Sequence record: OV032902.1 | DNA length: 64,000 nt | Strand: one strand, 5' to 3' | In this document: piece by piece, positions 1-64,000 of the stretch | How positions within the stretch are numbered: the stretch's first letter is position 1 | Layout of the letters: each line of letters starts with the position of its first letter | Program-made: the position numbers and the translations under genes | The notes under the pieces: generated by a model | Told to the model about the DNA's origin: nothing | Databases searched by the model: none | Seen by the model: the letters and a program-made list of their open reading frames with translations, nothing else

Positions 1-442
1 CCAGCCCAGAAATCATTACCAGCAAGTCTTTGCGTGCATTAGGAGACATCTCCGTAAATGCTAACTTACCGGTTAAAAGTTTATGATGGAAAGCAGTATA
101 GCCTAAATGACTTTCTGTTAACTGCTTTTGAACAGCGGATGTTCCGCCAGGGTTTAGGTTCTCGCCATCTACCCAGAACTCATGATGTGGTGCACCACCT
201 TTATAGTGGCTGACTAGACGATATTGTTTTTCATGGAATGTCGCTTCTAGTTCACGCACGCCGCCTTTCATGAAGTCACTTTTGTCAAGAGGTGCTAACG
301 ATAATGCTCGAAGCAATGATGATTTGCCTGAACCGTTTGTACCTATAATAATTTGTAGCAATGCTTTAGGAGTATAGGTTACTTGCATGGTTCCACAAAA
401 CGTTAGTGGAATGTAACCATACAGATAAAGTTTACTAATCAT
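1..442 (-). CDS. sbcC: SbcC/Rad50-like SMC ATPase, N-terminal part (runs off the window edge; not in ORF track)
   Basis: Manual translation MISKLYLYGYIPLTFCGTMQVTYTPKALLQIIIGTNGSGKSSLLRAL... has a Walker A motif (GTNGSGKS). AAGGGA RBS upstream. Position next to the spike gene matches recalled phiKZ gp165. Confidence 0.85.
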   Translation of the reverse strand, partial: MISKLYLYGYIPLTFCGTMQVTYTPKALLQIIIGTNGSGKSSLLRALSLAPLDKSDFMKGGVRELEATFHEKQYRLVSHYKGGAPHHEFWVDGENLNPGGTSAVQKQLTESHLGYTAFHHKLLTGKLAFTEMSPNARKDLLVMISGL

Positions 443-506
443 TGTCTTAATCCCTTTAAATTCTCTATACGAATTATGTAGGTTATTAAAATAGAAGGAT
501 ATTCCA

Positions 507-1328
507 ATGGGACCTGTAGTCCGAAGGATTTCTCGTGGAGTGGTAGCCGTCAACAAAGAACGTGATAGCGATATCATTTCTGCTTGGCCTATTGACCTCC
601 TACCTGAAATAGATGACGACTTGACCGATGCTCAAGAAGTTGTCGAAATCAAAACAATAGATGACATGGGCAAGCCCGTGTATTACAAATCTAAACGTAG
701 TGCCGTGATGAAGAATCTTAAATGGGGTGGCGAAACAAACCGTGACACTTCTCCTGATGTTCGTCGTGGTGAACGTATTGAGATTTACCAAATCGGTGAT
801 GATGACAGATACTACTGGACTAGTGCTGGTTTAGATGATCACCTACGTCGCCTAGAAACGATTGTGCGCACTTGTAATGCTAACCCTAGCAATGATATCC
901 CTAATGACGATACAAACGTTTATCGTGAAGAATGGAGCGGCCACGACGGACACATTACTCTAGTGACCACACAGGCCAATGGCGAAGCTGCCGCATGGAC
1001 ACGTCAGTACAACTGTACCGACGGTATCTATATCGTAGAAGATGAGAAAGGTAATATCATCTATGTAGATAGTGTGAATACCGACATCATGATTCGCAAT
1101 GCGGAAGGCACATACATCCAAGCCGTAAAAGACACAATCAACATGAAATGTGTTAACTGGAATGTGGATGCCGAAAACATTAAGATTAATTCCAAGCAAA
1201 CTTCGTGGAGCAATAGCGATGGTTGGACTCTCAACACTGGTACGTTTACAGCATCTGCTGGTCAAAGCGCTACCCTCAAAGCTGGCGGAACTGTTACTAT
1301 CAATGGTTCTTCTGTTGCAATTAACTAA
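507..1328 (+). CDS. Baseplate central spike protein (gp5/gp138/VgrG-like)
   Basis: N-terminal OB-like region, then short beta-strand repeats ending VTINGSSVAIN. Upstream of a PAAR gene. Confidence 0.75.
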   Translation: MGPVVRRISRGVVAVNKERDSDIISAWPIDLLPEIDDDLTDAQEVVEIKTIDDMGKPVYYKSKRSAVMKNLKWGGETNRDTSPDVRRGERIEIYQIGDDDRYYWTSAGLDDHLRRLETIVRTCNANPSNDIPNDDTNVYREEWSGHDGHITLVTTQANGEAAAWTRQYNCTDGIYIVEDEKGNIIYVDSVNTDIMIRNAEGTYIQAVKDTINMKCVNWNVDAENIKINSKQTSWSNSDGWTLNTGTFTASAGQSATLKAGGTVTINGSSVAIN

Positions 1329-1337
1329 GGACGAGTC

Positions 1338-1940
1338 ATGGCATTACCAGGAACCGTCACAGCGTCAAGTAACCCATTTATAATCTCTGGTTCTCCCGTC
1401 GAGAATCCTCTCCTATTCCAACTAGCGGAGACTTCTGTAATAGACGACCAATATATCGTCTTTACTGTAGAAGAAGACGCAGGGACCGGAGGAGGGCCTC
1501 CTATGGCAAGATCAGGTGACGGAGACGATGGGGGAGGAGAAACTGGACCACCTGAGTTTCAGTTTACTCCCAAGAGCGTTAAGGTTACTACGAATGTTCC
1601 TACCGGACTAACTATAGAAGAAGACGGCGAGGCTATATTGTCGGGCAAGTATTCTAATGGTTTGTTCGGGGGAGCTACATTACAGTATCTAACCAACGAT
1701 TTAGAAATAGTTACTATTAACTCATGGGACGATTTACCAGAGAGCTATTTCTCTTTACTCAGATTCCAAGATACTTCTGTTCGAAGTGTTATGGCTGAGT
1801 TCACTGTTACCGCTATCATAGAACAGGATGACTTAGGTGAGATTACCGAGATAGTCATGACTGAGACTTGGACACAGGAAGTAACCAATAACTGGGACGC
1901 TGGTAACCAAGCACTAAAGGAGGCTACCGGAAATGGGTAA
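1338..1940 (+). CDS. Acidic hypothetical protein, probably virion/baseplate associated
   Basis: 200 aa with AAGGA RBS and a Gly/Asp-rich linker. Coupled between spike and PAAR genes. Confidence 0.5.
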   Translation: MALPGTVTASSNPFIISGSPVENPLLFQLAETSVIDDQYIVFTVEEDAGTGGGPPMARSGDGDDGGGETGPPEFQFTPKSVKVTTNVPTGLTIEEDGEAILSGKYSNGLFGGATLQYLTNDLEIVTINSWDDLPESYFSLLRFQDTSVRSVMAEFTVTAIIEQDDLGEITEIVMTETWTQEVTNNWDAGNQALKEATGNG

Positions 1941-2235
1941 ACCTGCTGCTATGGGAACACAACCTACCACGGGTCATGGTTGTTATCCTCCAACGACTGT
2001 TACAGGTACGGCTAGTACTGTAAAGATAAACGGTCAATCTGCTATGACACAAGGCGACCCTATGGCTGCTCACTGTAAGGTGTGCGGTAAGTCTCGTCCA
2101 TGTCATGCTTCTTCTGTATCTGCTGGAAGTGGTTCAGTAACTATAGAAGGAAAACCTGCTGCACGTATCGGCGATTCTATTGGCTGTGGTTGTGCTGTTG
2201 CTGGAGCATCATCTAATGTCTTTATAGGCGGATAA
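1933..2235 (+). CDS. PAAR-domain spike tip protein
   Basis: KPAAMG and KPAARIGD repeats, His/Cys metal ligands, C-terminal SSNVFIGG. Confidence 0.9.
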   Translation: MGKPAAMGTQPTTGHGCYPPTTVTGTASTVKINGQSAMTQGDPMAAHCKVCGKSRPCHASSVSAGSGSVTIEGKPAARIGDSIGCGCAVAGASSNVFIGG

Positions 2236-2239
2236 ATAA

Positions 2240-2275
2240 CCCCCTCTCCCGAAAGGGAGAGGAGGTATTATTTTT
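2240..2275. terminator. Intrinsic terminator between convergent genes
   Basis: CCTCTCCC-GAAA-GGGAGAGG hairpin followed by a T-rich tract. Confidence 0.75.
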
Positions 2276-2885
2276 AGCTTAACAAATCTTTCAGACGAAC
2301 AATCTCACCTTCGTACAAATTAATACGTTCACTAAGACGTGCGTTCTTTTCTACTTCTTCGATGTAACGTTGTTCAAAAGAAGGAGTAATATCTAAAGCG
2401 GCCAAGCGAGCTGCTTCGATTTGGTCGTGCTCTGCAAGAGTAACTGTCTGTGTAACAGGATGTACAACAGGACGGATATCAGGAGTAACACCTAAACGCG
2501 CCTTAACGATATCTTTGATTGCAGCTTCTAACTCAACCATAGATGTAGTGGCAGGCAATAATCCTATCTTAACTCCCAGGAAGAATTGACGATAGTCGAC
2601 AATATCCGCACCAGGGGCTTCAAGGATATAAGTAGTAGGGACAAAGACTGTGTCATATCCCTCTGCCATTAACGTAACAATATCAATATTGTTTAGTTTG
2701 TCATTCAGGTAGGTTGATTCATCTAAGCCTACTGGTAAGTAGTAACGTTCGTAAACGTTGACGCCTTGTGCTTCTAAAGAGTTAAAACCATTGATGGCTT
2801 CACAACGATAGACTGCACTTTCATCGATAGTGTACGGAGCTTCTAGACGCCATACACCAGTAGCGTCGATTTCTGGACGAATCAT
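2274..2885 (-). CDS. Hypothetical protein (phiKZ-like conserved, likely virion)
   Basis: 203 aa ORF with AAGGTG RBS and a C-terminal coiled coil. Confidence 0.55.
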   Translation of the reverse strand: MIRPEIDATGVWRLEAPYTIDESAVYRCEAINGFNSLEAQGVNVYERYYLPVGLDESTYLNDKLNNIDIVTLMAEGYDTVFVPTTYILEAPGADIVDYRQFFLGVKIGLLPATTSMVELEAAIKDIVKARLGVTPDIRPVVHPVTQTVTLAEHDQIEAARLAALDITPSFEQRYIEEVEKNARLSERINLYEGEIVRLKDLLS

Positions 2886-2893
2886 AAATCACC

Positions 2894-4174
2894 TTATGGA
2901 CGTACGTAGTCTGCACGGATAAGCATCTTAAACAACATGCCGTCTACTGCCGTCTCCAAGAAGATCTTGTTGTTGATCATGTTCTCGGTTACGTTACCAG
3001 GCAGTACAGTTGCACCAGAGAAGTTCTCAGCTAAAGCCGCTAGAGTTTCAAGTGCCTGAATCGCAGTAATAGTAGTTGCAGAGATGTCGCCCGCTACAGG
3101 GTCATTGATATTAAACAATGCATAGTCAGGATACATTGTTGAGAATAGACGCTCTTCATTAGAGTTACCTAGACCAGCAATAGTCAGCATAGGTAGAGAC
3201 TTATAAAGAAGAACAACTAGTTCGCCTTGCTCTTCCCATTCTGTTTGAGAACGAGTAGAGAAGTTTTCATTACCGATGGCACCTGAGCTACCCAATGCAA
3301 TCATTGGACGGTAGTATGCATCTATAGAAGGACCTGCGCTTACTGCTACTTGGTCCCATAGAGGAATGAACGTAAAGTTGTCCTCTACTTGGATGTCCGG
3401 AAGATATGTCTTCCAGCTATCGATGCTGTTTCCCGAGTTAGTAATCAGGTATTGACGAATCGCTTCTAGGATCACGTCGGTACGCATGGACTCGATACCC
3501 CAACCTAGGACAACCCAGTTTGTGTTGATGGTATTATCGTCCGCATCTTTCCAGCGCAATGTGTAGATACGACGGTGAGACGAAGGAGTTCCATCTAACG
3601 CAGCTTCTTCCATTTGTGCTGTGTCTGCCGCAGATACAGTGTTAAGGATAGAAAGAACGTTATTGTATGAATCACGCAGTGCGGTAACTGGCATGATAGG
3701 TGGAACGATTTCGATTTCGTACTCGTCATAGTTGGCTTCAAAGTAAGCCGTTGCCATGTACAATTTAAGTAGGTAAGTAACACCACCGATTTCAAAGTTA
3801 CACTCAACCTTTTCGATTAGAGTTCTACCAGAAATAGGAACATCACTTTCTACAGTTACGCCAGTCAAATCAGGGAAAGTCGTTTCTAGGAAGTTACGAC
3901 CTGTTGATGAGCCACCGTAATTTTCTGAGATTTGGTGAGCAATGTTTAGAGCACGGTCAACACCAGCAACCGGAACGGCTACTTCTGCATTGTTCTGCTT
4001 ACAGCTGAAAACATTAATAGTTGTGCCAGGATACAGACCAGGGTCAGTATAGACACGAAGATCGCGAGTGTAAGCTTTAGCCCTTGGGGATAGCTCACCA
4101 GCCGGCGATACAGTTCGGCTATTGTTGCTGATCAAATCATTGATTTCAGCAAAAGCGTTGATGATATAAACCAC
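2894..4174 (-). CDS. Putative virion structural protein
   Basis: 426 aa ORF with GGAG RBS, in a structural-gene neighbourhood. Confidence 0.55.
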   Translation of the reverse strand: MVYIINAFAEINDLISNNSRTVSPAGELSPRAKAYTRDLRVYTDPGLYPGTTINVFSCKQNNAEVAVPVAGVDRALNIAHQISENYGGSSTGRNFLETTFPDLTGVTVESDVPISGRTLIEKVECNFEIGGVTYLLKLYMATAYFEANYDEYEIEIVPPIMPVTALRDSYNNVLSILNTVSAADTAQMEEAALDGTPSSHRRIYTLRWKDADDNTINTNWVVLGWGIESMRTDVILEAIRQYLITNSGNSIDSWKTYLPDIQVEDNFTFIPLWDQVAVSAGPSIDAYYRPMIALGSSGAIGNENFSTRSQTEWEEQGELVVLLYKSLPMLTIAGLGNSNEERLFSTMYPDYALFNINDPVAGDISATTITAIQALETLAALAENFSGATVLPGNVTENMINNKIFLETAVDGMLFKMLIRADYVRP

Positions 4175-4271
4175 GACGATATCTCCATGGGTTAGTTAAA
4201 TCTTCTATTTAATTTGACTTCATCATATAAAACAATCCTAGTAAATCCGATAGATTCAAAGGAGAACCCTC

Positions 4272-4706
4272 ATGAAAAAATATTTAACACTAGGTGGGAA
4301 GCTATTTAAATTCTTCAACGCCTTTTATCCATATCGCTTATCACTAGCACTTACTATTTTCTTTACTGGCTTATTTGGCGTCATGACTGCCATGGTAGGC
4401 GAGTACACATTCGGCGAACCTCAAGTACAAAACTCGGAATATGTTTTCACTCTAGAGCAATGTGAGAAACTCATCGAAGAGCAAGTACACGTAGTTCGAC
4501 TAGAAGAACAACAAGCTCAGAAGTATGCACATGACAAAGAAATAGAAGCAAAACAATTGTCAGACGAACTTGAGTCCGCCCAAAAGTTTATTATCGAACA
4601 GCAAGAAATAATTGCCGAGCAAAAACGACAGATTGACTTGCTGATAAAAGAAATAGAGAAAACCAAATCGTCCAACGATGACTTCTGGACACAACTAGGG
4701 AGATGA
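4272..4706 (+). CDS. Inner-membrane spanin (Rz-like)
   Basis: One TM segment (LSLALTIFFTGLFGVMTAMVG) followed by a long coiled coil. Directly upstream of a lipoprotein. Confidence 0.7.
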   Translation: MKKYLTLGGKLFKFFNAFYPYRLSLALTIFFTGLFGVMTAMVGEYTFGEPQVQNSEYVFTLEQCEKLIEEQVHVVRLEEQQAQKYAHDKEIEAKQLSDELESAQKFIIEQQEIIAEQKRQIDLLIKEIEKTKSSNDDFWTQLGR

Positions 4707-4710
4707 CCTC

Positions 4711-5034
4711 ATGAAAGCTTTATTGGTTTTAGCAGCTACGGCTGCACTTGCAGGATGCACTATTAATGTGACGTATCCAGAAGCACCGGTTGCAGAGCAA
4801 CCAATCATTGTAAATGTACCTGACACTACTCCGCAGGTAATCGAAAAAGAAGTCTATAAGACATGCGACAATCGAGCACTAGACAAACTAGTATCGATGC
4901 AGCGTCCAGACGTACGTCCATTCATGGCAGCAAATGATGCAGTTGGTTATACTAACGCACTAGACAAATTTGCTGACGAAGTTACTGAACTTGCATTAGA
5001 AGCCAAGTTCGAACAATTATCTTGCGGAAAGTAA
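4711..5034 (+). CDS. Outer-membrane lipoprotein spanin (Rz1-like)
   Basis: Signal peptide with lipobox LAG|C, a Pro-rich segment and extra Cys residues. Confidence 0.75.
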   Translation: MKALLVLAATAALAGCTINVTYPEAPVAEQPIIVNVPDTTPQVIEKEVYKTCDNRALDKLVSMQRPDVRPFMAANDAVGYTNALDKFADEVTELALEAKFEQLSCGK

Positions 5035-5035
5035 A

Positions 5036-6400
5036 ATGAAACATGCATTAATCTATACCGATGGTGGCGCTACGCGTGACGAAGAAGTTGGTTATTATTC
5101 TGGTTGGGGTATGTGGGGAAAAGCTGACAATAGCGAAGAAGAAGTTCTTATCTATGCGGCTTGTCCTCATGGCGACTCTAACAACCGTGCAGAGATGCGC
5201 GCTTACATTCGTGCACTCAAGTGGATTATGGAAGAAGAGTTTACTTCTGCTCACTTGATTCTCGATAGTAAATATGTTCTTGACCATAAAGACCACGTTC
5301 TTCAATCGTGGAAAGCAAACGGTTGGTTTACCTCTAAAGGTTTGGCGGTTAAGAACAAAGACCTGTGGATGGCTATTGATACCTATCAGGAAATGTGCCG
5401 TGAGAAAGACATCAAACTAACAGACGACTGGGTTAAAGGCCACAGTGATGTTTACGGTAACGAACAAGCTGATGATGGTGCTACCATGGGTACAGCTCTT
5501 GCAAGAAACTCTGATTTCGAAGAACGCAAGATTAACCCTAAAACAAAAGCTGCTATTGAAGCTGCTGAGAAAGAGAAGCGCAAGAAGACTAAAGCACAAG
5601 ACCCGTTTGCATTGTTATGTGGTCGTCGCATTTTCGAAATGATTAATGCTGAACGAATCACTATCAATGACGAGCGTGCTTACATGACTACATCGTTTGA
5701 CGACACAGACCCAATCAAAGGTCGTGGCTTAGGTGTTATGGCAGGTGAGCGATTTGAAGGTCTTGTTGTTCCGTCTGAACCTATCGCTGCTCTTGATGAC
5801 ATCATTGATTACCAAGAAGAGATTCTTACTGATGCGACTATCCGTCCTGTCTTGTTCTATTGGGATAAGATTAAGTCTGCCCAGACGTGGAAGCAGATTG
5901 CTTTAGATGGACGTGGTTGTTTCCTTAAGAAGCGTAACGACTTAGTGTTCCATGATGGCGCTACACCTATTTCGCAATACCTTGATCCACCTCGTCAAGC
6001 TAGACGTTGTGCCGAGCAGATGGCCAAGCGTAAGGAAATCATCGAGAATCTTATTAAGGACCCTGACACTTATAAGCGTCTTGATGTAACTAACTTGTTC
6101 TTCGAAGAAAACAAGAAAGGCAAGTTAACAATCCGTGAAGACATTGCTAAAGTAAAAGCTGTTCAACATAACTGGGATGTTGACGGACGAGTAGCTAAGA
6201 TTATTATGTCTTTCGATTATGAAATCCCTAATCGCAACGCGTTGGCTAAAGCGTTAAAACAAGGTAAAGATATCAAGTGTGAGTTAATCATCACAGAGCA
6301 GACAGAAAATACTTTCCGTTGGCATCTGTTCGTTGGTACTCCGGTTGGCTATGGTTTGTTTGACAATCCAGCAACTAACTTGTACGTCTTACCACATTAA
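5036..6400 (+). CDS. rnhA: Ribonuclease HI with long C-terminal extension
   Basis: IYTDGG, SNNRAEM, LILDSKYV, KNKDLW and WVKGHSDVYGNEQAD motifs. Confidence 0.9.
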   Translation: MKHALIYTDGGATRDEEVGYYSGWGMWGKADNSEEEVLIYAACPHGDSNNRAEMRAYIRALKWIMEEEFTSAHLILDSKYVLDHKDHVLQSWKANGWFTSKGLAVKNKDLWMAIDTYQEMCREKDIKLTDDWVKGHSDVYGNEQADDGATMGTALARNSDFEERKINPKTKAAIEAAEKEKRKKTKAQDPFALLCGRRIFEMINAERITINDERAYMTTSFDDTDPIKGRGLGVMAGERFEGLVVPSEPIAALDDIIDYQEEILTDATIRPVLFYWDKIKSAQTWKQIALDGRGCFLKKRNDLVFHDGATPISQYLDPPRQARRCAEQMAKRKEIIENLIKDPDTYKRLDVTNLFFEENKKGKLTIREDIAKVKAVQHNWDVDGRVAKIIMSFDYEIPNRNALAKALKQGKDIKCELIITEQTENTFRWHLFVGTPVGYGLFDNPATNLYVLPH

Positions 6401-6413
6401 AAAGAAAAGGATA

Positions 6414-6437
6414 CTCTCTGGCCTTCGGGCCAGAGAG
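6414..6437. terminator. Terminator hairpin between convergent genes
   Basis: CTCTCTGGCC-TTCG-GGCCAGAGAG. Confidence 0.75.
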
Positions 6438-6443
6438 ATATTC

Positions 6444-7283
6444 TTATGGTTCAATTTTTCTTAGCTTAACTGCTGTATCATTCCAAGCTGCAATAGTTTG
6501 GTTTGAGTAGAATAGAAGCATAGCAAGGTATTCAGTTTCCTCGGCAATGTTCATCATAGTAACAGCTAATTGTTTCTTAGCGGCAGGAGTAAGATCTTCT
6601 TTCTCGTCTGCTTCGATACGGTCAAGTAGAGTGTCTACTTCTTTAAGAATGAGAACTTCACGTTTCTTGAGGCTATCCAAGTTAACCGTAGCCAATGTTT
6701 CATGAATATGGAAAACTAGCTTTTCAACATCTTGAAGTTGACGGATACTACGGAAAGTCTTTTGGAACTTTACCGTAGCTTGTGCTGCTTCGAGTTCTTC
6801 GATTTTGTCTTCGTTCACATTAACACGCTCAAACTGTTTGCGTGCCTTGACTGCATCAATATGAACAAACTTACGATCAGTGATTGGTTTGTTATGATAA
6901 CCTTCCAATGCAACTGCTCTTTCTAGATACTCTTGGAATGGAGCATATAGACGGAACTCTAAGTTTGAGAATTGTGTGGTTTGCTCTAGCAGCACTTTGC
7001 TATAGCTAATCCAATCGGTCTTAGCAAATGGCGGTTTGTAAACGTTTACGTCGGCCAAAGCAGAAAAGCCCATCTTCTCTAATGTTTTCATATGAGAAGC
7101 AAGTGAAATAGGGTCAGCCATTTCGGCTGTCGTGTGGTTGTTTGTAATCCAGTCAAGAGTTTTCTTGATTGCACCACCCACGCTAATAAAGTATGACTCG
7201 AAACTTGCGTAGCTTTCAGAATCTAGTACGTCTACTAGTTCTTTATGAGCTTTTACGTCGTCGAGTAAAAATTCTAGTGACAT
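6444..7283 (-). CDS. Hypothetical protein, possible head protein
   Basis: 279 aa helical ORF with N-terminal S-x-E motifs (SLE, SFE). Confidence 0.5.
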   Translation of the reverse strand: MSLEFLLDDVKAHKELVDVLDSESYASFESYFISVGGAIKKTLDWITNNHTTAEMADPISLASHMKTLEKMGFSALADVNVYKPPFAKTDWISYSKVLLEQTTQFSNLEFRLYAPFQEYLERAVALEGYHNKPITDRKFVHIDAVKARKQFERVNVNEDKIEELEAAQATVKFQKTFRSIRQLQDVEKLVFHIHETLATVNLDSLKKREVLILKEVDTLLDRIEADEKEDLTPAAKKQLAVTMMNIAEETEYLAMLLFYSNQTIAAWNDTAVKLRKIEP

Positions 7284-7316
7284 GATAATCTCCGGATAAA
7301 ATCATTAGTCATTTAA

Positions 7317-7339
7317 AACACAGTTGTGTAATTTGTTAG
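7317..7339 (+). promoter_or_regulatory. Candidate phage promoter AAC-N10-AATTTGTTAG upstream of uvsX
   Basis: Same AC-N10-AAT spacing as the motifs before the DNA polymerase and the ncRNA cassettes. Confidence 0.45.
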
Positions 7340-7376
7340 TGAAACTACATAATTTGACACAACGAGGAAACATTCA

Positions 7377-8906
7377 ATGTTTACTGCTAAACTTAAAGCA
7401 ATACCAGCTGCAATGTCGCACAAGGTTGCTTATCCAATTCGTGCGCTACGTGATATTCCGACTGGCGAGTTTGTTAAGACTCCGCGTGGCAACTTCGTTA
7501 TGATGGGTGGCTATCATCCAACTAACTCAACCACTGGTCCAGGTAACTGTCACAAGACAGACGAAATCTTCTATGGTCCGATGAAAGTACTGAGTCATAT
7601 CCAAGCCTCTCAGGTTCTTGCTTATGATACAGAAAGCTCTCTAGGCTACCGTCGCTTTGAAGACCGTAAAGGCATGTTCTATGGCCTTGAAGAATTTGAT
7701 TTCTCTATGCAGCAATACCTAGATAACCCACGCTTCATGCTTTGGCAACGTGGTCAAATCGAAGGTGATGAATTCTTCGAAGCTATTAAAGAATATGGAC
7801 GTGAGCGTTCTAAAGATAAGAAGAACATGATTACTCTTCCTATCTGTGACCCTGCGGGCAACCCTATCCGTATCCTTGCTCCATCAATTGTTGTAATCGA
7901 TTCTCTATCTGCGATGTCTGCATCATCTATCCAAGAAAAGATTGTTGACAAGAACGCAGTAGGTGACTCTGGTCAGAACACAGTCTTCATGAAAGACGGT
8001 GCAATGAAAACTCAGCTTATCACACAGCTTCCTGTTTGTACAGCTAAGTACGGCATGCACTTCGCTATGACTGCACACATTGGTGACCATATCCAAATGG
8101 ACCAATATGCACCTAAGCCACTTTCTCTACAGTTCTCTAAGAACGGTACTAAGCAGAAAGGTGTTCCACAGAAGTTCCAGTTCATTAACGACTTCGTTGG
8201 TGAAATCTACAACGCTAAGCCACTTGTACACCCTGTTGACAAGTCGCCTAAGTACCCTTACTCAGAAGCTGACCGTGAGAAAGGTAATGACCTTATCCAA
8301 ATCACAGAAGTTAGCTCACGTAACAAGAACGGCCAGTCCGGTGTTGTTCGTCCTATCATCGTTTCACAGCGTGATGGTATTCTACCGGGCATGACTGAAT
8401 TTGATTACATCAAAGAAACTTGTAAGAAGTGGGGTATCTCTGGTAACAACACTACTTTCCACATGGACCTACGTCCTGATGTTAACATCGGTCGTACTAC
8501 AGTTCAGAAGAAGATTCGTGATGATTGGCGTCTAGATACAGCGATGCGTATCACTGCGGAAATGAACCAGATGCGTCTTCTATGGAAAGACATGGAAGAT
8601 ATTCTTTGTACTCCTGAAGAGCTGTACAACGACATCAAGAACATGGGCTACGATTGGGACATTCTTCTATTCACTCGCTACTGGTGGGTTCCAACAGAAG
8701 AAGAAAAGAACCAAGACTTCAACGAGCTTACTACTTATGACTTGCTAATGATGCGTAAAGGTCTTTACCATCCTTACTGGTTAGAAGATGACAAAGTTAC
8801 TGTTAAGAAAGCATGGCTAACTAATCTTCACAAAGAGAAAGAAAAGTTGGATGACATTGCAGAAGCTGCACCGCATCGTGCTAAGCTACTAGCTCAACTG
8901 AAATAA
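7377..8906 (+). CDS. uvsX: UvsX/RecA-like recombinase
   Basis: P-loop GPGNCHKT, YDTESS, Walker B IVVIDSLS. Next to RNase H, as in phiKZ. Confidence 0.85.
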   Translation: MFTAKLKAIPAAMSHKVAYPIRALRDIPTGEFVKTPRGNFVMMGGYHPTNSTTGPGNCHKTDEIFYGPMKVLSHIQASQVLAYDTESSLGYRRFEDRKGMFYGLEEFDFSMQQYLDNPRFMLWQRGQIEGDEFFEAIKEYGRERSKDKKNMITLPICDPAGNPIRILAPSIVVIDSLSAMSASSIQEKIVDKNAVGDSGQNTVFMKDGAMKTQLITQLPVCTAKYGMHFAMTAHIGDHIQMDQYAPKPLSLQFSKNGTKQKGVPQKFQFINDFVGEIYNAKPLVHPVDKSPKYPYSEADREKGNDLIQITEVSSRNKNGQSGVVRPIIVSQRDGILPGMTEFDYIKETCKKWGISGNNTTFHMDLRPDVNIGRTTVQKKIRDDWRLDTAMRITAEMNQMRLLWKDMEDILCTPEELYNDIKNMGYDWDILLFTRYWWVPTEEEKNQDFNELTTYDLLMMRKGLYHPYWLEDDKVTVKKAWLTNLHKEKEKLDDIAEAAPHRAKLLAQLK

Positions 8907-8942
8907 TATGAGGGCTTCGGCCCTCCTGTCAAGGACATCATT

Positions 8943-9239
8943 ATGAACCTTATCGACGAAACTTCAGTCTGGCTTCAAACTCACATAGATGGCGAAAACA
9001 ACTCTCGCTTTCTGCAAACCACAGCACCATTTAAAGAAGCAGTATGTGCAATGACTATTGATCAACAAAAAGTTTGGTTAGTAGGTTATTGGACTACTCA
9101 GCTTGCTACTGCCGGTGTAGCTAATTCTGCACAAACTGAGCATTACTTACAAGCGGTCTTCTTATCCAATGGTCTTGATGCGTTTATGCGTTTGTTGAAG
9201 AACCAGATTGAGATTCACAATATACCGAGAATCGCATGA
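8943..9239 (+). CDS. Hypothetical protein
   Basis: 98 aa with AAGGA RBS, in an operon. Confidence 0.55.
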   Translation: MNLIDETSVWLQTHIDGENNSRFLQTTAPFKEAVCAMTIDQQKVWLVGYWTTQLATAGVANSAQTEHYLQAVFLSNGLDAFMRLLKNQIEIHNIPRIA

Positions 9240-9919
9240 AGCTATATATGAAAGAAGCAGCAAAACGTTTGTTGCAGCATGTCAAGAACATGCCTAATCC
9301 ACAAGTGAACGTTCCTCTTTATGAGGAACTTCTATCTCGCTGGGGTGAAAAGGAATGGATGCGTTTCTATGAGCGTTGGAAAGACGGTCTAGAATACTTC
9401 CCTATTATCGTAGATAACATGGGCGAAGAACGTATCGATGAACACAAGGTTATGGCTTACGGCAAGAGCATTGGCGTAGAGTACTTCCAACACTGTGTTC
9501 TTACTGACCCTGAAACTGGCGAAGAATACACGACTCCTATCAAGTACCTTGTACTAGACATTCCAGGTCGTCGTCTAATCCAACATATCTCGGACAAGAT
9601 GTCCACTGCTGAACACGATCGCACTGTTGACCATCTAGCTGGCCAGGCTACTGGTGCTTCTAAAGCTGCTTCTGTATCTGCTCCTGAACTTAACGTTATC
9701 CTAGGTAAAAACCTAAAGACACCTGGTGTTGAATTCGTTAAGGTACGTGGCGGTGATGATGCTGCTTATCAAGCTGCACTTCAGCAGATTGAAGAGACGG
9801 GCACTTTCTCTATGGAAGCTGTTACTGCTCTTAACACTCGACCTAAAGCAGTTGATACATTGCACGAACTATTACTTGGTTGTGGTATCGACTCTAACCT
9901 AAAAGGACGTTATGAATAA
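9236..9919 (+). CDS. Virion RNA polymerase beta subunit, C-terminal piece (phiKZ gp149-like)
   Basis: LIQHISDKMST...DHLAGQATGASKA...ELNVIL...EFVKVRGGD resembles the C-terminal beta conserved segments. Synteny with uvsX. Confidence 0.75.
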   Translation: MKLYMKEAAKRLLQHVKNMPNPQVNVPLYEELLSRWGEKEWMRFYERWKDGLEYFPIIVDNMGEERIDEHKVMAYGKSIGVEYFQHCVLTDPETGEEYTTPIKYLVLDIPGRRLIQHISDKMSTAEHDRTVDHLAGQATGASKAASVSAPELNVILGKNLKTPGVEFVKVRGGDDAAYQAALQQIEETGTFSMEAVTALNTRPKAVDTLHELLLGCGIDSNLKGRYE

Positions 9920-10326
9920 TGTTTGGTAAAACAACTGCCAAACCGGAAGAAGTTACTTATCTTGTCATCTTGGGGCGATTAACTCGCCTTGAGATCGACA
10001 AGCTTCTTAAGGAAACTGCTCCGGTTACATGGCGCAATGATTTCAGTAAGCGAACTATGAAGGACCCAGTAAACAAACTGGTGGCTACTAACAAACACAA
10101 AGACTTGATTAACGATATCACAACAAACAAGTTGGACATTCGTTTTCGCAAGCTTCTTTCTACTGTGTTTGGACGCGTCATTCAAAACGAAGAAGAGTAC
10201 ACGCTCTTGCTTACTGGTTTAACATCGGACTCTGCTTTGTTTGGAGGCGATAATCAGGAAAAGGTTATTGAGCGTTATCGCGCATACCCTGAATTAATCG
10301 TTCTAAGGCTCCTGGAGCTATTCTAA
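9919..10326 (+). CDS. Hypothetical protein
   Basis: 135 aa, translationally coupled. Confidence 0.55.
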   Translation: MFGKTTAKPEEVTYLVILGRLTRLEIDKLLKETAPVTWRNDFSKRTMKDPVNKLVATNKHKDLINDITTNKLDIRFRKLLSTVFGRVIQNEEEYTLLLTGLTSDSALFGGDNQEKVIERYRAYPELIVLRLLELF

Positions 10327-11006
10327 TGAATAAGACATACATTGACTTCGAAAGCTTGTTTGATACGCGCATAGCACTGCTACAGCACTTAGACAAGAAA
10401 GTCGTCAAACAGATTGTCAAAAAGGATTACTTCCGCAGACTGGATGATAACTTCTCCAAGATGGATAATCGAATCACTAAAATGAAGTGGGACGACATCT
10501 GGAATAAAAGAAGTGAGATTCTTGATTTGCGGTTGCTTACTTGTACGGGTGTTTATCTTGAGCTTAAGAAAGAGCGCACAGAAAACCTCATGATGCAAGC
10601 GTCAGGGATTGACGTAGAAAGGCATAGCATTGTTTTCAATACTTGGCCTTATACTCTAGAAGAGCAAGACAGAAAAGAATTAGCGGAAATACTAATAGAG
10701 ATTAATGGGGCACAAAAGGTACAGTTCATCTCACTGGCACCTGACTTGCTAACTATTGATTTCTTTCACAATGGCTTTGATAAGATTATCATGTACGAGT
10801 TTAACACTTGGCTTGATAAGCACTTCACTAATCTAGCAAAAGACCCTTTAATAAATACGACGGTTATTACACCGCTAATGTTTAAGGGAAATGCTACTCC
10901 TGACATGGAGTTGGGTGATCTTATTGAAACTGCTCGTGATCAATTAAAGCCTTATTTCAAGTACTGTCCTATGCCTGTAGAGACCTTCTGTTTCATGACG
11001 CCGTAA
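10326..11006 (+). CDS. Conserved hypothetical protein
   Basis: 226 aa, coupled, followed by a hairpin at about 11032-11057. Confidence 0.55.
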   Translation: MNKTYIDFESLFDTRIALLQHLDKKVVKQIVKKDYFRRLDDNFSKMDNRITKMKWDDIWNKRSEILDLRLLTCTGVYLELKKERTENLMMQASGIDVERHSIVFNTWPYTLEEQDRKELAEILIEINGAQKVQFISLAPDLLTIDFFHNGFDKIIMYEFNTWLDKHFTNLAKDPLINTTVITPLMFKGNATPDMELGDLIETARDQLKPYFKYCPMPVETFCFMTP

Positions 11007-11087
11007 GATAACCAGTAGCCTCCAACGAGGCTACTGGAAACTTGCGCATTGTCTTAAACATATTAAGAAATATATTATAGCTTTGAA

Positions 11088-11495
11088 TTACTCTTCGTCA
11101 TCTTCATCACCACCCATTACATCATCGTAAGAGGGTGAACCTAGAGTCGTAGACATGTTTTCATCGTTAACAGTCAAGTCAGACAAACGGCCTTCCGCTT
11201 TAGGTGGCTCGCGTTCTGCAATAGGTTCTGGTGTTTGGAAAGGATTAGAGTTACTGACTTTAAGCATGTTGGCAAGAGCCATAACTTGTTCACGGTCAGC
11301 AGTAGCATTTTCTTGGTCTTGGTTAAGACGCATCTTCTTAAGTTCTACGTCCGTAACGATCTTCATTGCGGCATTCATTTCTTTGTCGATGCCTTTACCA
11401 TCTAAGACGGCCAAGTATGCTTTTTGTTGTACAGCAGTAAGAAGCTCTTCGCCCGAAGGCATGATTGGTGCTGCTTCATCTTTTTCAGTTGACAT
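11088..11495 (-). CDS. Hypothetical protein with acidic tail
   Basis: 135 aa with GGAG RBS, ending GGDEDDEE. Confidence 0.6.
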   Translation of the reverse strand: MSTEKDEAAPIMPSGEELLTAVQQKAYLAVLDGKGIDKEMNAAMKIVTDVELKKMRLNQDQENATADREQVMALANMLKVSNSNPFQTPEPIAEREPPKAEGRLSDLTVNDENMSTTLGSPSYDDVMGGDEDDEE

Positions 11496-11531
11496 TGTAA
11501 ACTCCGGAACTATTTCAATGTATTTTGATAT

Positions 11532-11540
11532 CTATATTAC
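11532..11540 (+). promoter_or_regulatory. Early promoter motif CTATATTAC
   Basis: Identical copies at 46760, 51067 and 58041, all intergenic and on the + strand. Matches the TATATTAC early promoter known from phiKZ. Confidence 0.7.
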
Positions 11541-11577
11541 TCTCATGGAAAGAATCTTATAAACAAAGGAGATAATC

Positions 11578-12051
11578 ATGTTCACTAAATTCTTGCCGTT
11601 CAGACGGCTAGCGTTAAAGTTCAGATTATGGGACATTCAAACAGAATGCCCTATCGATGCTTTTCCATTTGAGACAACTAAGTATCTTATCAAAATAGGA
11701 GAACTGTTCGAAACATTAGAACGATCAGACTTCAATGAAGATACTTGTTTGAAAACTGAAATAAACCTTTCCTGTGATTGGAAAGAATTTATTATTAATC
11801 TTGAGACAGCAAAAGTTGCCATCGTTAATGACCGCAAAACTCATTTGCCTCACTCCAAGATTCCAAGTCCATATTCTGCCTATGAACTTATTCATCGTCA
11901 CGACCAAAGCTTCGACGAACTCAAACGTGAGTTAGTTGCCCTGGGCAAGACGGTAGAAAACAAAGGTGAATTGAAACGCTCAGATGAGCGCACACTTAAA
12001 CCTATCTGTGAAGATATAAACCGTATCGTTAGTTTGTTATTGGAAAATTAA
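11578..12051 (+). CDS. Hypothetical (early) protein
   Basis: 157 aa with AAGGAG RBS, after an early promoter. Confidence 0.6.
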   Translation: MFTKFLPFRRLALKFRLWDIQTECPIDAFPFETTKYLIKIGELFETLERSDFNEDTCLKTEINLSCDWKEFIINLETAKVAIVNDRKTHLPHSKIPSPYSAYELIHRHDQSFDELKRELVALGKTVENKGELKRSDERTLKPICEDINRIVSLLLEN

Positions 12052-12053
12052 AA

Positions 12054-12719
12054 ATGCAAGTTCATATCTATGACTTAATGAAAGAAGACCTACAAGTTGT
12101 AATTAGTGCAAACACCGTACTAGGAAGACTGTGGCGTTACTTCTTATATGAGATGCAGGTTAGACCTAGCAACTGGGATATCCTATTAACTAACTACACT
12201 GCGAAAGCTCGTGCAGTCTTAGGAGAAAAAGAAGCTACTAACTTAAAGGGGAATCTTCCAAAGCGCCTTGCGTGTGAGGACATTACCTTTAAGAACCTTT
12301 GTCGTGGCATTAGTGTTTTTGACTTTCCGAGAGTTGTTCTCAGATTGACACTCACTAAAGATGGCATCACAAAGGACATAGAGATAGACATCCCTCCGAC
12401 ATACGGAGAGGAAGGCGGCAAGTATCTGAAGGTTTTATGGAACACAATGATTAAGGAATTCCCTTATTGTGTTGAAAACTGGAAGGAACATGTAAAGGCC
12501 TATGCAGAGTACTGCAAAAAGGTCGAAGGCGCAGAGGTAGACAAAGTGTCTAATTTGCCTCGCGCCCTCGACGCGGACGCTTTAACATGGAACAGCTTTT
12601 ATAAGGGTTTCATGATTCACAATTTTGATGGTGCTGAAATCTCCCTAGATCTCTATAAGCGATCTTCGGCGAAACAGGCACGTTCTATCAGATTAGTAGT
12701 AAAGTCTTGTGACAAGTAA
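12054..12719 (+). CDS. Hypothetical protein with internal duplication
   Basis: Two similar halves: LWRYF...NW...NLPKRL...ITF and LWNTM...NW...NLPRAL...LTW. Confidence 0.6.
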   Translation: MQVHIYDLMKEDLQVVISANTVLGRLWRYFLYEMQVRPSNWDILLTNYTAKARAVLGEKEATNLKGNLPKRLACEDITFKNLCRGISVFDFPRVVLRLTLTKDGITKDIEIDIPPTYGEEGGKYLKVLWNTMIKEFPYCVENWKEHVKAYAEYCKKVEGAEVDKVSNLPRALDADALTWNSFYKGFMIHNFDGAEISLDLYKRSSAKQARSIRLVVKSCDK

Positions 12720-12810
12720 ACAGAGAGCCCCTCGTGGGCTCTCTTGTTATCTTCTCTTTTTTATTTTTTTTTTGTTCAATCATATAGTCTATTTAAAGAG
12801 GATAACCATT

Positions 12811-13890
12811 ATGGGTATGGCAGACTTAAGTAGAACCACTTTTACGAACAAGCCTGACGTCTCTAAGATTGTACCTGATGTATATGATGAACAGGCCGTA
12901 AGTGACTTCCTTAAATCGAAAGTAACTGACAGTGTTACATCTTTACAGAAGTTGTTTCCTGACATTCCAACTGACGCTCTTACTTTGGGCCCATCTAAAG
13001 ATCTATTAGGTTTAGGTGAATCTACAGTAGAAGACGTATTAAGTTCTATCGGTTCTGCGGACGGACTGATTGATATGTTCCGTGTGGTGCGTTCTAATAA
13101 ACCACCACTAGTTAAAATAGAAGACCTTTTATCTTCGTGGGGTCTACCAACATTAAGCGAAGGTTTTAAAGCAGCGCGTGAGTTTCTTAGCCCTGCTAAA
13201 TGGAAAGCGATAACCGCAGAATACATGGATGGTGTTTTCAAGAACTATCAGGAGATGGCTAAGCTGATAGGTATTGATTGTGGATTCTGTGGGAGTTACT
13301 GTGGCATGACCGGTAACCAGTATGGCGGCGAGTATTCAGAGAATGAACTTTGGAATTCTGCATTCATGCTAGAAGAGCTTCGTGATCTATTTGAATGTTT
13401 CTTGTTTGATCAAGCTATCGCACTAGTCGACAATTTCTCTGGCGGACTAGTTAGTGATGGCACACTCCAGAAAGTAATGTCATTGGGTAGCAGATATGCG
13501 GCTAAGCTACAGAAGATTGACATCGTTAAAGACTGGATTGAACGTGCGGGCGATTCATTCAGAGAAGAAGACCGTCGTCAAGTTACTATGGCCATGATTG
13601 AAGGTTACAAGATAGACCCTAGTCTAAAAGTGAGCGAATATGAATCAGAGTCTATTCGTATCGCAAGCGACTTGTCTTCTATTAGCCCTGATTGGTATTA
13701 CTCTAGCATCGAGAACAATAGAGTACTTACCAGTAAATATCTTGATCAAGTTAGTTCTGATTTCGTTAAGATAATGTCTTTCCATCCAGAGTATTGGGCA
13801 CTAGGTATCGTAGAGGAAACCTTTGACCCTGTAACCATCCCTTGGAAAGAAGCAGCTTTGGAAGATTTTCCTACCTTGCGTTTTTTATAA
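12811..13890 (+). CDS. Putative virion protein (start moved to MGMADL)
   Basis: AAGAGG RBS before ATG 12811. The longer ORF start runs through a terminator and T-tract. Confidence 0.55.
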   Translation: MGMADLSRTTFTNKPDVSKIVPDVYDEQAVSDFLKSKVTDSVTSLQKLFPDIPTDALTLGPSKDLLGLGESTVEDVLSSIGSADGLIDMFRVVRSNKPPLVKIEDLLSSWGLPTLSEGFKAAREFLSPAKWKAITAEYMDGVFKNYQEMAKLIGIDCGFCGSYCGMTGNQYGGEYSENELWNSAFMLEELRDLFECFLFDQAIALVDNFSGGLVSDGTLQKVMSLGSRYAAKLQKIDIVKDWIERAGDSFREEDRRQVTMAMIEGYKIDPSLKVSEYESESIRIASDLSSISPDWYYSSIENNRVLTSKYLDQVSSDFVKIMSFHPEYWALGIVEETFDPVTIPWKEAALEDFPTLRFL

Positions 13891-13897
13891 AGGATAA

Positions 13898-13921
13898 CCC
13901 CTCTCCCTTTCGGGAGAGGGG
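13898..13921. terminator. Terminator hairpin between convergent genes
   Basis: CCCCTCTCCC-TTTC-GGGAGAGGGG. Confidence 0.7.
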
Positions 13922-13925
13922 AGTC

Positions 13926-15974
13926 CTAAAGATCGCCGTACTTCATGATTGAGCTTAATGTCTTACCAGGCATTGTCCCCGCAAACCATTGAGAGAAGTA
14001 AGCAGGAGAATAGATAGTATTCCAGGTTGCTAGCGATTTACGCCAAGCACGTTTTAAACGTTTACCCATGAAGTACTGGTTAGTTAGGTCAAGACCAGAA
14101 AGCGAAGTCAAGAAATCACTAAAGGTTGTATCTTCGTCGAACGCTGAGAAAGTTAGAGCTTCTTTAGCTACAGAATCAGAAAGAGGCATAGAGATGTCTT
14201 TATCTAGATTCTCAACTGTGAAGGTTACTTTGATTGCTGTCGGTAGACCGTCAACAGAGCGACCAATGTTTGAAGAACCGATTTCAAGATTCAGGTTACT
14301 GATGATACCAAGCTTGATTTCCTCAAAGCCCTGAGAGTGTAGACGCACAAGGAAAGGAGAGTCGTAAGAGTTCTTACCTGTTTGACGAGGAAGAACACCA
14401 GCTAGTAAACAACATAGTGGAAGATAAACACGAGTAAGGATAGAGTAGCGGTTACCGTAAGGAGTTGCAAGAGTCAGCGAGTACTGCGTACCATTAAGCT
14501 CAGCAGAGCTATCATCGTATACGTCCGTCATTGACATCTTAGCACCAGCAGCTAGACCAGTTGTTAAGCCAGTAATACCTACTTGGTCAACCACACCTGT
14601 TAGAAGATTCTTAACGCCACTTACAGCAGACTCGATCGCATCTAATGCAATGTTGTCGCCGATGTTACCACCAAAGAAAGTATAGTTAAGGTTCTTAGCA
14701 GCATCAGCCGCACCATTAACTGTTTCCTTCATTGGCGCTTCTTTAGTAGAGTTAGTAAACGAGTGAGAGATAGGACCAGTCTTATCCACTTCAAACGTTA
14801 CGAACGCAGAACCTTCCTGTAGGTCGGCACGAGCATACTTAGCAAAGTCCTCGAACTTACTAAAGATACTACGGTCTTCCTCACCTGTCGGGTTTTCTTG
14901 GTTAGGTACACTAGAGGCTACAGGTTGTCCAGTATCTCCTTCTTCGCGCAATAGATCGTTTTGCACGGCTTCTTCACCTTTACCCATTGTAGAGTTAGAG
15001 TAGAAATCGTCAATATATTTACGACCACCGAAACGAGGAGCTGGTTCAACTAGACTTTGGTTACGTGCCACTTCTTGAAGAGCAGACTGAATATTAAAGA
15101 TACCTTCTTCTCTTGAAGAGTTTGCTTCTCTTTCCTCTAGACTAGTTACGTACTCATTGAACTCGTTAGCCATACGCTGAGAACGAGATGCAATAGACTT
15201 AACATCTAGATGATAACCATCAGAGAATCCTGAACGCAATACGTCAGGGATAAGCTGAGAGATACGTTCCATGAAACCACTATCCAGTAGATTGCCAGAT
15301 AGCTCTACATCACCAACGTTTTCTTTACCGTTAGTATCATAGCCTGTGTATGAATCGGTTAAACCCATGTCAACCATAATCTTGTTAAAGATCATTGACA
15401 CCGAGTTCCAGTACAACGGCATTGCAGGATTCAGGTAGTAGTACTTAGAGTACGGGTTACCCGACATTGTCGATGCGATGCGATTGTATAAATAGTTAAT
15501 ACCGTAAAACGTTTGCAGCGGCAAAGTAAATAGTGCGCCTATTGTTCGACCAAGTTTGTATAAAACTGGCGAGGCTGTACCGTACTTAACCAAAGCACCC
15601 ATATCGGCATCGTAATAGTTAGCCAGAAAAGCTGTCATTGAGTTATGCTTGGGAATACCAAACTGCAAAGAGATACGCTGGGCGTTATCGTCTACTGCTT
15701 CTTTATAACCCATACCCATAGACTTACATGTTTTAGAAACAGTATTTATCTTAGGGTCAGAAAAACGACAGAACTGTGGCTTGGGGTTGATGGAACGGTT
15801 TCCACCTAGAGTTGTATCATAGAAGTTTAAAGTCTGACTCATGTCAGTACTATTCGAGCCCGCACCACCAATGTAAAATTTACGTTTTACTTGGTCAGCA
15901 GACGGACGTCTAAAGAACGCCTGTTTAACCCAACGGCTATCAGTCGTCTTTGTACTTTCAGTTACGTACATCAT
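13926..15974 (-). CDS. Virion structural protein (phiKZ gp182-like, baseplate/tail)
   Basis: 682 aa, directly downstream of the giant tail protein, as in recalled phiKZ synteny. Confidence 0.6.
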   Translation of the reverse strand: MMYVTESTKTTDSRWVKQAFFRRPSADQVKRKFYIGGAGSNSTDMSQTLNFYDTTLGGNRSINPKPQFCRFSDPKINTVSKTCKSMGMGYKEAVDDNAQRISLQFGIPKHNSMTAFLANYYDADMGALVKYGTASPVLYKLGRTIGALFTLPLQTFYGINYLYNRIASTMSGNPYSKYYYLNPAMPLYWNSVSMIFNKIMVDMGLTDSYTGYDTNGKENVGDVELSGNLLDSGFMERISQLIPDVLRSGFSDGYHLDVKSIASRSQRMANEFNEYVTSLEEREANSSREEGIFNIQSALQEVARNQSLVEPAPRFGGRKYIDDFYSNSTMGKGEEAVQNDLLREEGDTGQPVASSVPNQENPTGEEDRSIFSKFEDFAKYARADLQEGSAFVTFEVDKTGPISHSFTNSTKEAPMKETVNGAADAAKNLNYTFFGGNIGDNIALDAIESAVSGVKNLLTGVVDQVGITGLTTGLAAGAKMSMTDVYDDSSAELNGTQYSLTLATPYGNRYSILTRVYLPLCCLLAGVLPRQTGKNSYDSPFLVRLHSQGFEEIKLGIISNLNLEIGSSNIGRSVDGLPTAIKVTFTVENLDKDISMPLSDSVAKEALTFSAFDEDTTFSDFLTSLSGLDLTNQYFMGKRLKRAWRKSLATWNTIYSPAYFSQWFAGTMPGKTLSSIMKYGDL

Positions 15975-16011
15975 TACTCCAAAAAGATGAGGGGACCGAA
16001 GTCCCCTTGTC

Positions 16012-19000
16012 TTATGTTCTGCCTAGATCGATGACAGGACTTGCATTTACGTTAGTCGGACTCGGTGTCTGTCTAACGGTCCCAGTTGAAGTAGGTTGTT
16101 CCGCAGGCTGGCCGATAGTGACAGGGTCTTTATCAACCAGTAGTTCCAGTAACTCAACCATACGTGCTTGTGACTTAGCAATAGAAGTAAGAGCTTTGGT
16201 TTGTTTGCCTAGCTCTGTGTTCTGGGCTGTACCCACTTTACTAATTTCACCAAGGGTGTCGTTAGTAGCATTGCGTTGTCCGATTTCGATGGCCTTATCG
16301 TTAACAGGAGGTTTAGACGGAGACTTAGAAGTATCAACATCCATAGCACCCACATCTCCACCAGCATTGGTGATGATTGTGTTCACTCCTTCAATTGTAT
16401 CTCCCATAGATTCCTTCTTCTCCTTGCGGATTGCATTCTCTTCGTCCTTGGCTTCTTTAGCCTCTTTCGTGCCATTGACGATGTACTTGAGCGGGTCATA
16501 CGTCTTGTACGCATTGGTAGCTCCTCCACGGATTTCAAAGTGCAGATGCACTCCTCGTGATTTGCCAGTGTTACCCATAGTACCGATCATGGTGCCTTGC
16601 GATATCTTGTCACCAACCTTAAGGTCAGCAAGAGTATGCATGTGGGCATAACGTGTATACCAGCCATTCTCATGTTCTATGTAAGTAACCTTACCATAAC
16701 TATCACTCCAGCCATGTCGACGGACAATACCGTCTGCCGCTGCAACAATAGGGGAACCTTCATAATCCGCCCAGTCAACACCACGGTGGAAAGTGAGCTT
16801 ACCCTTCACACGACGATTACCGTATGGAGAAGTCAATCTACCTTTACATGGTTTGATAATGCGGAATCCAGCGCCAGCACCGGAGGTTCTATTAGATAAG
16901 TCAGAAAGATCTGTCTTAGCTTGTTGCGACATGGTACGTGAAGGCTGCGGTACAGGCTTCGTTGCTACATCTCGATTCATCTTTGCCTGAGCCATAGCAG
17001 TGTATGCATCAGACGTTGTCATTGGCTTAGAAATTTCACCAGCCGCTTCTTTCATTGCCTTCTCAATATAGCCATCAGAAACCATTCGGTCTTCTTCAGT
17101 AGAAGGAACGTTCTGGTACTTCGATAAAAGACCAGTCAAGTAAACGTCTGCTTCTTCCTTACTTATGAGGCGAGTGATCATAGGATAAACCGGGACCATA
17201 AAGCCCATAGGGTTCTTTCTAGGATACGTCTTAACAAAGTTAAGGAAGCGTGGGAACTGAGACTCATCCATTTCATCATCGATGTCTAGGAGATCTACGT
17301 TCTTGTCAATCTGGTAAGCCGCACCATAGTGACGAGTGAATACCGGGATGACACGAATATTGAACCACTGGATAAGAGTGTCTTTGTCTGCTTGACTAGA
17401 AGGGTCAACGCCCCATAGTTCTGCAAACTCTTCAACAATCTTACTATTCTCCATTCGCAGCTCTACGCCTTTACGGGTAGCTCTAACATGGTCCATTAAT
17501 ACGTCTTCTGTTTGACGGATAGCTGCAAGATGGTCGTTGCTTTCGCTGTCAATACCATATTGCATGTAACGTAGTTTCTCTAATGGCTCTGCATCCAAAC
17601 GGTCTGCAATGTAGTTACCTAGTTCCCAGATGGTCCAAGCTGTACCCGCCGCAGCGATTACAGGAGCAGCAATAGTACCTGCTGCCAAAGCACCAGCGGC
17701 CATCACGCCACCTTTCTTAAGAACTTGTTTACCTACACCACTAGCGACTACGCTGCCTAATCCACGAGTAGCAGCCGAACGAGCAACGTTAGCTCCTGCT
17801 TTAGGAATCTTAGGTCCACGACGTCCACCGCGCTTACCACGCTTGCGTCGTTCTCCGTCACCAGCATCTATTCCATCTCCGCCCAAACCATCTACAACAG
17901 CAGTAGCTTTATTAAGAGCAAACATGCCACCTAGGGTTGCAGCGATTCCAGGAATGAATCCACCGATAGTCGTAAGTGTTCCAGCAATACCGGCAATGAT
18001 TGTCATTAGTAGACTATCTTTACCGTCGCCTTCTTCTTTTGACTTACGATCAATTTCACCTTGGTCTCCAGGTCGTTCCTGATTAGTACCTCGTCTAGCT
18101 ATAATGTCAGCTAGAGAGTTGTCGCGATCGCCATCGCCATCAGCATCGCCAGCAGGGCCGCCTGCACCATTGAGGGCCTCCAATTGAGCCAGTTGTTGCT
18201 GTAATAGATCTTGATTGATTACTGCGCCTTCTAGAGGCCAACGTGCAACCATGAAGTTTAGGATGTTCTGTAGAACTGTACCGTCAGACATAGCTGCTAC
18301 TTCATCTGGGCTAGGTTCTGAACCAGAACCACCGCGCATAGCACGGAATTTATCTAGACCCATGCCCGCTAACTTAATAGGAGCAGTAAAACCAAACTTG
18401 GTTACATCCCAGGCTAACTTGGCAGTTCCGCCTACAAGACCTAGAGTTTTCTTGGCCAGCATAACAGCGGCATTAGCATCTACTGCATTACCGTGTACGT
18501 CAACTAGTCCTTCTAGAATCTGTGCGTTACTTAGAACAATGTTACCTGCTGCATCTCGTACTGGGCCATCGATATCAGAAGGACGTCTTACAGGCTTACC
18601 TGAGACTTCTGAGAAGTATCCACCATTCTTCATCAGCATAGCTGAAAGAACAGGCATAGTCTCACCCTTAACATAGATATCTTTCGGACCATCAAACATT
18701 CGGTTGATAAGTGTGAATGGAGCAGTAACTACTTTCTTCACTACGTTCAATGCGAACTTGGTCTGTGCCATCCATACGCCGCCTAAAGCATCTAACCCGC
18801 CTCCAATCATAGAAGTTAATCCTTGTAAAGGAGTACCTTCTTTATCGAAGACACCAAGGTCCCAGTCAGAGGCCTTGATAATTTGGTTACCTTCAACATC
18901 GACTACTGGACCAGTAATGTCTTTAAGGCGACGAACTGGTTTACCAGTATTCAAGTCAGTGAAGACTCCAGCTTTAAGGTCAGCTACGGTAATAACAGGT

Positions 19001-21732
19001 TCAGGGTTACCGGCAACATAGATATCTCGCTTACCATGTCCAGACATAAAGCCGAACGCAGAACCAAGAACATTGCCACCTGCATTAATAGTAGAGCTAG
19101 CTATATTAGCTGCACCGCCAATCAATGAGTTACCCATTCCAAACACACCGCGTGTGTAAGCTGCCAGGAAGTTAAGTCCTGCCGAACCGATACCTTCGCC
19201 TGATTGAATCAAGCTACGAATGAATCCAGGCTGAGGTTCGATATTAACTTCAAGATCTTTTTGATATAGAAGGTCAAGTAATTCAGCAGTAGTTGTAAAA
19301 CCACGCTCTACTAGACCATGCATTTGTTCCATTGCACCTAACATTGGATTAGGACCAGTCATGTCAGCTTCGACATCTTTACCGAAGAAGTCCGTCATGA
19401 TATGCACAGGTACTCCCTGTAATCCATCACGTTCAATACTAAATGCATTCCAGAAGTCATTACTGTCTGCTGACACAGAAGGACCCACAGGGCCGCCTAC
19501 GGCCGCATTGGTTCTTTGTTGGAAGCCAGAACGATCATCATCCATATTCAGGTCAAAGTCACGAGTGATATTTTGGTCAATCTCGTTAACTCCGCGTGAA
19601 CTGAAGTTTGTCAGCCCCATGCGATCAAGTAGGTCTTTTTGACCAGCCGCATAGAAACGGTTTATAGACTCTTGGAAGCTGCCGATAGTATCGCCTACGT
19701 CGCGACCTAGTCGCGCAATGATAGTGTCTACTTGACGAGGCTGAAGTTCAGTGTCATTAAACATGGCAACGATTTCATTAATCGCATTCGCAGACACATC
19801 TTTCTTGGCCAAGTCATCGGCAACGTTTTCTTTCTTAGGACGTAATCCCAAGATGCCGTAATCTGTTACCCAGTTCTCTAAAGCAAGTTGAGCTTCAGGA
19901 GACAAACGCTTACCGCCAGTCAAACGACGTACTGCGTCTTTAACTAGCATCTGCTTCTTAAGGTCAGCATCTTCGTTAGAAGCTATCTGTCCTAGAGCAC
20001 GTTCTAGCATCATGCCTTCTTTGCCTGACTTGGTTATCAGAGCCTGGATACGTTGCGAGCTATCGTCGCTTCTTCCGAGCAGGTCATTCTCGATACCTTC
20101 AGCAGATAAATCTACACCGCGATTACGAGCGTCTTGTAGATACTCGATAAATTCATCAGTGCGGCTCTCATCCATGAATCGTCCTTTATTAAACAACTTA
20201 GAAACTTCTTTAGCGTTCTGCTCACGAAGCATAGCCGAAGAGTTTGTAATGCTATTCAATGCATTCTGAGCGGCTTGTCGTTCAGTAGTGAAAGATTCAC
20301 TATTGATATCAAACACGATGCGCTCAGCTTCAGGACCAAAGTTCTGAATAGTCATCTGCTCCAAGATACGTGATAAGTAACCCGGAATAATTTCGATAAT
20401 AGAACGTCGAGTAATCTCATCGAAGTTCTGGATATCTGTTGCGCCAGTACCAGCTAGGTTCTGGTTAATGCCAACACGCAGTTCTTGCATGCGTGGAACC
20501 AAGCCACGTAGTTCATCTGCCAGGAAGGTAGATTGAACTCGCTCTAGGAATGGGAAACGTTCGATGGCTTTCTGGTTAAAGAATTGCCCGTCCCATGTAT
20601 CCAATGCGTCTACAAGCTCTGTTGGATAGTTCTCAGCATAGAAAGCTAAGTCTGCACCAACTTCTGCAATGCGTGGGTTCTTGGCGATAAACTTCTTCAA
20701 GTAACCACCAATCCTTTCAGCTGCCCACTCGGCACCCAATGAACCAGCAAGAGAACCAGCTAGTTCTTCGTTGCGAATATCATCAGCCATACCTAAAGCC
20801 GAAGTGATTTCCTGGCCCGCTTCTAATGCCTCGGTTAAATCGCCAACAGCACTCATTACACGACTCCTGACATTCTCCATTAGGTTTCCACCAAAGTTAG
20901 AGAAGTAGTCGCTGGCTGTTTCGATTGTCTTACCGAATAAACGTTCTTGGACTTGTTGACCATACGCTTCTGTTAAGCTGTCCTTTACGATATCCGGTAA
21001 CGAGGTATTCTTAGCGATTGCTTCCAGGCCACCTTTCGTATCAGTAGCAAAGGCTTTCATGATCGCAAGTGATTCGCGGTTAACAAAGTAATCGCGTTGT
21101 TGTAGCTCTAGCGTCTTACGCATCCAATCAATCTGAATGGTGTCTTGGAAAGACGTTAGTCGACGTAACTCAGACAAAGAAGAGCCATCCGCTTTAGCCT
21201 GTCGTGTAGACTCAGCTTGTGCGATAGCATTACTTTCTGCTGCCTCGGTACGTTCAAAAATAGAATTAAGTGTTGCTTGGATAGCAACGTCATCTTGACT
21301 CATTGAAGTAGCGTTTGACTTAGGGTCGTCATCTTCTGTCTTCAACATGTCGCGGATTTTATCCACATCCATCCCAAGGATAGACTTTTCTTCGACGTTC
21401 TTTAGAGCGTCTGCCAAATCCTTCTTGATGGAGTTAATCGGTCCTTTTATTGCTTTTCGGGCGTCATCATATAGTGAACGACCGGAGTCAATTGCAGAAC
21501 CCAATCGACCTGCTGCTAATGTGTATCCATCTGGCAAAGCATTCTGTGCTAAAATCTTAGCAATGGCTGCTTGGTTAGTGGTGTCTTTAAGAGAGTCAAT
21601 CGCGCCCTCACCGAAAGCTTCGATAGGGGTACGAGAATCTTCATCGACATCCATGGATTCAAAATCATCATCAAACAGATCATCAAAGTCATCAAGGTTC
21701 AGATCTTCATCTTCGAAATCGTAATCACTCAC
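16012..21732 (-). CDS. Tape-measure-like / lytic tail protein with M23 metallopeptidase domain (phiKZ gp181-like)
   Basis: About 1906 aa from a GTG with AAGGGG RBS. M23 motifs HRGVD, YTRYAHM and GNTGKSRGVHLHFEIR. Divergent from the RNAP genes. Confidence 0.8.
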   Translation of the reverse strand: MSDYDFEDEDLNLDDFDDLFDDDFESMDVDEDSRTPIEAFGEGAIDSLKDTTNQAAIAKILAQNALPDGYTLAAGRLGSAIDSGRSLYDDARKAIKGPINSIKKDLADALKNVEEKSILGMDVDKIRDMLKTEDDDPKSNATSMSQDDVAIQATLNSIFERTEAAESNAIAQAESTRQAKADGSSLSELRRLTSFQDTIQIDWMRKTLELQQRDYFVNRESLAIMKAFATDTKGGLEAIAKNTSLPDIVKDSLTEAYGQQVQERLFGKTIETASDYFSNFGGNLMENVRSRVMSAVGDLTEALEAGQEITSALGMADDIRNEELAGSLAGSLGAEWAAERIGGYLKKFIAKNPRIAEVGADLAFYAENYPTELVDALDTWDGQFFNQKAIERFPFLERVQSTFLADELRGLVPRMQELRVGINQNLAGTGATDIQNFDEITRRSIIEIIPGYLSRILEQMTIQNFGPEAERIVFDINSESFTTERQAAQNALNSITNSSAMLREQNAKEVSKLFNKGRFMDESRTDEFIEYLQDARNRGVDLSAEGIENDLLGRSDDSSQRIQALITKSGKEGMMLERALGQIASNEDADLKKQMLVKDAVRRLTGGKRLSPEAQLALENWVTDYGILGLRPKKENVADDLAKKDVSANAINEIVAMFNDTELQPRQVDTIIARLGRDVGDTIGSFQESINRFYAAGQKDLLDRMGLTNFSSRGVNEIDQNITRDFDLNMDDDRSGFQQRTNAAVGGPVGPSVSADSNDFWNAFSIERDGLQGVPVHIMTDFFGKDVEADMTGPNPMLGAMEQMHGLVERGFTTTAELLDLLYQKDLEVNIEPQPGFIRSLIQSGEGIGSAGLNFLAAYTRGVFGMGNSLIGGAANIASSTINAGGNVLGSAFGFMSGHGKRDIYVAGNPEPVITVADLKAGVFTDLNTGKPVRRLKDITGPVVDVEGNQIIKASDWDLGVFDKEGTPLQGLTSMIGGGLDALGGVWMAQTKFALNVVKKVVTAPFTLINRMFDGPKDIYVKGETMPVLSAMLMKNGGYFSEVSGKPVRRPSDIDGPVRDAAGNIVLSNAQILEGLVDVHGNAVDANAAVMLAKKTLGLVGGTAKLAWDVTKFGFTAPIKLAGMGLDKFRAMRGGSGSEPSPDEVAAMSDGTVLQNILNFMVARWPLEGAVINQDLLQQQLAQLEALNGAGGPAGDADGDGDRDNSLADIIARRGTNQERPGDQGEIDRKSKEEGDGKDSLLMTIIAGIAGTLTTIGGFIPGIAATLGGMFALNKATAVVDGLGGDGIDAGDGERRKRGKRGGRRGPKIPKAGANVARSAATRGLGSVVASGVGKQVLKKGGVMAAGALAAGTIAAPVIAAAGTAWTIWELGNYIADRLDAEPLEKLRYMQYGIDSESNDHLAAIRQTEDVLMDHVRATRKGVELRMENSKIVEEFAELWGVDPSSQADKDTLIQWFNIRVIPVFTRHYGAAYQIDKNVDLLDIDDEMDESQFPRFLNFVKTYPRKNPMGFMVPVYPMITRLISKEEADVYLTGLLSKYQNVPSTEEDRMVSDGYIEKAMKEAAGEISKPMTTSDAYTAMAQAKMNRDVATKPVPQPSRTMSQQAKTDLSDLSNRTSGAGAGFRIIKPCKGRLTSPYGNRRVKGKLTFHRGVDWADYEGSPIVAAADGIVRRHGWSDSYGKVTYIEHENGWYTRYAHMHTLADLKVGDKISQGTMIGTMGNTGKSRGVHLHFEIRGGATNAYKTYDPLKYIVNGTKEAKEAKDEENAIRKEKKESMGDTIEGVNTIITNAGGDVGAMDVDTSKSPSKPPVNDKAIEIGQRNATNDTLGEISKVGTAQNTELGKQTKALTSIAKSQARMVELLELLVDKDPVTIGQPAEQPTSTGTVRQTPSPTNVNASPVIDLGRT

Positions 21733-21799
21733 GACATTCCCCTTAAATTCAGTGTATGGTCTATTTGATTTGACCGCTTCCGAAACCAGGAGACATCCA

Positions 21800-23449
21800 A
21801 TGTCAAAACCCAAGTTAAAGTTAAGGAATGTTCCCTTTAACATTTCGCTGCTAACAAACAATCGTGCAGCAGCAACCAGTAACCTTCTTTCGGTGAAATC
21901 TCTAGCATTGATGGACCATCTTTCTTCAGACTTTCACCAGCATGGACTTTACTCAACAGTTATCTTTGGACAACAAGGCACAAAAGACCGTGACCGTCGT
22001 CGAAGCTACGTTGACTTGAAAGTTCCAGTATTTAACCCAGTATACTTTAAAGAACTGAAGCGACTCAAATCGCTATACGCTGACATCATCCTTGGTCGTG
22101 CCTATGCTAACTTTGACGAAAAAGAAAAAGACTTCGTTCGTTCTAAAGATGGCATCCTAGATGGCGAGACTGGTTTTGCATTCTTTGTTAAGCATTTTCC
22201 TAAGCTTGCATTCAAGCAAGGCGAATCGAAAGAACGTCAGTTACGTATCGAGGTTCTTGAAACGTATCGTAATGTTGCGCTTACAGATTTCATATTTGTA
22301 ATTCCTGCTGGTCTTCGTGACGTACAGTTCGATGAGAACGGTCGTCCAGTTGAAGAAGAGATTGGCCCGCTTTACCGTAAAGTTATCTCGGCTACGAATA
22401 CGATTCCTGACAACATGCCTGATAAAGAGAATCCTCTTTTAGATGGTCCACGTCGTTCTATTCAGATTGGCCTCAATGAGATCTATGAACACATCCTGAA
22501 TATCCTGTCTGGTAAGAAAGGCTTTATCTCAGGCAAGTTTGGTTCTCGTCGTGTATTCGGCACAACTCGTAACGTACTTACCTCGATGGAAACGTCATCT
22601 GCTGTTTTAGGTGATGCTAAGCAACCTGACTTAAGTACAACCATTAATGGTCTATTCCAGTTCATTAAAGGCGTTGAGCCTATCCTTGGTCTTTACGAAA
22701 TTAAACAATACTTCCTGCGTGAATTCTTTGAAGACATTGACACAGAAGTACAACTTATCAACCGCAAGACTTTGAAAGCCGAACCGGTTGTTATTTCCTC
22801 ACGTCAGCGTGACAAGTGGGGAACTAAAGAAGGCATTCAGAAACTGATTAACGGTTACAAGAATGTTAAGACTCGTCACAAACCTGTCTTTATTGACGGC
22901 TACTACCTGAAGCTTATTTATCAAGACGATAAGTACTTCCGCGTAATGAACAGCATTGACGAGTTACCTGCTGGTTGGGATAAAGCTAAAGTACGTCCTA
23001 TGACTTGGACGGAAATGTTCTATCTACATGCTGAGCGCATTATGCCTCGCACTCGTGTATTCAATACACGTTACCCAGTAACAGGTCTAGGTTCTACGTA
23101 TCCTTCTGAAGTATATCTGAAAACAACCATCACTGGTCTACGTCTAACGGAACTAGATGAGAACTGGAATCCAACTGAGAAAGAAGTACTTGAGTTTCCT
23201 CGTACTCTTGAGAAGATGGCTTTCCATGAATCAATGGTTGTTCATCCGTCGTTCCTTGGTCCACTAGGTGCCGACTTCGATGGCGATATGCTGTCTTGTA
23301 ACTACGTTTGGTCTAAAGACTCTGTGGCGGAAGTAGATGCCCTCCTAGGTAGCTGGGAAAACTATCTATCTCCATCAGGTGGTCTGACTTATGATTCTAT
23401 GAACGATGTAACCGAATGGGTTCTATCATTCATGACTGGCTTTGAGTAA
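21800..23449 (+). CDS. Virion RNA polymerase beta' subunit, catalytic piece (phiKZ gp180-like)
   Basis: Catalytic ADFDGD motif and KKGFISGKFGSRRV. AGGAG RBS before MSKPKL. Confidence 0.9.
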   Translation: MSKPKLKLRNVPFNISLLTNNRAAATSNLLSVKSLALMDHLSSDFHQHGLYSTVIFGQQGTKDRDRRRSYVDLKVPVFNPVYFKELKRLKSLYADIILGRAYANFDEKEKDFVRSKDGILDGETGFAFFVKHFPKLAFKQGESKERQLRIEVLETYRNVALTDFIFVIPAGLRDVQFDENGRPVEEEIGPLYRKVISATNTIPDNMPDKENPLLDGPRRSIQIGLNEIYEHILNILSGKKGFISGKFGSRRVFGTTRNVLTSMETSSAVLGDAKQPDLSTTINGLFQFIKGVEPILGLYEIKQYFLREFFEDIDTEVQLINRKTLKAEPVVISSRQRDKWGTKEGIQKLINGYKNVKTRHKPVFIDGYYLKLIYQDDKYFRVMNSIDELPAGWDKAKVRPMTWTEMFYLHAERIMPRTRVFNTRYPVTGLGSTYPSEVYLKTTITGLRLTELDENWNPTEKEVLEFPRTLEKMAFHESMVVHPSFLGPLGADFDGDMLSCNYVWSKDSVAEVDALLGSWENYLSPSGGLTYDSMNDVTEWVLSFMTGFE

Positions 23450-23460
23450 AAGGAAACACA

Positions 23461-26400
23461 ATGCTTACCTTAGACGCATTTCATACGAGATTCGTTCATC
23501 GCGAAAACACAACTCTTTCTTCGCCTCGTTTATTCGATGCGTTTGACGTAGCACTGCCACGCAACTCAACTATCCACTATATCAGTGACACACAAGCTGA
23601 CATTGGTATACGTGGTAGTCATCCATTACTACAACACACAGGCGGTCAAGCACGCATCGCCTTTGTAGTTGATGGTTACGGCAGCTACGGCAAATACACA
23701 AAACTTGCGACGAACCAAAGCTCTCTTATTCGAAACTATCGTGCTTCTCAGAAAGGCATGGATTACTTCTCCACGGTTGCAAAGGCAACTGCGCGTGAAG
23801 AACAATTGGCTGTAGTCGATTACAGTCTTTTGACTCGTATGTTCAAATACCGCCAGGCTATTACACGTTTGTATGATGAATGGCGAAACATCACTACGGC
23901 TGTTGTTAACCAGATCAATGACCCTGGCAACATCCGTAATAACTTTATCTACATTCAGCTTCCTCAAGCTTTACCTGAAGAAGCAGTATTAAAGAATGTA
24001 GTTGACGACCTGAAGAATACTTACCTAGACAAGATTGCAACTCCTGGTGCTTTCTGGATTCGCGAACTGCGTAACTACATGCTAGGTAAAGAAGAAGTAC
24101 TTAAGCTGGAAAATCCGGCTAAGACTTTCTTTGTAATCTCAGAAGGCCGTAAATCAGTTATCCTTCCTGCTGTCCAACTTAAAGAACGCGGTGAATCACA
24201 AGTAACTAAGTTCTACGACATGCTTGAGAAGTTGATTGCTGAACGTCCAGGTGCTGATAATGATGCTCTTGCTGATGAGAGCACTGAAGGCGCTAACGTT
24301 ACTGACGAAGACCAAATCGTTAAAGGCGTGCCAAACACAATGGTTCGTAAAGTTGTTGAACTAAACGAAGCAGGCAAGCTAACTCAGTCACAAGCTCGCG
24401 CAATGATTAACGTTGCTCAGCGACAACCTAACCTACAGTCACCTTTCAGTGACCGTAAAGTTGGGGAGGCTTCTAAAGTAACTGAAAAGATGAAGGAAGT
24501 TAACGAGGAACTTAAAACTCCTGTTAACAACAAAATGGTTAAACCTCACATGCGACGCGCTACGACAAACAGTCTATATCGCGACTATGTAAAGGAAGGC
24601 CTATACGAAGCTGACATGTTGAACATGATGCAGCACTTCACTAATGCCGGCGTTATGATTCAGGACTTAAAAGTATCTGACAAGATTGATGCATTGAACG
24701 ATGCACAAACAATCTCGATGAAACTACTTCCTGTGAACGGTAAAGCTAGCACAGTTAACTTTGATTTGTTCCACGTTAATGAAGACGGCTCTTTCATGGC
24801 AGACGGCGTTAAGTACGCAATGGATGCACAGAAAGTTGATATGCCTATTCGTAAGACACATGCATTCCGTGCGGCTTTGACATCTTACTTCGGTAAATTA
24901 TTCATCCAGCGTTCTCGTCTTGCGACAAGTGACATGTCTGGTTGGATTGTTAAGAAGCTATCTAATGCTGGTCTTAACTCAGATGACAAACGTGTTAACA
25001 ATATCCGATTCGGTGAAAACCCGATTCCTAAGACTCGTCTACCTCGTGCTTATACAGCGGTAATGACAGAGATTTCAGAATTCAAACATCCAGCTGGTGC
25101 GGTGTTCTATTTCGAATACCAACGAGCTAATGAAATCTTTGGCGAAGCTAATGTGAAGAAGTACAACCGTGACGGTAATGTTCTTGTTGCTAAGAAAGAC
25201 AAGCTTCTATTCATTATGAATGAGAAGAATGAAATCCACGAAGTGGGTGCTAAGAAAGTACCTCATGGCGATTTCATGGATTTGATTGGCGGCAAAGAAG
25301 GATGGGGTAAGAAGCCTCAAGAATTCACAGAGCTGGCAAACCTAAAAGGTAAGCGTGTGCCTATCGGCGTTCTGTTAGGTTACTACTTAGGCCTAGGTAA
25401 ACTTATTCGCTTACTTGGCGTTAAGTATCGCTTTGAACCAGCCAACGTTCGTTCGACCGCAAGAGAAGAAGAGTTTACTCTTACTTTCCAAGATCAACGA
25501 GCACACTTCACTTTCCCTGATAAGAAATCTGAACTTATCATTGCCGGCTTTAACGTAGTTGCTGAAGTACTGAAGGGCTACCAGGTAGGGGACTTGAATA
25601 AACGCGAAACTTACTTCCCAATCCTAGCGGGCTTAGGTTGTAAGAAATTCCACATGACTGAACTAGAACTCATTGATGAGCTTTTCGTTGACCCAATCAC
25701 GAAAGAAATTCTGATTGACATGAAAGAGCCTACTAACATCAGAGATCTATTTATTCGTTGTACTGAACTGGTAGTATCGGATGAACACCCAGATGAAACA
25801 GACCCTGAGTTTATGCGTGAGCGTCGACTAGAGCGTATTCCTGGATTCTTCTACTCTACGATGGTTAAGTCTATCCGCGAACAGCGTAACAAACCTAACC
25901 CATCGATTCATCCAGTTTATGTTGGTCCACGCGATGTTTGGTCTGCGGTTCTTGAAGATAGTACGACGCAGCTTGTTAAAGAGCTAAACCCTATTCATAC
26001 ATTGAAACAGTTAGAATCTGTATCTCTGTCTGGTGAAGGTGGTCGTGCAGCAGAAACACTAGTTAAGTCTTCTCGTGTTTTCCATGAGAAAGATGTAGGA
26101 CGTTATTCGATGGATACGCCTGACTCAGGCAAAGTAGGTATCCGTACGTTTGCTCCGCCTAATGCTCGTGTTAAGAACCAACGTGGTACTCATGGTGACT
26201 TTGACTTTGCTCGTGATGGTGCTACTTCTGTACTGTCTACTACTGGTCTAATTCTACCAGCAATGCACCACGACGATGGTAAGCGTCAGAACCTTGGCTC
26301 GGTACAGCAATCCGCTGTTACTCCTGCTGTTGGTTACGACATTGCTCCTTGTCGAACTGGTTACGAATCTATTGTAGGTTCACGTCTTGGTGATCTTTAC

Positions 26401-27408
26401 GTTAAGACTGCTGAAAAGGCAGGTAAGGTTACTGAGGTAAGTAAGGACTTCTTGAGTGTTGAATACTCGGATGGTTCGAAGAAGGGATGGGCTATCGGTA
26501 CTTTCCACGGAAAGGCTGAAGGTAAAGCTATTCCGCATATGTACGATACAGACATGTCAGTTGGTGATAAGTTTGAAGAAGGCGATATCCTAGCATGGAA
26601 CACTGGTTTCTTTGTTCGTGATATCTTTGCCCCTCGTAACGTCGTTATGAAAACGGGTGCTCTATTCCGTACCGTACTTATGGAAAACAACGATACACTA
26701 GAAGATGGTTCTCGTATTGGTCCTCGTGTTAAGTCTAAGCTTGCCACATGGACTTCTAAAGAGAAAGGTATTCTTATTAAAGCTGACCAAGTTGTTGAAG
26801 ACTTAGTTCAAGTCGGTCAAGAAGTAATGGATGACGATGTTCTTTGTCGTATCCTAGAAGCTGGTACAGAAGGTATTGCTAGTACAGATGCCTCACTAGC
26901 TGCTCTTAACCGCTTAACTGGTAACAACCCGCGCTCACCTAAACAAGGTAAGATTGGTCGCATTGAAGTTGTATACAACGGCAACCCTGAAGATTTCAGT
27001 CCTTCACTGCAAGCTATTATTGAGTCCGACAATAAACGTCGTGCTAAGCTTGCTCGTAAGACTGGTGGTCGCGTTGCAAAGACAGGTCAGATTTCTCGTG
27101 CTACTTTCGTAGCGGGTGAAAAGGTTCTACCTGGTACTTTGTGTATCGCAATCTACATCGACAGCCTACTTGACTTTAACCCTGGTGATAAGTTCTCTGT
27201 AGCTAACCAGCTTAAGTCAGTACCTGGTGGAACACTAGATGGAGTTAACGTAACTCTAGATGGTAAAGAGATCGATGTAATCTTTGGATACCGCTCTGTA
27301 AACGACCGTATCGTAGGTTCACCTATCAAACAGGGTTCTGTTAACACGACCATGATCTTCTGTACAGATGACGTTATGGACGTTTTAATCAACGGCCCGA
27401 AGAAGTAA
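23461..27408 (+). CDS. Virion RNA polymerase beta subunit, large piece (phiKZ gp178-like)
   Basis: DTPDSGKVG, HHDDGKRQNLGSVQQ, EDG and GDKFSVANQLKS motifs of RNAP beta. Confidence 0.88.
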   Translation: MLTLDAFHTRFVHRENTTLSSPRLFDAFDVALPRNSTIHYISDTQADIGIRGSHPLLQHTGGQARIAFVVDGYGSYGKYTKLATNQSSLIRNYRASQKGMDYFSTVAKATAREEQLAVVDYSLLTRMFKYRQAITRLYDEWRNITTAVVNQINDPGNIRNNFIYIQLPQALPEEAVLKNVVDDLKNTYLDKIATPGAFWIRELRNYMLGKEEVLKLENPAKTFFVISEGRKSVILPAVQLKERGESQVTKFYDMLEKLIAERPGADNDALADESTEGANVTDEDQIVKGVPNTMVRKVVELNEAGKLTQSQARAMINVAQRQPNLQSPFSDRKVGEASKVTEKMKEVNEELKTPVNNKMVKPHMRRATTNSLYRDYVKEGLYEADMLNMMQHFTNAGVMIQDLKVSDKIDALNDAQTISMKLLPVNGKASTVNFDLFHVNEDGSFMADGVKYAMDAQKVDMPIRKTHAFRAALTSYFGKLFIQRSRLATSDMSGWIVKKLSNAGLNSDDKRVNNIRFGENPIPKTRLPRAYTAVMTEISEFKHPAGAVFYFEYQRANEIFGEANVKKYNRDGNVLVAKKDKLLFIMNEKNEIHEVGAKKVPHGDFMDLIGGKEGWGKKPQEFTELANLKGKRVPIGVLLGYYLGLGKLIRLLGVKYRFEPANVRSTAREEEFTLTFQDQRAHFTFPDKKSELIIAGFNVVAEVLKGYQVGDLNKRETYFPILAGLGCKKFHMTELELIDELFVDPITKEILIDMKEPTNIRDLFIRCTELVVSDEHPDETDPEFMRERRLERIPGFFYSTMVKSIREQRNKPNPSIHPVYVGPRDVWSAVLEDSTTQLVKELNPIHTLKQLESVSLSGEGGRAAETLVKSSRVFHEKDVGRYSMDTPDSGKVGIRTFAPPNARVKNQRGTHGDFDFARDGATSVLSTTGLILPAMHHDDGKRQNLGSVQQSAVTPAVGYDIAPCRTGYESIVGSRLGDLYVKTAEKAGKVTEVSKDFLSVEYSDGSKKGWAIGTFHGKAEGKAIPHMYDTDMSVGDKFEEGDILAWNTGFFVRDIFAPRNVVMKTGALFRTVLMENNDTLEDGSRIGPRVKSKLATWTSKEKGILIKADQVVEDLVQVGQEVMDDDVLCRILEAGTEGIASTDASLAALNRLTGNNPRSPKQGKIGRIEVVYNGNPEDFSPSLQAIIESDNKRRAKLARKTGGRVAKTGQISRATFVAGEKVLPGTLCIAIYIDSLLDFNPGDKFSVANQLKSVPGGTLDGVNVTLDGKEIDVIFGYRSVNDRIVGSPIKQGSVNTTMIFCTDDVMDVLINGPKK

Positions 27409-27506
27409 AGGTAAAACAAATAAGATAGGGCGATCATCGCCCTTCTTAAATTAACCTCCCAGTCAAAATGCGCATTGACAAATCGGGAAAAAATTTGGAG
27501 TTGAAC

Positions 27507-27695
27507 ATGTTCACTAATTCCGTAAAACGACAAAACGCTACAGTTGCTACGGCTTCTGTTGATCTGATTGTTGCTGTCGTGAAAAGCATGGAAGGCAAGT
27601 ACTTTGGTCAAGTAGATGAAAATGCCATCGCTGACCTGGCTGCTCGCCAGTATTCAAACGAAATTATCAATCGGAGAGATCACGATGCTAAATAA
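27507..27695 (+). CDS. Small hypothetical protein
   Basis: 62 aa with GGAG RBS. Confidence 0.5.
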   Translation: MFTNSVKRQNATVATASVDLIVAVVKSMEGKYFGQVDENAIADLAARQYSNEIINRRDHDAK

Positions 27696-29136
27696 CACGG
27701 CAACTGCTCTAGGCTTAACTATTGGTAATAATGCTACATCACGTGGCATTCAGCTAGGCGCTATGCCGGGCACGCCACTTAAAGCACTTGTGACTACACT
27801 GGCTGCTGTTGGTGACAAAGAGTTCCAACAACGTGGTGGCGAAGCTCTATCGAAAGCTGCACAGAGCTCAAACCTTAATCCTCATAACCATGAAGACGAA
27901 AAAGCTGAATTGGTTAAGAACATCCGTGCTATCGTTGAAAACAAAACGCTACGCACAATCCAAGAAGATCTAAACCCTCTTATCCGTGACATCCGTACGG
28001 AAGTATCTCGTCAGCGTGTTTCTATCGCAGAAGAAAATGCTTTGGGTCTAGACATCGTTATGCACGAACTATCTCCTGTATACACTAGCTCTTACATTGA
28101 AACTTTGGTTACTACTGGTCTACGTGAACAGCGTACAACCACAATGAACCAAACTCTACGTCGTCGTATCCTGGCTGACCTATCTATCGAAAGCCTAGGT
28201 AAAGCTGTTGAAACTCCATCTGCGGAATTGAATGCACAAATCTTGGAGCTTATTCAAAAGCACGACGAGCGTTCTGTTGACGGTATTCTTACTGACCTTA
28301 TGTCTGGTCAAAAGTCTGGCGTTGTTAGTTTCTTTACTGATCACTCTGAGCTATTGTCTTACCTATTGCTTCGTGGCGTACAAGCAGACAAACACCCGTA
28401 CATCAAGCTAGATTCTCTAAGCACAGATGAGCGTGTTGAACTTGGCCGTGCTACTGCTACTTACCAGTACATCCTAAGTCGTCGTCTTGCTAACCATAAC
28501 CGTATCAATCAGAAAGCTACAACTTTCATTGCGGTAGAAGGTAAGAAGATGCACGTTGTTGCTAAGAACTACATGGCATGGACTGAGAAAGAAGAGAACA
28601 CTAAAGAAGCTGTCTTCGGTGCTATCCTTCGTCACGGTGCTCGTGCAACTGACGTTCTTCACAGCGACGCAAGTCGTAAAGAACTTGAGAAAGCTTACAC
28701 TAGCCATGCTGTTATCACTAACGGTAAAACTAAGGCTCTTGCTGATAGCAAAGTTGAAGAGATTACTCGCAACTTTATTATCCGTCACTTCAATGACGAA
28801 GCTGAATCTTCTAACGCTGCTAAAGAAAGCTTGTCTACAGATATCGCATCTGTTCGTGAGTTCTTCTCTATGTACAGCAAAGATGCTCTAGTATCTGACG
28901 AAGAGTTCATTACTCGTGCAGTTTGTAAAACTGTAGGTCGCGGAATCGACGCTGAAGTCGTTATCCTTGAAATGCAACGTTTCCTTGAGAAAGAAGGTAA
29001 CGAAGACATGGAACTACAAGTTGCTCTGCAATACGCTGTAACATGTCTACTGGCTCGTTACATGGCACGTCAAACTACTACAGAGAAAGTTGATCTTTCT
29101 ATGTTTGGTAATACCTCTGCCGTTGTTGGTAGCTAA
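27685..29136 (+). CDS. Conserved hypothetical protein (phiKZ gp177-like position)
   Basis: 483 aa from MLNNTAT, with GGAG RBS. Confidence 0.6.
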   Translation: MLNNTATALGLTIGNNATSRGIQLGAMPGTPLKALVTTLAAVGDKEFQQRGGEALSKAAQSSNLNPHNHEDEKAELVKNIRAIVENKTLRTIQEDLNPLIRDIRTEVSRQRVSIAEENALGLDIVMHELSPVYTSSYIETLVTTGLREQRTTTMNQTLRRRILADLSIESLGKAVETPSAELNAQILELIQKHDERSVDGILTDLMSGQKSGVVSFFTDHSELLSYLLLRGVQADKHPYIKLDSLSTDERVELGRATATYQYILSRRLANHNRINQKATTFIAVEGKKMHVVAKNYMAWTEKEENTKEAVFGAILRHGARATDVLHSDASRKELEKAYTSHAVITNGKTKALADSKVEEITRNFIIRHFNDEAESSNAAKESLSTDIASVREFFSMYSKDALVSDEEFITRAVCKTVGRGIDAEVVILEMQRFLEKEGNEDMELQVALQYAVTCLLARYMARQTTTEKVDLSMFGNTSAVVGS

Positions 29137-29196
29137 ATACACTTTAAAGGTCGGGGCTAAAATCCTGACCTTTATTTCTCGCTTTAAGGAAAGACG

Positions 29197-29925
29197 ATGG
29201 AATTCGATCCAGATAAACGCGACCGAGACAAAGTATTGTCTGCTATTCACGAGGAAACAAAATACCACAAGTGGATGGCAAAAGAAAACATTAAGATTGT
29301 TTTCCCTAAACGCTACATCAACGGTAAGCTAGGTAACCTAGACGAACGATTTAATACCGTTGCTATTTTCGCCGTTATCCTTGAAGACGGCACATGGGAA
29401 GTTTGTTCTATCTGTTCAATCATTCCTTTGACTCCATCTGGTTCTTCAATCATTAAGATCAATGGCGTCGACTACTACGAACTAACTTGGGAGAAAGGAC
29501 AAGTAATCTGTCCGAACCTAAACTTAGTACAACGCTCAAACCTAGCATTCGAGATTTACGATGAGTTCATCACTAAGAACCGTCTTCCTCCTTACATGGA
29601 CAATCTAGATTCATGTAAGATACTTGACAGTCTTAAAGAATTCTCAGGCGTAAACCTAGGTGCTAACTTCGCACTTCTTCGTATTTACAACGCGACAACA
29701 ACACGTTCATTAGAAGACCGTACAGTTCCAGCTCGCGAACAATACAAGACTCAGGCAGATTTCCATCGGATGGATGTTGACCGAATTGCACTGCGCTCTG
29801 TTGCTTACGTAGCCGATAACACGACTTCACGTCTAAACGGCTCATACCTAGCACAAGGCTTTAACTCTGCATTGGTTAACCCGTCTGAATCTATCGAAGA
29901 AGTAGAACAAGTCTACATCTCATAG
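29197..29925 (+). CDS. Conserved hypothetical protein (phiKZ gp176-like position)
   Basis: 242 aa with AAGGA RBS. Confidence 0.6.
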   Translation: MEFDPDKRDRDKVLSAIHEETKYHKWMAKENIKIVFPKRYINGKLGNLDERFNTVAIFAVILEDGTWEVCSICSIIPLTPSGSSIIKINGVDYYELTWEKGQVICPNLNLVQRSNLAFEIYDEFITKNRLPPYMDNLDSCKILDSLKEFSGVNLGANFALLRIYNATTTRSLEDRTVPAREQYKTQADFHRMDVDRIALRSVAYVADNTTSRLNGSYLAQGFNSALVNPSESIEEVEQVYIS

Positions 29926-29933
29926 AGGTCATC

Positions 29934-30767
29934 ATGTCAGATATCGCTATTCTGAGTAGTGACGTAATGAATGTTAAGGCAGCATCTAAACTCGACATGG
30001 ACAGCAATGGCTATCGCCTAGTTGTTCTTAGTGCCTTTAACTATGCGTCTCGTGGCGGCATTAAGCCGTACTACAAACATACTCAAGAACTTGACAATCT
30101 TTTTTCTGCTAACGGCAAACTAAACATTCGCGCTAAAGAACGCAACCTGTACGGCGAGTGGGGTCATCCTACTATCCAGCCAGGTGAAACTGTTCCTAAC
30201 TTCGTAAACCGTTTCCGTGAAGTTACAGAAAAACATATGTCTCATCACATCCGTAAGGTATTCCTACGTCCAGGTAAAGACGAGCACGGTAATCCTGTTG
30301 TTCTTGCTATGGGTTGGGTAAAACCATTTGGTCCGTATGCTAGCTGTCTAGAAGCAGCATTTACGAACGATGAGCAAAACTGTTCGTTCTCTATTCGTTC
30401 TGCATCACGTCGCTTCAACCGCGAAGGTCCTGATGGACAGATGCGTCTTGAGAAAGAAATCTATGAAGTATTCGCTTGGGACTATGTAAACCTACCTGGT
30501 CACGCATTAGCTACTAAGTACAATACTCCAGCGGAAGGTAAAGAACTAGACGCTGAAAGCATGATCGATATTCAAGAACCAGAAATGGCTGAACTTCTTG
30601 CAGAAGACTTTAGTCTATCAGACCTACAAACTGCGGAAGCTATTGCTGACCATCTTTGTTCGGTTGCTGGTATTGAAAACGGTAACGCTGTATCTACTAC
30701 CCGCATCAAGACAGCTCTTGGTTGGGAAAAGGTAGAAGTGCATACTATGCATGCAACTGATTGGTAA
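29934..30767 (+). CDS. Prohead (head maturation) serine protease (T4 gp21 / phiKZ gp175-like)
   Basis: LYGEWGHP, GWVKPFGP, FSIRS and WDYVNLPG motifs. Confidence 0.85.
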   Translation: MSDIAILSSDVMNVKAASKLDMDSNGYRLVVLSAFNYASRGGIKPYYKHTQELDNLFSANGKLNIRAKERNLYGEWGHPTIQPGETVPNFVNRFREVTEKHMSHHIRKVFLRPGKDEHGNPVVLAMGWVKPFGPYASCLEAAFTNDEQNCSFSIRSASRRFNREGPDGQMRLEKEIYEVFAWDYVNLPGHALATKYNTPAEGKELDAESMIDIQEPEMAELLAEDFSLSDLQTAEAIADHLCSVAGIENGNAVSTTRIKTALGWEKVEVHTMHATDW

Positions 30768-30930
30768 TACTTAAGCAGGGGGCTTGCGCCTCCTGCTTTT
30801 ACCATTATTTTTGTATTTGAAAAAATCTACACTTCTATATAACTTAGATGCTTATGTACATTAGTCTTTTATAACGCGTCGTTACAATGATGTGTAAAGA
30901 CTACCTAAACCAACAAAGAAGGATGACATC

Positions 30931-31365
30931 ATGTCTGAAAAATACGTAGCTATCAATACTCTAGCTGAAACTCTTGCTGAGAAAGCAACACTAAGCGGTA
31001 ACGCAATGACTGTATCTGCTGAAGTTGTAGAAGGCGTTCTTCCTAAAGGTCTGACTATGGCAGACATCGAAAAGGTTGAAGCATTCAAAACAGACTTGGG
31101 TGCTGCTACTGTAATTGCTGCTGGTCGTACTCTGGCTAGCGAAGCTCTAAAAGGTCATGATCAAATCGTAGCACACGTTGACCTGCCAATGGGTAACATC
31201 CAAGCAACAGTAGACCGTTCGGTTGAAATCGCTGGTGAAACTAAAGTTGGTTACTCTGTGCTAACCTTTAACCAAGTTGCGGAAGGTAAAGACAACGTTC
31301 TTGCTTACGCTGCTGAAACTGTATCTTCTCTAAACTACTCTGACGATCTTGAGTCAGACGACTAA
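30931..31365 (+). CDS. Hypothetical (early) protein
   Basis: 144 aa with AAGGA RBS. A variant early promoter CTATATAAC lies at 30835. Confidence 0.6.
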   Translation: MSEKYVAINTLAETLAEKATLSGNAMTVSAEVVEGVLPKGLTMADIEKVEAFKTDLGAATVIAAGRTLASEALKGHDQIVAHVDLPMGNIQATVDRSVEIAGETKVGYSVLTFNQVAEGKDNVLAYAAETVSSLNYSDDLESDD

Positions 31366-31374
31366 TAAGGAACT

Positions 31375-31740
31375 GTGTATATGTTGAATCGTGGAAAATT
31401 TTCTGAAAAGCGTGGCAATAAGCCTGGTTACAAAAAGCCGTACAACAAGAACGGCGGTGGTCGTAAGCGCTACGACAACTTTGATGATGTTCGCAAAGAA
31501 CGCGAACGTCCTAAGCTAGGCCTGGAACGTCCTGGGATTGACGTTACTAAAGTAAAACTTATGACGCAAGTTCTTACGCTGTGTGCACAGCTAAAAGCTA
31601 AGCGCTCTAAGTTCCCTCATATCCCTCGTGGTAAATTCCCGGCTAACGCTGGTGAAGTTACTGTCGTCTCGCTGCAAGGTCAAGTTGCTTGGCTAGAAGC
31701 GGAAATCAAAAACTTTAACGAGGCACTAGTAAATGTCTAA
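31375..31740 (+). CDS. Basic hypothetical protein
   Basis: K/R/G-rich N-terminus. Confidence 0.55.
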   Translation: MYMLNRGKFSEKRGNKPGYKKPYNKNGGGRKRYDNFDDVRKERERPKLGLERPGIDVTKVKLMTQVLTLCAQLKAKRSKFPHIPRGKFPANAGEVTVVSLQGQVAWLEAEIKNFNEALVNV

Positions 31741-31858
31741 TATTGATTTCCTGTGGGACGAAGACGAAAACGAATACGATGTCGACAGACATGCACGACC
31801 TGAAGAAGAGCAAGAAGAAGACTATGAAGATGGTCACTTCATGATGCTCACTCAGTAG
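31733..31858 (+). CDS. Acidic 41 aa microprotein (not in ORF track)
   Basis: MSNIDFLWDEDENEYDVDRHARPEEEQEEDYEDGHFMMLTQ. GAGG RBS; overlaps the previous stop. Confidence 0.55.
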   Translation: MSNIDFLWDEDENEYDVDRHARPEEEQEEDYEDGHFMMLTQ

Positions 31859-31891
31859 CATACTCAAGAGCACTTGTTCGAGTGCTCTTTA

Positions 31892-32059
31892 TGAATGCTA
31901 TTACGACAGGGGACTTGCACCTATTGGCTTTCTTAAGGGTTGCATCTTAAGATCTTTTTGGTAAAAGGACTGAGCAGGGGTCAAACTGATAAGTAGTAAT
32001 GCTTTGAAGAAAACATAATCCGTTCGGATGATGAGTATCATAGAACCCTGTCGCATTCA
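31892..32059 (+). ncRNA. Candidate ~168 nt structured non-coding RNA
   Basis: 5' TGAATG..CGACAGGG pairs with 3' CCCTGTCG-CATTCA (14 bp plus a bulge). Internal hairpins TCTTAAG/CTTAAGA and TCTTTT/AAAAGGA. No ORF. Confidence 0.5.
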
Positions 32060-32110
32060 AACTTAACTTTCTAAAGTCCGGAGAACCCGGCATAATGGAG
32101 AACCCATATC

Positions 32111-32989
32111 ATGATTAACTTAACTTCACACATCATCTCTTCTTTCTTTTCTATCGACCACAGCACAGCTCTTATCTTGGAATCTGTAGCTAAGTCTTCT
32201 AACGACTACAACAAGATGATGCTTCTTCTTTCTCGTCACAATGACTTTATGGCAACCACATACTTCGACCTATTCAGTGTCGTATGTACTCGCCGTCTAA
32301 AGAATCATCTGACGGTAGATACTTTCACTCTGAAGGATGACCGCATCATTAAGCAAACTCTTGAGTTAGACAACAGCATTACTTCACGTGAGCTCATCAA
32401 TGACGCTGTACTACGTAATGCTCGTCGTGTAGCATGTATCGAGGAATACCAAATCGGTACAACGGAAGTAAGCACAACTCAGTTTGGTTACAATGCCAAA
32501 AAGACGGCAGAGTTGTTCTGGTCAGGTTCACTTGAAAACCGTACTTACACAGAAAAGCGCTTTAACGAAGATGGTGAAGTAATCGTAGAAAAAATAACGT
32601 TACGCCGTGTACATGTACCTATCTTTGGTAAAGACATTAGCGATCCTAAGTATCGTGCAGCAGAAGTAGAAGCTCATGATCACTACACGACAATGCGAAT
32701 GACTTTCCGTGAAGAAGAATACATCCGTATCGGCGAGAACGAAGAATCTGCTGTTATCAATCCTGAGAACATGATGCCTGTGCTCATGTCTTCTAATGGT
32801 TGGATGACTACAGTATCTTACGATGAACAAGGTCGAGTAAAACAAATCGATACTCGTTCCGTAAACACCATCAATGGCACCACTATCGCCGTTGAATACA
32901 TTGACGATGGTTTTGAAACTCACTTAACCTCGTTCAACTACAAGGACGGTGAAGCATCTGGCTCTGGTCATACTACTTCGTTCTTGTAA
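32111..32989 (+). CDS. Hypothetical beta-rich protein
   Basis: 292 aa with GGAG RBS. Confidence 0.6.
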   Translation: MINLTSHIISSFFSIDHSTALILESVAKSSNDYNKMMLLLSRHNDFMATTYFDLFSVVCTRRLKNHLTVDTFTLKDDRIIKQTLELDNSITSRELINDAVLRNARRVACIEEYQIGTTEVSTTQFGYNAKKTAELFWSGSLENRTYTEKRFNEDGEVIVEKITLRRVHVPIFGKDISDPKYRAAEVEAHDHYTTMRMTFREEEYIRIGENEESAVINPENMMPVLMSSNGWMTTVSYDEQGRVKQIDTRSVNTINGTTIAVEYIDDGFETHLTSFNYKDGEASGSGHTTSFL

Positions 32990-33055
32990 TACTCACGCCC
33001 TCTTCGGAGGGCTTTTATTTTTTTGCCTTGACGGGCACTAATGGAGATGACTCTC

Positions 33056-33913
33056 ATGAAATACCTAAAACTAAACTCTGCTTTTTCTCTTTCTAAATTC
33101 CTAGGCCTGCCAGCTCACATTGGCACTATATGTAACAACTACTTCCTTAAAGGTCTGATCACCACAGATCAAATCCTTAAGGTCATCCGTTCGGCTAATC
33201 TTCGCAAGTGTGCCTGGGACGATAAAAGTTCTGCTTTGGTAGTTAGAGATGGCGCTAGAAATACGACTGTGTTTTATATCCCGCAACCGGGACAGATTGT
33301 CGCAGAAACATTTCTATGTGAGTTTGGCAAATACACTTACCTCACACATCTACGTCAACACTGTAAGACAGTAGGCAGAAAGCGCTATTCTTTGTATACT
33401 GGTACGATTGTGGCTGACGATCAATTCACTGTGCAACTTAGCGATAACATGTATCGCGTCCTTGACGGGAGAAACGCACACAATGAAGCAATTGAAACTT
33501 GGTTGACTAATCCAGTTGACCTTCCATACACAGGAAAGAAAAAACGTGTTCAAGCCATGAAAGGAACAGTGACCCTGTCCGATCCAGATGGATTGGTGGC
33601 ATATGAACTAACCGAGCGACTTGCGACCGGCCTACTAGGTCTAAAGAATCTCAATGGTACTTATCTTTCAATCTGTGCTGACAAAGACGGTCAGTTGCTA
33701 CATAACATCCATGGCGATGTCTTCACAGATTACTGGCATGATACTGACAACTTCATGTTCCGTATCCATGTCCGTGATCTAAACGGTACGGCGATCAATG
33801 ATCTAACCGTACACAACACACGCTCGTATGACGATAAAGCTATAGAGACCATCGTCAAAGACGGCGAAGCTGTCTTGTTCCGCCTTAACTGGACGGAGCT
33901 AGACCAACTTTAA
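33056..33913 (+). CDS. Hypothetical beta-rich protein
   Basis: About 285 aa; GGAG RBS before MKYLKL. Confidence 0.6.
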   Translation: MKYLKLNSAFSLSKFLGLPAHIGTICNNYFLKGLITTDQILKVIRSANLRKCAWDDKSSALVVRDGARNTTVFYIPQPGQIVAETFLCEFGKYTYLTHLRQHCKTVGRKRYSLYTGTIVADDQFTVQLSDNMYRVLDGRNAHNEAIETWLTNPVDLPYTGKKKRVQAMKGTVTLSDPDGLVAYELTERLATGLLGLKNLNGTYLSICADKDGQLLHNIHGDVFTDYWHDTDNFMFRIHVRDLNGTAINDLTVHNTRSYDDKAIETIVKDGEAVLFRLNWTELDQL

Positions 33914-33953
33914 ATGGCCGGCAACCCCGGCCTTCTATATAGGAAACCCTATC

Positions 33954-34808
33954 ATGAAATACTTCACACATGTACGCGAAAACACAATCGCAAATATCTT
34001 CACTCTTCCAATGACTCTTACTATGGTTTACTCTAGTCTTCTTGACGAGGAGCAAATCACAATGGAGCAAATGCTAAAGTCTCTTGTTGATGTTTACAAT
34101 CAAGAGAAGTACTTTGAAGCTACCTGGAACGAAGAGCTTAATCGCTTGGAACTTCTGCGTTTCCGTCAAAGCAAGCATTCTCCTGTCCTAGTTAAGATCG
34201 TTACTTGGGAAATGAAAGGCGATGAACTTTGCATGGTCTACTGGAGAACTACCGGTGATGACCATTTTGCAGAGCGCACCAGCGAAGTAACTTACGATAC
34301 ACGCACGTGGATTAAGACACACCACGAAGAGTTTATCGAGCCTCGTCTTCACGTTATCACCAATAAGGACAAACAATACAGCGAAGAGATTGACGGTCAT
34401 TCTATCAATCTTTATTGTTGTGAGTCTTTTCCTGAAATGGGTACAGTCGAACGAACTCATATCGCACTGATTCGAGAAGAAGGCATTCATAACTACTGTG
34501 TCGAAAAGCATCCATTTGGATACAAGATTTACGGCGGCGATGAAAGAGTTGTCTATACTCGTGACCGTGATGACAAGATTGAAGCAATCTCTCAGCCAGA
34601 CTTTACAATAGTCTGCGAGTATAATGAGTACAAGCTCGTTAACTTGATTAGCTGTATTAATACGAAACCTAGTGACAAGGTTAAACGTATTCGCGTCAAT
34701 ACTGTCAACTATGCTTGGGATGATGAAACTCAAAAGGTTTCTGGATTCGTATTAACGTACGATACTGCTAAAGGCAATCCAGAAGTTCGCGTATGTGAAT
34801 TTAAATAA
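33954..34808 (+). CDS. Hypothetical beta-rich protein
   Basis: 284 aa with AGGA RBS. Confidence 0.6.
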   Translation: MKYFTHVRENTIANIFTLPMTLTMVYSSLLDEEQITMEQMLKSLVDVYNQEKYFEATWNEELNRLELLRFRQSKHSPVLVKIVTWEMKGDELCMVYWRTTGDDHFAERTSEVTYDTRTWIKTHHEEFIEPRLHVITNKDKQYSEEIDGHSINLYCCESFPEMGTVERTHIALIREEGIHNYCVEKHPFGYKIYGGDERVVYTRDRDDKIEAISQPDFTIVCEYNEYKLVNLISCINTKPSDKVKRIRVNTVNYAWDDETQKVSGFVLTYDTAKGNPEVRVCEFK

Positions 34809-34814
34809 AAGTAA

Positions 34815-34838
34815 CCTCCTACCCTTGCGGGTAGGAGG
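34815..34838. terminator. Terminator between convergent units
   Basis: CCTCCTACCC-TTGC-GGGTAGGAGG followed by a long T tract. Confidence 0.75.
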
Positions 34839-34905
34839 ATTACCTTTTGCTTTATTTTTTTTTTCTTACTGACGTTGCTAGTTTCCTAGACGCCAGAAAG
34901 AAGGA

Positions 34906-35772
34906 TTATAGTTGAGACGCAACGCGGTCAACACCACCCTTGTAACCGATACCAGCTGCCGTATCAGAAAGAAGCTCAGATGAGATCTTGTCTGCAAACG
35001 GTAGTAGTGCCGATGGAGCGTAACCCTTCTTGTTAAGACTATCCAAGTATGCCTTAGCTAGGTCAGCTACCGCTTCTACTTCATCACTTACAAGAGTGAT
35101 AGCCGTGAAGTCTACTGCGTGTTCTACAGGAGTACGTGCAGTTGCGAATTCAAGAGCAGATTCGTTAGCTAGTGACACTGGCTTCATGTTAGCACACAGA
35201 TATGCGTAGTCAACACCAGTAAGGTTATGGTTCGCCTGAATGAACAATACGATCATTGAAGTGTAGTGGTCAAGCAGCTCAGGGTAGCCAGCTTGCGCAT
35301 ACGAATCGTATTTCAAACAGCCAGGATGACCCGTCATTGGGCTCTCCAAAAGATCAATCATCCAGCGGCTCAGATCTTTGTAGATCGGCATACCACGGTA
35401 TTCGTTCCAAACGAAATTCGGATTTGAACGTTCACGGTTCATCTTAGTTAGTGTTTGGTGAACTTCACCAGACTTGCTAACTGCGATTTCTTCATACTCA
35501 GCGGTAAGCGTTGAGTTTAGACCGGTGATTGATTTAGCCTTTTCTTCGATCAAGGCTTTTAAGCGACGACGCATGCCTTCGCCATCAGGCAGAAACTTGA
35601 AGCCCTTAGGAGCTTGCATAAGAATCGGCATGACTTGCGGTCGCATGTAGAATGCTGCGCTGGTCCAGTTTACTGGATCAGACATAGCACCTAATTGTGA
35701 ACCCACAGAAATGTCCATCACACGTGTGTATTTAGCATTTGGGTTCTCTGAGTTAAGTAGCGCTTCAGCCAT
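34906..35772 (-). CDS. Tail tube protein (phiKZ gp30-like)
   Basis: 288 aa, directly downstream of the sheath gene. Confidence 0.7.
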   Translation of the reverse strand: MAEALLNSENPNAKYTRVMDISVGSQLGAMSDPVNWTSAAFYMRPQVMPILMQAPKGFKFLPDGEGMRRRLKALIEEKAKSITGLNSTLTAEYEEIAVSKSGEVHQTLTKMNRERSNPNFVWNEYRGMPIYKDLSRWMIDLLESPMTGHPGCLKYDSYAQAGYPELLDHYTSMIVLFIQANHNLTGVDYAYLCANMKPVSLANESALEFATARTPVEHAVDFTAITLVSDEVEAVADLAKAYLDSLNKKGYAPSALLPFADKISSELLSDTAAGIGYKGGVDRVASQL

Positions 35773-35826
35773 TTTGAATTACCTCAAAATTATGGAAACT
35801 AGTGGGGGACTTTCATCCCCCGCCGA

Positions 35827-37857
35827 TTATGAACTCAAACGAGCCACAGTGATGTTGTACTGACCAACCGTACGCATAGGGTCAGCTGCACAGTTAACAT
35901 CCAGAGCCCAGCTAAAGCCACGCTGTGAATCATCAGGTGTGATAACTGTTTCACCAGTTACTACCATCTTACCTGCGAACTTACCTTCGATCAGTTCAGC
36001 CCAATCGTCGTTAGATTGATCAACGAACTCTGCTTCAGGAAGTGTAGAACCAGTATTGATCGACCAATGGTACTTAGCTAGACGCTTAATGAACGTTACG
36101 ATCTTAACGTATAGCGTCGAGTTCAACACAGAAGTGTCGTCTTCGTACGCAGTCTGGTATGCTGGCCAGAATACTTCTGAAGTAGTACGCAATTGTGGAT
36201 AGTTGATACCAGTCTTCCAGTACAGGTCTTGAACTGTGTTTGACTTGTATGTGTGAGTCAAGTGAATAACACGAGATAGTGCGTTGTTGTCACGATCAGT
36301 GTAGTCATCTTCAATAGATAGTACACCAGAACCCGCACCTGCGAATGCTGCGTATTTAACAGCAACGTCTAGGAACGAAGTACAACGACGCTTGAAGATA
36401 GAACCTGCGTCCTGACCTTCAGAACCCCAGATATTGAAACGACATTGTTGTGTGCCGTGTACAACTGATTCTGGAGTCAATAGACCGCGAGCTTGCAATG
36501 CAAGACCGATGTTTAGCTCGGTAGCGATTGAATGAGGCGGTTGAGAAGCGATAAACGTACAAACATCAACAGTGATGTCGTCACGCTTAGCCATGGTATC
36601 CAGCATTGCGTACTTGGTATCAAGTTCGAAGCCAGAATCATGGAAGCCAGAGAATGGGTATTGTGCCCAAGAGTTCAATGGCTCATCTGGGTTATCCCAG
36701 TCGCTTTCTAGGTGAGCACGTACTAGGCTATCTAGCTCTGCTTCAGAAACAGTACCATCAGCACCACCCATTAGGTAGTTTACTGTAGCGCCGTCAGCAG
36801 ATAGAGAGTTAGCAACTAGTGGACCTTGTTGGATTGCTTTGTAAGCACGACCCATGTAGTCAAGTTCACCGAATAGGTTCATTTCTTCAGGAGCAGTTAC
36901 AAAAGAACCAGCTACCGCAGACTCTGCATCAAACAGTAGTTGTTGAACTGCTGCGATGTTAGCGCTGTAGAAATGAATGTCGTCAATAGGACCATGACGA
37001 GGAACGAAACCTGGAGTAACGTCTTCGTACGCAGACTTGATCGCACGGTAGTCGTAAGTTTCGTTTGTCTTAGTGTTAACAACACCATCTTTGAAAGAGA
37101 AGTCAACTGACTCAGCTTGAAGAAGGGTATTGATCACTACTGGAGTTGCACCTGGCTTGCTGCGCTCCAACCACGCAAAGCGGTATAGGATAGCTGCGTT
37201 ATCAGTCTGTGCGAATTCGCTAGATGGCTGTGCACGATTAGCGTTTTCTTGAGATAGACGGAAGCCTAGGTTGTTACCGTATTCACCGATGTCTGCAATC
37301 ATGCCGACCAGTGGGTAGATTTTCGATACTTGACCAGTGTTACCTGTCCAAGTGCCATCCATTACAACTTGTTGGTTCCAGTTGTACATGTCTACGCCTT
37401 CAACGTAAACGAAACGCACTAGGTAACCAAGCTGAGTAGCACCAGTATCAACGCGGTTGCCGTTGATGTCTACCTTGTATTCGCCGTTAGGCATTACTTC
37501 GTAAACTGGGTTCTCGTTCTCTACGATTTCAATCGCAAGTACAAGTACAGGAGCTTCAGCGTCGTCAGCTACTAAGCGACGACATGCAATCAAGTTACCT
37601 TGACCAGCTGTAGCCATAGCCATAGCTGTCTGGTGAGAATAGAACTTACTAGTCTCTTGGAAAGTTTCAGAACCGTAGTGAAGAGCCGCCATACCACCAG
37701 TCATGAACTGAGTAGTAGTTTTACCTTTCTTCGCCATAAACATGTATTTCGGACAGTTCTGAGGGATGGCTTCCGGAGTTACCGGAATAGTGCTACCTGA
37801 AACGTCTTTAATACCGTCAAGGTAAGGACGTGGAGTAGCTAATGTGATATTTGCCAT
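35827..37857 (-). CDS. Tail sheath protein (phiKZ gp29-like)
   Basis: 676 aa from MANITLATP with GAGG RBS. Size, YPFSGFHDSGF segment and synteny fit. Confidence 0.8.
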   Translation of the reverse strand: MANITLATPRPYLDGIKDVSGSTIPVTPEAIPQNCPKYMFMAKKGKTTTQFMTGGMAALHYGSETFQETSKFYSHQTAMAMATAGQGNLIACRRLVADDAEAPVLVLAIEIVENENPVYEVMPNGEYKVDINGNRVDTGATQLGYLVRFVYVEGVDMYNWNQQVVMDGTWTGNTGQVSKIYPLVGMIADIGEYGNNLGFRLSQENANRAQPSSEFAQTDNAAILYRFAWLERSKPGATPVVINTLLQAESVDFSFKDGVVNTKTNETYDYRAIKSAYEDVTPGFVPRHGPIDDIHFYSANIAAVQQLLFDAESAVAGSFVTAPEEMNLFGELDYMGRAYKAIQQGPLVANSLSADGATVNYLMGGADGTVSEAELDSLVRAHLESDWDNPDEPLNSWAQYPFSGFHDSGFELDTKYAMLDTMAKRDDITVDVCTFIASQPPHSIATELNIGLALQARGLLTPESVVHGTQQCRFNIWGSEGQDAGSIFKRRCTSFLDVAVKYAAFAGAGSGVLSIEDDYTDRDNNALSRVIHLTHTYKSNTVQDLYWKTGINYPQLRTTSEVFWPAYQTAYEDDTSVLNSTLYVKIVTFIKRLAKYHWSINTGSTLPEAEFVDQSNDDWAELIEGKFAGKMVVTGETVITPDDSQRGFSWALDVNCAADPMRTVGQYNITVARLSS

Positions 37858-38078
37858 TTTGGTTTCCTCTAGAATTCTAAAGAGTAGTTTAAATTTAAAC
37901 CTCTGCATTCAGCAGAATCGAAACGCTTAGGACGAATCGAATAGGGTGTCCCAGTTCCCGAAGCCTAAGCTGAAACGGGGACATAGACCTATACAATTGG
38001 ATGGATATAGGTACTAAAATGACACGCCGAACAAATAAGCTTATTTAAATATTTTACGTAAAATCCAGGAGAACAAAA

Positions 38079-39008
38079 ATGAATGTTCTTGAAACTCGCG
38101 TTCTTAGTATCTTTGAGACTCAAGCTGAGACTATTAAAGACATCGCTAAAGAAGCGTTCGCATTAGAAAATGAAGTGTTCATCCCAGTAGAGGGAAGAGA
38201 ACGAATCTACAAAGTACGTCCGGACGTAGCTACTTCGGAAGTACCAATGTGGAACTTTACAATTATGTTCCGTGAGAATCGTGGCGACAAGTGGAAATAC
38301 TTAGTTGACCTACGTCCTTACGAAAACGTTAACCGTGTAACACAACCTATTGAGTACATGCAAGCAATCATGCGCGCAAACGCCGTACGTAAATGGGAAG
38401 AAGATCGCACTATCTATCAAGGTATTGCTGGTCCATTAGTTGCAGTATACGCTGACTGGATGACTGGTCTTATTCGTAACAGCACTGGCCTTTCTAACAT
38501 CCAGCTAGCGATGTATGAAGTTATGTTTGGTCTTTACATGTATGCTGGTATCAATGCACATGCTGATCCACATATGGACGCTGTAGAGATTCGCGAAGGC
38601 TTTAAGTTATTTGCTAAGTCTAAGCTGCGTATTTCTCCACCTATTCTACAGGCGGTACTTGAAGGCGACAACGGCATGATCGTTACTGATGCACTTCGAG
38701 AAGCATTTGATAACGGCCTAAGTGGCGGTTCTTTGAACATGCTTCTTGCTGGTGCTAACCGCGTTGTTAATTCTCCATCTGCTCACTTTGATATGCCTGC
38801 AATGGTTACTCTAGCTGAGAAAAGCTGGATGGGTTCAGGTGGTGCTGTATTAGCTATGGCTGCGGTACAACATCCTGCACTACTTGCATCGCTAGTATCT
38901 GTTGCTGCGGCAAACCCTATCTATCGTCGTTCACGTATCGGTCAAGCTGTTGACGGACTACGTCGTAAAGGCCTAGATGCTAAAGCAGTATTTAAGGCTA
39001 TTCAATAA
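38079..39008 (+). CDS. Virion structural protein (phiKZ gp28-like position)
   Basis: 309 aa with AGGAG RBS; N-terminal ALE motif. Confidence 0.55.
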   Translation: MNVLETRVLSIFETQAETIKDIAKEAFALENEVFIPVEGRERIYKVRPDVATSEVPMWNFTIMFRENRGDKWKYLVDLRPYENVNRVTQPIEYMQAIMRANAVRKWEEDRTIYQGIAGPLVAVYADWMTGLIRNSTGLSNIQLAMYEVMFGLYMYAGINAHADPHMDAVEIREGFKLFAKSKLRISPPILQAVLEGDNGMIVTDALREAFDNGLSGGSLNMLLAGANRVVNSPSAHFDMPAMVTLAEKSWMGSGGAVLAMAAVQHPALLASLVSVAAANPIYRRSRIGQAVDGLRRKGLDAKAVFKAIQ

Positions 39009-41548
39009 TGGCGATTAACCAGCTCGTTCAAACAGCCGTACGAAATGCTGCTGTCGATTTGATGTGGGCAAACACACGAGAGGACCGTCATGCGGTCCTT
39101 AAGTTAACTCGACTATCACCAGTGCGTGGTACAAGAGATGCGTTGAAGTTGGATTACATCTTCATCCCTAAGCCTGTGGCTAACAAACAGTTCATCTATT
39201 ATGCATTGGGTGTTACTTGGCCAAAACGTCTTGGTATCGAACACAGCAGCTTTAAATCATGGACGCGAGTAAGCGACCTAGTCCAGGGTGAAGACCTATT
39301 GGCTTTCCCTTATATCGATCACAAGGTATTCCCGAACTCTAAGGTTTGGATGCGCCGTACTGAAGAAGGTAATACTTTCTTTGCAGTAGAGATCGATAAC
39401 CTCAAGACAAAGTTTGATTTCAGCAAAGACTTTGTTATGCGTTTCTATTCTAATGCCTGGCTAATGACTGAGGAAGGACAGAAGCGTGAGAGACTAGAGC
39501 AGTTGACTGGTATTGTCGGTGACGACTTAACTGGTCCACAGTTCATGACTAAGCTGAATGAATTAAAGAACAAAACAAACGGTGATGTAATCGTCTTTAA
39601 GAATGGTTACTACACTACCGAACCTAATATCCCAGTCATCACGACAGGCGATTGCCTGGCTGTTTATTATGACAGTACGATTCGTGAAATCTGGGACATG
39701 CCTTTGACGGGTGCTCACTATTACTTCTCTGAACGTGACCCAGGTGTCCGTAAGATGCTAGTGCCTATCCCTGAAGAGCTACGTCGAGGCATACAATGGA
39801 ATGACGACATCGAATTCTTTGTTAGTGAAACTCAGACTGGAGACACTCCGTTTGAACTTGGCGTCTATATGCCTAAGCACGAACAACAACAGATTCGTAA
39901 CGTAACGACGAACGACTACGCTATTGAAGAGGACTATCTACAGGACTCTATCAACGCACATCCTTTCGTGGATGACTTTGCTAATACAAAGATTCGTTTG
40001 ATCATGCGTGAAGCTGATCGTCCAGAATTCCTATTTAAAGATGGCCTTAACTTACATGACTTCTTTATTATCCCTCATGATAGACGCTTGCGTGTACTTA
40101 AGGGACTAGAGGACGACAAGGCCCAGTGGACAGCTGCTGCGTTAGAGAACTCTAACTTTATGAAGTTTGCGTTTACTGCTGACCCGTGGAACTATCCACT
40201 CAAGAAGATCTTTAACTTTTATGGTAACCAATACTACTCTAACCAGCCATGGAAAATCTATCGCGGTATTTTCCGTATCCCGCCATCAATGCGCGAAGGT
40301 GGATTGATTCTTGAATTCAATGCGGCTGGTGAACTAATCAATATCGTTGATTGGGTAGAGTGGCACATTCAGTTACGTTATTATCCAGATGTCGCAGTTG
40401 ATAAGATTCGATGTGTACCGGGCAAGAAGATTACTTCTGGTCGTGACCTTGACTTGTTCTCTGACTACATCGATGACGAAGTAACGGACTGGTATGAAGA
40501 GCGTTACTATAAATCACCAAACAACAATACTTGGTCACTTGCTAACATCAATGAAGATTTTACACTAGTAGATGACAAGGTTCAGTGGAAATCAGCATAC
40601 TTGAATTACGAGCGTCGTAAGCGTATTGCTAACCACTATGTTCGACTTGAGAAGACTATCGACTCAGAAGAACTAGGCATGCCTATCGATATCTTTGAAG
40701 ACTATTCTACAACCTACACGGGTTTGGACTTTGGTCACTATTATATCTTCCTTAATAACCGTCTATTGGTTTATGGGGTGGATTACGAGATTCGATTCCC
40801 TCAGATCTACATCAATGCTTTGGAGTACGCTAACAAAGGCCCAGGTAACGAGCTGATTATTATTGCTCACGGTTGCCCTAACTTTAACGCTGACCCAGAA
40901 GTAGGTTTTGTGGAATTAGGCAAGCTAACAACTAAGCAAGGTTTCCGTCCATTGCTTCACCGTAATCGCGACTTCGTTATTGATGGTCGCCTACAGGACG
41001 AGAATACCGTAGTCTTTGACTCAGGATACAAACTAGCACATAACTTTAACGAAACCCTATCTGGTGTTCGTGAGGGTGCTCTGTTTGGCATCGATGATCA
41101 CACTAACCATTTAGGTCTAGCAGATATCGAAGCAATTACTGAGACTCAACAAGAAGCTCTAAATACTGACGAGTATGCACGAGTGACACTTGATGAGTTC
41201 TATCCTGTGCCAGACTATAGCCAACGTCTACCTATCGTTATCCCAGTTAAGCACACAGTCGTCAGTATTGTTTTGCGTAAACTGATCGATGACATCAAGT
41301 CCGGTCGTCTAGTTATCCCTGAAGCGGGATTATCTGACCTGGCTGTTTCGGTAGCAATGGCACCATACCGTCAATTACTAGAAAGCGACATCTCATTGAA
41401 AGACCTAGAACATACATATATCGAAGTGGCAGCACATGGTGCGAAAGACCGATACGATATCACTGTAGCAGAACATCAGTTCTTGCACCTGGTTAATGAG
41501 AACTTCTTGAAAGGTCGCTGTGTTCTTCCACAATACTTTGACATTTAA
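39008..41548 (+). CDS. Virion structural protein (phiKZ gp27-like position)
   Basis: 846 aa, coupled, between sheath and terminase. Confidence 0.6.
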   Translation: MAINQLVQTAVRNAAVDLMWANTREDRHAVLKLTRLSPVRGTRDALKLDYIFIPKPVANKQFIYYALGVTWPKRLGIEHSSFKSWTRVSDLVQGEDLLAFPYIDHKVFPNSKVWMRRTEEGNTFFAVEIDNLKTKFDFSKDFVMRFYSNAWLMTEEGQKRERLEQLTGIVGDDLTGPQFMTKLNELKNKTNGDVIVFKNGYYTTEPNIPVITTGDCLAVYYDSTIREIWDMPLTGAHYYFSERDPGVRKMLVPIPEELRRGIQWNDDIEFFVSETQTGDTPFELGVYMPKHEQQQIRNVTTNDYAIEEDYLQDSINAHPFVDDFANTKIRLIMREADRPEFLFKDGLNLHDFFIIPHDRRLRVLKGLEDDKAQWTAAALENSNFMKFAFTADPWNYPLKKIFNFYGNQYYSNQPWKIYRGIFRIPPSMREGGLILEFNAAGELINIVDWVEWHIQLRYYPDVAVDKIRCVPGKKITSGRDLDLFSDYIDDEVTDWYEERYYKSPNNNTWSLANINEDFTLVDDKVQWKSAYLNYERRKRIANHYVRLEKTIDSEELGMPIDIFEDYSTTYTGLDFGHYYIFLNNRLLVYGVDYEIRFPQIYINALEYANKGPGNELIIIAHGCPNFNADPEVGFVELGKLTTKQGFRPLLHRNRDFVIDGRLQDENTVVFDSGYKLAHNFNETLSGVREGALFGIDDHTNHLGLADIEAITETQQEALNTDEYARVTLDEFYPVPDYSQRLPIVIPVKHTVVSIVLRKLIDDIKSGRLVIPEAGLSDLAVSVAMAPYRQLLESDISLKDLEHTYIEVAAHGAKDRYDITVAEHQFLHLVNENFLKGRCVLPQYFDI

Positions 41549-41559
41549 AGGAAAGCTAG

Positions 41560-43227
41560 ATGGCTCTTTTAAGACCAGAAGACCAACGGTTCCGATTTTG
41601 GGACATCAGCCAGATGTGGTTTGGTGGTCCTGAGACAGGTAAACAAGTTTGGCCTAGTGTAGGTGACATGGTTGTTGACTTAGAAGTCGGTCTTTATACC
41701 GTACTTGAAGTTGACACTGAAGGTAAACCTAAACTAGAACTTCTTCTACGCTTCCAGCGTGACCCTAGTCTTGACCCGACTAACGATTCTATCTTGACGG
41801 CTTTGAGTGAGTATCAGCCATCGCTAGCTACTCCGGCTTTCTATGATACTTCTAAGAATCCGCGTGAGATTATCATCGACCCTTCGTATCCAATCATGAA
41901 TGAAGATGCGGACAAGATGATCTTCTTTAAAGGCACTGATGTAAGTCCGACTGGTATTGCTATCAGTCAAACTTTCTCTGGTGGCACAGTGGTAAACAAT
42001 GACGTAGCTTTGGATACCGTTTATCCGGGCAACTCTGTTGTCAAGCGTCCTCGTCGTTTTACTACTAACGTGGTTCTAGAAAACCAAGCTCTTATTACGG
42101 GTGTTGTTTACGATGCTGCTGGTATTCCTATCGGTAAGCGTTCATTTGTACTTCAGCACTCTGCTGCTATTCGTTCTGGCGCAACAACTGACGTGGCAGT
42201 AAGCTCAGTATCTCTTAAGTCTGACCTAGTTGACCCGATTGACCCAACGTTAATCAATAACGACTTGAACATTCCTTTTGTGTCGTCTTTGACTAAAGCT
42301 ATCTTGCATTACACTGACGGAACAACCAAGGAAATCAACATCGACGGCAACAAATGTCAGCTTCGTGGATTACAGGATATTAACTGGTCACAGCCAGTTA
42401 AACCGTATCAGTTTGCTCTGATGTATTTCCCAGATTCTACTGAACCTTACATAAATGCTGTAGGTGACAACAGCGCAAGGCTGGTTACCAATTACCGCCT
42501 CAAGAACACGTATCGTCCTAACGATTACGGTCTGAAGATTTACATCATCCCTGAGTGGATTGATGTGGACAACGGTTACAAACTACACTACCGCCTAACT
42601 AACGTTGAGCGTGACGTGGACCTAGATGTAACTGACAGCGTTATCGTTCGTAAGGTTGGCGGAGTAACATTCGAACCAACTAACTACGATGCGGAACAAA
42701 TTCTTGATGTGACATTGGAGCTGGATAAAGTTGCACCTGGCCTGTACCCGGACTTCATCTTTACCGAACGTGTTATCATGATGGTTAATATCCCTGGCAT
42801 CATGGATAAAGACCCGTGGTCAATTGACTACAACACTGACGGTAATAACAAGTTCGGTCTTAACATGCAAGCATCTATTGGTCCTGGTGTTGGTGAACCT
42901 GTACGTGGTAACATTCGTATTCACTTTGGTAATGGCCGTGGTTCGGTTACGAACTGGCTACATCAACTGTACAATACGATCGAACCTATTTACGACACAG
43001 GCTCTCTATTGGCACCTGTTACCCCAACCCACTTTAAGTTCCGTTACGAGGGCATTGATTCGCCTATCTATAGTGTTGCAGAATGGAATGATGAACTTCC
43101 TCTATTGGGAGGTATCGCTGCGTATGAACCGAACAAGACGGCAACGATTGTTTGGCTGTTCCAGGAAGGAGCTGGCTATGGTGTCCTAGGACACAGTCCG
43201 TTAATGACTGTAGCAGACTTAGCATAA
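41560..43227 (+). CDS. Virion structural protein (phiKZ gp26-like position)
   Basis: 555 aa with AAGGA RBS. Confidence 0.6.
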   Translation: MALLRPEDQRFRFWDISQMWFGGPETGKQVWPSVGDMVVDLEVGLYTVLEVDTEGKPKLELLLRFQRDPSLDPTNDSILTALSEYQPSLATPAFYDTSKNPREIIIDPSYPIMNEDADKMIFFKGTDVSPTGIAISQTFSGGTVVNNDVALDTVYPGNSVVKRPRRFTTNVVLENQALITGVVYDAAGIPIGKRSFVLQHSAAIRSGATTDVAVSSVSLKSDLVDPIDPTLINNDLNIPFVSSLTKAILHYTDGTTKEINIDGNKCQLRGLQDINWSQPVKPYQFALMYFPDSTEPYINAVGDNSARLVTNYRLKNTYRPNDYGLKIYIIPEWIDVDNGYKLHYRLTNVERDVDLDVTDSVIVRKVGGVTFEPTNYDAEQILDVTLELDKVAPGLYPDFIFTERVIMMVNIPGIMDKDPWSIDYNTDGNNKFGLNMQASIGPGVGEPVRGNIRIHFGNGRGSVTNWLHQLYNTIEPIYDTGSLLAPVTPTHFKFRYEGIDSPIYSVAEWNDELPLLGGIAAYEPNKTATIVWLFQEGAGYGVLGHSPLMTVADLA

Positions 43228-43233
43228 TAATAA

Positions 43234-43255
43234 CCTCCTGCCTACGGGCAGGAGG
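43234..43255 (+). repeat. 22 bp hairpin CCTCCTGCC-T(A/T)CG-GGCAGGAGG, also at 55312, 55545 and 56171
   Basis: Four copies identical except one loop base. Confidence 0.85.
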
Positions 43256-43273
43256 ATTATCCTGGAGAACAAC

Positions 43274-45439
43274 ATGATTCTTTATTTATCAGATTGGAAG
43301 AAGTATCCAACTGCGATCGTGGATTACGAGACCAAGAATACTTCATTCATTGATCTGGCAGAGACTTATCGAAAGATGGGCATCGTGAACTGTATGTTTC
43401 CTCTGGCACTTATTCAGCCAGAACTACAAGGCGTCGACCCTTTCTCTCCTGATCTTACGCTTCATCAAAAAGTAATGATTGCCAACGAGGCTAAATATAA
43501 CCCGTGGTATTATCTTCGTGAAATTGCTCGTGTTCCTGTATCGGGCTCGCCAGAACCAACTATGTATCTAGCTAACCGTGCAAACGTAGCAATGATGTGG
43601 TGTTTCCTGAATGGTTTCGACTACGCTAACATCATGCCTCGTCAGTGCGGTAAGTCAGTAGGTGCGGACGTTTTGAACAACTGGTTGATTCACATCGCTG
43701 GTAACAACACAGTTATCCAGCTGTTTACTCACTCGAACAAACTACGTAATGCGAACGTTAAGCGTCTAAAAGAAATCCGTGACCTATTACCGGAATACCT
43801 TAACTTCTTTGTTCCTGGTGTTGACCCAGATAACCAAGAACGTATTGCGTGTAAAGCATTGGGTACTGAATACCTCACATCTGTAGCACAGAAAGATAAA
43901 GATGCTGCACATAACGCGGGCCGTGGATTGACGTCTCCGTGTATCCAGGTGGATGAGGGTCCATTCTGTCCTAACATTCATATCAGTCTTCCGGTAGCAC
44001 TTGGTTCAACCGGCGCAGCACGAGACTGGGCAAAAGAACGTGGCACATTCATGGGGAACATCTTTACTACAACCGCTGGTAAGCGAGATAGTGAAGAGGG
44101 TGGTTACATGTACGACCTAATCCATGATGGCATGTACTGGAATGAACGCATTCTGGATTGTCACGGCAAAGAAGCTGCTGAGGCCTTCGTAAGAACTAAC
44201 TCGAAGAACAAAGACCTATTGATGGTCAATGGTACTTTCTCGGCACTGCAAATCGGTAAGACACTTGCTTGGCTACGTGAGAAGATTGCAAACGCCCGTG
44301 GTTCTCGTGAAGATGCGGAACGAGATTATTTGAACATCTGGACATCTGGTACAGATAGTTCTCCTCTAGAAACTTATCTATTGGAAATCATCCGTCAGTC
44401 TGAGAAGGACCCACTGCATACCGAAGTATCTAAAGAAGGATACATGCTTAAGTGGTTTATTCCTCAAGATGAAATTCCACGCCGTATGAACTCTACTCGT
44501 TTAGTTATGACCATCGACTCGGCAAACATGATCGGTAAAGATGGTAACGCGATGACTATCATGGACTTAAAGACTATGGAAGTTGTTGCGACATCAAACA
44601 TTAACGAGGGTTCACTATATCGTTACAACGACTGGATATTCCGATTACTGGCTACCTATGACCGCATGACATTGATCATGGAAAACAAATCATCTGCACA
44701 AGGTATCTTTGATGCTGTTGCTGCTAAGATGATGGCTATGGGTATGAATCCATTCCGTCGTATGTTTAACCGCATTGTTAACGATCGTGCTTCTAATGAG
44801 AAAGCATATACTGAACTTCTTAACCGTGAGCGTCAAGGCATTATTACTGATGACTTCTATGAACGCTACAAGAAGAAGTTTGGTTTCATGACTACTGGTC
44901 TATCTCGTCATACTCTATACGGCGAAGTATTCCAACGTGCTGCTAAGACAACAGGTCACCTAATCTCTTCTGAGGAACTAAGTCGACAAATCCGTGGACT
45001 TGTTATGAAGAATGGTCGAGTAGACCACGAGAAAGGCAAGCATGACGATATGGTAATCTCTTGGCTAATGGGTCATTGGTTTGCTACGTCTGCTGTTAAC
45101 TTGGCATTCTACGGAATCGAACCTGGACTTGTTCAGTCACTTGTATCTGAGGCTGGTGCTACAGTATCGAAAGAAGAACTGGCACACCGCAAAGAACAAG
45201 AAGCTATCATGCAGCAAATCGCGTTCCTTAAAGATCAACTGGCTGAGACTGGTAATGATCTAATGAAACGAGCTGCTGAACTTCGTATTGCTAAACTTGC
45301 CGCTAAACTAGATGACAGCGACCAAGATAAAGTAATGGAAGAACTACTTAACCGTACTCGTGAACAACAGGCAGAGAATCAATCTCTAGCAGATGCTGTT
45401 CGCAAACGTAAACAGCAGAAAGCTGTTGGTTGGTATTAA
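43274..45439 (+). CDS. terL: Terminase large subunit
   Basis: NPWYYLRE, Walker A MPRQCGKS, Walker B IQVDE, C-terminal GKHDDMVIS nuclease motif. Confidence 0.92.
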   Translation: MILYLSDWKKYPTAIVDYETKNTSFIDLAETYRKMGIVNCMFPLALIQPELQGVDPFSPDLTLHQKVMIANEAKYNPWYYLREIARVPVSGSPEPTMYLANRANVAMMWCFLNGFDYANIMPRQCGKSVGADVLNNWLIHIAGNNTVIQLFTHSNKLRNANVKRLKEIRDLLPEYLNFFVPGVDPDNQERIACKALGTEYLTSVAQKDKDAAHNAGRGLTSPCIQVDEGPFCPNIHISLPVALGSTGAARDWAKERGTFMGNIFTTTAGKRDSEEGGYMYDLIHDGMYWNERILDCHGKEAAEAFVRTNSKNKDLLMVNGTFSALQIGKTLAWLREKIANARGSREDAERDYLNIWTSGTDSSPLETYLLEIIRQSEKDPLHTEVSKEGYMLKWFIPQDEIPRRMNSTRLVMTIDSANMIGKDGNAMTIMDLKTMEVVATSNINEGSLYRYNDWIFRLLATYDRMTLIMENKSSAQGIFDAVAAKMMAMGMNPFRRMFNRIVNDRASNEKAYTELLNRERQGIITDDFYERYKKKFGFMTTGLSRHTLYGEVFQRAAKTTGHLISSEELSRQIRGLVMKNGRVDHEKGKHDDMVISWLMGHWFATSAVNLAFYGIEPGLVQSLVSEAGATVSKEELAHRKEQEAIMQQIAFLKDQLAETGNDLMKRAAELRIAKLAAKLDDSDQDKVMEELLNRTREQQAENQSLADAVRKRKQQKAVGWY

Positions 45440-45449
45440 AAAGATAAAG

Positions 45450-45475
45450 CTCTACTGGCCCGAAGGCCAGTAGAG
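45450..45475. terminator. Terminator between convergent genes
   Basis: CTCTACTGGCC-CGAA-GGCCAGTAGAG. Confidence 0.75.
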
Positions 45476-45479
45476 TTTC

Positions 45480-46697
45480 TTATCTGTATGCATTTAGTGT
45501 TAGCATTCGAATAGCAACATAAATCATAGCTGCGATACGACAGGCAGTCTTAATAGACTCACGAGCAGTAGGGATAGATTCCTCTACTAGTTCAGTATAG
45601 TGTTCTTTCAAGTCCAAAGCATCTTTCTTCTTAATGCGGTTTGCACGGAAGATATTGCGAAGACGAGAAATGATCTCAGGAGCATTATTTAGATCTAGAC
45701 GGCCTTGACGTGCTTCACTGATGACGAATACTACTACTTTGCGAATACTCTCTTGGATGTATTCTTGTGAACCCACGTTGTCCGTCATATATTCCAGTAC
45801 CTTGCGAAGATGTGTTTCTTCAGCGGTTGAAATAACATCAACTGTAATGTCAATGATTTCTGGACGGATAAAGTTACGAGGGTCACGGGCCATTACTAGC
45901 ATCTCTTTTACAAGGGCGCGTTCACGGTTAACATATTCAGCGAGAACTTTCTCACCTTCGATGTTAGTTAATGCAGAGTTAAGAACCAGACGATCAGAGT
46001 TGTTCTTGATGTCGTGGTACTTTTCAGTCAACAAGTTTATTTGGCCCGCTAAGCGGTCCTGAATGTCGTTAACCATATAGACGACCTGTTTATCGTCTTT
46101 CATGTCTTGCCATACTCTACGACGCGTGTGGATGCCTTCTTTTGGATCTAGCATCGTTAGAGAAATAGCTCGAATCATATTCAACCAGTTACCATGTCTT
46201 TTTAACAGGGACTTGTTATCTAGTGATTCATAAAGTTGCTGTGCGATGATTTCATCACTTGGAAACTTGAAACGGTGTGACAATAACGAACACATATGTT
46301 TTGCGATGTTCATTACTAGAGTCATAACCAAAGCTTCATCTTTAATGCGTTGATCAAGCTTAGCCTGATTAATGCGGTACAAAAGATAAACGAATGACAG
46401 GTTGACGATATCACTACTTACTCGGAAGTCTTTATTGATGTCTGGCAAGTTAACTAGTTCTTGCTGACACTCACGAATCTCTTCGATGTTCATTACGTCT
46501 TCTAGCCAGGCACGTGCATCGGCTGGAATGTATCGTACGGGACGAACACCTACTAAGTTACCACCGAAGTGGGCAGTGTGTACATCGTTCTTGTTAATGA
46601 AACCGTAGACATAGAATTGAAGCTTCGTAAGAAAGTTCTTATCGACGTTAAGTTTAGTGTATGCGTCAAACACGTCACGGACGGATTTATAAGCCAT
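45480..46697 (-). CDS. Conserved virion-associated protein (phiKZ-like)
   Basis: 405 aa with GAGGGAG RBS; FGGNLVGV motif. Confidence 0.55.
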   Translation of the reverse strand: MAYKSVRDVFDAYTKLNVDKNFLTKLQFYVYGFINKNDVHTAHFGGNLVGVRPVRYIPADARAWLEDVMNIEEIRECQQELVNLPDINKDFRVSSDIVNLSFVYLLYRINQAKLDQRIKDEALVMTLVMNIAKHMCSLLSHRFKFPSDEIIAQQLYESLDNKSLLKRHGNWLNMIRAISLTMLDPKEGIHTRRRVWQDMKDDKQVVYMVNDIQDRLAGQINLLTEKYHDIKNNSDRLVLNSALTNIEGEKVLAEYVNRERALVKEMLVMARDPRNFIRPEIIDITVDVISTAEETHLRKVLEYMTDNVGSQEYIQESIRKVVVFVISEARQGRLDLNNAPEIISRLRNIFRANRIKKKDALDLKEHYTELVEESIPTARESIKTACRIAAMIYVAIRMLTLNAYR

Positions 46698-46759
46698 GAT
46701 GTCTCCCTCGGTGGCTGTGTTTTTACTATACTATTTAACGATTGAATGATTCCCTATCT

Positions 46760-46768
46760 CTATATTAC
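46760..46768 (+). promoter_or_regulatory. Early promoter motif CTATATTAC
   Basis: See the copy at 11532. Confidence 0.7.
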
Positions 46769-46851
46769 CAATATGGATGTCCAGTGATAAACTCATATAT
46801 GCTTGCGAGTATATATCATGATTATCATTTTACTAAACTAAGGAAACTATC

Positions 46852-47559
46852 ATGAACTACGAACACTACGTGCATCAGCACATTATAGAAATGATTGAAA
46901 GCGGTAAAGCTAAAGGTCATACTCTAATTATTGACCCGGCACTTTATGGTGCTCTTAATCATACCATTCCAAACCACGACGGTGACATTATCTTTGTCGG
47001 CTTTGATAAGATATCACCACTAGAGATCATAGAACGCTCTGATACGCCCCTGAAGGTAACGGGAAGTATTTGGGCATATGAATGTGTGGTTGCAGAAATA
47101 CAAAACGATATGAGCTCTGTGGGCGGCTTAAGATTAATCCACTCGGACTTGATTCCTAAGTATCGTATGAACTACTTACCTTTTCCGATTTATATGGATG
47201 AGGAAAGCTTTGAGTTTTATCGTGATCAGCGTAAACGAGGAAACAAGAACTTTAACAACAATACAGTTATTCTACAAGACAATGAAAAAGTCTCAAAGGA
47301 ACTGGATGCGCTGTTAGAGCGTGCGTTAAAGATAGATGTTATCTCATACTTGATTTCAACGGAACCTACAATAACGTTAAAAGAAACAGAAGCGGGAATT
47401 CAGATAGAAGGAATTAACATTAATTTATCTGGTCCCCAAATCTATGACTTCACTGGCGTTTCAAATATTAAAGGTGACGTTGTCATGTATAACGATTTAG
47501 CACAAAAATTCGGCAACGTAAAAGTGGAGGGTCAGATAGCAGTCGTCAATAGGTATTAA
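46852..47559 (+). CDS. Hypothetical protein
   Basis: 235 aa with AAGGA RBS. Confidence 0.6.
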   Translation: MNYEHYVHQHIIEMIESGKAKGHTLIIDPALYGALNHTIPNHDGDIIFVGFDKISPLEIIERSDTPLKVTGSIWAYECVVAEIQNDMSSVGGLRLIHSDLIPKYRMNYLPFPIYMDEESFEFYRDQRKRGNKNFNNNTVILQDNEKVSKELDALLERALKIDVISYLISTEPTITLKETEAGIQIEGININLSGPQIYDFTGVSNIKGDVVMYNDLAQKFGNVKVEGQIAVVNRY

Positions 47560-47560
47560 G

Positions 47561-47878
47561 ATGATCTATACTGAGCTTAAAAAACACAAACTTGTAATAG
47601 TCGGTCAACACTTCTTTTGGAGAGGCGCTTTTCACCAACGCATAGGTGCGAACGTCTTCTCTAATGTTGATGAGATCGAAGCATTGTTTATCCAAAACGG
47701 ACAGATGCACGAAGATTACAATATTCTTCAAAACCACGAAGATCCAGTTGTGCGTAAGTTAGTAGCAATGAACTTGGAAAGCCTTCCTTATTTAGTTAAG
47801 GATTGTGATCCAGCTGTTGCTCTACTTGCGCGTGACTATCTTGCTTGCCGGCCTCGTGCTGGCGTTGTTGTACTCTAA
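47561..47878 (+). CDS. Hypothetical protein
   Basis: 105 aa, coupled. Confidence 0.55.
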   Translation: MIYTELKKHKLVIVGQHFFWRGAFHQRIGANVFSNVDEIEALFIQNGQMHEDYNILQNHEDPVVRKLVAMNLESLPYLVKDCDPAVALLARDYLACRPRAGVVVL

Positions 47879-48026
47879 CTTTTCTTTTTTGTTTGAAGGG
47901 AGGCTTCGGCCTTCCTTCTTATATTCTTTTCTTAAAGAACAAACGACAAATATTATGTGAGAAAAGCATTGAAGCGTATATGACACATCTGCGCTTTTTA
48001 AGATTACATCAAAAGGAGAACCCATT

Positions 48027-49061
48027 ATGTCTTGGGGAAATCAACGTCGTGGAGGCGGCGGTCGCCGTGGTGGTGGTAACTTTACACCTAAGCCTCGTCC
48101 ACAACTACCAAAAGAACACGAACTTCATCCACTAGCGGAAATCGCATGTAAGCACGAAAACAAAGCTCTGTTACGTGACTACGGTACACGCGGTGAAGAA
48201 GTATCTAAAGAAACTGTTATCTTGGATGGTGACTCTCAACGTCGTCCTATTCCTGTTCCAGTTGCTGCAATGTTCAACACAATGCAATTTGGCGTTCCAA
48301 TGAATCACCCTGAGTTTCCTTCTATCCAGAAGTTCAATACTCTAGGCGAATCAAACGCTTACTATGCTCGTTACCAATCTCCTATCATGTGGATTCATAA
48401 CGACGAAAACAATGACTTCCGTCATATCCCTGGTTTTACTCGTTACGTTGTCGATAAGCATCGTCGCATTCTAAATGCACACAACGGTATGAAAGTAGAG
48501 CCTATGTCTAAGTACATGATCGAACTTGTTCCAGATGGTCCGACTAACAAACTAGTTAAGACTTCTATTGATCAAGTAATGAACTTGGCATACACTGCAC
48601 TACCTGAAGACTTTATTGACTTCGGTTTCCGTACTTACTCACACGACTTCGGTTTGAATCTAGAAGGCGGTCAAGTAGGTTGGGTAGCTAAAGGTAAAGT
48701 AAAAGTTAAGAACAATGACGTTGGCATGGTTGCTGAATACAGTAACTTACCTATGTTCATGAAAACTTCTATTGCACCTAAGGACTTCCAAATCATGCAA
48801 GATATCAACCAACAAGCTTGGAAAGGCTTTAATGGTGGTGTTATCAATGCTGGTCCTTATTCTATCCGTGAATCACTTCCATTTGTTCAACCACCTGAGT
48901 TACCTCGCGTCGGCCAAACAGAAAGTGCACCACAACAAGATTCTTTTGATACAGCTCCACAAGAGCAACCTCAACAGCAATCACAACCACAGCAACAACA
49001 GCAGCAACAAGCGGCTCCTCAACAAACTGAAGACATTAGCTTCGACGATATTGAGTTTTAA
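48027..49061 (+). CDS. Putative nucleic-acid-binding protein: RG-rich N-terminus, NUMOD4-like segment, Q-rich linker, SSB-like acidic tail
   Basis: MSWGNQRRGGGGRRGGG; FRHIPGFTRYVVDKHRRI; QQQQQQQAAPQQTEDISFDDIEF. AAGGAG RBS. Confidence 0.6.
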   Translation: MSWGNQRRGGGGRRGGGNFTPKPRPQLPKEHELHPLAEIACKHENKALLRDYGTRGEEVSKETVILDGDSQRRPIPVPVAAMFNTMQFGVPMNHPEFPSIQKFNTLGESNAYYARYQSPIMWIHNDENNDFRHIPGFTRYVVDKHRRILNAHNGMKVEPMSKYMIELVPDGPTNKLVKTSIDQVMNLAYTALPEDFIDFGFRTYSHDFGLNLEGGQVGWVAKGKVKVKNNDVGMVAEYSNLPMFMKTSIAPKDFQIMQDINQQAWKGFNGGVINAGPYSIRESLPFVQPPELPRVGQTESAPQQDSFDTAPQEQPQQQSQPQQQQQQQAAPQQTEDISFDDIEF

Positions 49062-49225
49062 TATAATACCTGTCTCCTTCGGGAGGCAGGTAGTTCTTCT
49101 TATTTTTTTTTTTTGCCAAAAAAAAAAAGCTTCCCGACCCGAAGGCCAGGAAGAAAGATTTTAACCACTGGGAGAACAACAATAGTTTCCTATTGCCTCA
49201 TGTTCAACGACTAATAAAAGTCATA

Positions 49226-50776
49226 CTATTTGGTTGCAAGAAGGAAAGTTTCTATAGCGAACAGATCTTCTGGGTTTGCACCATAGACCGTCATAATGTT
49301 ACCGTGACGCGGTTCAGCTAATAGCGCACCCTTCTCTTCAAAGATATCGTTGTTTAGAACATGATGGATTATACGCACCTTAGGTGACTTACCAGTAACA
49401 TAAGCATCAAGTGCATTTAAGAATGCCTCATGTTGACGTACAGTAAAATCACGTTCCGCCACATATACTTTCTTGAATTGTACCTGAGATGCATTTAGAA
49501 TATGGAACATACCGGTACTCTGCATCAACTGCATACCTTTGGTGAAAGTAGGAAGATGATACAATAGATCATCAATGTGTACAGGTTTAACATCTAATGG
49601 GAAAAGACCTTCGCCACAGATTGCTAGATTCCCGCCTAAACGATATGCTTTGTCATAAGCATGGATGACAGGTATTTCGTTATCGCTTTCGTGTTTAAGG
49701 AAAACAAGAGATGCAGTATCTTCTTCTCTTTCAACTGGAAGAGAATAGTAAAGATTTGACATTTCATCAACGAGAGTATCGAACCCACCTTTCTTTCTAA
49801 GCATCTGACGAATAACCAGTAGATCGACCGGATGCATCTGTTGACGTTCAATCCAACCTTTCATCAAGAAAACAATTCGATCTGCATGTGCGTCTGACAA
49901 GAAGTCTGTTAGACCAACTTGAAAACGAACGCGCCATTCTTCATATGACATAGAGCCACTAAAGAACATGTGTTCCATGAACTTAGCATTTTGCTGTAGT
50001 TCTTTACAGTATACCTTAGAAGGGAATGTAACGCCTTTGGAGTAATTGATTGCTACATGGATACTACCTGCCGCATTCCAATCGAGCTGATTGATCTCGT
50101 TAAGTATACGGAACATCATTGGAACTTCATTAGGTTCACCACGGTAGCCTTTCACAATACGCAGACATGCGTCTTGTACATCATCACTGCCACGCAAATG
50201 CAAGCGACGTACAAGATTACGGTGGCTAAATGTAATGCTTTCTTTTTTAAGTGAATTTTCACGAAACGTCACCGTTACCTTTCTATTGATAAGAACATGC
50301 TCAACCATCTTACGAGGGTCCATCTGTAAATACCACTCACCAAGGATTCGTTTAACACTTCGTCCAAAGCCACGGTAGTACGAGATCAAAGCCGCAAAGG
50401 TTAAGATGTCTTTGCCGTTCATAGAGATAGCGACACCAGTATTCATTGCATAAGAGGTCAGCTTTTTATCTTCCGCTTTGGAAAGCTTAGCTAGTACATG
50501 CAGAGCATGATTAGTATATGCCCCTGCTTCAGAATAGATATGAGGGAGTTCGTTAATCATCTTGACGATATCCCAACCATCATTTTCTATTGCTTCATGA
50601 AAACCATTAAAGGCTCCATCATCGAAAACGCCATCCAGGTCAGCACGAAGAGGTAAGTTGCTGCCGGATACAATATAACGAAGGACGAGTTCTTTCGCGA
50701 TGATTCGATTTCTTTGCTCCAGCATTGACTTAAAAGTTGCCCAGCAAAAATCTTTTTGTTCTTTTGAAATTTCCAT
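49226..50776 (-). CDS. rsr: Divergent Ro60/Rsr (TROVE + vWA) RNA-binding protein
   Basis: 516 aa with colinear matches to recalled Ro60: LRYIVSGS, GFGRSVKRILGEWY, FSHRNLVRRLH, ALDAY..KVRII..LAEPRHGNIMTVYG. MIDAS DxSxS is not evident. Confidence 0.75.
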   Translation of the reverse strand: MEISKEQKDFCWATFKSMLEQRNRIIAKELVLRYIVSGSNLPLRADLDGVFDDGAFNGFHEAIENDGWDIVKMINELPHIYSEAGAYTNHALHVLAKLSKAEDKKLTSYAMNTGVAISMNGKDILTFAALISYYRGFGRSVKRILGEWYLQMDPRKMVEHVLINRKVTVTFRENSLKKESITFSHRNLVRRLHLRGSDDVQDACLRIVKGYRGEPNEVPMMFRILNEINQLDWNAAGSIHVAINYSKGVTFPSKVYCKELQQNAKFMEHMFFSGSMSYEEWRVRFQVGLTDFLSDAHADRIVFLMKGWIERQQMHPVDLLVIRQMLRKKGGFDTLVDEMSNLYYSLPVEREEDTASLVFLKHESDNEIPVIHAYDKAYRLGGNLAICGEGLFPLDVKPVHIDDLLYHLPTFTKGMQLMQSTGMFHILNASQVQFKKVYVAERDFTVRQHEAFLNALDAYVTGKSPKVRIIHHVLNNDIFEEKGALLAEPRHGNIMTVYGANPEDLFAIETFLLATK

Positions 50777-50806
50777 GGTTTGTCTCCTTAGGAAAAAATA
50801 ATAAGC

Positions 50807-50826
50807 AGGACGACCGAAGCCGTCCT
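50807..50826 (-). terminator. UUCG hairpin with U-rich tract just upstream of the Ro60 RBS
   Basis: Minus strand AGGACGGC-TTCG-GTCGTCCT, then GCTTATTATTTTTT. Confidence 0.6.
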
Positions 50827-50840
50827 ATCTTACTATCCCC

Positions 50841-50949
50841 TGAGCTAGTGCGCGGATAATACCTACGCAGTACCCCAGAGTAAACGAGCGAGGTTTGAGA
50901 ATGAGGCCAATTCGCCACGCCGGTATATGGCCACACTCTCTTCAGCTCA
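50841..50949 (-). ncRNA. Candidate Y RNA-like (tRNA-like) RNA upstream of Ro60
   Basis: 7 bp terminal stem UGAGCUG/UAGCUCA; internal stem GAGAGUG..GGCC/GGCC..CAUUCUC; 3' hairpin UGCGU-A-GG/CC-GCGCA. G-U pairs favour the minus strand. Confidence 0.5.
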
Positions 50950-51066
50950 ATTGTTCGGGTGTCTTAGTGGTTGTACATCCAGTAAGACTTGTACTTATGA
51001 AATTTTTAATTTAGAGGTCTATCTAAATAATTGGCCATGCACATTATTTTGAATGCAATTAGATTT

Positions 51067-51075
51067 CTATATTAC
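51067..51075 (+). promoter_or_regulatory. Early promoter motif CTATATTAC
   Basis: See the copy at 11532. Confidence 0.7.
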
Positions 51076-51111
51076 CATATTGCCTATTCACCTATAACAA
51101 AGGAGGTCGTC

Positions 51112-51732
51112 ATGAAAGTTCCATTTGAATTACCGTTCGCTTGCACAAAGGGTGCACATATTTCACCCAGTGGAACTATTCAATACTTCGAACCTTACCG
51201 GGCTATACAGTTGGCTTACATGATCTATCGTCATCTGGCCGAGAATGTCAATGAACCAGAAGTTTATATTACAACGGTTCTATGCAATATGACTCCTCGC
51301 TACATTGTGTCGATTTGTAAACCGTCAAACCTCGGTGACTATGATTGCTTTATCATGGAAAAGGTTAAGTTATCAGAAAAATCTAACAAGCTAACTCAGG
51401 TCGTCCTTTTATGGGAAGAATCAAAAGAAGCTTGTGAGATGCCAGCAATTGCAGATCGATATTTTATCGCGTCTGATATCACGCTAGCTAATCTGATAGA
51501 TACTGTACGTGAACCAGAGTCTAAGATTTATCCTTGGCTAGATAAACGCATGTCGATTATCTTTGCTGGCTACTCGCTAGAAAACGTTTCTGCGACCGGT
51601 TATGCATCCGTAGCTAAGCCGTTCTTCGAAGACAAAATGGTTGTGGCAGTACCACTGACGCATGATGCGTCTTACTTCAAACACAAATGGGAGATCAGCA
51701 ATGTTCGGAATGCCGACAGCGAAGATGTATAA
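51112..51732 (+). CDS. Hypothetical early protein
   Basis: AAGGAGG RBS before MKVPFEL. Confidence 0.6.
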   Translation: MKVPFELPFACTKGAHISPSGTIQYFEPYRAIQLAYMIYRHLAENVNEPEVYITTVLCNMTPRYIVSICKPSNLGDYDCFIMEKVKLSEKSNKLTQVVLLWEESKEACEMPAIADRYFIASDITLANLIDTVREPESKIYPWLDKRMSIIFAGYSLENVSATGYASVAKPFFEDKMVVAVPLTHDASYFKHKWEISNVRNADSEDV

Positions 51733-51883
51733 AATCATCGTCGATGAACGCAAATGTCCTAACTGCGAAAGTAAATTAGACTACGGTCTAGACGCAGGTG
51801 ATAATCGAGAGGTTATGGCTTGCGGTACTTGTGCGACTTGTTGGACAGTTGATCATGGGAGCAAGACTGTTACACGGGGGTAA
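51701..51883 (+). CDS. Small zinc-ribbon protein
   Basis: CPNC...CGTCATC; GGAG RBS. Confidence 0.55.
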   Translation: MFGMPTAKMYKIIVDERKCPNCESKLDYGLDAGDNREVMACGTCATCWTVDHGSKTVTRG

Positions 51884-51884
51884 C

Positions 51885-52256
51885 ATGATCTGCGATAAAC
51901 TGGGAATCACCATCAAAATGGTTGGTGGCATTTGTCCGATTGAATTATTCATTATCTTTTCTCCAGTCGTTATCGGAGTTACAGCGGGATTCTTTATCTC
52001 TCGCTATATGGAAGGCGACGTACTGAAGAAAGCAGAATTGAATGTCAAGATGGCTACAACAATGACAAAAGACGTGAAGCGTGTCTTCATGGAAACACTT
52101 GTCGAAACCGGGGATAAAGAAAAAGCTAACGAGGCCTCTCATGTCGTATGGCTTAGTTACGCTAATCAGCATCCCGAAAACAAACTCATACAGGATTACG
52201 TATATCAAGTCGATACATGTAAACTGTATATTCGCTATAAGGAAAGATGTAAATGA
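51885..52256 (+). CDS. Small membrane protein
   Basis: TM segment LFIIFSPVVIGVTAGFFI; GGGGG RBS. Confidence 0.55.
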   Translation: MICDKLGITIKMVGGICPIELFIIFSPVVIGVTAGFFISRYMEGDVLKKAELNVKMATTMTKDVKRVFMETLVETGDKEKANEASHVVWLSYANQHPENKLIQDYVYQVDTCKLYIRYKERCK

Positions 52257-52579
52257 TTGACTTACTTGTATTGCTTGTTATTGTCTCGTTCTTTTTATAC
52301 GACGGCATTGAAGCAAAAGTTTGTCAACGTCTTCTTAAGAAAGCTCGGTCCGATTGGGCCGAGCTCTTAATTGATGTTGATCAATTAGCAGAAACAGCAG
52401 CCATGACTTGGGAGTATGAAAAAGGTAAAATGCTTTCCATGAAGCTGGCAGCTCAGCGTCTAGATAAACACGCATTTGTAATGAAGCGCTTGCACGTAGG
52501 TACTCCAACGGAAATAGAGAACCGCTTCGCTTCTACTTATAAACTATCGTTAGGAAAACACAGAGAATGTTCGAACTAA
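52253..52579 (+). CDS. Small membrane-anchored protein
   Basis: N-terminal TM; AAGGA RBS. Confidence 0.55.
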   Translation: MIDLLVLLVIVSFFLYDGIEAKVCQRLLKKARSDWAELLIDVDQLAETAAMTWEYEKGKMLSMKLAAQRLDKHAFVMKRLHVGTPTEIENRFASTYKLSLGKHRECSN

Positions 52580-53034
52580 CTCTTATTTGCATTGTCATAG
52601 TTATTCTATGCCTTCCCCGCATTTACAACAAGTGGCGCCCACTTATTAAACCCTGCGACTTCGCAGCTGTTTACTATGCCACTAAACAAATCTACCATAC
52701 TGCTCATGCGATCAGTAAAGGTAGTCCACACCCACAGTCATACGATCGAGTAATGAACCAAGCATTCACGTCTGTGCTTCGTTTTAAGAGCGAAGAACGT
52801 ACAGAGGTATATGAGGCTTACTCACGTATAACAAAAGCATTCTGGAGATATCAAGATGTCTATTCTACAAAGTTTAAGTACCGCAACCCATCTCAGCGTT
52901 TTCGAGATCATCATGTTAGCGAGTGTCGTTGGTGCCGTATTGTTCTACGTCGCACTATCGGAGTGGCACGATCGTTACCAGGAACGTTCAAGAAAGCGCT
53001 TCTTCGATTGGCTGGATTCAAAGGTAAACGATAA
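52567..53034 (+). CDS. Small membrane-anchored protein
   Basis: N-terminal TM; AGGA RBS. 3' part overlaps the next gene. Confidence 0.5.
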   Translation: MFELTLICIVIVILCLPRIYNKWRPLIKPCDFAAVYYATKQIYHTAHAISKGSPHPQSYDRVMNQAFTSVLRFKSEERTEVYEAYSRITKAFWRYQDVYSTKFKYRNPSQRFRDHHVSECRWCRIVLRRTIGVARSLPGTFKKALLRLAGFKGKR

Positions 53035-53215
53035 CGTGATCGCTCTGTATCGCAATACAGACAACTTTAAGAAGTATCACGACTATGTCATTACCGAAGC
53101 CGGAAAAGCCGGTCTCTTCGACAACCAGATGTATTGTCGATGGATAGCTAATGACGGCATCAATCTCTTATGGAAGGATCTTCCATTCACTGCAAAACTT
53201 GTGTCTGAAAAGTAG
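52856..53215 (+). CDS. Small membrane protein
   Basis: TM segment IIMLASVVGAVLFYVAL; GGAG RBS; ends at a terminator. Confidence 0.55.
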   Translation: MSILQSLSTATHLSVFEIIMLASVVGAVLFYVALSEWHDRYQERSRKRFFDWLDSKVNDNVIALYRNTDNFKKYHDYVITEAGKAGLFDNQMYCRWIANDGINLLWKDLPFTAKLVSEK

Positions 53216-53261
53216 GGGCTTCGGCTCCTACTTATTTTTCACCCTAACCGAGGAAACTATA

Positions 53262-54056
53262 ATGGGTAAACGTCAACTATATGTAATCATTGACATGTTG
53301 CACAACCGCTTTAAAACGCACATGATTCCATATCATGCATGGGCGCTCATCCTTCCATTAGGTAGACAGCCTGCTGAATTCCTGGCAGCTGATTATATCC
53401 ACAATCGCTCCGACGATGCTAAGTCGTTTTTGGTTAGCATGACGTCTCTCTTTAACTCTGGTCCAGCAGAACCAAAAAAGATCGAGTTTAAAATCGAGCG
53501 CGATGGTAGCAACATCAACCTGTTTGCATCAATAGAAAACAAACGACTAGGCGCACTTACATTTAATCTTGAGCGTTCAATCATAGAGTTTGAATGTAAT
53601 GACCGTCATGTGGAGTTCATCATTGACGAGGACGAGTTGGTGGTCAGCGGCAATGTATCTGAGTTCGTAGAAGATAACCATCATAACTCTACGTTGAATC
53701 CGATTGGTAACTGGAAGAAGGACGGCTATCGACGTGGCGTTGGTGTAAACTCTTCCTGGAAGATCAAAACCACAGAGTGTTATTCTGATGTCGGTTCTTA
53801 CGCACAGGCTATTATTGCACACAGTGCTAATAATGAGCGTTTCGCTATCGTAGAACGTAATAGTCAGACTCATGCTCTGAAAGAGATCACTATCAACTAC
53901 GATGGTGGTTCATGGATGCTCTATGCACTAAACGAACAACACATGCAGGTTACGATCACTTCTTCAGAAGACACAGAGAATACTTCTTGTGTTCCTCTAG
54001 TGTTCGATATAAATCGTCAATACGTAGGCTATGGATATCCTGTACCTGAGCTCTAA
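53262..54056 (+). CDS. Hypothetical beta-rich protein
   Basis: GAGG RBS before MGKRQLY. Confidence 0.6.
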   Translation: MGKRQLYVIIDMLHNRFKTHMIPYHAWALILPLGRQPAEFLAADYIHNRSDDAKSFLVSMTSLFNSGPAEPKKIEFKIERDGSNINLFASIENKRLGALTFNLERSIIEFECNDRHVEFIIDEDELVVSGNVSEFVEDNHHNSTLNPIGNWKKDGYRRGVGVNSSWKIKTTECYSDVGSYAQAIIAHSANNERFAIVERNSQTHALKEITINYDGGSWMLYALNEQHMQVTITSSEDTENTSCVPLVFDINRQYVGYGYPVPEL

Positions 54057-54158
54057 TTAATCTTTTTTAACAGAGCAGATAACTAGATTAGGACAATTAA
54101 ACTCACCTAGAGGGGGGAGGTTAATTATGACCGTTAAACCAGTCAGAAAGGACAAAAG

Positions 54159-54665
54159 ATGTTTACACAATCTAAACAAGTAAAGTACTCACATGAAGAT
54201 GGGAAGATGCTATTCGGAAAGAGAATAGATCTAGCAGCTACTAGTCGATACCGTATCGAGGAAGATGCAAGACTAGCTCCACTCATCCAGCTAGTAGATG
54301 TTAACGTTAACTACGAGATCGGTGATCAAGAGTTTACCTTTAAGACAAACGCTACTGCTAGACGCAATGCAACGTTCCATACAGCTATGGGATCTTCAGG
54401 TAAGTTTCTAGAGATCGAATTCAAAGAACTCATCGACGACGAAGTCGCTCGTATGTTGTTTGATGAAGGCTTTAATCCTACCGAGATCTCTAAGCTACAT
54501 CTCTGCTTTACTATTAAGGCAGAAGTAGATGAGAACGGTATAGCTTTTGCTGAAGTTACTAAGCTACGTTTCATGGGTACAACTGATACAGTTAAGAAAG
54601 CTACTAATGCTCGTATTAAGTTACAAGACACTAGTTGGTATCATCTAAGTGCTACATTCATCTAA
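54159..54665 (+). CDS. Hypothetical protein
   Basis: 168 aa with AAGGA RBS, followed by a terminator. Confidence 0.55.
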   Translation: MFTQSKQVKYSHEDGKMLFGKRIDLAATSRYRIEEDARLAPLIQLVDVNVNYEIGDQEFTFKTNATARRNATFHTAMGSSGKFLEIEFKELIDDEVARMLFDEGFNPTEISKLHLCFTIKAEVDENGIAFAEVTKLRFMGTTDTVKKATNARIKLQDTSWYHLSATFI

Positions 54666-54889
54666 CTAACAGGGTAGTCTCTTCGGAGGCTATCCTTACC
54701 TCTTTCTTCTTAATCTTTTTTTTTTCATTTGGTTAAAAACATGACAGTCTAATTCTTTGGTTTGGGGGAACCTTCTAGGAGGGGGCAATTAGCGTTAATC
54801 TAAGCAAAGGTTAAGGGCCTACTAGAATAGTAGACTTAAGCTAGCTATAGATAGAAGCTAACTACCTACTAGAGAATACCTACTTGCCT

Positions 54890-55013
54890 AATTATGTAGG
54901 AGTAACTGGCTAACAAGTAAGACGACGACTTGATTAGCATGAAGAGCTTTTACTCCTTGTCTCCTTTGGGTAGCTCCTGGCCGAAAGGCTGGGAGTACTA
55001 TCTTTTATTTTTT
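54890..55013 (+). ncRNA. Array cassette 0: candidate sRNA (~115 nt)
   Basis: TAC-N10-AATTATGTAG; AGGAGTAA/TTACTCCT stem; unpaired TCTCCTTT; GAAA-loop terminator plus T tract. Confidence 0.6.
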
Positions 55014-55025
55014 ACGTCGTGGCGG

Positions 55026-55350
55026 AATATTATGAATCTCATGGAGTGACTCATCGAAAGAACTGTATAGCTCATACTCTACAGTCAGAGAAATTCCATT
55101 TTCGTATCATTTAACTAATAAGGGCATTGCTCTTTTTCGTTACTTGTATAGACTAACTGTAATTATCAGTCATTGGCTCTAGGGGACGGGAACATCCCTT
55201 AGACAAACCTTGCAGAAGATGAGTTTAATTTCGTAATAGTCCGAGCAGGACCATTGCAATTTAGCATCATTTAGATTAACCTCCATTCTTTTGCACAATA
55301 TATTGGGAAAGCCTCCTGCCTACGGGCAGGAGGTTATTCTCGATCTTTTT
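55026..55350 (+). ncRNA. Array cassette 1: candidate sRNA (~315 nt)
   Basis: TAC-N10-AATATTATG; stems ACTGTA/TACAGT and TCTAGGGGA/TCCCTTAGA; AACCTCCATT; TACG terminator. Confidence 0.6.
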
Positions 55351-55364
55351 ATACATGCAAGTAT

Positions 55365-55582
55365 AATAGTATGACAATCCTCCATCGTTTTGATTTTGTT
55401 AACTCAAAATTGGCATAGTTTGTCACTCTGAAAGTTGTTTATAGTTGTAATAGTAATCCAGCAAACTCACAAACATTTATTGTTCTGTAGTGTTGCTTCC
55501 TGTACCGCTGGATTATAGAGTAAGATGTAACGCTTCTCTATCTGCCTCCTGCCTTCGGGCAGGAGGTATTGTTCTTTTTTAT
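55365..55582 (+). ncRNA. Array cassette 2: candidate sRNA (~210 nt)
   Basis: TAC-N10-AATAGTATG; TGACAA/TTGTCA stem enclosing TCCTCC; TAATCCAGC/GCTGGATTA stem; TTCG terminator. Confidence 0.6.
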
Positions 55583-55592
55583 TGGGTCGTGT

Positions 55593-55785
55593 AATATTGT
55601 AGTAAACATTAGTCGTTTACTTTTACCTGAATTAAAGAATAATTAGTAGTCCCATAAAAGAAACAGATCTAGCCATTTGTCTTTCACCTGAACACACCAT
55701 GGGACTTTACACTCGCTAGTCAAGGCGATTGTGTCGAGCAACTGATATCTCTCTGGCCTTCGGGTCAGGGAGCTTATCAATTTTT
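55593..55785 (+). ncRNA. Array cassette 3: candidate sRNA (~185 nt)
   Basis: TAT-N10-AATATTGTAG; GTAAAC/GTTTAC and AGTCCCAT/ATGGGACT stems; TTCG terminator. Confidence 0.6.
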
Positions 55786-55798
55786 AACGCCTGCACCT

Positions 55799-56024
55799 AA
55801 TATTATAGTAAAGTCCTCCTGCATGATCAATTTATGTTGCTTTACGTTTGAACCTTCATGCTACCATAGCGGTTGTTTTGTTGTTTCTATTTTCATTATA
55901 AGTTCCTTAAGTTATTTGAGTACAACTCCTTCTGGTTGTTTGACTCGCGTTAGTACAGACGCGGTCAGAGTTAATGGGTGCTAACCTCCTGGCCTTCGGG
56001 TCAGGAGGATTAGTTTTATTTTTA
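55799..56024 (+). ncRNA. Array cassette 4: candidate sRNA (~220 nt)
   Basis: AAC-N10-AATATTATAG; GTAAAG/CTTTAC stem enclosing TCCTCCT; ACAAC/GTTGT stem with TCCTTCTG loop; TTCG terminator. Confidence 0.6.
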
Positions 56025-56035
56025 CTCATGTATCT

Positions 56036-56207
56036 AATATTATGAACTGCAATGGATCTCTTTCGATATCTTTCTGTTTTTCATTTATTAATTCTTGTTA
56101 TAAGTAAGTTGACTCCTGTGCGACTTATGGCTGAGGAAGTACAACCTCGTGCCTCGGGTTTAAGGTTACACCTCCTGCCTTCGGGCAGGAGGTGTAATTA
56201 TTTTTTA
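56036..56207 (+). ncRNA. Array cassette 5: candidate sRNA (~165 nt)
   Basis: TAC-N10-AATATTATG; TAAGTTG/CGACTTA stem with ACTCCTGTG loop; TTCG terminator. Confidence 0.6.
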
Positions 56208-56218
56208 CATCGTTGTGC

Positions 56219-56335
56219 AATAATGTAGTAAGGACCACAGCCATGATTCTTGCAAGTCTACGAGTACGACGTAGGCGATTCTCTTTGTCTTGGAAAGTCT
56301 CGGCCTTCGGGTCGGGACTAATCCTTTTATTTTTA
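56219..56335 (+). ncRNA. Array cassette 6: candidate sRNA (~110 nt)
   Basis: TAC-N10-AATAATGTAG; GTCTACG/CGTAGGC stem; TTCG terminator plus T tract. Confidence 0.55.
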
Positions 56336-56422
56336 CACCAAAATTAACGAAATAGTATGGAGTATATTTTATCACAGCGATAAGGTACTTCACATGTCTT
56401 TATCTAAAATAGGGTATAACTT

Positions 56423-56701
56423 ATGGGTTATGTACTACTAGCTGTCGTGTGTTTCGTTTATCTATGTTACCGCATAGAAAGACGAAGTATGAGAATCGAG
56501 CTAAACCAAGAAAAGACTGTGTTGTTCAGTAAGCTTAATACTATTCAAGAGGCACGTTCGTGGTCTCCTGAAAAGGCAACGCAGAAAATTCAAGGGATAT
56601 TAGCACAAGAGAATCGTACTGGCTTGACATCACGATTGACGACCTGCGTCACCGATGAAGAGATTCATCGTGTGTGTCATGGTAATAGTTGTAAAGTGTA
56701 A
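56423..56701 (+). CDS. Small membrane-anchored protein
   Basis: N-terminal TM, 92 aa. Confidence 0.5.
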   Translation: MGYVLLAVVCFVYLCYRIERRSMRIELNQEKTVLFSKLNTIQEARSWSPEKATQKIQGILAQENRTGLTSRLTTCVTDEEIHRVCHGNSCKV

Positions 56702-56743
56702 GGCTAAAAAGAAATTATAACCATTATAAAATATTAACGAGGT

Positions 56744-57139
56744 ATGGCTATGGGCAGTTATGGTTGGATAGGTCTCGCCTTTATTGTTCTACTTGCAGGT
56801 ATATTTGCGTATCGCTCATACAAGAGTAAACTTGCAGAAGTTATGGAAGAACATAAAGAGAAGATGGCCGAGATTAAGGAAGTCACAAAGGAGGTAGAGG
56901 TTGCCACGGAAGATACGGATGAGGCATCATTGTACATTGGATTGTTCGTTGTATATGCTAAAGATCACGTGGCGGCTACTGGAAAGAAAATTTCTAGTAA
57001 CCGATTGAGCGCGATCGAAGCTAAATTCCGTGAAGGTTACCAAACCTTTATGTCGCGTGAACTTCCAGAAATGGAACAACCGTACAAAAGAATTAAAGCA
57101 GCTCTTCGAGATGCTGGCCTTATGGTAGACAACAAATAA
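56744..57139 (+). CDS. Membrane-anchored coiled-coil protein
   Basis: N-terminal TM; GAGG RBS. Confidence 0.55.
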   Translation: MAMGSYGWIGLAFIVLLAGIFAYRSYKSKLAEVMEEHKEKMAEIKEVTKEVEVATEDTDEASLYIGLFVVYAKDHVAATGKKISSNRLSAIEAKFREGYQTFMSRELPEMEQPYKRIKAALRDAGLMVDNK

Positions 57140-57178
57140 TAAAGTCCCTCTCCCTTCTGGGGAGAGGGCTTTAATTGT

Positions 57179-57940
57179 TTAACGTGAAATTCCCCAACGA
57201 GCAATGCGGTTAGCCTGCTTGCGGTCATTGAGAAGCATCTTCTTAGGAATAGCATCAAGCAGTTCTTCGTAGATGTCTTTCTGGTCTGAGTAACTATCAA
57301 TAGTCGAACGAACGTAATCAGACGGCGCACCACCGAACGATTCACCATCACCTATCTTGTTAGCTAGCTTAACATGGATAAGGTGCTTAGCAGCTGCTGT
57401 GCAGAGCTTAGCGATGTCTCGTTGGAAACGTGGGTTGATATTCTGCAAGTTCTCGTCATGCTCTAGATTAACACGAATGAAAGAGTTCCATCCGATGGAG
57501 TGCTCATAGATAGCAATAGTATTCGGGGCTACAATCTCAGTACGTGCTGTACCAGTCGCTTGTGGGCCCATTGTCGCCTCGGCTAGAACTTGTGTCAAGG
57601 AAGCGTCACCCATACCGCCATCCGCATATCCGTGCTCTACAGAATGCACGGCCGTAATGCGTCGACCGTGAGTACGTGTTAGAGGGATGCGATATACATG
57701 AGCGTTATTGATCTGCTGGAATGGCAAATCATAAATCGGAATTCTTTCAGCCTGACCACTTACGAGGTTCAGGTCGGTCATAACGTAATCTCGGATAACT
57801 TCATTTTCAATGTAGTATTCCAAGTTATACGTATCGTAGGCGTGCCATTGATCACGTGGTCGAAACGCACGTTCTAGCAGATTAATATCAATGTCTGTCA
57901 TGACTCGTTTGATACAATAGCCAATGCAGCTATGGTCCAT
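57179..57940 (-). CDS. Conserved virion-associated protein (phiKZ-like)
   Basis: 253 aa with AAGGAG RBS. Confidence 0.55.
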   Translation of the reverse strand: MDHSCIGYCIKRVMTDIDINLLERAFRPRDQWHAYDTYNLEYYIENEVIRDYVMTDLNLVSGQAERIPIYDLPFQQINNAHVYRIPLTRTHGRRITAVHSVEHGYADGGMGDASLTQVLAEATMGPQATGTARTEIVAPNTIAIYEHSIGWNSFIRVNLEHDENLQNINPRFQRDIAKLCTAAAKHLIHVKLANKIGDGESFGGAPSDYVRSTIDSYSDQKDIYEELLDAIPKKMLLNDRKQANRIARWGISR

Positions 57941-58040
57941 GACTCACTCCTTATTTTCTCGTCATTTTCAACGGCGAGCCCTTATTATATGTAGGCTCAC
58001 ACTATTTGCCGTAATGTTGCAAATCATCGTATTTTGATTT

Positions 58041-58049
58041 CTATATTAC
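58041..58049 (+). promoter_or_regulatory. Early promoter motif CTATATTAC
   Basis: See the copy at 11532. Confidence 0.7.
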
Positions 58050-58080
58050 CAACTCGGTTATACTTTATTGGAGATAAGAT

Positions 58081-58401
58081 ATGAATGAATATGTCCTTCC
58101 TCTGGGTCAGGGTTTTCACGAAGACTTTGTTGACGCACTGAGGGATTTCGATACGGAGATTCCAACTTCGGAAGCTATCAAAGCTTTCTTTAAGGAAGTC
58201 TTTATTCAAAACTCGCACTTACTTACGGTAGTAGTGGAAGTCGACTCTTCCATCGATTATAAGGTTCTGCATTCTGTACTGTATGAATCTCTCGATGTAT
58301 ATGTTGGCGAACTACTCGCGATGGTCAATGACATCGAAGATGATGTTACGTACACACTTGACCTTCTGGATTATGAAACAATCATTATAAGAGAAATGTA
58401 A
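58081..58401 (+). CDS. Acidic hypothetical protein
   Basis: 106 aa with GGAG RBS. Confidence 0.6.
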   Translation: MNEYVLPLGQGFHEDFVDALRDFDTEIPTSEAIKAFFKEVFIQNSHLLTVVVEVDSSIDYKVLHSVLYESLDVYVGELLAMVNDIEDDVTYTLDLLDYETIIIREM

Positions 58402-58403
58402 CC

Positions 58404-59303
58404 ATGGCTGAAACAACATTAGTTTTAGATCTCTATGATCGTGCACAGCGACTACAAAGTGGCTTGCCCTTCAATGAGTCCGAACTCGAAATACTCAATC
58501 GTGTCAAGTGGGATATGAACTTCCTGGTTGACCTATGTCACGTTGCGTATGCAGATGCTTTTGTCCGCATGCTTAACCAAAACATTCCTGGTCTTAATGC
58601 GTATGAGGCAGTACCTGACTTTATTGATGAAGGTATTGCTAACTTACTTGACTACCTGGCAGAAGCACAAGCAGAGATGACTCCACTTGCTGCTAAGGAA
58701 TATAAGAAGCGCGTTCAACCTATCAAGCAATTGGCTTTGACTTGGTTTTACGAAACAGTGGATGACTTACAAAAAGAAGTCTACAAGTTAGTTGGTTCAA
58801 ATCGTACCTTTGACTTATGGACATGTAAGCGTACCGACCCTGACAATCCAAACTATGCAATCTGTCAAAACGAAGGTGACTTCCGTATCCTTGAATGGCA
58901 GCAACAGCACTTGGATGAAGATGGCGTTTATCAGAAAGATGTTGACAATAAGGAAGAAGAGCGTTTGATCTATCATGCGGTTCCTCAATTCCTCACTGCC
59001 AAATCATTAAAGAACGCTACGTTCTATGTTATGGGCTTCGACCAGTTCTACAAAGAACAGGGATACGAAGGTGAAGCTATTCCGAATATTCCGGCGCATA
59101 CTACAGCAGCTATCTGTGACTTGGTCCAGAAGTTAGGTGGTAAAGCTAAGACATCGCTAGGAACTGACATTGAATATGTTATCCGTCCTGATGACAATTG
59201 TATGACCGAAGAACTTTGGTTGCGTACAAATGAAGTCGTTCGATTCGTACCGAACGTGAAATGGGTAACAGAGAGTCAGTTCGTCCAATACCTGGAGAAC
59301 TAA
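58404..59303 (+). CDS. Hypothetical protein with C-terminal BRCT-like domain
   Basis: LKNATFYVMG...LVQKLGGKAKTSLGTDIEYVI...KWVTESQF follows the BRCT pattern. Confidence 0.6.
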   Translation: MAETTLVLDLYDRAQRLQSGLPFNESELEILNRVKWDMNFLVDLCHVAYADAFVRMLNQNIPGLNAYEAVPDFIDEGIANLLDYLAEAQAEMTPLAAKEYKKRVQPIKQLALTWFYETVDDLQKEVYKLVGSNRTFDLWTCKRTDPDNPNYAICQNEGDFRILEWQQQHLDEDGVYQKDVDNKEEERLIYHAVPQFLTAKSLKNATFYVMGFDQFYKEQGYEGEAIPNIPAHTTAAICDLVQKLGGKAKTSLGTDIEYVIRPDDNCMTEELWLRTNEVVRFVPNVKWVTESQFVQYLEN

Positions 59304-59304
59304 T

Positions 59305-59757
59305 ATGCAACAACCAAGACAAGAGCATATCGTCTACATCGGACAAATCGCCCACTATCTGCGTGGGCAAGTCGTACTCCTGACCGGTGATATAAAAGAA
59401 GAGGAAATCGATTATCTCGAAACACTTGAGATTATTCGTGACCTATTCGTAGCTTTCATTTATGGCGGCGAACAAAACATGATGATGATGAACAATCCCA
59501 TTCTTGATACGTGGGAGCATATGAAACTAACAGAAGAGCAGGCAAGTTGGCTGGCTAATTCAGTTCAGAGTATGTTTGGTTTCATCATTGCCAATACTAT
59601 CAAAGTTATTGACCCGAACGAATACGTTGAGATCAATTGGACTTCGGTAGATACTGGTATCATTTCGCAGACCACAAACAAAGCATATTACAACGAATCA
59701 ATCCGTCAGCACTCACAAGTGTTTACGGCGCAAGAACTTGAGCAGAGGTACATATAA
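59305..59757 (+). CDS. Hypothetical protein
   Basis: 150 aa with GGAG RBS. Confidence 0.55.
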   Translation: MQQPRQEHIVYIGQIAHYLRGQVVLLTGDIKEEEIDYLETLEIIRDLFVAFIYGGEQNMMMMNNPILDTWEHMKLTEEQASWLANSVQSMFGFIIANTIKVIDPNEYVEINWTSVDTGIISQTTNKAYYNESIRQHSQVFTAQELEQRYI

Positions 59758-60605
59758 TGTCCGTTATTCAAGCAAGTGCAGTTTTAGCACAACCTGGGAC
59801 AGTTGATCTATCCCAGGCTAAACTGGTTCCAGATGCAACCTTTAAGCCTCGTGGAATTACTACTCCACTAGCCACAATTGATTGTGCTGCTTTTGCACCG
59901 GCCACCATGCCTATTCAAATGCCAATGGAGCCACCTAAGTATCCTGAGATTATTATCAATACAGATGTACATATGGTTATGCGTATTGATGATGAACTTA
60001 CGATTCGTGCAGTGGTTGCGGTAATCAGTTGGGCATTGGCGAATGTGGCTACGTTCCCTCAGCATGGCAAACTAATCAATTGTACATTCAAACCTCGCTT
60101 TGATGATCAGCAGTTGATGAAGTTAGCGCAGGACCCGACTCTTCGTGTTATTGAAAGCGGCAAACTTTCTTTCACGGGAAATGGTCTACATGGTAACGTT
60201 AATCCACTTGTACAGGCCCGTGATCTACAGCAGGTTCAGTATCATGAACTTCCTGAAATGATTGCAGAAGAGTTCAAGCCGGATATGTGTACCGAAGAGT
60301 TCTTAGATATGTTTTGTGCATGTACTAAGAATCAATTGGCTACCGCATGTTACGTTTGTCAAGCAGCATATCAGAACCCGCCAGTCTACCTTGAAGCAAA
60401 TTGTTGCTGTCCTCCACAGAACAGACACATGCACAAGTGTAAGACGTGTGAAAGCGCAGATGGTATTATGGAACGTTACCGTGAAATCATCCTGCATGTT
60501 ATTGAACGTACTACATTCCCATTCGTTCAAATGCCACTAGGTTTGGTTGGCGGATGTGGAATCAACATCATAGGGCCTGATGCTATTCAGGTTAAGTTCG
60601 TATGA
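59757..60605 (+). CDS. Hypothetical protein with Cys-rich cluster
   Basis: CAC..CYVC..CCC..HMHKCKTC. Confidence 0.55.
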   Translation: MSVIQASAVLAQPGTVDLSQAKLVPDATFKPRGITTPLATIDCAAFAPATMPIQMPMEPPKYPEIIINTDVHMVMRIDDELTIRAVVAVISWALANVATFPQHGKLINCTFKPRFDDQQLMKLAQDPTLRVIESGKLSFTGNGLHGNVNPLVQARDLQQVQYHELPEMIAEEFKPDMCTEEFLDMFCACTKNQLATACYVCQAAYQNPPVYLEANCCCPPQNRHMHKCKTCESADGIMERYREIILHVIERTTFPFVQMPLGLVGGCGINIIGPDAIQVKFV

Positions 60606-61030
60606 CAACAGGCGCAACCGTAATCGTAAGAATAAAAGACGCCCATCAGTACTTCGCATCTGCCAATGATGAGATGGAACAGATGGTCGAAATAATCTTG
60701 CGTGGGTTTTGCGATGGAGTAAAAGACGACGACATATATGAGGCTTGTCATGTTATGGCTGAGCCTCTGTTCGGCGAAGACTACCATGAGTATGTAGATG
60801 AAGTAATTCAGATACTGCGTAAAGGTATCCATGTCAACGATATGGAAGCACTTTGTTTATGGTTTATGAATCTGGGTCAATCTGACCCGGATGTCGATAT
60901 TTCTTTTATGGTCATCGAACCTGACGCAATAGCAATCAATTTGGAGGCACATCATGGAACACGTGATGGACGCAGTAATGCGGTTCCCGAACCTATTAGA
61001 GCACATGCGACTGTCGGACCTACAGTCTGA
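60602..61030 (+). CDS. Acidic hypothetical protein
   Basis: 142 aa, coupled. Confidence 0.55.
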   Translation: MTTGATVIVRIKDAHQYFASANDEMEQMVEIILRGFCDGVKDDDIYEACHVMAEPLFGEDYHEYVDEVIQILRKGIHVNDMEALCLWFMNLGQSDPDVDISFMVIEPDAIAINLEAHHGTRDGRSNAVPEPIRAHATVGPTV

Positions 61031-61307
61031 TAAGTTCGGTGAGATCATAACTGAGCTCTTTGTCTCTGGTGGGGACTTACCGCATACCTTTAAATATCTC
61101 GAAGACATGGATATAGAAGATGAAGCTTTTGAGAATTTGGCAGATCTACTAACAGACATTCTAGCCAAACTCAATGAACTAGAGCCTGACTTCTGTATGC
61201 ACGTTTTCGGCAATCGGGACCTGAAGGTACAAGTCATCGCATTGGATGACGGACACATCAGGTTTAAGGTATATGAAAATGTCAAAACAGATGGAGTATG
61301 TGCTTAG
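60954..61307 (+). CDS. Acidic hypothetical protein
   Basis: 117 aa with GGAGG RBS. Confidence 0.6.
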   Translation: MEHVMDAVMRFPNLLEHMRLSDLQSDKFGEIITELFVSGGDLPHTFKYLEDMDIEDEAFENLADLLTDILAKLNELEPDFCMHVFGNRDLKVQVIALDDGHIRFKVYENVKTDGVCA

Positions 61308-61623
61308 CTATAACATGGGCTTACTAGAAGCCGTAAGAAGAGATTACGTTTCAAAAAATCTATTCAAGCGTATTACTATGGATGCCTATGTTAAACAAGT
61401 GTTAAGCTTTACAATCACACCTGCTGGTTTGCTTAATTACTCTAATCAGTATGGTGAGAACTCAATGGACGTTCAACGTGGTATTGACCGTGTTGTTGCT
61501 GGCGTACTCACTGGTATCCAAGGCTTTAGGTACATAGAGCTAGGATACACAAATGAAATGGTAGACATGCTTTATTTCCATGTCTACAGTGCAGAGTTTA
61601 TAGAGGGGTCACAATGGCAATAA
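61279..61623 (+). CDS. Hypothetical protein
   Basis: AAGGT RBS before MSKQMEY. Confidence 0.55.
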   Translation: MSKQMEYVLSYNMGLLEAVRRDYVSKNLFKRITMDAYVKQVLSFTITPAGLLNYSNQYGENSMDVQRGIDRVVAGVLTGIQGFRYIELGYTNEMVDMLYFHVYSAEFIEGSQWQ

Positions 61624-62087
61624 CTATTAACCAGGAAGTGAACTATATTGTTCATGGTCCAGAAGTAAGAGTTGAGTTCGACAATCTGTTGCGTAAATTT
61701 CATGGCGAGGATGTCGATATCGACAATCTTAATATGCCTATGGAGCTTCAGTCGACTAATGCCGTATTAGGTATGACCTTGCAAGAAGCTCTATCGGCTG
61801 AGCCTGACATGTCGGATGATATCACATTTGAGATGCAGGACGGTGAATTGGTTTATGACCACAAACCGGATGAACTGCCTCCTGTCCCTGAGACAGATGA
61901 GGAAGAGAACATAATGGCTGTTAGTCACTTTGGTGATTGGACGCAGAACATGGACTGGGATTTTATCGGTGACTTAATCGAGTTCGCAGTCAAGATGATC
62001 TCCATCCAACAAAAAGTAGATGTGACTCGCCTACCGGTAAAAGGCCTTATCTTCGTAGATCCAGATTCATTAAGAATAATCCTATAG
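61614..62087 (+). CDS. Acidic hypothetical protein
   Basis: 157 aa with GAGGGG RBS. Confidence 0.55.
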   Translation: MAITINQEVNYIVHGPEVRVEFDNLLRKFHGEDVDIDNLNMPMELQSTNAVLGMTLQEALSAEPDMSDDITFEMQDGELVYDHKPDELPPVPETDEEENIMAVSHFGDWTQNMDWDFIGDLIEFAVKMISIQQKVDVTRLPVKGLIFVDPDSLRIIL

Positions 62088-62104
62088 TCTAAAGGAGAGT
62101 TCTC

Positions 62105-62521
62105 ATGCTAATCGACGATATTACCGTAGGTAAGAAAATTCAATTCAATACTTATGGCAGCATGGGTGGACGTACATCTGTTATTGGTCAAGTAGTCGGT
62201 GAGAACATCGGCTCCATTGTACCAGAAGCTAACAAGATGCGCGCTTACCATGCTTCTATATACCAACAACTTCCAGAAGACATTAAGCAGGTAGTATCTC
62301 AGGATTACCGCCGCTTGAAGTTCTTCACAATTGTTACTCAAAAGCAAGAGGTAGTTTATGTAGCCGAACCATGGATAATGGAATCTACGCTACAGGAAGT
62401 ATCTCTGTCATCGGATGTTATCAACGTAACTAACTGGGACAAGTCTAAGATCACTGAGACTGACTTACGTCAGCTTCTTGGTCAGTTCGGCATTGTCGTA
62501 ACTAGTATCGTACAAGAATAA
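62105..62521 (+). CDS. Conserved hypothetical protein preceding DNA polymerase (phiKZ gp49-like position)
   Basis: 138 aa with AAGGAG RBS and an SH3-like beta pattern. Confidence 0.55.
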   Translation: MLIDDITVGKKIQFNTYGSMGGRTSVIGQVVGENIGSIVPEANKMRAYHASIYQQLPEDIKQVVSQDYRRLKFFTIVTQKQEVVYVAEPWIMESTLQEVSLSSDVINVTNWDKSKITETDLRQLLGQFGIVVTSIVQE

Positions 62522-62532
62522 CATGCCTATGT

Positions 62533-62663
62533 AATACTGTAGCCAAGAGTGCTGCTTTAGCTTCTTGAGTAGGAACATTTTGGGCGATGTTCCGTGGGGT
62601 GGATGATGATGGCGTACGGCGTTTGCCGTGCGCCGTTATCTTCTTTATTTTTTTTTTTTCTTT
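62533..62663 (+). ncRNA. Candidate small RNA or attenuator before the DNA polymerase gene
   Basis: AAC-N10-AATACTGTAG; hairpins CAAGA/TCTTG and GGAACATT/GATGTTCC; 13 bp terminator plus a long T tract. Confidence 0.4.
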
Positions 62664-62706
62664 ATCGACACGCCAAGTTAATCTGTTAGTTACAAGGAGA
62701 TTAATC

Positions 62707-64000
62707 ATGGCATTTAACAACCCATTCTTTTTGCCATTGGATATGTATCAGCGCGACCTGGATTTGGTCGAGAACTATAAAGATGCTCAGGCTAAGCATC
62801 TATCGCTTATGCGCAAGATTCCAATGGAAAAGGCAAGAGCTTTCGTAGATAAGCTCGAACTAAAACCTAAGTCACCAGAGATGAAGATGTTACGTCGTCA
62901 TCCACGTCAAGACCGACAGAAAGCAAAAGGTGATTTAGTATCTTACCTAGATTGGGTAAGTAAGAACGAAAACATCCTGGCCCCTAACTTAATCAGTTAT
63001 GCCAACCCAGATAAAGAACGAGCTTTTGTAGCTGAGTTCATCGACATGAACCTTAAGATGCGTTCTAAGGTAAAGAAAGATGGTCAGAGTGCAAAGCAGC
63101 GTGGTGATGATGCTTATTCTAAGTTCTGTAACCTACTGCAAGCAAACTACAAAATCCGTAACAACTCTATCTCAGGTGCAACGTCATCTCCTCATAACCC
63201 GCTATACTATGCGAGTGCACATACCACTCTAACATCAGTATGTCGTACCATCACGACAACAGCGAACTCTATTAATGAGAAGATGCTAGCTTCTAACCGT
63301 CATTACTTCAGCCCACTAGTAACTATTGAGAACATTATCTATATTGTACGCAATACTGATATGACTCAGATTTACGAAGCAATCATCAAGTATGGTCTAC
63401 AGATTCCTACTGTTGATGAAGCAATGGCTCTTACGCTTAAGTCTACCCGTAAGTACTGGAAAGACGAGAAAGAAGAAGCCAAGATTCGAGACATCCTCGA
63501 AGCGCTTGACCCTTACGAGTTATCAGCATACATGTTCTGTGGTGACGTTAAAGCATTAACGCAGTACAACGGCAACATGATGCGCGAGATGTACTCTCGT
63601 ATTCTTAAACCTGCTAAACATATCATGAACTACGACGAAGCTCTAGAGTTTATGGGTGATGTAGATGACGACCTAGTGGCACTAGCTGGTATGTTGTTGT
63701 CAGTCGATATGAAAGGCAAGGACCTTAAGAATGTTAAGGACGAAGAACCAGACCTGTACTGTAAGTTTGCATCTACGTTGAAACACGTATACGGCGAAAT
63801 GGAATACTACTTCGATTTCATCCGTGCATTCATTACAACTACAAATTACCCTGCACACCTGCATAGCTTCCCTAGCATGCTTCGTGAAGGCGTTGTAGCA
63901 TCAGATACTGACTCGTCTATCTTTACAACACAGAACCAAGTACAATGGTACTGTGACTCTTTGGTTAACACACCAGAGATGGTATCAGTAGCGGCAATCA
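62707..64000 (+). CDS. Family B DNA polymerase, polymerase subunit (phiKZ gp50-like; runs off the window; not in ORF track)
   Basis: Manual translation MAFNNPFFLP... shows motif B QANYKIRNNSISGA and motif C VVASDTDSSIF. AAGGAG RBS. Confidence 0.88.
   Translation, partial: MAFNNPFFLPLDMYQRDLDLVENYKDAQAKHLSLMRKIPMEKARAFVDKLELKPKSPEMKMLRRHPRQDRQKAKGDLVSYLDWVSKNENILAPNLISYANPDKERAFVAEFIDMNLKMRSKVKKDGQSAKQRGDDAYSKFCNLLQANYKIRNNSISGATSSPHNPLYYASAHTTLTSVCRTITTTANSINEKMLASNRHYFSPLVTIENIIYIVRNTDMTQIYEAIIKYGLQIPTVDEAMALTLKSTRKYWKDEKEEAKIRDILEALDPYELSAYMFCGDVKALTQYNGNMMREMYSRILKPAKHIMNYDEALEFMGDVDDDLVALAGMLLSVDMKGKDLKNVKDEEPDLYCKFASTLKHVYGEMEYYFDFIRAFITTTNYPAHLHSFPSMLREGVVASDTDSSIFTTQNQVQWYCDSLVNTPEMVSVAAI

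What the first reader, a model, noticed from the sequence alone, without database searches (positions are those of the whole stretch)
49226..50776. Divergent Ro60/TROVE protein in a phiKZ-like jumbo phage
SEEN: colinear motifs matching Ro60 as recalled: LRYIVSGS (~LHRFLCFGS), GFGRSVKRILGEWY (~WGRALRKAIADWY), FSHRNLVRRLH (~WSHKDLLRLSH) and a vWA-type tail ending GANPEDLFAIETFL (~GFDTGALDVIRNF). The MIDAS DxSxS position reads VFLKHESD, so it looks degenerate. KNOWN: Ro60/Rsr rings bind Y RNAs and misfolded RNA ends, and can be tethered to PNPase; some phages encode them. INFERENCE: a phage RNA quality-control or protection factor that may also handle the neighbouring sRNAs or counter host RNA-cleaving defences.
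Basis: partly seen in the sequence, partly recalled or inferred. Interest (0 to 1): 0.72.

Follow-up and report, generated by a model that had tools for sequence, protein, structure and literature searches.

The report
Divergent MIDAS-less phage Ro60 homolog
This jumbo Vibrio phage gene encodes a highly diverged relative of the ring-shaped RNA-binding protein Ro60. It has lost the protein's metal-binding site and its usual tRNA-like partner RNA, so it is an unusual variant of an already known kind of phage protein.

Summary
Window 49226-50776 (minus strand) is an intact 516-aa ORF of Vibrio phage vB_VpaM_sm033, annotated 'hypothetical', and it contains every quoted motif. Pfam, PHROGs and PDB searches with the single sequence find nothing. 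A profile of its five-member clade recovers Ro60 proteins specifically from 1.84 billion sequences. hhalign against 62 true Ro60s gives 99.8% probability (E 1.3e-29) over residues 29-512. A confident AlphaFold model (pLDDT 88.8) matches only Ro60 structures at E <= 1e-3. So it is a full-length Ro60 homolog: a TROVE ring plus a vWA cap.

It is not canonical. All MIDAS residues, invariant in true Ro60s and kept in Thermus phage phiLo Ro60, are substituted or deleted. The K170/R174 basic pair is replaced by a predicted beta-hairpin. No YrlA-type Y RNA is present. The related phage BONAISHI carries a canonical Ro60 preceded by two YrlA RNAs at the syntenic position. In the same place, sm033 and four relatives share a different conserved structured non-coding leader that ends in a terminator hairpin.

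Phage Ro60s are already well known (354 phage records), and close relatives are annotated 'TROVE containing'. I rate it a new variant of a known kind, of moderate interest. Function remains inferred.

The parts
49226..50776 (-). Ro60-like ORF, 516 aa plus stop (SM033_00186), intact
   Evidence: Clade profile vs 1.84e9 proteins finds Ro60s. hhalign prob 99.8%, E 1.3e-29. AF2 pLDDT 88.8. Foldseek top 13 hits are all Ro60.
49742..50707 (-). TROVE-like HEAT-repeat (ring) region, about aa 24-345. Keeps R135-G-F-G-R139, W148-Y149, H185-R186, R190 and H193. Net basic (pI 8.75; core aa 130-215 has pI 10.3).
50225..50287 (-). Clade-specific predicted beta-hairpin (aa 164-184). It replaces the KYxxRxGW segment that holds Xenopus K170/R174.
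   Evidence: AF2 strands 166-173 and 177-184. Column mapping.
50138..50197 (-). Motif almost fully invariant in the clade, LRGSDDxQDACxRxxKGYRG (aa 194-213), with no counterpart in canonical Ro60
   Evidence: invariant columns of A1/A4; A3 column table
49229..49741 (-). vWA-like alpha/beta cap (aa 346-516) without a MIDAS. The DxSxS position is aa 358-365 (window 49682-49705).
   Evidence: hhalign runs to residue 512. MIDAS columns lost. Alternating beta/alpha secondary structure. Isolated vWF-A hits follow the Ro60 hits.
50793..51047 (-). Conserved structured non-coding leader or sRNA candidate directly upstream on the same strand. The 5' end is not mapped. It contains the GAGC...GCUC-closed domain (50886-50948), a second hairpin and the terminator hairpin.
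   Evidence: fold z-score -4.55. GAGCTG, CCTCGCTC(R)TT and the hairpin are shared by 5 loci. No conserved ORF. No Rfam/YrlA match.
50806..50827 (-). Terminator-like hairpin plus U-run about 30 nt before the start codon. An equivalent hairpin is present in all 8 related loci, including BONAISHI.
49130..49153 (-). Terminator-like hairpin plus T-run downstream of the ORF. It faces a plus-strand terminator at 49067-49092.

Best explanation
The ORF encodes a strongly diverged positional ortholog of phage Ro60: a TROVE HEAT-repeat ring closed by a vWA-like cap. It is carried by a small clade of marine, phiKZ-like jumbo Vibrio phages.

Shown:
- full-length homology and fold;
- the gene is intact in eight genomes or contigs at one syntenic position (five in the close clade, three contigs for the two intermediate relatives);
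- the metal-ion site (MIDAS) and the K170/R174 basic pair are lost;
- no tRNA-like YrlA RNA is present, although the syntenic canonical Ro60 of phage BONAISHI has two;
- a different conserved, structured, terminator-ended non-coding region takes its place.

Inferred: the protein still works as an RNA-binding ring, because the most conserved basic TROVE motifs and the H187-equivalent histidine are kept. Its RNA partner has changed. The most likely partner is the RNA transcribed from its own upstream leader, either as a trans-acting RNP partner or as an autoregulatory site that controls read-through into the gene. As shown for other Ro60s, the complex would then bind or shield structured RNA ends, or modulate a host exoribonuclease such as PNPase.
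For: Identity:
- A1 profile against 1.84e9 proteins gives 176 hits at E<=1e-3, mostly 510-580 aa and colinear.
- 62 of the 69 aligned sequences carry TROVE plus vWA_Ro60.
- hhalign gives 99.8%, E 1.3e-29, 462 columns, query 29-512.
- The only PDB hit of the 4-sequence profile is Xenopus Ro60.
- AF2 pLDDT 88.8, pTM 0.87. All 13 Foldseek PDB hits at E<=1e-3 are Ro60, TM 0.5-0.68. An independent BFVD model of a 516-aa relative (35% identity) matches at TM 0.88.

Orthology: the flanking genes are homologous in BONAISHI, L008 and L009 and the gene order is the same.

Divergence:
- The MIDAS columns (D, S, S, T, T-D) are 97-100% conserved in 62 Ro60s and read K, E, gap, M, E, R in the window protein.
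- phiLo Ro60 keeps them.
- K170/R174 become I163/V167, while H187 is kept as H193. H187S abolishes Y RNA binding (PMC11277228).

RNA:
- YrlA hits lie upstream of BONAISHI Ro60 (E 5e-11 and 3e-4). There are none in the window or in six related loci.
- The leader fold has z = -4.55.
- Conserved blocks, a common architecture and some compensatory pairs occur in 5 loci whose proteins share only 32-40% identity.
- There is no conserved ORF.

Precedent: phiLo Ro60 binds two upstream Y-like RNAs and host PNPase (PMC12135203). Y RNAs lie within 4 kb of Ro60 genes on the same strand (PMC4201824).
Against: - No experiment or direct evidence of RNA binding exists for this clade.
- The clade is acidic overall (pI 6.0-6.7, against a median of 8.7 for true Ro60s). 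It has lost residues that I recall, but could not verify, as needed for misfolded-RNA binding (K170/R174). The H187 equivalent is F/F/Y in three of the five clade members.
- The leader lacks the GNCGAAN0-1G / CGAA signature in two of the five loci. Its long-range GAGC/GCUC stem is invariant, so it shows no covariation. Most compensatory changes lie in the terminator stem, which would covary in any case. Domain z-scores are modest, -1.8 to -2.5.
- The two intermediate loci (L008, L009) do not share the leader motifs.
- The promoter and the 5' end of the leader are not mapped.
- The AF2 model rests on an alignment dominated by canonical Ro60s; with only 4 clade sequences the pLDDT was 57.7.
Confidence: 0.6

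Rival explanations
1. It is a functionally canonical Ro60 that works as in Deinococcus and Thermus phage phiLo. It would bind a Y RNA and tether or inhibit host PNPase (a RYPER-like complex), and the sequence divergence would be only drift.
For: Full-length homology and fold. Phage precedent with upstream Y-like RNAs and PNPase binding. A same-strand non-coding RNA candidate lies directly upstream. H193 corresponds to the Y RNA-binding H187.
Against: No YrlA or other Y RNA model match at E<=10 in the leader, or at E<=1 in 11 kb around the gene and in six related loci, while the same search finds two in BONAISHI. No GNCGAAN0-1G in any of the five leaders. The MIDAS and the K170/R174 equivalents are lost, although even the divergent phiLo protein keeps them.
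Confidence: 0.15
2. The upstream conserved element is only a cis-acting 5' leader of the Ro-like mRNA, for example a transcription attenuator or a stabilising hairpin. It would have no role as a partner RNA, and the protein's RNA targets would lie elsewhere (host or phage transcripts).
For: The terminator-like hairpin sits about 30 nt before the start codon in all 8 loci, and no separate promoter is visible between the hairpin and the ribosome-binding site. Covariation is concentrated in the terminator stem.
Against: In BONAISHI the same position holds bona fide YrlA genes followed by the same kind of hairpin. This suggests the hairpin ends an RNA gene. Conserved blocks such as GAGCTG and CCTCGCTC(R)TT lie well upstream of the hairpin.
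Confidence: 0.2
3. The protein keeps the Ro60 fold but no longer binds RNA. It has been recruited as a protein-binding scaffold or adaptor that uses the clade-specific invariant surface (aa 194-213) and the beta-hairpin insert.
For: Acidic overall pI. Loss of the MIDAS, K170/R174 and the N-terminal canonical motif. A clade-specific invariant motif and insert.
Against: The best-conserved columns shared with canonical Ro60 are the basic TROVE motifs: RGxGR, (K/R) at 142, SHR, R190. The core aa 130-215 has pI 10.3 and net charge +9. A conserved structured RNA sits in the Y RNA position.
Confidence: 0.05
4. The Ro60 resemblance is a chance match of a few motifs, and the ORF belongs to an unrelated family.
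For: No hit for the single sequence in Pfam (E<=10), PHROGs or PDB.
Against: Profile, profile-profile and fold evidence all point to Ro60 only. Syntenic orthology to a Pfam-verified Ro60.
Confidence: 0.01

Closest known systems
Vibrio phage BONAISHI ORF49c ('RNA binding protein', AXH70790.1), a canonical phage Ro60
   Same: Same syntenic position next to homologous neighbours. Same phage group; vB_pir03's announcement names BONAISHI as its closest relative. Same layout of non-coding RNA region, terminator hairpin, then gene. Alignable TROVE core (BLASTP E 2e-11).
   Different: BONAISHI passes Pfam TROVE and vWA_Ro60. It keeps all MIDAS residues, K170/R174 and H187, and it has two YrlA-type Y RNAs upstream. 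The window protein fails all of these except H187.
vB_pir03 QNI21009 and C-ZP2022 UKZ10947, 'TROVE containing domain protein'
   Same: True clade members: 36-37% identity over 97% of the length, both 516 aa, same synteny, same leader motifs, and the MIDAS likewise lost.
   Different: They are already labelled TROVE in GenBank, whereas the sm033 gene is 'hypothetical'. They have F instead of H at the H187-equivalent position.
Thermus phage phiLo phiRo60 (PDB 9KOP, 9L5Y) with Yrl1/Yrl2
   Same: A phage-encoded, sequence-divergent Ro60 ring with a vWA cap and non-coding RNAs encoded directly upstream. Foldseek E 4e-8 to 3e-7, TM 0.48-0.60.
   Different: phiLo keeps DVSGSM, the GGT threonine, the TD pair, KYK..RR and the histidine. 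Its Yrl RNAs carry the CGAA motif and were shown to bind the protein and host PNPase. None of this is shown here, and CGAA is absent from two of the five leaders.
Cellular Ro60/Rsr (Xenopus 1YVP, human 9NEN, Deinococcus 2NVO) with Y RNAs
   Same: Same two-domain fold (Foldseek E about 1e-11, TM up to 0.68). Shared RGxGR, WY and SHR..R..H motifs.
   Different: About 11-14% identity over the structural alignments. No MIDAS, no K170/R174, a different N-terminus, a beta-hairpin insert, an acidic pI and no recognisable Y RNA.
Actinobacteriophage 'Ro-like RNA binding protein' genes
   Same: Phage-borne Ro60 homologs, 354 of 50,697 phage records. Several have YrlA RNAs (PMC4201824).
   Different: Those are canonical and easily recognised: 28-32% identical to BONAISHI over the full length. 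The window clade reaches them only through profiles.

Membership tests
Ro60/Rsr (TROVE + vWA_Ro60) | TROVE HEAT-repeat ring domain (Pfam PF05731) | tested here: met
   The direct Pfam scan gives no hit at E<=10. Homology is established by the profile search, by hhalign at 99.8% / E 1.3e-29 and by fold matches to Ro60 only.
Ro60/Rsr (TROVE + vWA_Ro60) | C-terminal vWA-fold domain capping the ring (PF25045) | tested here: met
   The hhalign alignment continues to residue 512 of 516. The AF2 model has alternating beta/alpha over aa 354-513 at high pLDDT. Isolated vWF-A domains are the next Foldseek hits. There is no direct Pfam hit.
Ro60/Rsr (TROVE + vWA_Ro60) | MIDAS metal site DxSxS...T...D | tested here: not met
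   These columns are 97-100% conserved in 62 Ro60s and read K, E, gap, M, E, R in the window protein. They vary within the clade. hhalign puts DVSGS opposite a gap. BONAISHI, Atu_ph07 and phiLo keep them.
Ro60/Rsr (TROVE + vWA_Ro60) | Basic pair equivalent to Xenopus K170/R174 (KYxxR). I recall its role in misfolded-RNA binding but could not verify it. | tested here: not met
   Columns 241 and 245 are K and R in 97-98% of true Ro60s. They are I163 and V167 here and non-basic throughout the clade.
Ro60/Rsr (TROVE + vWA_Ro60) | Histidine equivalent to H187 (needed for Y RNA binding; PMC11277228) | tested here: met
   H193 in the window protein and H in P0002, but F/F/Y in the other three clade members.
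Ro60/Rsr (TROVE + vWA_Ro60) | Co-encoded Y RNA (YrlA RF02553, or the GNCGAAN0-1G stem) within about 4 kb on the same strand | tested here: not met
   No Rfam match at gathering score over the whole window, at E<=1 over 47-58 kb or at E<=10 in the leader alone. No motif in the five leaders. No tRNA-like gene. Positive control: two YrlA hits in BONAISHI, both below Rfam's 69-bit gathering score.
Ro60/Rsr (TROVE + vWA_Ro60) | Binds Y RNA stems and single-stranded 3' ends; associates with PNPase | not testable with these tools
   Biochemical property; known for Xenopus, Deinococcus and phiLo proteins.
YrlA / Y RNA (for the upstream leader) | Covariance-model match, tRNA-like T and D arms, GNCGAAN0-1G | tested here: not met
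YrlA / Y RNA (for the upstream leader) | Encoded next to the Ro60 gene on the same strand | tested here: met
   The leader at 50793-51047 is on the minus strand, directly 5' of the ORF. It takes the same place as the BONAISHI YrlAs.
phiKZ-like jumbo phage | Genome over 200 kb, phage multisubunit RNAP, AT-rich early promoter motif | tested here: met
   Genome of 320,253 bp. RNAP beta-like subunit, phrog_2986, E 2e-183. Five exact TATATTAC copies, all on the plus strand, three of them inside an identical 12-mer at operon starts. Chimallin and PhuZ were not found in the window: they were not searched beyond one ORF, which gave no tubulin hit.

The most novel reading that the evidence does not exclude
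In this clade of jumbo Vibrio phages a Ro60 ortholog may have swapped its tRNA-like Y RNA for a new, unrelated structured RNA encoded in its own leader. At the same time it discarded the metal site and the basic pair. The result would be a new type of phage Ro-like ribonucleoprotein (or a self-regulating RNA-protein pair) whose targets differ from those of canonical Ro60. The sister phage BONAISHI would preserve the ancestral state at the same locus.
Probability: 0.25. Interest if true: 0.65.

Novelty: new variant of a known kind. Interest (0 to 1): 0.45.

Why it matters
Ro60 is a conserved RNA-surveillance ring. The roles of its MIDAS site and of its Y RNA partners are still unclear; the phiLo paper says the role of the MIDAS in Ro60 remains unclear.

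Here one phage lineage offers a natural comparison at a single syntenic locus. BONAISHI has the canonical protein with an intact MIDAS and two tRNA-like YrlA RNAs. sm033, vB_pir03 and their relatives have lost the MIDAS, the K170/R174 pair and YrlA together, yet keep an intact, conserved gene and a different conserved RNA. This pattern suggests that the MIDAS, the basic pair and the tRNA-like Y RNA module are functionally linked, and it makes that link testable by structure and transcript mapping.

On the practical side, it supplies an annotation for a 'hypothetical' gene, and it shows that Pfam's TROVE and vWA_Ro60 models miss this clade. Phage Ro60s themselves are not new, so the finding refines a known theme.

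Tried and rejected
**Searches that found nothing**
1. Single-sequence searches (Pfam at E<=10, PHROGs, PDB phmmer, PADLOC) gave nothing.
2. The word-indexed protein search found only 4 relatives. The viral-contig scan with the clade alignment found none.
3. ARAGORN and Rfam, at gathering score and at permissive E-values, gave no tRNA or Y RNA in the window.
4. No conserved small ORF explains the leader. The leader motif CCTCGCTCRTT is unique in the window.
5. The ORF at 58404-59303 was checked for a tubulin/PhuZ domain because a related contig has one at that position. It gave no hit.
6. I could not obtain the primary Ro60 structure papers or reviews. The roles of K170/R174 therefore rest on my recollection and are marked so.

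7. AlphaFold with only the 4 clade sequences gave a weak model (pLDDT 57.7).
I did not resend that sequence. I rebuilt the alignment from the window protein and search-returned proteins only (A6), and it ran.

**A reading I corrected**
9. I first read the invariant box TGGTAATATAGA as the promoter of the Ro-like gene. I rejected this. Its reverse complement contains the phiKZ promoter motif, it lies a constant ~35 nt from the divergent gene's start, and all exact copies face plus-strand operons.

In my reasoning I also compared the leader with generic tRNA-arm and Y RNA strings recalled from memory. None of these recalled strings is used as evidence. Only tool- or paper-derived motifs are.
Full report
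**1. What is there**

The window is part of Vibrio phage vB_VpaM_sm033 (OV032902.1, 320,253 bp; window coordinate = record coordinate minus 124,000). At 49226-50776 on the minus strand lies an intact 516-aa ORF with an ATG start and an AGGAG ribosome-binding site. GenBank annotates it as 'hypothetical protein' SM033_00186.

The gene is a single minus-strand unit between plus-strand operons. A terminator-like hairpin with a T-run follows it at 49153-49130, facing the plus-strand terminator of the convergent neighbour.

**2. Is it a Ro60?**

The single sequence finds nothing in Pfam (even at E<=10), PHROGs, PADLOC or PDB. Other evidence is decisive.

- tblastn finds two 36-37% identical proteins in Vibrio phages vB_pir03 and C-ZP2022, labelled 'TROVE containing domain protein'. 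It also finds weak matches to BONAISHI ORF49c and Atu_ph07 gp128, and Pfam confirms both of these as TROVE plus vWA_Ro60.
- Pairwise BLASTP aligns aa 69-260 with them (E 2e-11 and 9e-11). The GFGRSVKRILGEWY and FSHRNLVRRLH stretches fall on the corresponding Ro60 motifs.
- The word-indexed search of 5.8 billion proteins returns only four relatives.
- A profile of the four-sequence alignment, scored against all 1.84 billion cluster representatives, gives 176 hits at E<=1e-3. Most are 510-580 aa and colinear from the N-terminus.
- Of 69 aligned sequences, 62 carry both Pfam TROVE and vWA_Ro60. The window protein, P0002 and P0005-P0007 each give no TROVE or vWA hit when scanned alone, and the vB_pir03 protein gives none either.
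- hhalign of the five-member clade against the 62 true Ro60s gives probability 99.8%, E 1.3e-29 and 462 aligned columns, query 29-512 on template 35-528. This is full length and includes the vWA half.
- AlphaFold2 with only the clade alignment was weak (pLDDT 57.7).
- Foldseek against the PDB returns 13 hits at E<=1e-3, and all are Ro60: Xenopus 1YVP/1YVR/2I91, Deinococcus 2NVO, human 9NEN and related entries, and Thermus phage phiLo 9KOP/9L5Y (TM 0.48-0.68). Isolated vWF-A domains follow.
- An independently computed BFVD model of a 516-aa relative at 35% identity, the length and identity expected for the vB_pir03 protein, superposes at TM 0.88.

The homology claim is therefore secure. One caveat: the confident model relies on an alignment dominated by canonical Ro60s.

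**3. How it differs from Ro60**

Column counts on the 69-sequence alignment, with Xenopus numbering read from the HMMER alignment to 1YVP, show the following.

| Feature | True Ro60s | Window protein |
|---|---|---|
| MIDAS positions (D, S, S, T, T-D) | 97-100% conserved in 62 sequences | K361, E363, gap, M415, E441, R442; variable within the clade |
| K170/R174 (KYxxR) | K and R in 97-98% | I163 and V167, inside a clade-specific predicted beta-hairpin (aa 166-184) |
| H179 | conserved | H185 |
| H187 | conserved | H193; H in one relative, F/F/Y in three |

- hhalign places the DVSGS motif opposite a gap. BONAISHI and Atu_ph07 keep all MIDAS positions, and so does the otherwise divergent phiLo protein.
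- A review states that H187S abolishes Y RNA binding (PMC11277228). The role of K170/R174 in misfolded-RNA binding is my recollection only.
- The motifs R135-G-F-G-R139, K142, W148-Y149, H185-R186 and R190 are invariant in the clade and match the canonical consensus.
- A stretch that is almost fully invariant in the clade, aa 194-213, has no canonical counterpart.
- The clade is acidic overall (pI 6.0-6.7, against a median of 8.72). The window protein's TROVE part is basic (pI 8.75), and its core, aa 130-215, is strongly so (pI 10.3, net +9).

**4. Evolutionary context**

All relatives sit in one conserved gene order: DUF7484 gene, small genes, an ORF-free gap, small genes, the Ro-like gene, three opposite-strand genes, a 405-aa gene and the terminase.

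- The two more distant relatives P0006 and P0007 (E 5e-27 and 2e-23) occupy the same place, and they also lack the MIDAS.
- BONAISHI's canonical Ro60 is flanked by homologs of the window's neighbours: ORF47 at 35% identity (E 4e-60) and ORF45 (E 3e-6). The window gene is thus a diverged positional ortholog of a canonical phage Ro60.
- Canonical Ro60 is common in phages: 354 of 50,697 records, mostly actinobacteriophages annotated 'Ro-like RNA binding protein'.

**5. The RNA side**

Bacterial and phage Y RNAs usually lie within 4 kb of the Ro60 gene on the same strand. They carry GNCGAAN0-1G and, for YrlA, tRNA-like arms (PMC4201824). phiLo has two Y-like RNAs upstream of its gene (PMC12135203).

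- Rfam finds two YrlA matches directly upstream of BONAISHI's Ro60 on the same strand: L003 3525-3636 (59.3 bits, E 5e-11) and 3323-3442 (35.8 bits, E 3e-4). Both score below Rfam's gathering cutoff of 69 bits. They lie in the gap between ORF50 and ORF49c, where the record lists no feature.
- The same kind of search finds no Y RNA in the window at gathering score, at E<=1 over 47-58 kb, at E<=10 on the 361-nt upstream region alone, or in six related loci. ARAGORN finds no tRNA-like gene.
- Instead, the 335-nt region upstream of the ORF folds much better than shuffled sequence (z = -4.55).
- In five loci whose proteins are only 32-40% identical it keeps colinear blocks: GAGCTG, CCTCGCTC(R)TT and a GGACGGCC...GGTCGTCC hairpin with a U-run.
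- Each locus folds into the same order of elements: a hairpin domain closed by GAGC/GCUC, a second short hairpin, then a long terminator hairpin.
- RNAalifold reports 9 pairs with compensatory changes, mostly in the terminator's lower stem and the second hairpin. The GAGC/GCUC stem is invariant and so uninformative.
- There is no conserved small ORF. None of the five leaders has GNCGAAN0-1G, and two have no CGAA at all.
- A hairpin with a U-run 20-40 nt before the start codon is present in all eight loci, including BONAISHI, where it follows the YrlAs.

The layout 'non-coding RNA, terminator, Ro gene' is therefore conserved, while the RNA differs. The more distant L008 and L009 loci do not share the leader motifs.

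**6. A correction on the promoter**

I first took the invariant TGGTAATATAGA box (51066-51077) for the gene's promoter. Its reverse complement contains TATATTAC, the promoter motif reported for phiKZ (PMC7058600, Table 2). Early-promoter motifs of RNAP-encoding jumbo phages are AT-rich elements of about 10 nt centred near -10 (PMC7598289).

All five exact TATATTAC copies in the window are on the plus strand. The three identical 12-mers lie 30-82 nt before the plus-strand operon starts at 46852, 51112 and 58081. The box therefore most likely serves the divergent gene.

The Ro-like transcript's own promoter is unknown. A shared AT-rich motif (AAATAGTATAG, AAATAGTGTGAG, AAAATAATGTGCA) upstream of the three minus-strand genes is a low-confidence candidate.

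**7. Mechanism**

Shown: fold and homology, loss of the MIDAS, of K170/R174 and of YrlA, and a conserved structured leader.

Inferred: the protein is still an RNA-binding ring, because what it shares with Ro60 is mainly the basic TROVE core and because a conserved RNA sits where Y RNAs sit. Its likeliest ligand is the leader-derived RNA, as a partner or as an autoregulatory site. Downstream effects on structured RNA ends or on a host exoribonuclease follow only by analogy with Deinococcus and phiLo.

The rivals are a canonical RYPER-like function, a purely cis-acting leader, and loss of RNA binding. They are listed with their evidence. Nothing here supports a specific anti-defence role.

**8.

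The ORF-free stretch near 54.7-56.4 kb holds at least six plus-strand terminator hairpins. Most are followed by a T-run and an AATATTAT or AATATTGT motif, giving units of roughly 90-300 nt.

- The gap is conserved in position in all relatives, but the unit bodies are not conserved in sequence.
- The units lie on the opposite strand, 4-5.6 kb from the gene, and match no Rfam family.
- They are not good Y RNA candidates.

**9. Verdict**

Phage Ro60s are known, and close relatives are already labelled TROVE. New here is a lineage that has lost the MIDAS, the basic pair and YrlA while a syntenic sister phage keeps the canonical state. I rate it a new variant of a known kind, interest 0.45.

**Procedural notes**

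I left that sequence out and did not resend it.
- I recalled generic tRNA and Y RNA strings in my reasoning. None of these is used as evidence.

Noticed in passing
window 54973-56320 (+ strand), inside the ORF-free stretch 54666-56422: An array of at least six terminator-like hairpins (54973, 55312, 55543, 55755/55985, 56164, 56296). Most are followed by a T-run plus an AATATTAT or AATATTGT promoter-like motif, giving small units of about 90-300 nt. The gap is kept at the same position in all relatives, but the unit bodies are not conserved. In vB_pir03 the region is annotated with many ORFs of about 30 aa, which look like over-calls. There is no Rfam or tRNA match.
   Followed up: partly
window 46759-46770, 51066-51077, 58040-58051 (also TATATTAC at 11533 and 51265): Three identical 12-mers read TCTATATTACCA on the plus strand and contain the phiKZ promoter motif TATATTAC. 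Each lies 30-82 nt before the first gene of a plus-strand operon, in a divergent intergenic region. They are probably early promoters for the virion RNA polymerase. BONAISHI has TGGTTATATAGA at the equivalent place.
   Followed up: partly
L003 (Vibrio phage BONAISHI MH595538.1) 3323-3442 and 3525-3636, + strand in the locus: Two YrlA-type Y RNA matches (Rfam RF02553; 35.8 and 59.3 bits, both below the 69-bit gathering score) lie between ORF50 and the Ro60 gene ORF49c. The record lists no feature there.
   Followed up: partly
window 48027-49061 (+): The convergent 344-aa neighbour starts with an arginine/glycine-rich run (RRGGGGRRGGG) and ends in a glutamine-rich low-complexity tail. It is syntenic with the Ro-like gene in all relatives, including BONAISHI ORF47 (35% identity). 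It has no Pfam or PADLOC hit. An RGG-like N-terminus next to an RNA-binding ring may be worth a look.
   Followed up: no
window 51035-51047, 46720-46731, 57990-58001 (- strand): A shared AT-rich motif (AAAATAATGTGCA, AAATAGTATAG, AAATAGTGTGAG) lies upstream of the three minus-strand genes of this region, and it resembles the motifs before the array units. It may be a second promoter class. This rests only on inspection by eye, and the coordinates are approximate.
   Followed up: no
window 49067-49153: Back-to-back terminator hairpins on the two strands (49067-49092 plus, 49153-49130 minus) flank a run of A/T. They close the convergent pair formed by the 344-aa gene and the Ro-like gene.
   Followed up: no
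L008 727-1695 (JGI 3300068283 contig) vs window 58404-59303: A related contig carries a tubulin/TubZ-like gene (weak precomputed Pfam hits) beside the DUF7484 gene. The ORF at the corresponding place in the window (299 aa) gives no tubulin hit in Pfam.
   Followed up: partly
window 21752-23449 (+) and other large ORFs: The window also encodes an RNAP beta-like subunit (phrog_2986), a tail sheath (35827-37908), an RNase H-like ribonuclease (5036-6400), a UvsX-like recombinase (7377-8906) and the terminase (43274-45439).
   Followed up: partly

What the first reader, a model, noticed from the sequence alone, without database searches (positions are those of the whole stretch)
50807..50995. tRNA-sized Y RNA-like element immediately upstream of the Ro60 gene
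SEEN (minus strand, 50949 to 50841, 109 nt): a 7 bp acceptor-length terminal stem. It has an internal stem carrying GGCGAAUUG on its 3' side and a T-arm-positioned hairpin with GGUAUUAUCC. An extra hairpin (GTCTTA/TAAGAC) lies 5' and a UUCG terminator lies 3', just before the Ro60 RBS. KNOWN: bacterial Y RNAs (YrlA class) are encoded beside rsr, mimic tRNA and carry a GNCGAAN(0-1)G motif. Here the motif has one extra base and the canonical UUCGA T loop is absent. INFERENCE: the cognate, diverged Y RNA.
Basis: partly seen in the sequence, partly recalled or inferred. Interest (0 to 1): 0.72.

Follow-up and report, generated by a model that had tools for sequence, protein, structure and literature searches.

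The report
Diverged Y-like RNA beside phage Ro60

Summary
The window is Vibrio phage vB_VpaM_sm033. The 516-aa ORF 49226-50776(-) gets no Pfam hit. Its predicted structure and profile searches nevertheless show a Ro60 (TROVE ring plus vWA) protein.

The proposed 109-nt cloverleaf does not hold up:
- In context its 7-bp terminal stem has a pairing probability of about 0.04.
- It is not kept in four related sequences (40% of cells paired, the same as the slid controls).
- GGCGAAUUG is not conserved.
- Rfam YrlA and ARAGORN find nothing.

Four lineages whose proteins are only 32-40% identical to sm033's share a different layout. It runs: a 5' hairpin, invariant GAGCUG, a variable hairpin, invariant CCUCGCUCRUU, a second hairpin, then a long intrinsic terminator just before the RBS. 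GAGC pairs with GCUC, leaving a bulged U and a CCUC internal loop. The two closest phages differ by three double compensatory changes and no disruptive change.

In the syntenic gap of phage BONAISHI, whose Ro60 is canonical, Rfam finds two tandem YrlA copies below the gathering score, plus a third stem-loop.

Best reading: a diverged Y-like partner RNA of about 200-230 nt that lacks the tRNA-like module. Expression and binding are untested. This is a new variant of a known kind.

The parts
49226..50776 (-). 516-aa diverged Ro60 (TROVE ring + vWA) protein gene
   Evidence: No Pfam or PHROG hit. AF2 model has pLDDT 86; the top 13 PDB matches are all Ro60/TROVE structures, E 2e-11 to 2e-7. A profile of the clade reaches proteins that scan as TROVE + vWA_Ro60. 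The RGFGR..WY and SHRxLVRRL motifs are kept; the MIDAS DxSxS motif is lost.
50784..50789 (-). Ribosome-binding site AAGGAG of the Ro60 gene
   Evidence: Read directly from the sequence; it lies 3 nt after the terminator U-run (50793).
50793..50839 (-). Extended intrinsic terminator: about 18-bp interrupted stem, UUCG loop, U-run
   Evidence: Terminator scan finds a core at 50827-50806 on the minus strand only. RNAalifold recovers a 24-pair helix, 9 pairs of which show compensatory change across 5 sequences.
50838..50880 (-).
   Evidence: Present in the MFE in context. Every lineage has a hairpin at this position with a different sequence. C-ZP2022 versus pir03 shows C-G to U-A.
50883..50893 (-). 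Motif M2, CCUCGCUCGUU: the CCUC internal loop plus the GCUC 3' strand of the conserved helix
   Evidence: Invariant CCUCGCUC.UU in all 5 sequences. Single copy in the window.
50897..50940 (-). Hairpin A: variable long hairpin between M1 and M2, the proposed effector or variable module
   Evidence: Predicted in all 5 sequences with unrelated sequences. C-ZP2022 versus pir03 shows C-G to G-C.
50908..50916 (-).
   Evidence: Lies in the apical loop and 3' side of hairpin A. There is no CGAA at all in the SRR24799356 and L007 relatives, and it sits at a different place in C-ZP2022 and pir03. Judged to be a chance match.
50943..50949 (-). Motif M1, UGAGCUG: the 5' strand of the conserved helix, with a bulged U
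   Evidence: GAGCUG is invariant in all 5 sequences. GAGC/GCUC pairs have probability 0.81-0.96 in 4 of 5 sequences, and in the fifth this fold lies within 0.2 kcal/mol of the MFE. RNAalifold recovers this helix.
50961..50988 (-).
   Evidence: The other four sequences carry AGUC in the corresponding upstream region and can be drawn as a hairpin there (by eye; their MFE folds differ). C-ZP2022 versus pir03 shows A-U to G-C.
51019..51034 (-). Conserved AT-rich block 2 (consensus YAATAnTATG in relatives); candidate promoter or start region for the RNA
   Evidence: Conserved in all 8 related gaps, including BONAISHI. GC falls to 27% here and rises to 46-54% over the structured core. The transcription start is not determined.
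51066..51077 (.). Conserved 12-mer TGGTAATATAGA, a promoter-like block that may serve the divergent plus-strand gene at 51112
   Evidence: Three exact copies in the window against 0.31 expected, each in a divergent gap. It sits 28-39 nt from the neighbouring gene's start in all related phages.

Best explanation
The minus strand between about 51020 and 50793 encodes a structured non-coding RNA of roughly 200-230 nt. It ends at a strong intrinsic terminator placed directly in front of the ribosome-binding site of a highly diverged phage Ro60 gene.

It is the positional counterpart of the tandem Y-type RNAs (two YrlA copies plus one stem-loop) upstream of the canonical Ro60 gene of the related jumbo phage BONAISHI. 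It has no tRNA-like module.

Its core is a short invariant helix, GAGC paired with GCUC, with a bulged U and a CCUC internal loop. This helix closes a variable hairpin. By inference, that invariant helix and loop is the site bound by the phage Ro60, and the variable hairpin plays the role of the second (effector or gate) module of Y RNAs.

Because no room for a promoter is left between the terminator and the RBS, Ro60 mRNA must arise by read-through of the terminator. The RNA and its protein would then be made from one transcription unit.

Shown: the protein fold, the conserved motifs, the conserved structure, the terminator and the synteny with YrlA. Inferred: transcription, the ends of the RNA, Ro60 binding and the read-through coupling.
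For: Protein. Ro60 fold from AF2 (pLDDT 86) with Foldseek hits to 1yvp, 2i91, 2nvo, 9nen and 9l5y at E 2e-11 to 2e-7. The Atlas gives TM 0.64 to a TROVE/Ro60-vWA cluster. A clade profile hits proteins that scan as TROVE + vWA_Ro60.

Synteny. The same gene neighbourhood occurs in C-ZP2022, pir03, three metagenomic contigs and BONAISHI. The BONAISHI protein is a Pfam-positive Ro60. Its upstream gap gives two Rfam YrlA matches (59.3 bits, E 8e-13; 35.8 bits, E 5e-6). These are not tRNA genes.

Conservation. GAGCUG and CCUCGCUC.UU are invariant, in the same order and 49-63 nt apart, in 5 sequences of 4 lineages whose proteins are 32-40% identical to sm033's.

Structure. The shared architecture is the MFE, or within 0.2 kcal/mol of it, in all 5 sequences, with z from -3.2 to -5.8. 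RNAalifold recovers the M1/M2 helix and a 24-pair terminator with 9 compensatory pairs. On the alignment, 91% of cells pair, against at most 58% in slid controls. Between C-ZP2022 and pir03, 17 of 28 differences fall in unpaired columns; the 8 changed pairs all stay paired, and 3 are double compensatory changes, one each in hairpins 0, A and B.

Other points. No conserved small ORF is present. The terminator is on the minus strand only. The GC-rich core stands out from an AT-rich promoter zone.

Link to Y RNAs. The signature GAGCYG...CUYGYUC occurs twice in the BONAISHI gap. Both times it forms the helix that flanks the CGAA internal loop of a Y-type RNA. The background rate is 0.027 per gap.

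Precedent. Thermus phage phiLo has two non-annotated Y-like RNAs upstream of its Ro60 gene, which bind the protein in EMSA (PMC12135203).
Against: There is no expression data: no sequencing run was listed, so the transcript, its ends and read-through are all inferred.

No known Y RNA model matches. The CGAA core of the known Ro60-binding motif is absent from the conserved helix.

The M1/M2 helix never varies, so covariation can neither support nor refute it. It is short (5-6 pairs) and internal, whereas characterised Y RNAs have a long stem formed by the two RNA ends (bioRxiv 10.1101/312249).

Ordinary local alignment between these gaps and the BONAISHI gap is at chance level. The shared signature was defined after looking at both sets.

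Only 4 independent lineages exist. The two more distant relatives (L008, L009) lack the motifs.
Confidence: 0.55

Rival explanations
1. The element is a cis-acting leader of the Ro60 mRNA rather than a free partner RNA. It would be a structured 5' UTR whose terminator attenuates transcription, possibly with the Ro60 protein itself binding the invariant helix to set the level of read-through (autoregulation).
For: The terminator sits immediately before the RBS in all five sequences, so the gene can only be expressed by read-through. The invariant helix and loop looks like a protein-binding site. This reading can coexist with the partner-RNA reading.
Against: No alternative anti-terminator pairing involving the terminator's 5' strand is conserved. 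The only alternative pairings of M1 are lineage-specific and involve hairpin B. The syntenic position in BONAISHI holds bona fide Y-type RNA genes.
Confidence: 0.22
2. One reading: a 109-nt tRNA-like YrlA-class Y RNA (50949-50841) with a 7-bp acceptor-like stem, a GNCGAA-type motif and a T-arm-like hairpin.
For: The isolated 109 nt fold into that cloverleaf. UAGCUCAG followed by GG and UAG resembles the 5' half of a tRNA or YrlA D arm. One relative (SRR24799356) also has a long-range alternative pairing of M1.
Against: Terminal-stem probability is about 0.04 in context. On the alignment 40% of cells pair, the same as the slid controls. There is no Rfam YrlA or tRNA hit at E <= 10, while the same model finds the BONAISHI copies. 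ARAGORN finds nothing. The motif has one base too many, sits in a loop and is not conserved. The arm order is not the T, acceptor-like stem, D order that defines YrlA (PMC4201824).
Confidence: 0.05
3. A conserved structured RNA unrelated to Ro60 function, for example an independent phage sRNA, an RNase-processing or stabilising element, or a target of another RNA-binding protein. It would merely share the gap with the Ro60 gene.
For: No direct link to the protein has been shown. The neighbouring conserved genes have no known function.
Against: Same-strand, immediately upstream placement is kept wherever the gene occurs. The canonical relative has Y RNAs at exactly this place. Protein and RNA lose their recognisable signatures together.
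Confidence: 0.13
4. Nothing functional: chance hairpins in a promoter-and-terminator gap.
For: Short hairpins and CGAA tetramers are common; the isolated cloverleaf has z of only -2.5.
Against: Invariant 6-mer and 8-mer motifs in sequences whose proteins are only 32-40% identical to sm033's. Three double compensatory changes and no disruptive change between close relatives. Fold z-scores of about -5 in four of the five sequences and -3.2 in SRR24799356.
Confidence: 0.03

Closest known systems
YrlA (Rfam RF02553; Chen et al. 2014, PMC4201824)
   Same: Encoded next to a Ro60 orthologue on the same strand, including in phages. Structured, with a conserved helix next to an asymmetric internal loop. 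The syntenic gap of the related phage BONAISHI carries two YrlA copies.
   Different: No T arm, no D arm and no permuted tRNA-like domain. No covariance-model match. No conserved GNCGAAN0-1G motif. The conserved helix is short and internal, not a long terminal stem.
Y RNAs without a tRNA-like domain: Salmonella YrlB, Thermus phage phiLo Yrl1/Yrl2 (PMC12135203), metazoan Y RNAs
   Same: Stem, internal loop, stem-loop layout. Located upstream of the phage Ro60 gene (phiLo). A conserved helix with a bulged pyrimidine on the 5' strand, as in the animal Ro60-binding helix.
   Different: Those RNAs carry CGAA (or GGUCCGA) at the binding site; here the conserved strand is YGAGCUG, with no CGAA. Binding was shown for phiLo by EMSA and has not been shown here.
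BONAISHI upstream element 'Y0' (L011 about 3210-3290; seen here, not annotated)
   Same: A stem of 16 pairs ending in GAGC, an internal loop, a 9-bp stem and a loop. The 3' strand reads ACUU-GUUC, against CCUC-GCUC here. Same genomic position relative to Ro60.
   Different: Y0 has a perfect GCCGAAG motif and a long closing stem. Similarity to the sm033 element is limited to about 10 of 14 motif positions and was noticed post hoc.
Terminator-containing 5' leaders (transcription attenuators)
   Same: An intrinsic terminator between a promoter and the RBS of the regulated gene, with structured upstream RNA.
   Different: No conserved terminator/anti-terminator alternative was found, and no match to any Rfam leader or riboswitch.

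Membership tests
YrlA (RF02553) | Encoded within about 4 kb of a Ro60 orthologue, on the same strand | tested here: met
   The element ends 17 nt upstream of the ATG of the Ro60-fold gene, on the same strand.
YrlA (RF02553) | Match to the YrlA covariance model | tested here: not met
   No hit at the gathering score in the window, nor at E <= 10 in 50700-51150. The same library scores the BONAISHI gap at 59.3 and 35.8 bits, which serves as a positive control.
YrlA (RF02553) | Nearly invariant T stem-loop (UUCGA-type loop) and D stem-loop, with an acceptor-like stem-loop between them (order T, AS, D) | tested here: not met
No T loop. Only a D-arm-like fragment, UAGCUCAG..GG..UAG, without a closing stem. 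ARAGORN finds nothing.
YrlA (RF02553) | GNCGAAN0-1G motif near the 5' end | tested here: not met
Y RNA (general) | Bound by Ro60 | not testable with these tools
   Needs EMSA or RIP. No public run was listed.
Y RNA (general) | Long stem formed by the 5' and 3' ends that carries the Ro60-binding site (conserved, bulged helix) | tested here: inconclusive
   A conserved bulged helix exists (GAGC[U]G / C-GCUC with a CCUC loop). It is 5-6 pairs, invariant and internal, and the RNA ends are unknown.
Y RNA (general) | Second module of loops or stem-loops distal to the binding helix | tested here: met
   Hairpin A is enclosed by the conserved helix in all 5 sequences.
Ro60 / TROVE protein (the neighbouring gene) | HEAT-repeat ring plus C-terminal vWA fold | tested here: met
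   AF2 pLDDT 86, pTM 0.85. Full-length Foldseek matches to Ro60 structures, probability 1.00.
Ro60 / TROVE protein (the neighbouring gene) | Pfam TROVE (PF05731) and vWA_Ro60 (PF25045) HMM match | tested here: not met
   No family even at E <= 10. It is linked only through a clade profile and by conserved RGFGR..WY and SHRxLVRRL motifs.
Ro60 / TROVE protein (the neighbouring gene) | MIDAS DxSxS motif in the vWA domain | tested here: not met
   Replaced by LKHESD in sm033 and lost in all 7 diverged proteins; BONAISHI keeps DVSGSM.
Intrinsic terminator | GC-rich hairpin followed by a U-run, on the transcribed strand | tested here: met
   (minus strand only). The stem is conserved with compensatory changes.

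The most novel reading that the evidence does not exclude
A subclade of jumbo vibriophage Ro60 proteins, which has lost both the Pfam-detectable TROVE signature and the MIDAS site, has co-evolved with a new class of partner RNA. The tRNA-mimic module has been discarded. Recognition has moved from the GNCGAA strand to an invariant GAGC[U]G / CCUC-GCUC helix and loop. The same RNA also acts as the terminating leader that sets Ro60 expression.
Probability: 0.3. Interest if true: 0.6.

Novelty: new variant of a known kind. Interest (0 to 1): 0.45.

Why it matters

Here two related jumbo-phage lineages share the same locus. One keeps a canonical Ro60 with tandem YrlA RNAs. The other has a strongly diverged Ro60 with a non-tRNA-like RNA. 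That is a natural comparison for asking which RNA features are needed for binding and which belong to the effector function.

It also shows that model-based annotation (Pfam, Rfam) misses both partners in this clade. Phage Ro60/Y RNA systems are therefore probably undercounted.

Tried and rejected
- **Rfam, window:** the whole window at gathering score and the gap at E <= 10 gave nothing relevant.
- **Rfam, relatives:** five related loci at E <= 10 gave no YrlA or tRNA hit.
- **ARAGORN:** nothing in the window or in 8 loci.
- **Protein families:** Pfam and PHROGs on the Ro60-like protein and three neighbours gave nothing. phmmer against PDB sequences gave only noise.
- **More relatives:** protein-pattern scans of viral, metagenome and genome contig collections with two alignments found none. 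A second word-indexed protein search added nothing.
- **DNA pattern scan:** GAGCTG..CCTCGCTCRTT in viral contigs returned 114 loci, all chance matches (no Ro60 relative and, apart from one isolated core match in L080, no promoter block).
- **Sequencing runs:** none was listed for two queries.
- **Homology to BONAISHI by alignment:** local alignment of the gaps against the BONAISHI gap was at chance level. Sequence homology of the RNA cores is therefore not claimed.
- **Covariance model:** a model of the M1 to M2 core found only its own five training sequences, with no copy in L008, L009, BONAISHI or elsewhere in the window.
- **Small protein:** no conserved ORF in the gap.
- **M2 as an anti-Shine-Dalgarno element:** rejected by eye, because CCUC is not complementary to the GGAG-type RBS of three lineages.
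- **Derivation from tRNA T-loop or D-arm:** similarity of M1, M2 and hairpin B to these elements is ambiguous and inconsistent between lineages, so it is left as a note only.
- **Neighbouring genes:** Atlas look-ups of the 344-aa and 206-aa proteins were uninformative.
- **Reviews and structure paper:** three look-ups by PMC id were not held in the library.

Full report
**Identity of the window and of the gene**

The region is 100% identical to Vibrio phage vB_VpaM_sm033 (OV032902.1; window position = record position minus 124000). In that record the gene is 'hypothetical protein' and the gap carries no feature.

The ORF 49226-50776(-) encodes 516 aa. It gets no Pfam or PHROG family even at E <= 10, and no sequence match to a solved structure. 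It is nevertheless a Ro60, on four lines of evidence:
- The ESM Atlas model aligns to a TROVE/Ro60-vWA cluster at TM 0.64.
- An AlphaFold2 model from a 62-sequence alignment has pLDDT 86 and pTM 0.85. Its 13 best PDB matches are all Ro60/TROVE structures: Xenopus 1yvp and 2i91, Deinococcus 2nvo, human 9nen and related complexes, and Thermus phage phiLo 9l5y and 9kop. E-values run from 2e-11 to 2e-7 over the full length.
- A profile of the four closest homologues finds 176 proteins in 1.84 billion representatives. Below the six clade members, all seven hits that were scanned (P0008-P0014) carry TROVE + vWA_Ro60.
- The TROVE signatures RG(F/W)GR..WY and SHRxL(V/L)RRL are kept. The vWA MIDAS motif DxSxS is lost in the whole diverged clade.

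The pir03 paper had already called its orthologue Ro60-related by HHpred. It did not identify an RNA (PMC7765460).

**The observation**

The isolated 109 nt fold into the drawn cloverleaf (-40.4 kcal/mol, z = -2.5).

With natural flanks the fold changes. UGAGCUG no longer pairs with UAGCUCA. Instead its GAGC pairs with the GCUC of CCUCGCUCGUU, and UAGCUCA becomes the 3' strand of a long hairpin B (z = -5.1).
- The four GAGC/GCUC pairs have probability 0.93-0.95 (0.43 for the G-C pair beyond the bulged U).
- Forcing the cloverleaf costs 2.8 kcal/mol.

**Relatives**

Homologues of the protein are rare:
- C-ZP2022 and pir03 (36-37% identity to sm033);
- SRR24799356 contig (40%);
- L007 (32%);
- two distant ones, L008 and L009 (18-20%).

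All sit in the same gene neighbourhood. A tblastn search also found Vibrio phage BONAISHI. The pir03 paper names it as pir03's closest relative, with collinear genomes. Its syntenic gene is a Pfam-positive Ro60.

**What is conserved upstream**

The gaps (293-359 nt in the five closer sequences) cannot be aligned over most of their length, but they share the following elements in order:
1. TGGTAATATAGA.
2. A second AT-rich block.
3. A hairpin-prone region carrying AGUC (hairpin 0).
4. Invariant GAGCUG (M1).
5. A long hairpin of unrelated sequence (hairpin A).
6. Invariant CCUCGCUC.UU (M2), 49-63 nt after M1.
7. A second hairpin of unrelated sequence (hairpin B).
8. A long terminator hairpin with a U-run.
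9. The RBS.

In every sequence the fold 'GAGC, bulged U, one or two more pairs, hairpin A, unpaired CCUC, GCUC' is the MFE or within 0.2 kcal/mol of it. Fold z-scores are -3.2 to -5.8.

RNAalifold on the MAFFT alignment recovers exactly the M1/M2 helix and a 24-pair terminator, 9 pairs of which carry compensatory change. Counted on the alignment:
- M1/M2 plus the terminator core pairs in 91% of cells, against at most 58% when slid.

M1/M2 itself never varies. That says nothing about pairing, but it argues for base-specific recognition.

The best structural evidence comes from the two close relatives C-ZP2022 and pir03, which show 28 differences in 255 columns:
- 17 differences fall in unpaired columns.
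- 8 pairs are changed and all stay paired.
- 3 of those are double compensatory changes, one each in hairpins 0, A and B.
- None is disruptive.

The caveat is that the consensus fold was derived from these same two sequences.

No small ORF is conserved. The terminator exists on the minus strand only. The structured core is GC-rich (46-54%) next to a 27% GC promoter zone.

GGCGAAUUG is in the loop of hairpin A. C-ZP2022 and pir03 have AUCGAAUC at a different place, and SRR24799356 and L007 have no CGAA at all. With roughly 60 nt per hairpin, a CGAA is expected by chance in about one sequence in five. I treat it as a chance match.

**Link to Y RNAs**

Rfam finds no YrlA in the window or in any diverged-clade locus. 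In the 764-nt BONAISHI gap the same library gives two full-length YrlA matches with canonical T and D arms:
- 59.3 bits, E 8e-13;
- 35.8 bits, E 5e-6.

The gathering score is 69 bits. ARAGORN finds no tRNA there, so these are not tRNA dimers. This is both a positive control and evidence that the ancestral locus carried Y RNAs upstream of Ro60.

Folding the BONAISHI gap shows a third element, Y0. It has a 16-pair stem ending in GAGC, an internal loop of CGAA opposite ACAACUU, a 9-bp stem and a loop. YrlA-2 has the same junction (AAGAGC|CGAA ... ACUU|GUUCUU).

The sm033-clade junction reads YGAGC|U|G ... CCUC|GCUC. A joint signature, GAGCYG...CUYGYUC, occurs twice in the BONAISHI gap and once in each clade gap. 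The background is 0.027 per 764 nt in 2.2 Mb.

This suggests that M1/M2 descends from, or at least mimics, the Ro60-binding junction with the CGAA loop collapsed to a single U. I hold this loosely, for three reasons:
- The signature was defined after seeing both sets.
- Plain local alignment of the gaps is at chance level.
- A covariance model of the M1 to M2 core finds nothing in BONAISHI, L008 or L009.

**Mechanism proposed**

By analogy with characterised systems, Y RNAs are modular: a Ro60-binding stem plus an effector or gate module (bioRxiv 10.1101/312249). YrlA and YrlB of M. smegmatis lie upstream of rsr and come from one precursor (PMC4201824). PhiLo Yrl1 and Yrl2 lie upstream of the phage Ro60 gene and bind it (PMC12135203).

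On that basis I propose the following. Transcription starts in the AT-rich zone near 51020. Most transcripts stop at the terminator near 50793, giving a stable RNA of about 200-230 nt. The RNA binds the phage Ro60 through the invariant junction, and hairpin A serves as the variable second module. Read-through provides the Ro60 mRNA. Only the sequence and structure features are shown; every functional step is inferred.

The main rival is a purely cis-acting attenuator, possibly autoregulated by Ro60. It is compatible with most of the data and may be true at the same time.

**Verdict**

The finding is real as a conserved structured RNA next to a genuine but cryptic Ro60. It is not a member of YrlA, and the drawn tRNA-like structure is not supported. 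It is best filed as a new variant of the known 'phage Ro60 plus upstream Y-like RNA' arrangement. Interest is moderate.

Noticed in passing
L011 (Vibrio phage BONAISHI MH595538.1) 2982-3745, especially 3323-3442, 3525-3636 and about 3210-3290: The 764-nt gap upstream of the BONAISHI Ro60 gene holds two tandem YrlA-type RNAs with canonical T and D arms (Rfam 35.8 and 59.3 bits, both below the gathering score of 69). It also holds a third stem / internal-loop / stem RNA with a perfect GCCGAAG motif. None is annotated in the record, and no paper found in the library describes them.
   Followed up: partly
window 46759-46770, 51066-51077, 58040-58051 (all minus strand): The exact 12-mer TGGTAATATAGA occurs three times (0.31 expected), each time in a gap between divergently transcribed genes. 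The same or a near-identical block sits 28-39 nt from the neighbouring gene's start in all related phages. It is probably a phage promoter element, but its direction is unresolved.
   Followed up: partly
window 51019-51034 and the equivalent place in L001, L002, L004, L007, L008, L009, L011: A second conserved AT-rich block (AAAAATAA ... YAATAnTATG; TTTAGA in sm033 and L007) follows the 12-mer by 23-36 nt. It may be the promoter or start site of the RNA and Ro60 transcript.
   Followed up: no
window 49226-50776 (protein residues about 355-366): All seven proteins of the diverged Ro60 clade have lost the vWA MIDAS motif DxSxS (sm033 has LKHESD), while the TROVE motifs RGFGR..WY and SHRxLVRRL are kept. 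BONAISHI keeps DVSGSM.
   Followed up: partly
L002 (pir03 MT811961.1) 3631-3940: Three tiny CDS (31-36 aa; QNI21010-QNI21012) are annotated on top of the structured RNA region of pir03. They are not conserved in C-ZP2022 or the other relatives and are probably spurious.
   Followed up: partly
L004 4826-4960 (SRR24799356 contig) and window 50841-50949: In two lineages with a long hairpin B, M1 can alternatively pair with a downstream segment (9 pairs with one mismatch in SRR24799356, 7 pairs in sm033), giving a four-way junction close in energy to the conserved fold. It is not conserved elsewhere, and it is unclear whether this is an alternative conformer or chance.
   Followed up: partly
L008 3337-4000: The distant relative L008 has a 664-nt gap. 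It holds the promoter blocks, an internal terminator-like hairpin with a UUCG loop and a U-run about 210-250 nt in, and a second terminator before the RBS. This may mean two successive small RNAs of a different sequence family.
   Followed up: no
window 46852-49061 and 51112-51732: The genes flanking Ro60 (235, 105 and 344 aa on one side, 206 aa on the other) stay in the same order in all related phages, including BONAISHI. They have no Pfam, PHROG or Atlas assignment.
   Followed up: partly
L005 (ERR12141278 contig): A 2.8-kb contig 99.9% identical to the window splits the Ro60 gene into 165-aa and 344-aa pieces because of two single gaps. This is most likely assembly error in the same phage.
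   Followed up: yes

Follow-up and report, generated by a model that had tools for sequence, protein, structure and literature searches.

A tandem array of putative small-RNA genes at a conserved locus of nucleus-forming Vibrio jumbo phages

The longest annotation-free gap within the GenBank record of Vibrio phage vB_VpaM_sm033 (OV032902.1), a nucleus-forming (phiKZ-like) jumbo phage, was found to contain eight small units in tandem (U0–U7), seven of which carry a terminator of their own. The phage is the source of the 64-kb stretch of DNA that was analyzed, hereafter the window, and the gap spans positions 54666–56422 (1.76 kb) of it. As eight units lie back to back and related phages appear to keep the locus under selection, the array is interpreted as an island of phage small RNAs, most likely an expandable one that is new to description. 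That the array is such an island, made up of small non-coding RNA genes and conserved across one clade of these Vibrio jumbo phages with a nucleus, is given a probability of roughly 0.7. RNA polymerase would then initiate and terminate seven times over 1.45 kb, and the expected products would be discrete RNAs of ~100–310 nt made in middle or late infection.

Organization of the array

Each of U1–U7 comprises a promoter motif, a body of 69–276 nt and a terminator with a UUCG, UACG or GAAA loop, and the RNA lengths predicted from the sequence are 99–308 nt. A first-pass annotation of the window had placed seven such units in ~1.45 kb. These seven units stand, but the locus is larger, with U0 on one side (54738–54889) and an eighth promoter on the other. 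The features, all on the + strand, are as follows.

54671..54696, +, intrinsic terminator closing the upstream gene SM033_00193; a long T run extends from it to ~54729
54738..54889, +, U0, with a promoter-like AAC-N10-AATTCTTT at 54738-54758
54764-54785, +, G-rich motif of U0, GGGGGAACC..GGAGGGGG, its sole occurrence in the genome
3' part of U0, +, UAG-rich tail, lacking a terminator of its own in sm033
54877..54897, +, promoter P1, TAC-N10-AATTATGT, also conserved in L015
54898..55012, +, U1 RNA, ~105 nt, with homologues in L015, L016, pir03 and C-ZP2022
54914-54932, +, U1 hairpin with loop AAGACGACG (54919-54927)
54953 and 54961, +, CU-rich CTCCT motifs of U1
54973-54996, +, U1 terminator, GAAA loop, then a T tract
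55013..55351, +, P2 (55013-55033) and U2, ~308 nt; terminator 55310-55335, UACG
55352..55579, +, P3 (55352-55372) and U3, ~202 nt; terminator 55543-55568, UUCG
55580..55785, +, P4 (55580-55600) and U4, ~178 nt; terminator 55749-55772, UUCG
55786..56022, +, P5 (55786-55806) and U5, ~208 nt; terminator 55985-56008, UUCG
56023..56205, +, P6 (56023-56043) and U6, ~162 nt; terminator 56164-56199, UUCG, 16-bp stem
56206..56336, +, P7 (56206-56226) and U7, ~99 nt; terminator 56296-56319, UUCG
within 56206..56336, +, two 5' hairpins of U7 and a CU-rich GATTCTCTTT stretch
56334..56422, +, eighth, slightly divergent promoter (TAC, a longer spacer, then AAT at 56351), with the ~60-nt 5' leader of SM033_00194, the gene it is predicted to drive
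56423..56701, +, SM033_00194, a small predicted membrane protein, the first coding gene past the array

A transcript of U0, which in sm033 is not closed by a terminator, would therefore continue into U1. The unit bodies are mutually unrelated in sequence. The 5' end of U5 is similar to the U2 tail (repeat family D8).

Promoter motif and terminator-promoter junctions

The motif (T/A)A(C/T)-N10-AATNNT(A/G)T is present on the + strand at all seven positions listed in the first-pass annotation (AAT at 54890, 55026, 55365, 55593, 55799, 56036 and 56219). The pattern alone is not rare, with 11 matches in the 64-kb window against 7.25 expected, but its arrangement is non-random, in that 7 of the 11 matches fall inside 1.35 kb on a single strand and the six downstream motifs (P2–P7) each lie directly 3' of a terminator; none precedes P1. 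A stricter motif that includes the T run gave 6 matches against 0.36 expected, all six in the array. Relative to the predicted start, a T-rich/TAC element lies around -22 and AAT occupies -8 to -6, with T-R-T-R at the start itself. The T run and TAC are found in five of the seven units (TAT or AAC in the others) at -21 to -19. The putative start, placed from the sequence, carries TATG in three of the seven units and TGTAG or TATAG in the remaining four. It is put at the R that follows T-R-T, which gives 54898, 55034, 55373, 55601, 55807, 56044 and 56227 for U1–U7.

The same motif occurs ahead of ~20 protein genes across the 320-kb sm033 genome, usually after a terminator and 20–50 nt 5' of a Shine-Dalgarno (SD) sequence and ATG, and is likewise present in the arrays of four related phages. 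The earlier suggestion of a short phage promoter is supported, since outside the array the motif is placed as a genuine phage promoter would be, and judged from this distribution it is a genome-wide putative promoter class of the non-early type. The early motif of sm033 is distinct from it; its 26 copies, all on the + strand, precede nuclear-shell and RNA polymerase genes and none of the 26 lies within the array. A sigma-70-like site was not found at the junctions on the + strand, the two elements of the array promoter being 10 nt apart.

In phiKZ, late promoters carry T(-3)ATG(+1) overlapping the transcription start, and middle promoters an AAanTTACc-like element centred near -24 (PMC4666361). 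Early promoters of phiKZ-like phages, used by the virion RNA polymerase, consist of an AT-rich motif of ~10 nt that precedes early operons and is strongly conserved (PMC7598289). The array motif bears a resemblance to the promoters that the non-virion RNA polymerase uses in the middle and late phases, recalling their TTAC-type element near -24 and their TATG initiator over the start, and like them it is distinct from the early class (PMC4666361, PMC7598289). It differs from them in adding AAT at -8 to -6 and in accepting TGTAG or TATAG, and its recognition by the polymerase is putative.

The seven intrinsic terminators are GC-rich hairpins of 10–16 bp with a tetraloop (UUCG in five, UACG and GAAA in one each) and a T tract, all on the + strand, and each T tract runs on into the next motif. 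The repeated element is a terminator-plus-promoter junction of ~65 nt, present in seven copies at 64–83% identity. Both the hairpin terminator in each of the seven units and the + strand orientation, on which terminators, T tracts and G-U pairs agree, had been noted at first pass. The bodies had also been described as rich in hairpins, and this did not survive comparison with shuffled sequences; the fold z-scores of the unit bodies were -0.1 to -2.5 (mean near -1), which is not beyond chance, and the strong z-scores stem from the terminators.

Coding content and known RNA families

As first proposed, the array appears to be devoid of genes for proteins. None of its ORFs has an SD sequence or ribosome-binding site and the codon log-odds of all of them are below zero, whereas 7 of the 8 neighboring genes scored gave +0.13 to +0.41 and the eighth, SM033_00194, gave 0.006. 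The longest stop-free stretch (103 codons, 55673–55981) crosses a terminator-promoter junction and is within chance, and tblastx together with codon statistics detected no coding remnant in the array. A search of Rfam 15 at a permissive threshold (E <= 10), a check suggested by the first-pass annotation, returned chance-level matches only for the sm033 region and four related loci, and no family match for the array. ARAGORN detected no tRNA in the array. These tests support the reading of the locus as putatively non-coding.

Conservation in related phages

Useful relatives were reached via homologues of 00195 and by tblastn with 00196. Searches of IMG/VR and the JGI metagenomes with the flanking proteins 00193, 00194 and 00196 turned up no relatives, homologues of 00193 were found only in identical phages or on one contig that ends where the gap begins, and nothing in phage BONAISHI clearly corresponds to the array. 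Three examples of the syntenic locus are contained in the Logan samples SRR24799356, SRR22580040 and SRR23478457. The comparison of syntenic loci, also proposed at first pass, revealed promoter-terminator arrays in four related phages (L015, L016/L017, pir03 and C-ZP2022), with compensatory changes and with units that differ in number. The relatives carry 3–5 or more units, compared with seven closed units in sm033. The position of the array is constant although the flanking proteins are merely 30–65% identical (SM033_00194 and its L015 homologue share 52% amino-acid identity), and the gene immediately after it is in every case the 00194 homologue.

Several units recur. The 5' block of U0 is conserved in L016, pir03 and C-ZP2022, and TAG is enriched ~threefold in U0 in each of five phages. 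The 5' end of U2 and a 23-nt block ahead of its terminator are conserved in L015. Homologues of U7 are ~100 nt long and form the last unit in L015, pir03 and C-ZP2022, and the L016 homologue is 131 nt. The hairpin of U1 was found in five phages with an invariant loop core, GACGACG, on five different stems with compensatory changes, and a TCTCCT linker is common to all five. MAFFT/RNAalifold yielded alignments of poor structural quality for both U1 and U7, so the U1 hairpin was measured directly; the stems gave P = 0.02–0.11 each versus shuffled flanks, combined ~0.002 over four lineages. The conserved hairpins use G-U pairs that are possible only in RNA of the + strand. The 5' hairpin of U7 shows double-sided changes, and TTCTCT (UUCUCU) is invariant in five phages. 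The covariation evidence comes from four independent lineages only.

Between pir03 and C-ZP2022 the unit bodies are 78–97% identical, whereas 7 flanking genes reach 67% identity at their third codon positions, and selection appears to act on the bodies, beyond promoters and terminators. Positional conservation, hairpins, compensatory changes and slower-than-synonymous evolution match what would be predicted for functional small RNAs. Across the relatives, U0, U1, U2 and U7 stand out as old and conserved families and U3–U6 as lineage-specific; in L015, U3–U6 are replaced by one unrelated unit, with indels at the junctions. The first-pass picture of a conserved scaffold with variable payload therefore needs qualification. 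The scaffold is repeated, but a payload that simply varies is at odds with the conserved families U0, U1, U2 and U7. Homologues of U3–U6 were not found in the relatives, the four units being seen in sm033 alone, and a function for them is for this reason unsupported. They were probably gained and lost as near-identical junctions recombined with one another.

The closest known counterpart of the junction is found in T4-like phages, where promoter-early stem-loops (PeSLs) form composite terminator/promoter cassettes (PMC2839356, PMC4122927). Both systems have a short conserved module of terminator hairpin and then promoter, repeated many times around exchangeable content, and in both, indels between related phages are located at the modules. 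The earlier claim that the system is undescribed is narrowed by this, as the scaffold is a known concept (PMC4122927); it holds in so far as PeSLs, unlike the array, flank protein genes. PeSL-bounded ORFs are dispersed in hyperplastic regions, whereas the content of the sm033 array is putatively non-coding and is held in one tandem array at a fixed locus, with several of its contents conserved RNA families. PeSLs further carry early promoters of the host sigma-70 type, and the promoters of the sm033 array appear to be of the phage-polymerase (non-early) type.

The most probable alternative to a small-RNA island is that the array is a hyperplastic region whose cassettes are empty or have decayed, with mobile regulatory modules like PeSLs that once flanked small protein genes and bodies that are functionless remnants. 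In its favor, the junctions repeat one composite module of terminator and promoter, relatives differ in their number of units with changes located at the junctions, U3–U6 lack homologues and the folding of most bodies is unremarkable. Against it, tblastx and codon statistics detected no coding remnant. The bodies are better conserved than synonymous sites, loop and seed motifs are kept on stems with compensatory changes, and the array has held its position between flanking proteins of 30–65% identity. On balance we consider this explanation unlikely.

Less probable again is a function that resides in the DNA or in the act of transcription, such as a transcript-primed replication origin, a packaging or anchoring site, or a polymerase sink or insulator between operons. 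Eight promoters are packed into 1.7 kb of AT-rich non-coding DNA (35–38% GC in most unit bodies) and the array is flanked by two co-directional operons, as such a role would have it. The GC skew nevertheless shows no inflection at the locus, the putative selection extends to the unit bodies, the G-U pairs of the conserved hairpins are specific to + strand RNA, and an insulator has no need for conserved loops.

The array could in principle also act as a multi-step leader that controls 00194–00195 by serial termination and read-through (attenuation), since every unit is oriented towards 00194, the 00194 homologue always follows directly, and the 5' end of U5 resembles the left arm of a terminator and could compete with it. 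This is very improbable, as 00194 has its own promoter and leader immediately upstream, conserved in L015 and L016, attenuation does not require a promoter for each unit, and the downstream genes stay the same while the number of units ranges between 3 and 7. Production of very small peptides, for example from leaderless mini-ORFs that begin at the ATG of the TATG initiator, is the least credible of the alternatives even though U2, U3 and U6 start with ATG and the second-position unit opens with an ORF of 5–6 codons in sm033, L015, pir03 and C-ZP2022, for the ATG belongs to the promoter motif (the phiKZ rule puts the start at G, so AUG would be excluded from the transcript), SD sequences are absent, codon scores are negative, the peptides are not conserved between lineages and stops occur in all frames, TAG being the triplet enriched threefold in U0.

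CU-rich motifs and a possible mechanism

If the island of small RNAs is taken as the preferred interpretation, its CU-rich stretches suggest how some members might act. The SD sites of sm033 are of the AAGGAG(A) type, and CU-rich stretches in many units complement this generic phage SD. With SD and anti-SD motifs taken from sm033's own start regions, a post hoc test counted 8 anti-SD pentamers in the sm033 array against 1.1 expected. In units of three other phages there were 12 against 2.4 expected, with SD-like pentamers not enriched; this set is not fully independent because homologues of U1, U2 and U7 are included. Decayed copies of terminator left arms (family D8) could supply part of the CU signal. 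In predicted folds of U1 from three phages the CU motif is unpaired. Compared with the remainder of the phage genome, the unit bodies showed chance-level similarity and complementarity and pointed to no specific target, and the complement of the U1 loop was not enriched in the phage genome.

A tentative working mechanism is that the CU stretches pair with the SD regions of mRNAs, or mimic the anti-SD of rRNA, and so modulate translation. A broader scheme is put forward more tentatively still. The array might be a dedicated, expandable sRNA island transcribed by the non-virion polymerase, in which anti-SD mimics, a hairpin RNA with the GACGACG loop and a sponge-like RNA with UAG repeats would reprogram translation or the handling of RNA during the latter half of infection, with new members added or swapped by recombination at the junctions.

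Comparison with other small-RNA systems

Bacteria carry tandem clusters of sibling sRNAs, such as LhrC1-5 in Listeria and PrrF1/2 in Pseudomonas, as well as repeat RNAs of the CsrB/RsmZ type that act as protein sponges. The array resembles the former in its adjacent stand-alone genes, each with a promoter and terminator, and in its C/U-rich putative seeds, which complement ribosome-binding sites. The repeated short motif of U0 recalls the latter. Siblings are however mutually paralogous, whereas the unit bodies of sm033 are unrelated. Hallmarks of trans-acting base-pairing sRNAs were observed in the array, to judge from its sequence, as putative promoters and intrinsic terminators belonging to single units that lack an ORF, and predicted folds add a conserved, accessible seed (GACGACG and TCTCCT in U1, TTCTCT in U7).

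The CRISPR-like character attributed to the array at first pass fails on every defining feature. The module of ~65 nt at 64–83% identity and the bodies of 69–276 nt differ from near-identical repeats and uniform spacers, no CRISPR repeat family in Rfam was matched at E <= 10, and the neighbors are hypothetical proteins with no cas annotation. An RNA anti-CRISPR that mimics a repeat was considered and rejected, as no CRISPR repeat family was matched.

Among viruses of the same group, 11 sRNAs have been mapped in 201phi2-1, of which 3 are intergenic and most are fragments of 5'UTRs, and a conserved 5'UTR-derived sRNA lies upstream of the phiKZ gp182 family (PMC11512511). As in the array, a terminator follows closely behind the start and some of these RNAs are conserved among genera (PMC11512511). 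They are single, dispersed and mostly 5'UTR-derived, in contrast to the stand-alone tandem units of sm033, to which they show no sequence similarity. A tandem island of stand-alone sRNA genes has not been reported among the mapped phiKZ-like sRNAs (PMC11512511).

Implications

The small RNAs of lytic phages are barely charted, those of nucleus-forming jumbo phages above all, and in phiKZ a single predicted sRNA could not be confirmed. If the interpretation as an sRNA island is true, no denser cluster of non-coding RNAs would be known in the group than this locus of 4–8 stand-alone genes, and three or more new RNA families (U0, U1 and U7 among them) would be defined, with precise, testable predictions for sizes, 5' ends, seeds and timing. 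A dedicated island would be the RNA counterpart of the shuffling of protein-gene cassettes in T4-like phages, and the view that terminator-promoter cassettes drive modular evolution would be widened from protein to RNA genes. The GenBank records of the relatives annotate the array region with ORFs of 29–50 aa, which are probably spurious and call for re-annotation.

Anatomy of the array and its genomic setting

The window was found to be 100% identical to vB_VpaM_sm033 (OV032902.1, 320,253 bp; sm033 below), with window position given by record position minus 124,000. This Vibrio phage belongs to the phiKZ-like jumbo phages that form a nucleus; among its annotated proteins are a nuclear shell protein and several split beta-type subunits of RNA polymerase. 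The array occupies a gap of 1,758 nt, the longest stretch without an annotated gene within the record, and is flanked by two genes:

Window 54159-54665: SM033_00193, left flank of the array
Window 56423-56701: SM033_00194, right flank of the array

All seven promoter motifs, (T/A)A(C/T)-N10-AATNNT(A/G)T, were present where the first-pass annotation had placed them, and each of the seven units (U1-U7) closes, as it had described, with a GC-rich hairpin (stem 10-16 bp) whose T tract runs into the next motif and whose tetraloop is UUCG (n = 5), UACG (n = 1) or GAAA (n = 1). By itself the motif pattern is fairly common, with 11 matches in the window versus 7.25 expected; 7 of the 11 fall within 1.35 kb on one strand, and a stricter motif that includes the T run gave 6 matches versus 0.36 expected, every one inside the array. 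What is repeated is a terminator-plus-promoter junction of roughly 65 nt in seven copies. Between junctions lie bodies of 69-276 nt that show no relationship to each other, in line with the earlier claim of non-homology. Their description as hairpin-rich did not hold, as body fold z-scores of -0.1 to -2.5 (mean near -1) are not beyond chance and the strong scores of whole units are due to the terminators. The array also proved larger than first claimed, with a further unit, U0, upstream (window 54738-54889) and an eighth promoter with a longer spacer placed to drive SM033_00194.

The leader of SM033_00194 just before the start codon (window 56395-56425), ..AATGGGGTATAACT(T)ATG, is near-invariant in three phages (sm033; L015 7385-7410; L016 9650-9677) with a protein only about 52% identical, which hints at a translational control element.

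Coding potential

The first-pass annotation saw no convincing gene here, and indeed none of the ORFs of at least 10 codons in the array region has a ribosome-binding site. Codon log-odds were negative for all array-region ORFs on both strands bar one at +0.04, while 7 of the 8 neighbouring genes scored gave +0.13 to +0.41 (SM033_00194, 0.006). Six-frame comparison of the array with its relatives gave no similarity beyond the terminators, and Rfam and ARAGORN returned no matches in the sm033 array or the related loci. In GenBank the syntenic array of the related phage vB_pir03 (pir03; record 66290-68747) is annotated with 17 ORFs of 29-50 aa, distributed over both strands, and that of C-ZP2022 with only two; the pir03 ORFs are probably spurious.

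Related loci and unit conservation

Searches with the upstream protein SM033_00193 gave no useful relatives of the locus. Related loci were obtained via SM033_00195 homologues and by tblastn with the conserved core protein SM033_00196 (DUF7484), yielding four further versions: L015 and L016 (identical to L017), from uncultured phages in public read sets, and the GenBank phages pir03 and C-ZP2022. In all four, a gene-free stretch of 1.3-2.5 kb lies directly upstream of the SM033_00194 homologue, and in it the array promoter motif alternates with tetraloop terminators. Besides U0, L015 has 4 units, L016 has 3, and pir03 and C-ZP2022 at least 5 each. Comparison of the syntenic locus, along the lines of a check suggested beforehand, points to unit gain and loss as well as compensatory stem changes in U1, U7 and the U2 terminator, the alignments of unit families being rough and drawn from four independent lineages.

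In each of the five phages, U1 (about 100-120 nt) comes first among the terminated units. Folded singly, every copy presents a GACGACG loop core on a hairpin, the five stems of which (4-7 bp, several with G-U pairs) differ by phage, followed by an unpaired TCTCCT-type linker and the terminator. Against shuffled flanks the stems gave P = 0.02-0.11 each and about 0.002 by Fisher combination over the four independent lineages. U7 likewise holds the last position in five of five; it measures about 100 nt (131 nt in L016), with a 5' hairpin bearing double-sided changes and an invariant TTCTCT before the terminator. In U2 (about 290-310 nt), sm033 and L015 have in common the initial 14 nt, some blocks in the interior and one of 23 nt before the terminator, with a compensatory change in the terminator stem. 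The G-rich 5' motif of U0 is unique in the sm033 genome and kept in L016, pir03 and C-ZP2022; its tail cannot be aligned, and in each phage short repeats containing TAG are about 3-fold enriched there (P <= 0.0007 each). U3-U6 have no homologues in the related loci, and L015 has one unrelated unit in their place. Of the proposed conserved scaffold with variable payload, the scaffold thus stands, whereas the payload is variable for U3-U6 and conserved for U0, U1, U2 and U7. The comparison suggests an island of old members (U0, U1, U2 and U7) with a zone of turnover separating U2 from U7, in which units would be gained and lost at near-identical junctions.

Further non-coding elements were seen in these phages. 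A block with 84% identity over 44 nt, following a GC-rich hairpin, is present in the arrays of L016, pir03 and C-ZP2022 and missing from sm033 and L015. A second U0-like element occurs elsewhere in pir03 and C-ZP2022, downstream of the homologue of SM033_00193 by two genes. Its T run and promoter-like motif are accompanied by an AAACC..GGTAGAGGC block and a tail rich in AGAUAG; the sequence after it differs between the two phages.

L016 8650-8730 and L018 (pir03) 8540-8640, minus strand: extra conserved block
L002 7790-7935 and L003 7790-7960 (pir03 and C-ZP2022): second U0-like element

The Vibrio phage BONAISHI has a 564-nt gene-free gap (L020 5756-6320) adjoining its DUF7484 gene, with many CUA/UAG-type short repeats; it recalls the U0 tail, with a different arrangement and strand.

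Selection on the unit bodies

Rates were compared between pir03 and C-ZP2022, which are close enough to each other. In seven flanking genes, identity is 67% at third codon positions (range 54-87%) and 90.5% at first positions; the non-coding unit bodies, at 78-97%, come close to the first-position value. As the bodies are more alike than third codon positions, purifying selection acts on them and not just on the promoters and terminators.

Ribosome-binding sites of sm033 are of the AAGGAG(A) type. Pentamers complementary to them occur 8 times in the sm033 bodies versus 1.1 expected (P about 0.0015 in a post hoc test). Under the same definition, units of L015, L016 and pir03, a set that includes homologues of sm033 units, gave 12 versus 2.4 expected and no shuffle reached 12. 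Pentamers resembling the Shine-Dalgarno sequence itself showed no enrichment in the units. Some of the complementary matches may be relics of terminator left arms.

Promoter classes

The whole sm033 genome was scanned for promoter motifs piece by piece. Elsewhere the array motif occurs after terminators and 20-50 nt before a ribosome-binding site and ATG at about 20 protein genes, among them neighbours of tail-fibre, endolysin and helicase genes; judged from sequence, it is a real promoter class of sm033. A second motif (core CTATAT[TA]AC with TTTGA upstream) is separate from it and far more uniform; the 26 copies of this second motif across the genome are all on the + strand, preceding the genes for the nuclear shell and an RNA polymerase subunit as well as many small genes:

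Window 11532, 30835, 46760, 51067 and 58041; record 190239 and 204384; + strand: examples of the 26-copy motif

The 26-copy motif fits the published description of phiKZ-like early promoters, used by the virion polymerase. In phiKZ, middle promoters have a TTAC-type motif near -24 and late promoters a T-A-T-G initiator whose G is the transcription start (PMC4666361). The array motif resembles the two combined, and from this likeness we infer that the non-virion polymerase would transcribe the units during the middle or late phase of infection, with the purine after T-R-T as first nucleotide.

Array-type promoters before SM033_00002, 00300 and 00302, adjoining giant and tail-fibre genes, have a short perfect hairpin directly after them, where the mRNA would begin; it could act as a 5' stabiliser or represent a small RNA derived from the 5'UTR. 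A 5'UTR-derived small RNA has been reported upstream of the phiKZ gp182 family (PMC11512511).

Record 7575-7645, 288974-289060 and 297025-297090: promoter with 5' hairpin

Interpretation and comparison with known systems

The best-supported reading, to which we assign a probability of roughly 0.7 on sequence evidence, is that the array forms a conserved island of small RNAs, each transcribed independently. Four other explanations were weighed, namely that the units are decayed cassettes, that the function lies at the DNA level or in transcription itself, that the array is a serial attenuator for downstream genes, and that the units encode mini-peptides; all four are considered unlikely, with at least one result speaking against each. 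As to how such small RNAs would work, action of many units on ribosome-binding sites through CU-rich, anti-Shine-Dalgarno-like seeds is a tentative and rather unlikely hypothesis, and no specific target emerged from the sm033 genome.

The conserved scaffold shares its concept with the PeSL terminator/promoter cassettes of T4-like phages (PMC4122927), but the array falls outside that group on promoter type and on coding content between cassettes. The likeness to CRISPR drawn earlier breaks down on the length and identity of the repeats, the uniformity of the spacers and the match to a family. Small RNAs have been sought in phiKZ and mapped in 201phi2-1 (PMC11512511); no report of a tandem island was found in the literature searched.

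Other features of the genome

The last 14.8 kb of the record (305433-320253; 13.7 kb unannotated) hold almost no annotated gene. By tblastx this region nevertheless resembles the giant repeat proteins SM033_00001-3 on the + strand (L009 17733-32553 with L004 1-7539), and the record opens and closes with the same 127 nt. It appears that a very large repeat-protein gene, missed by annotation, continues across the ends of the record as linearised. An HNH endonuclease gene separates two annotated parts of the gene for ribonucleotide reductase alpha (record 69620-72950), pointing to an intron or intein that carries a homing endonuclease. The convergent genes SM033_00195 and 00196 have a perfect hairpin between them that forms a bidirectional terminator (window 57146-57168).
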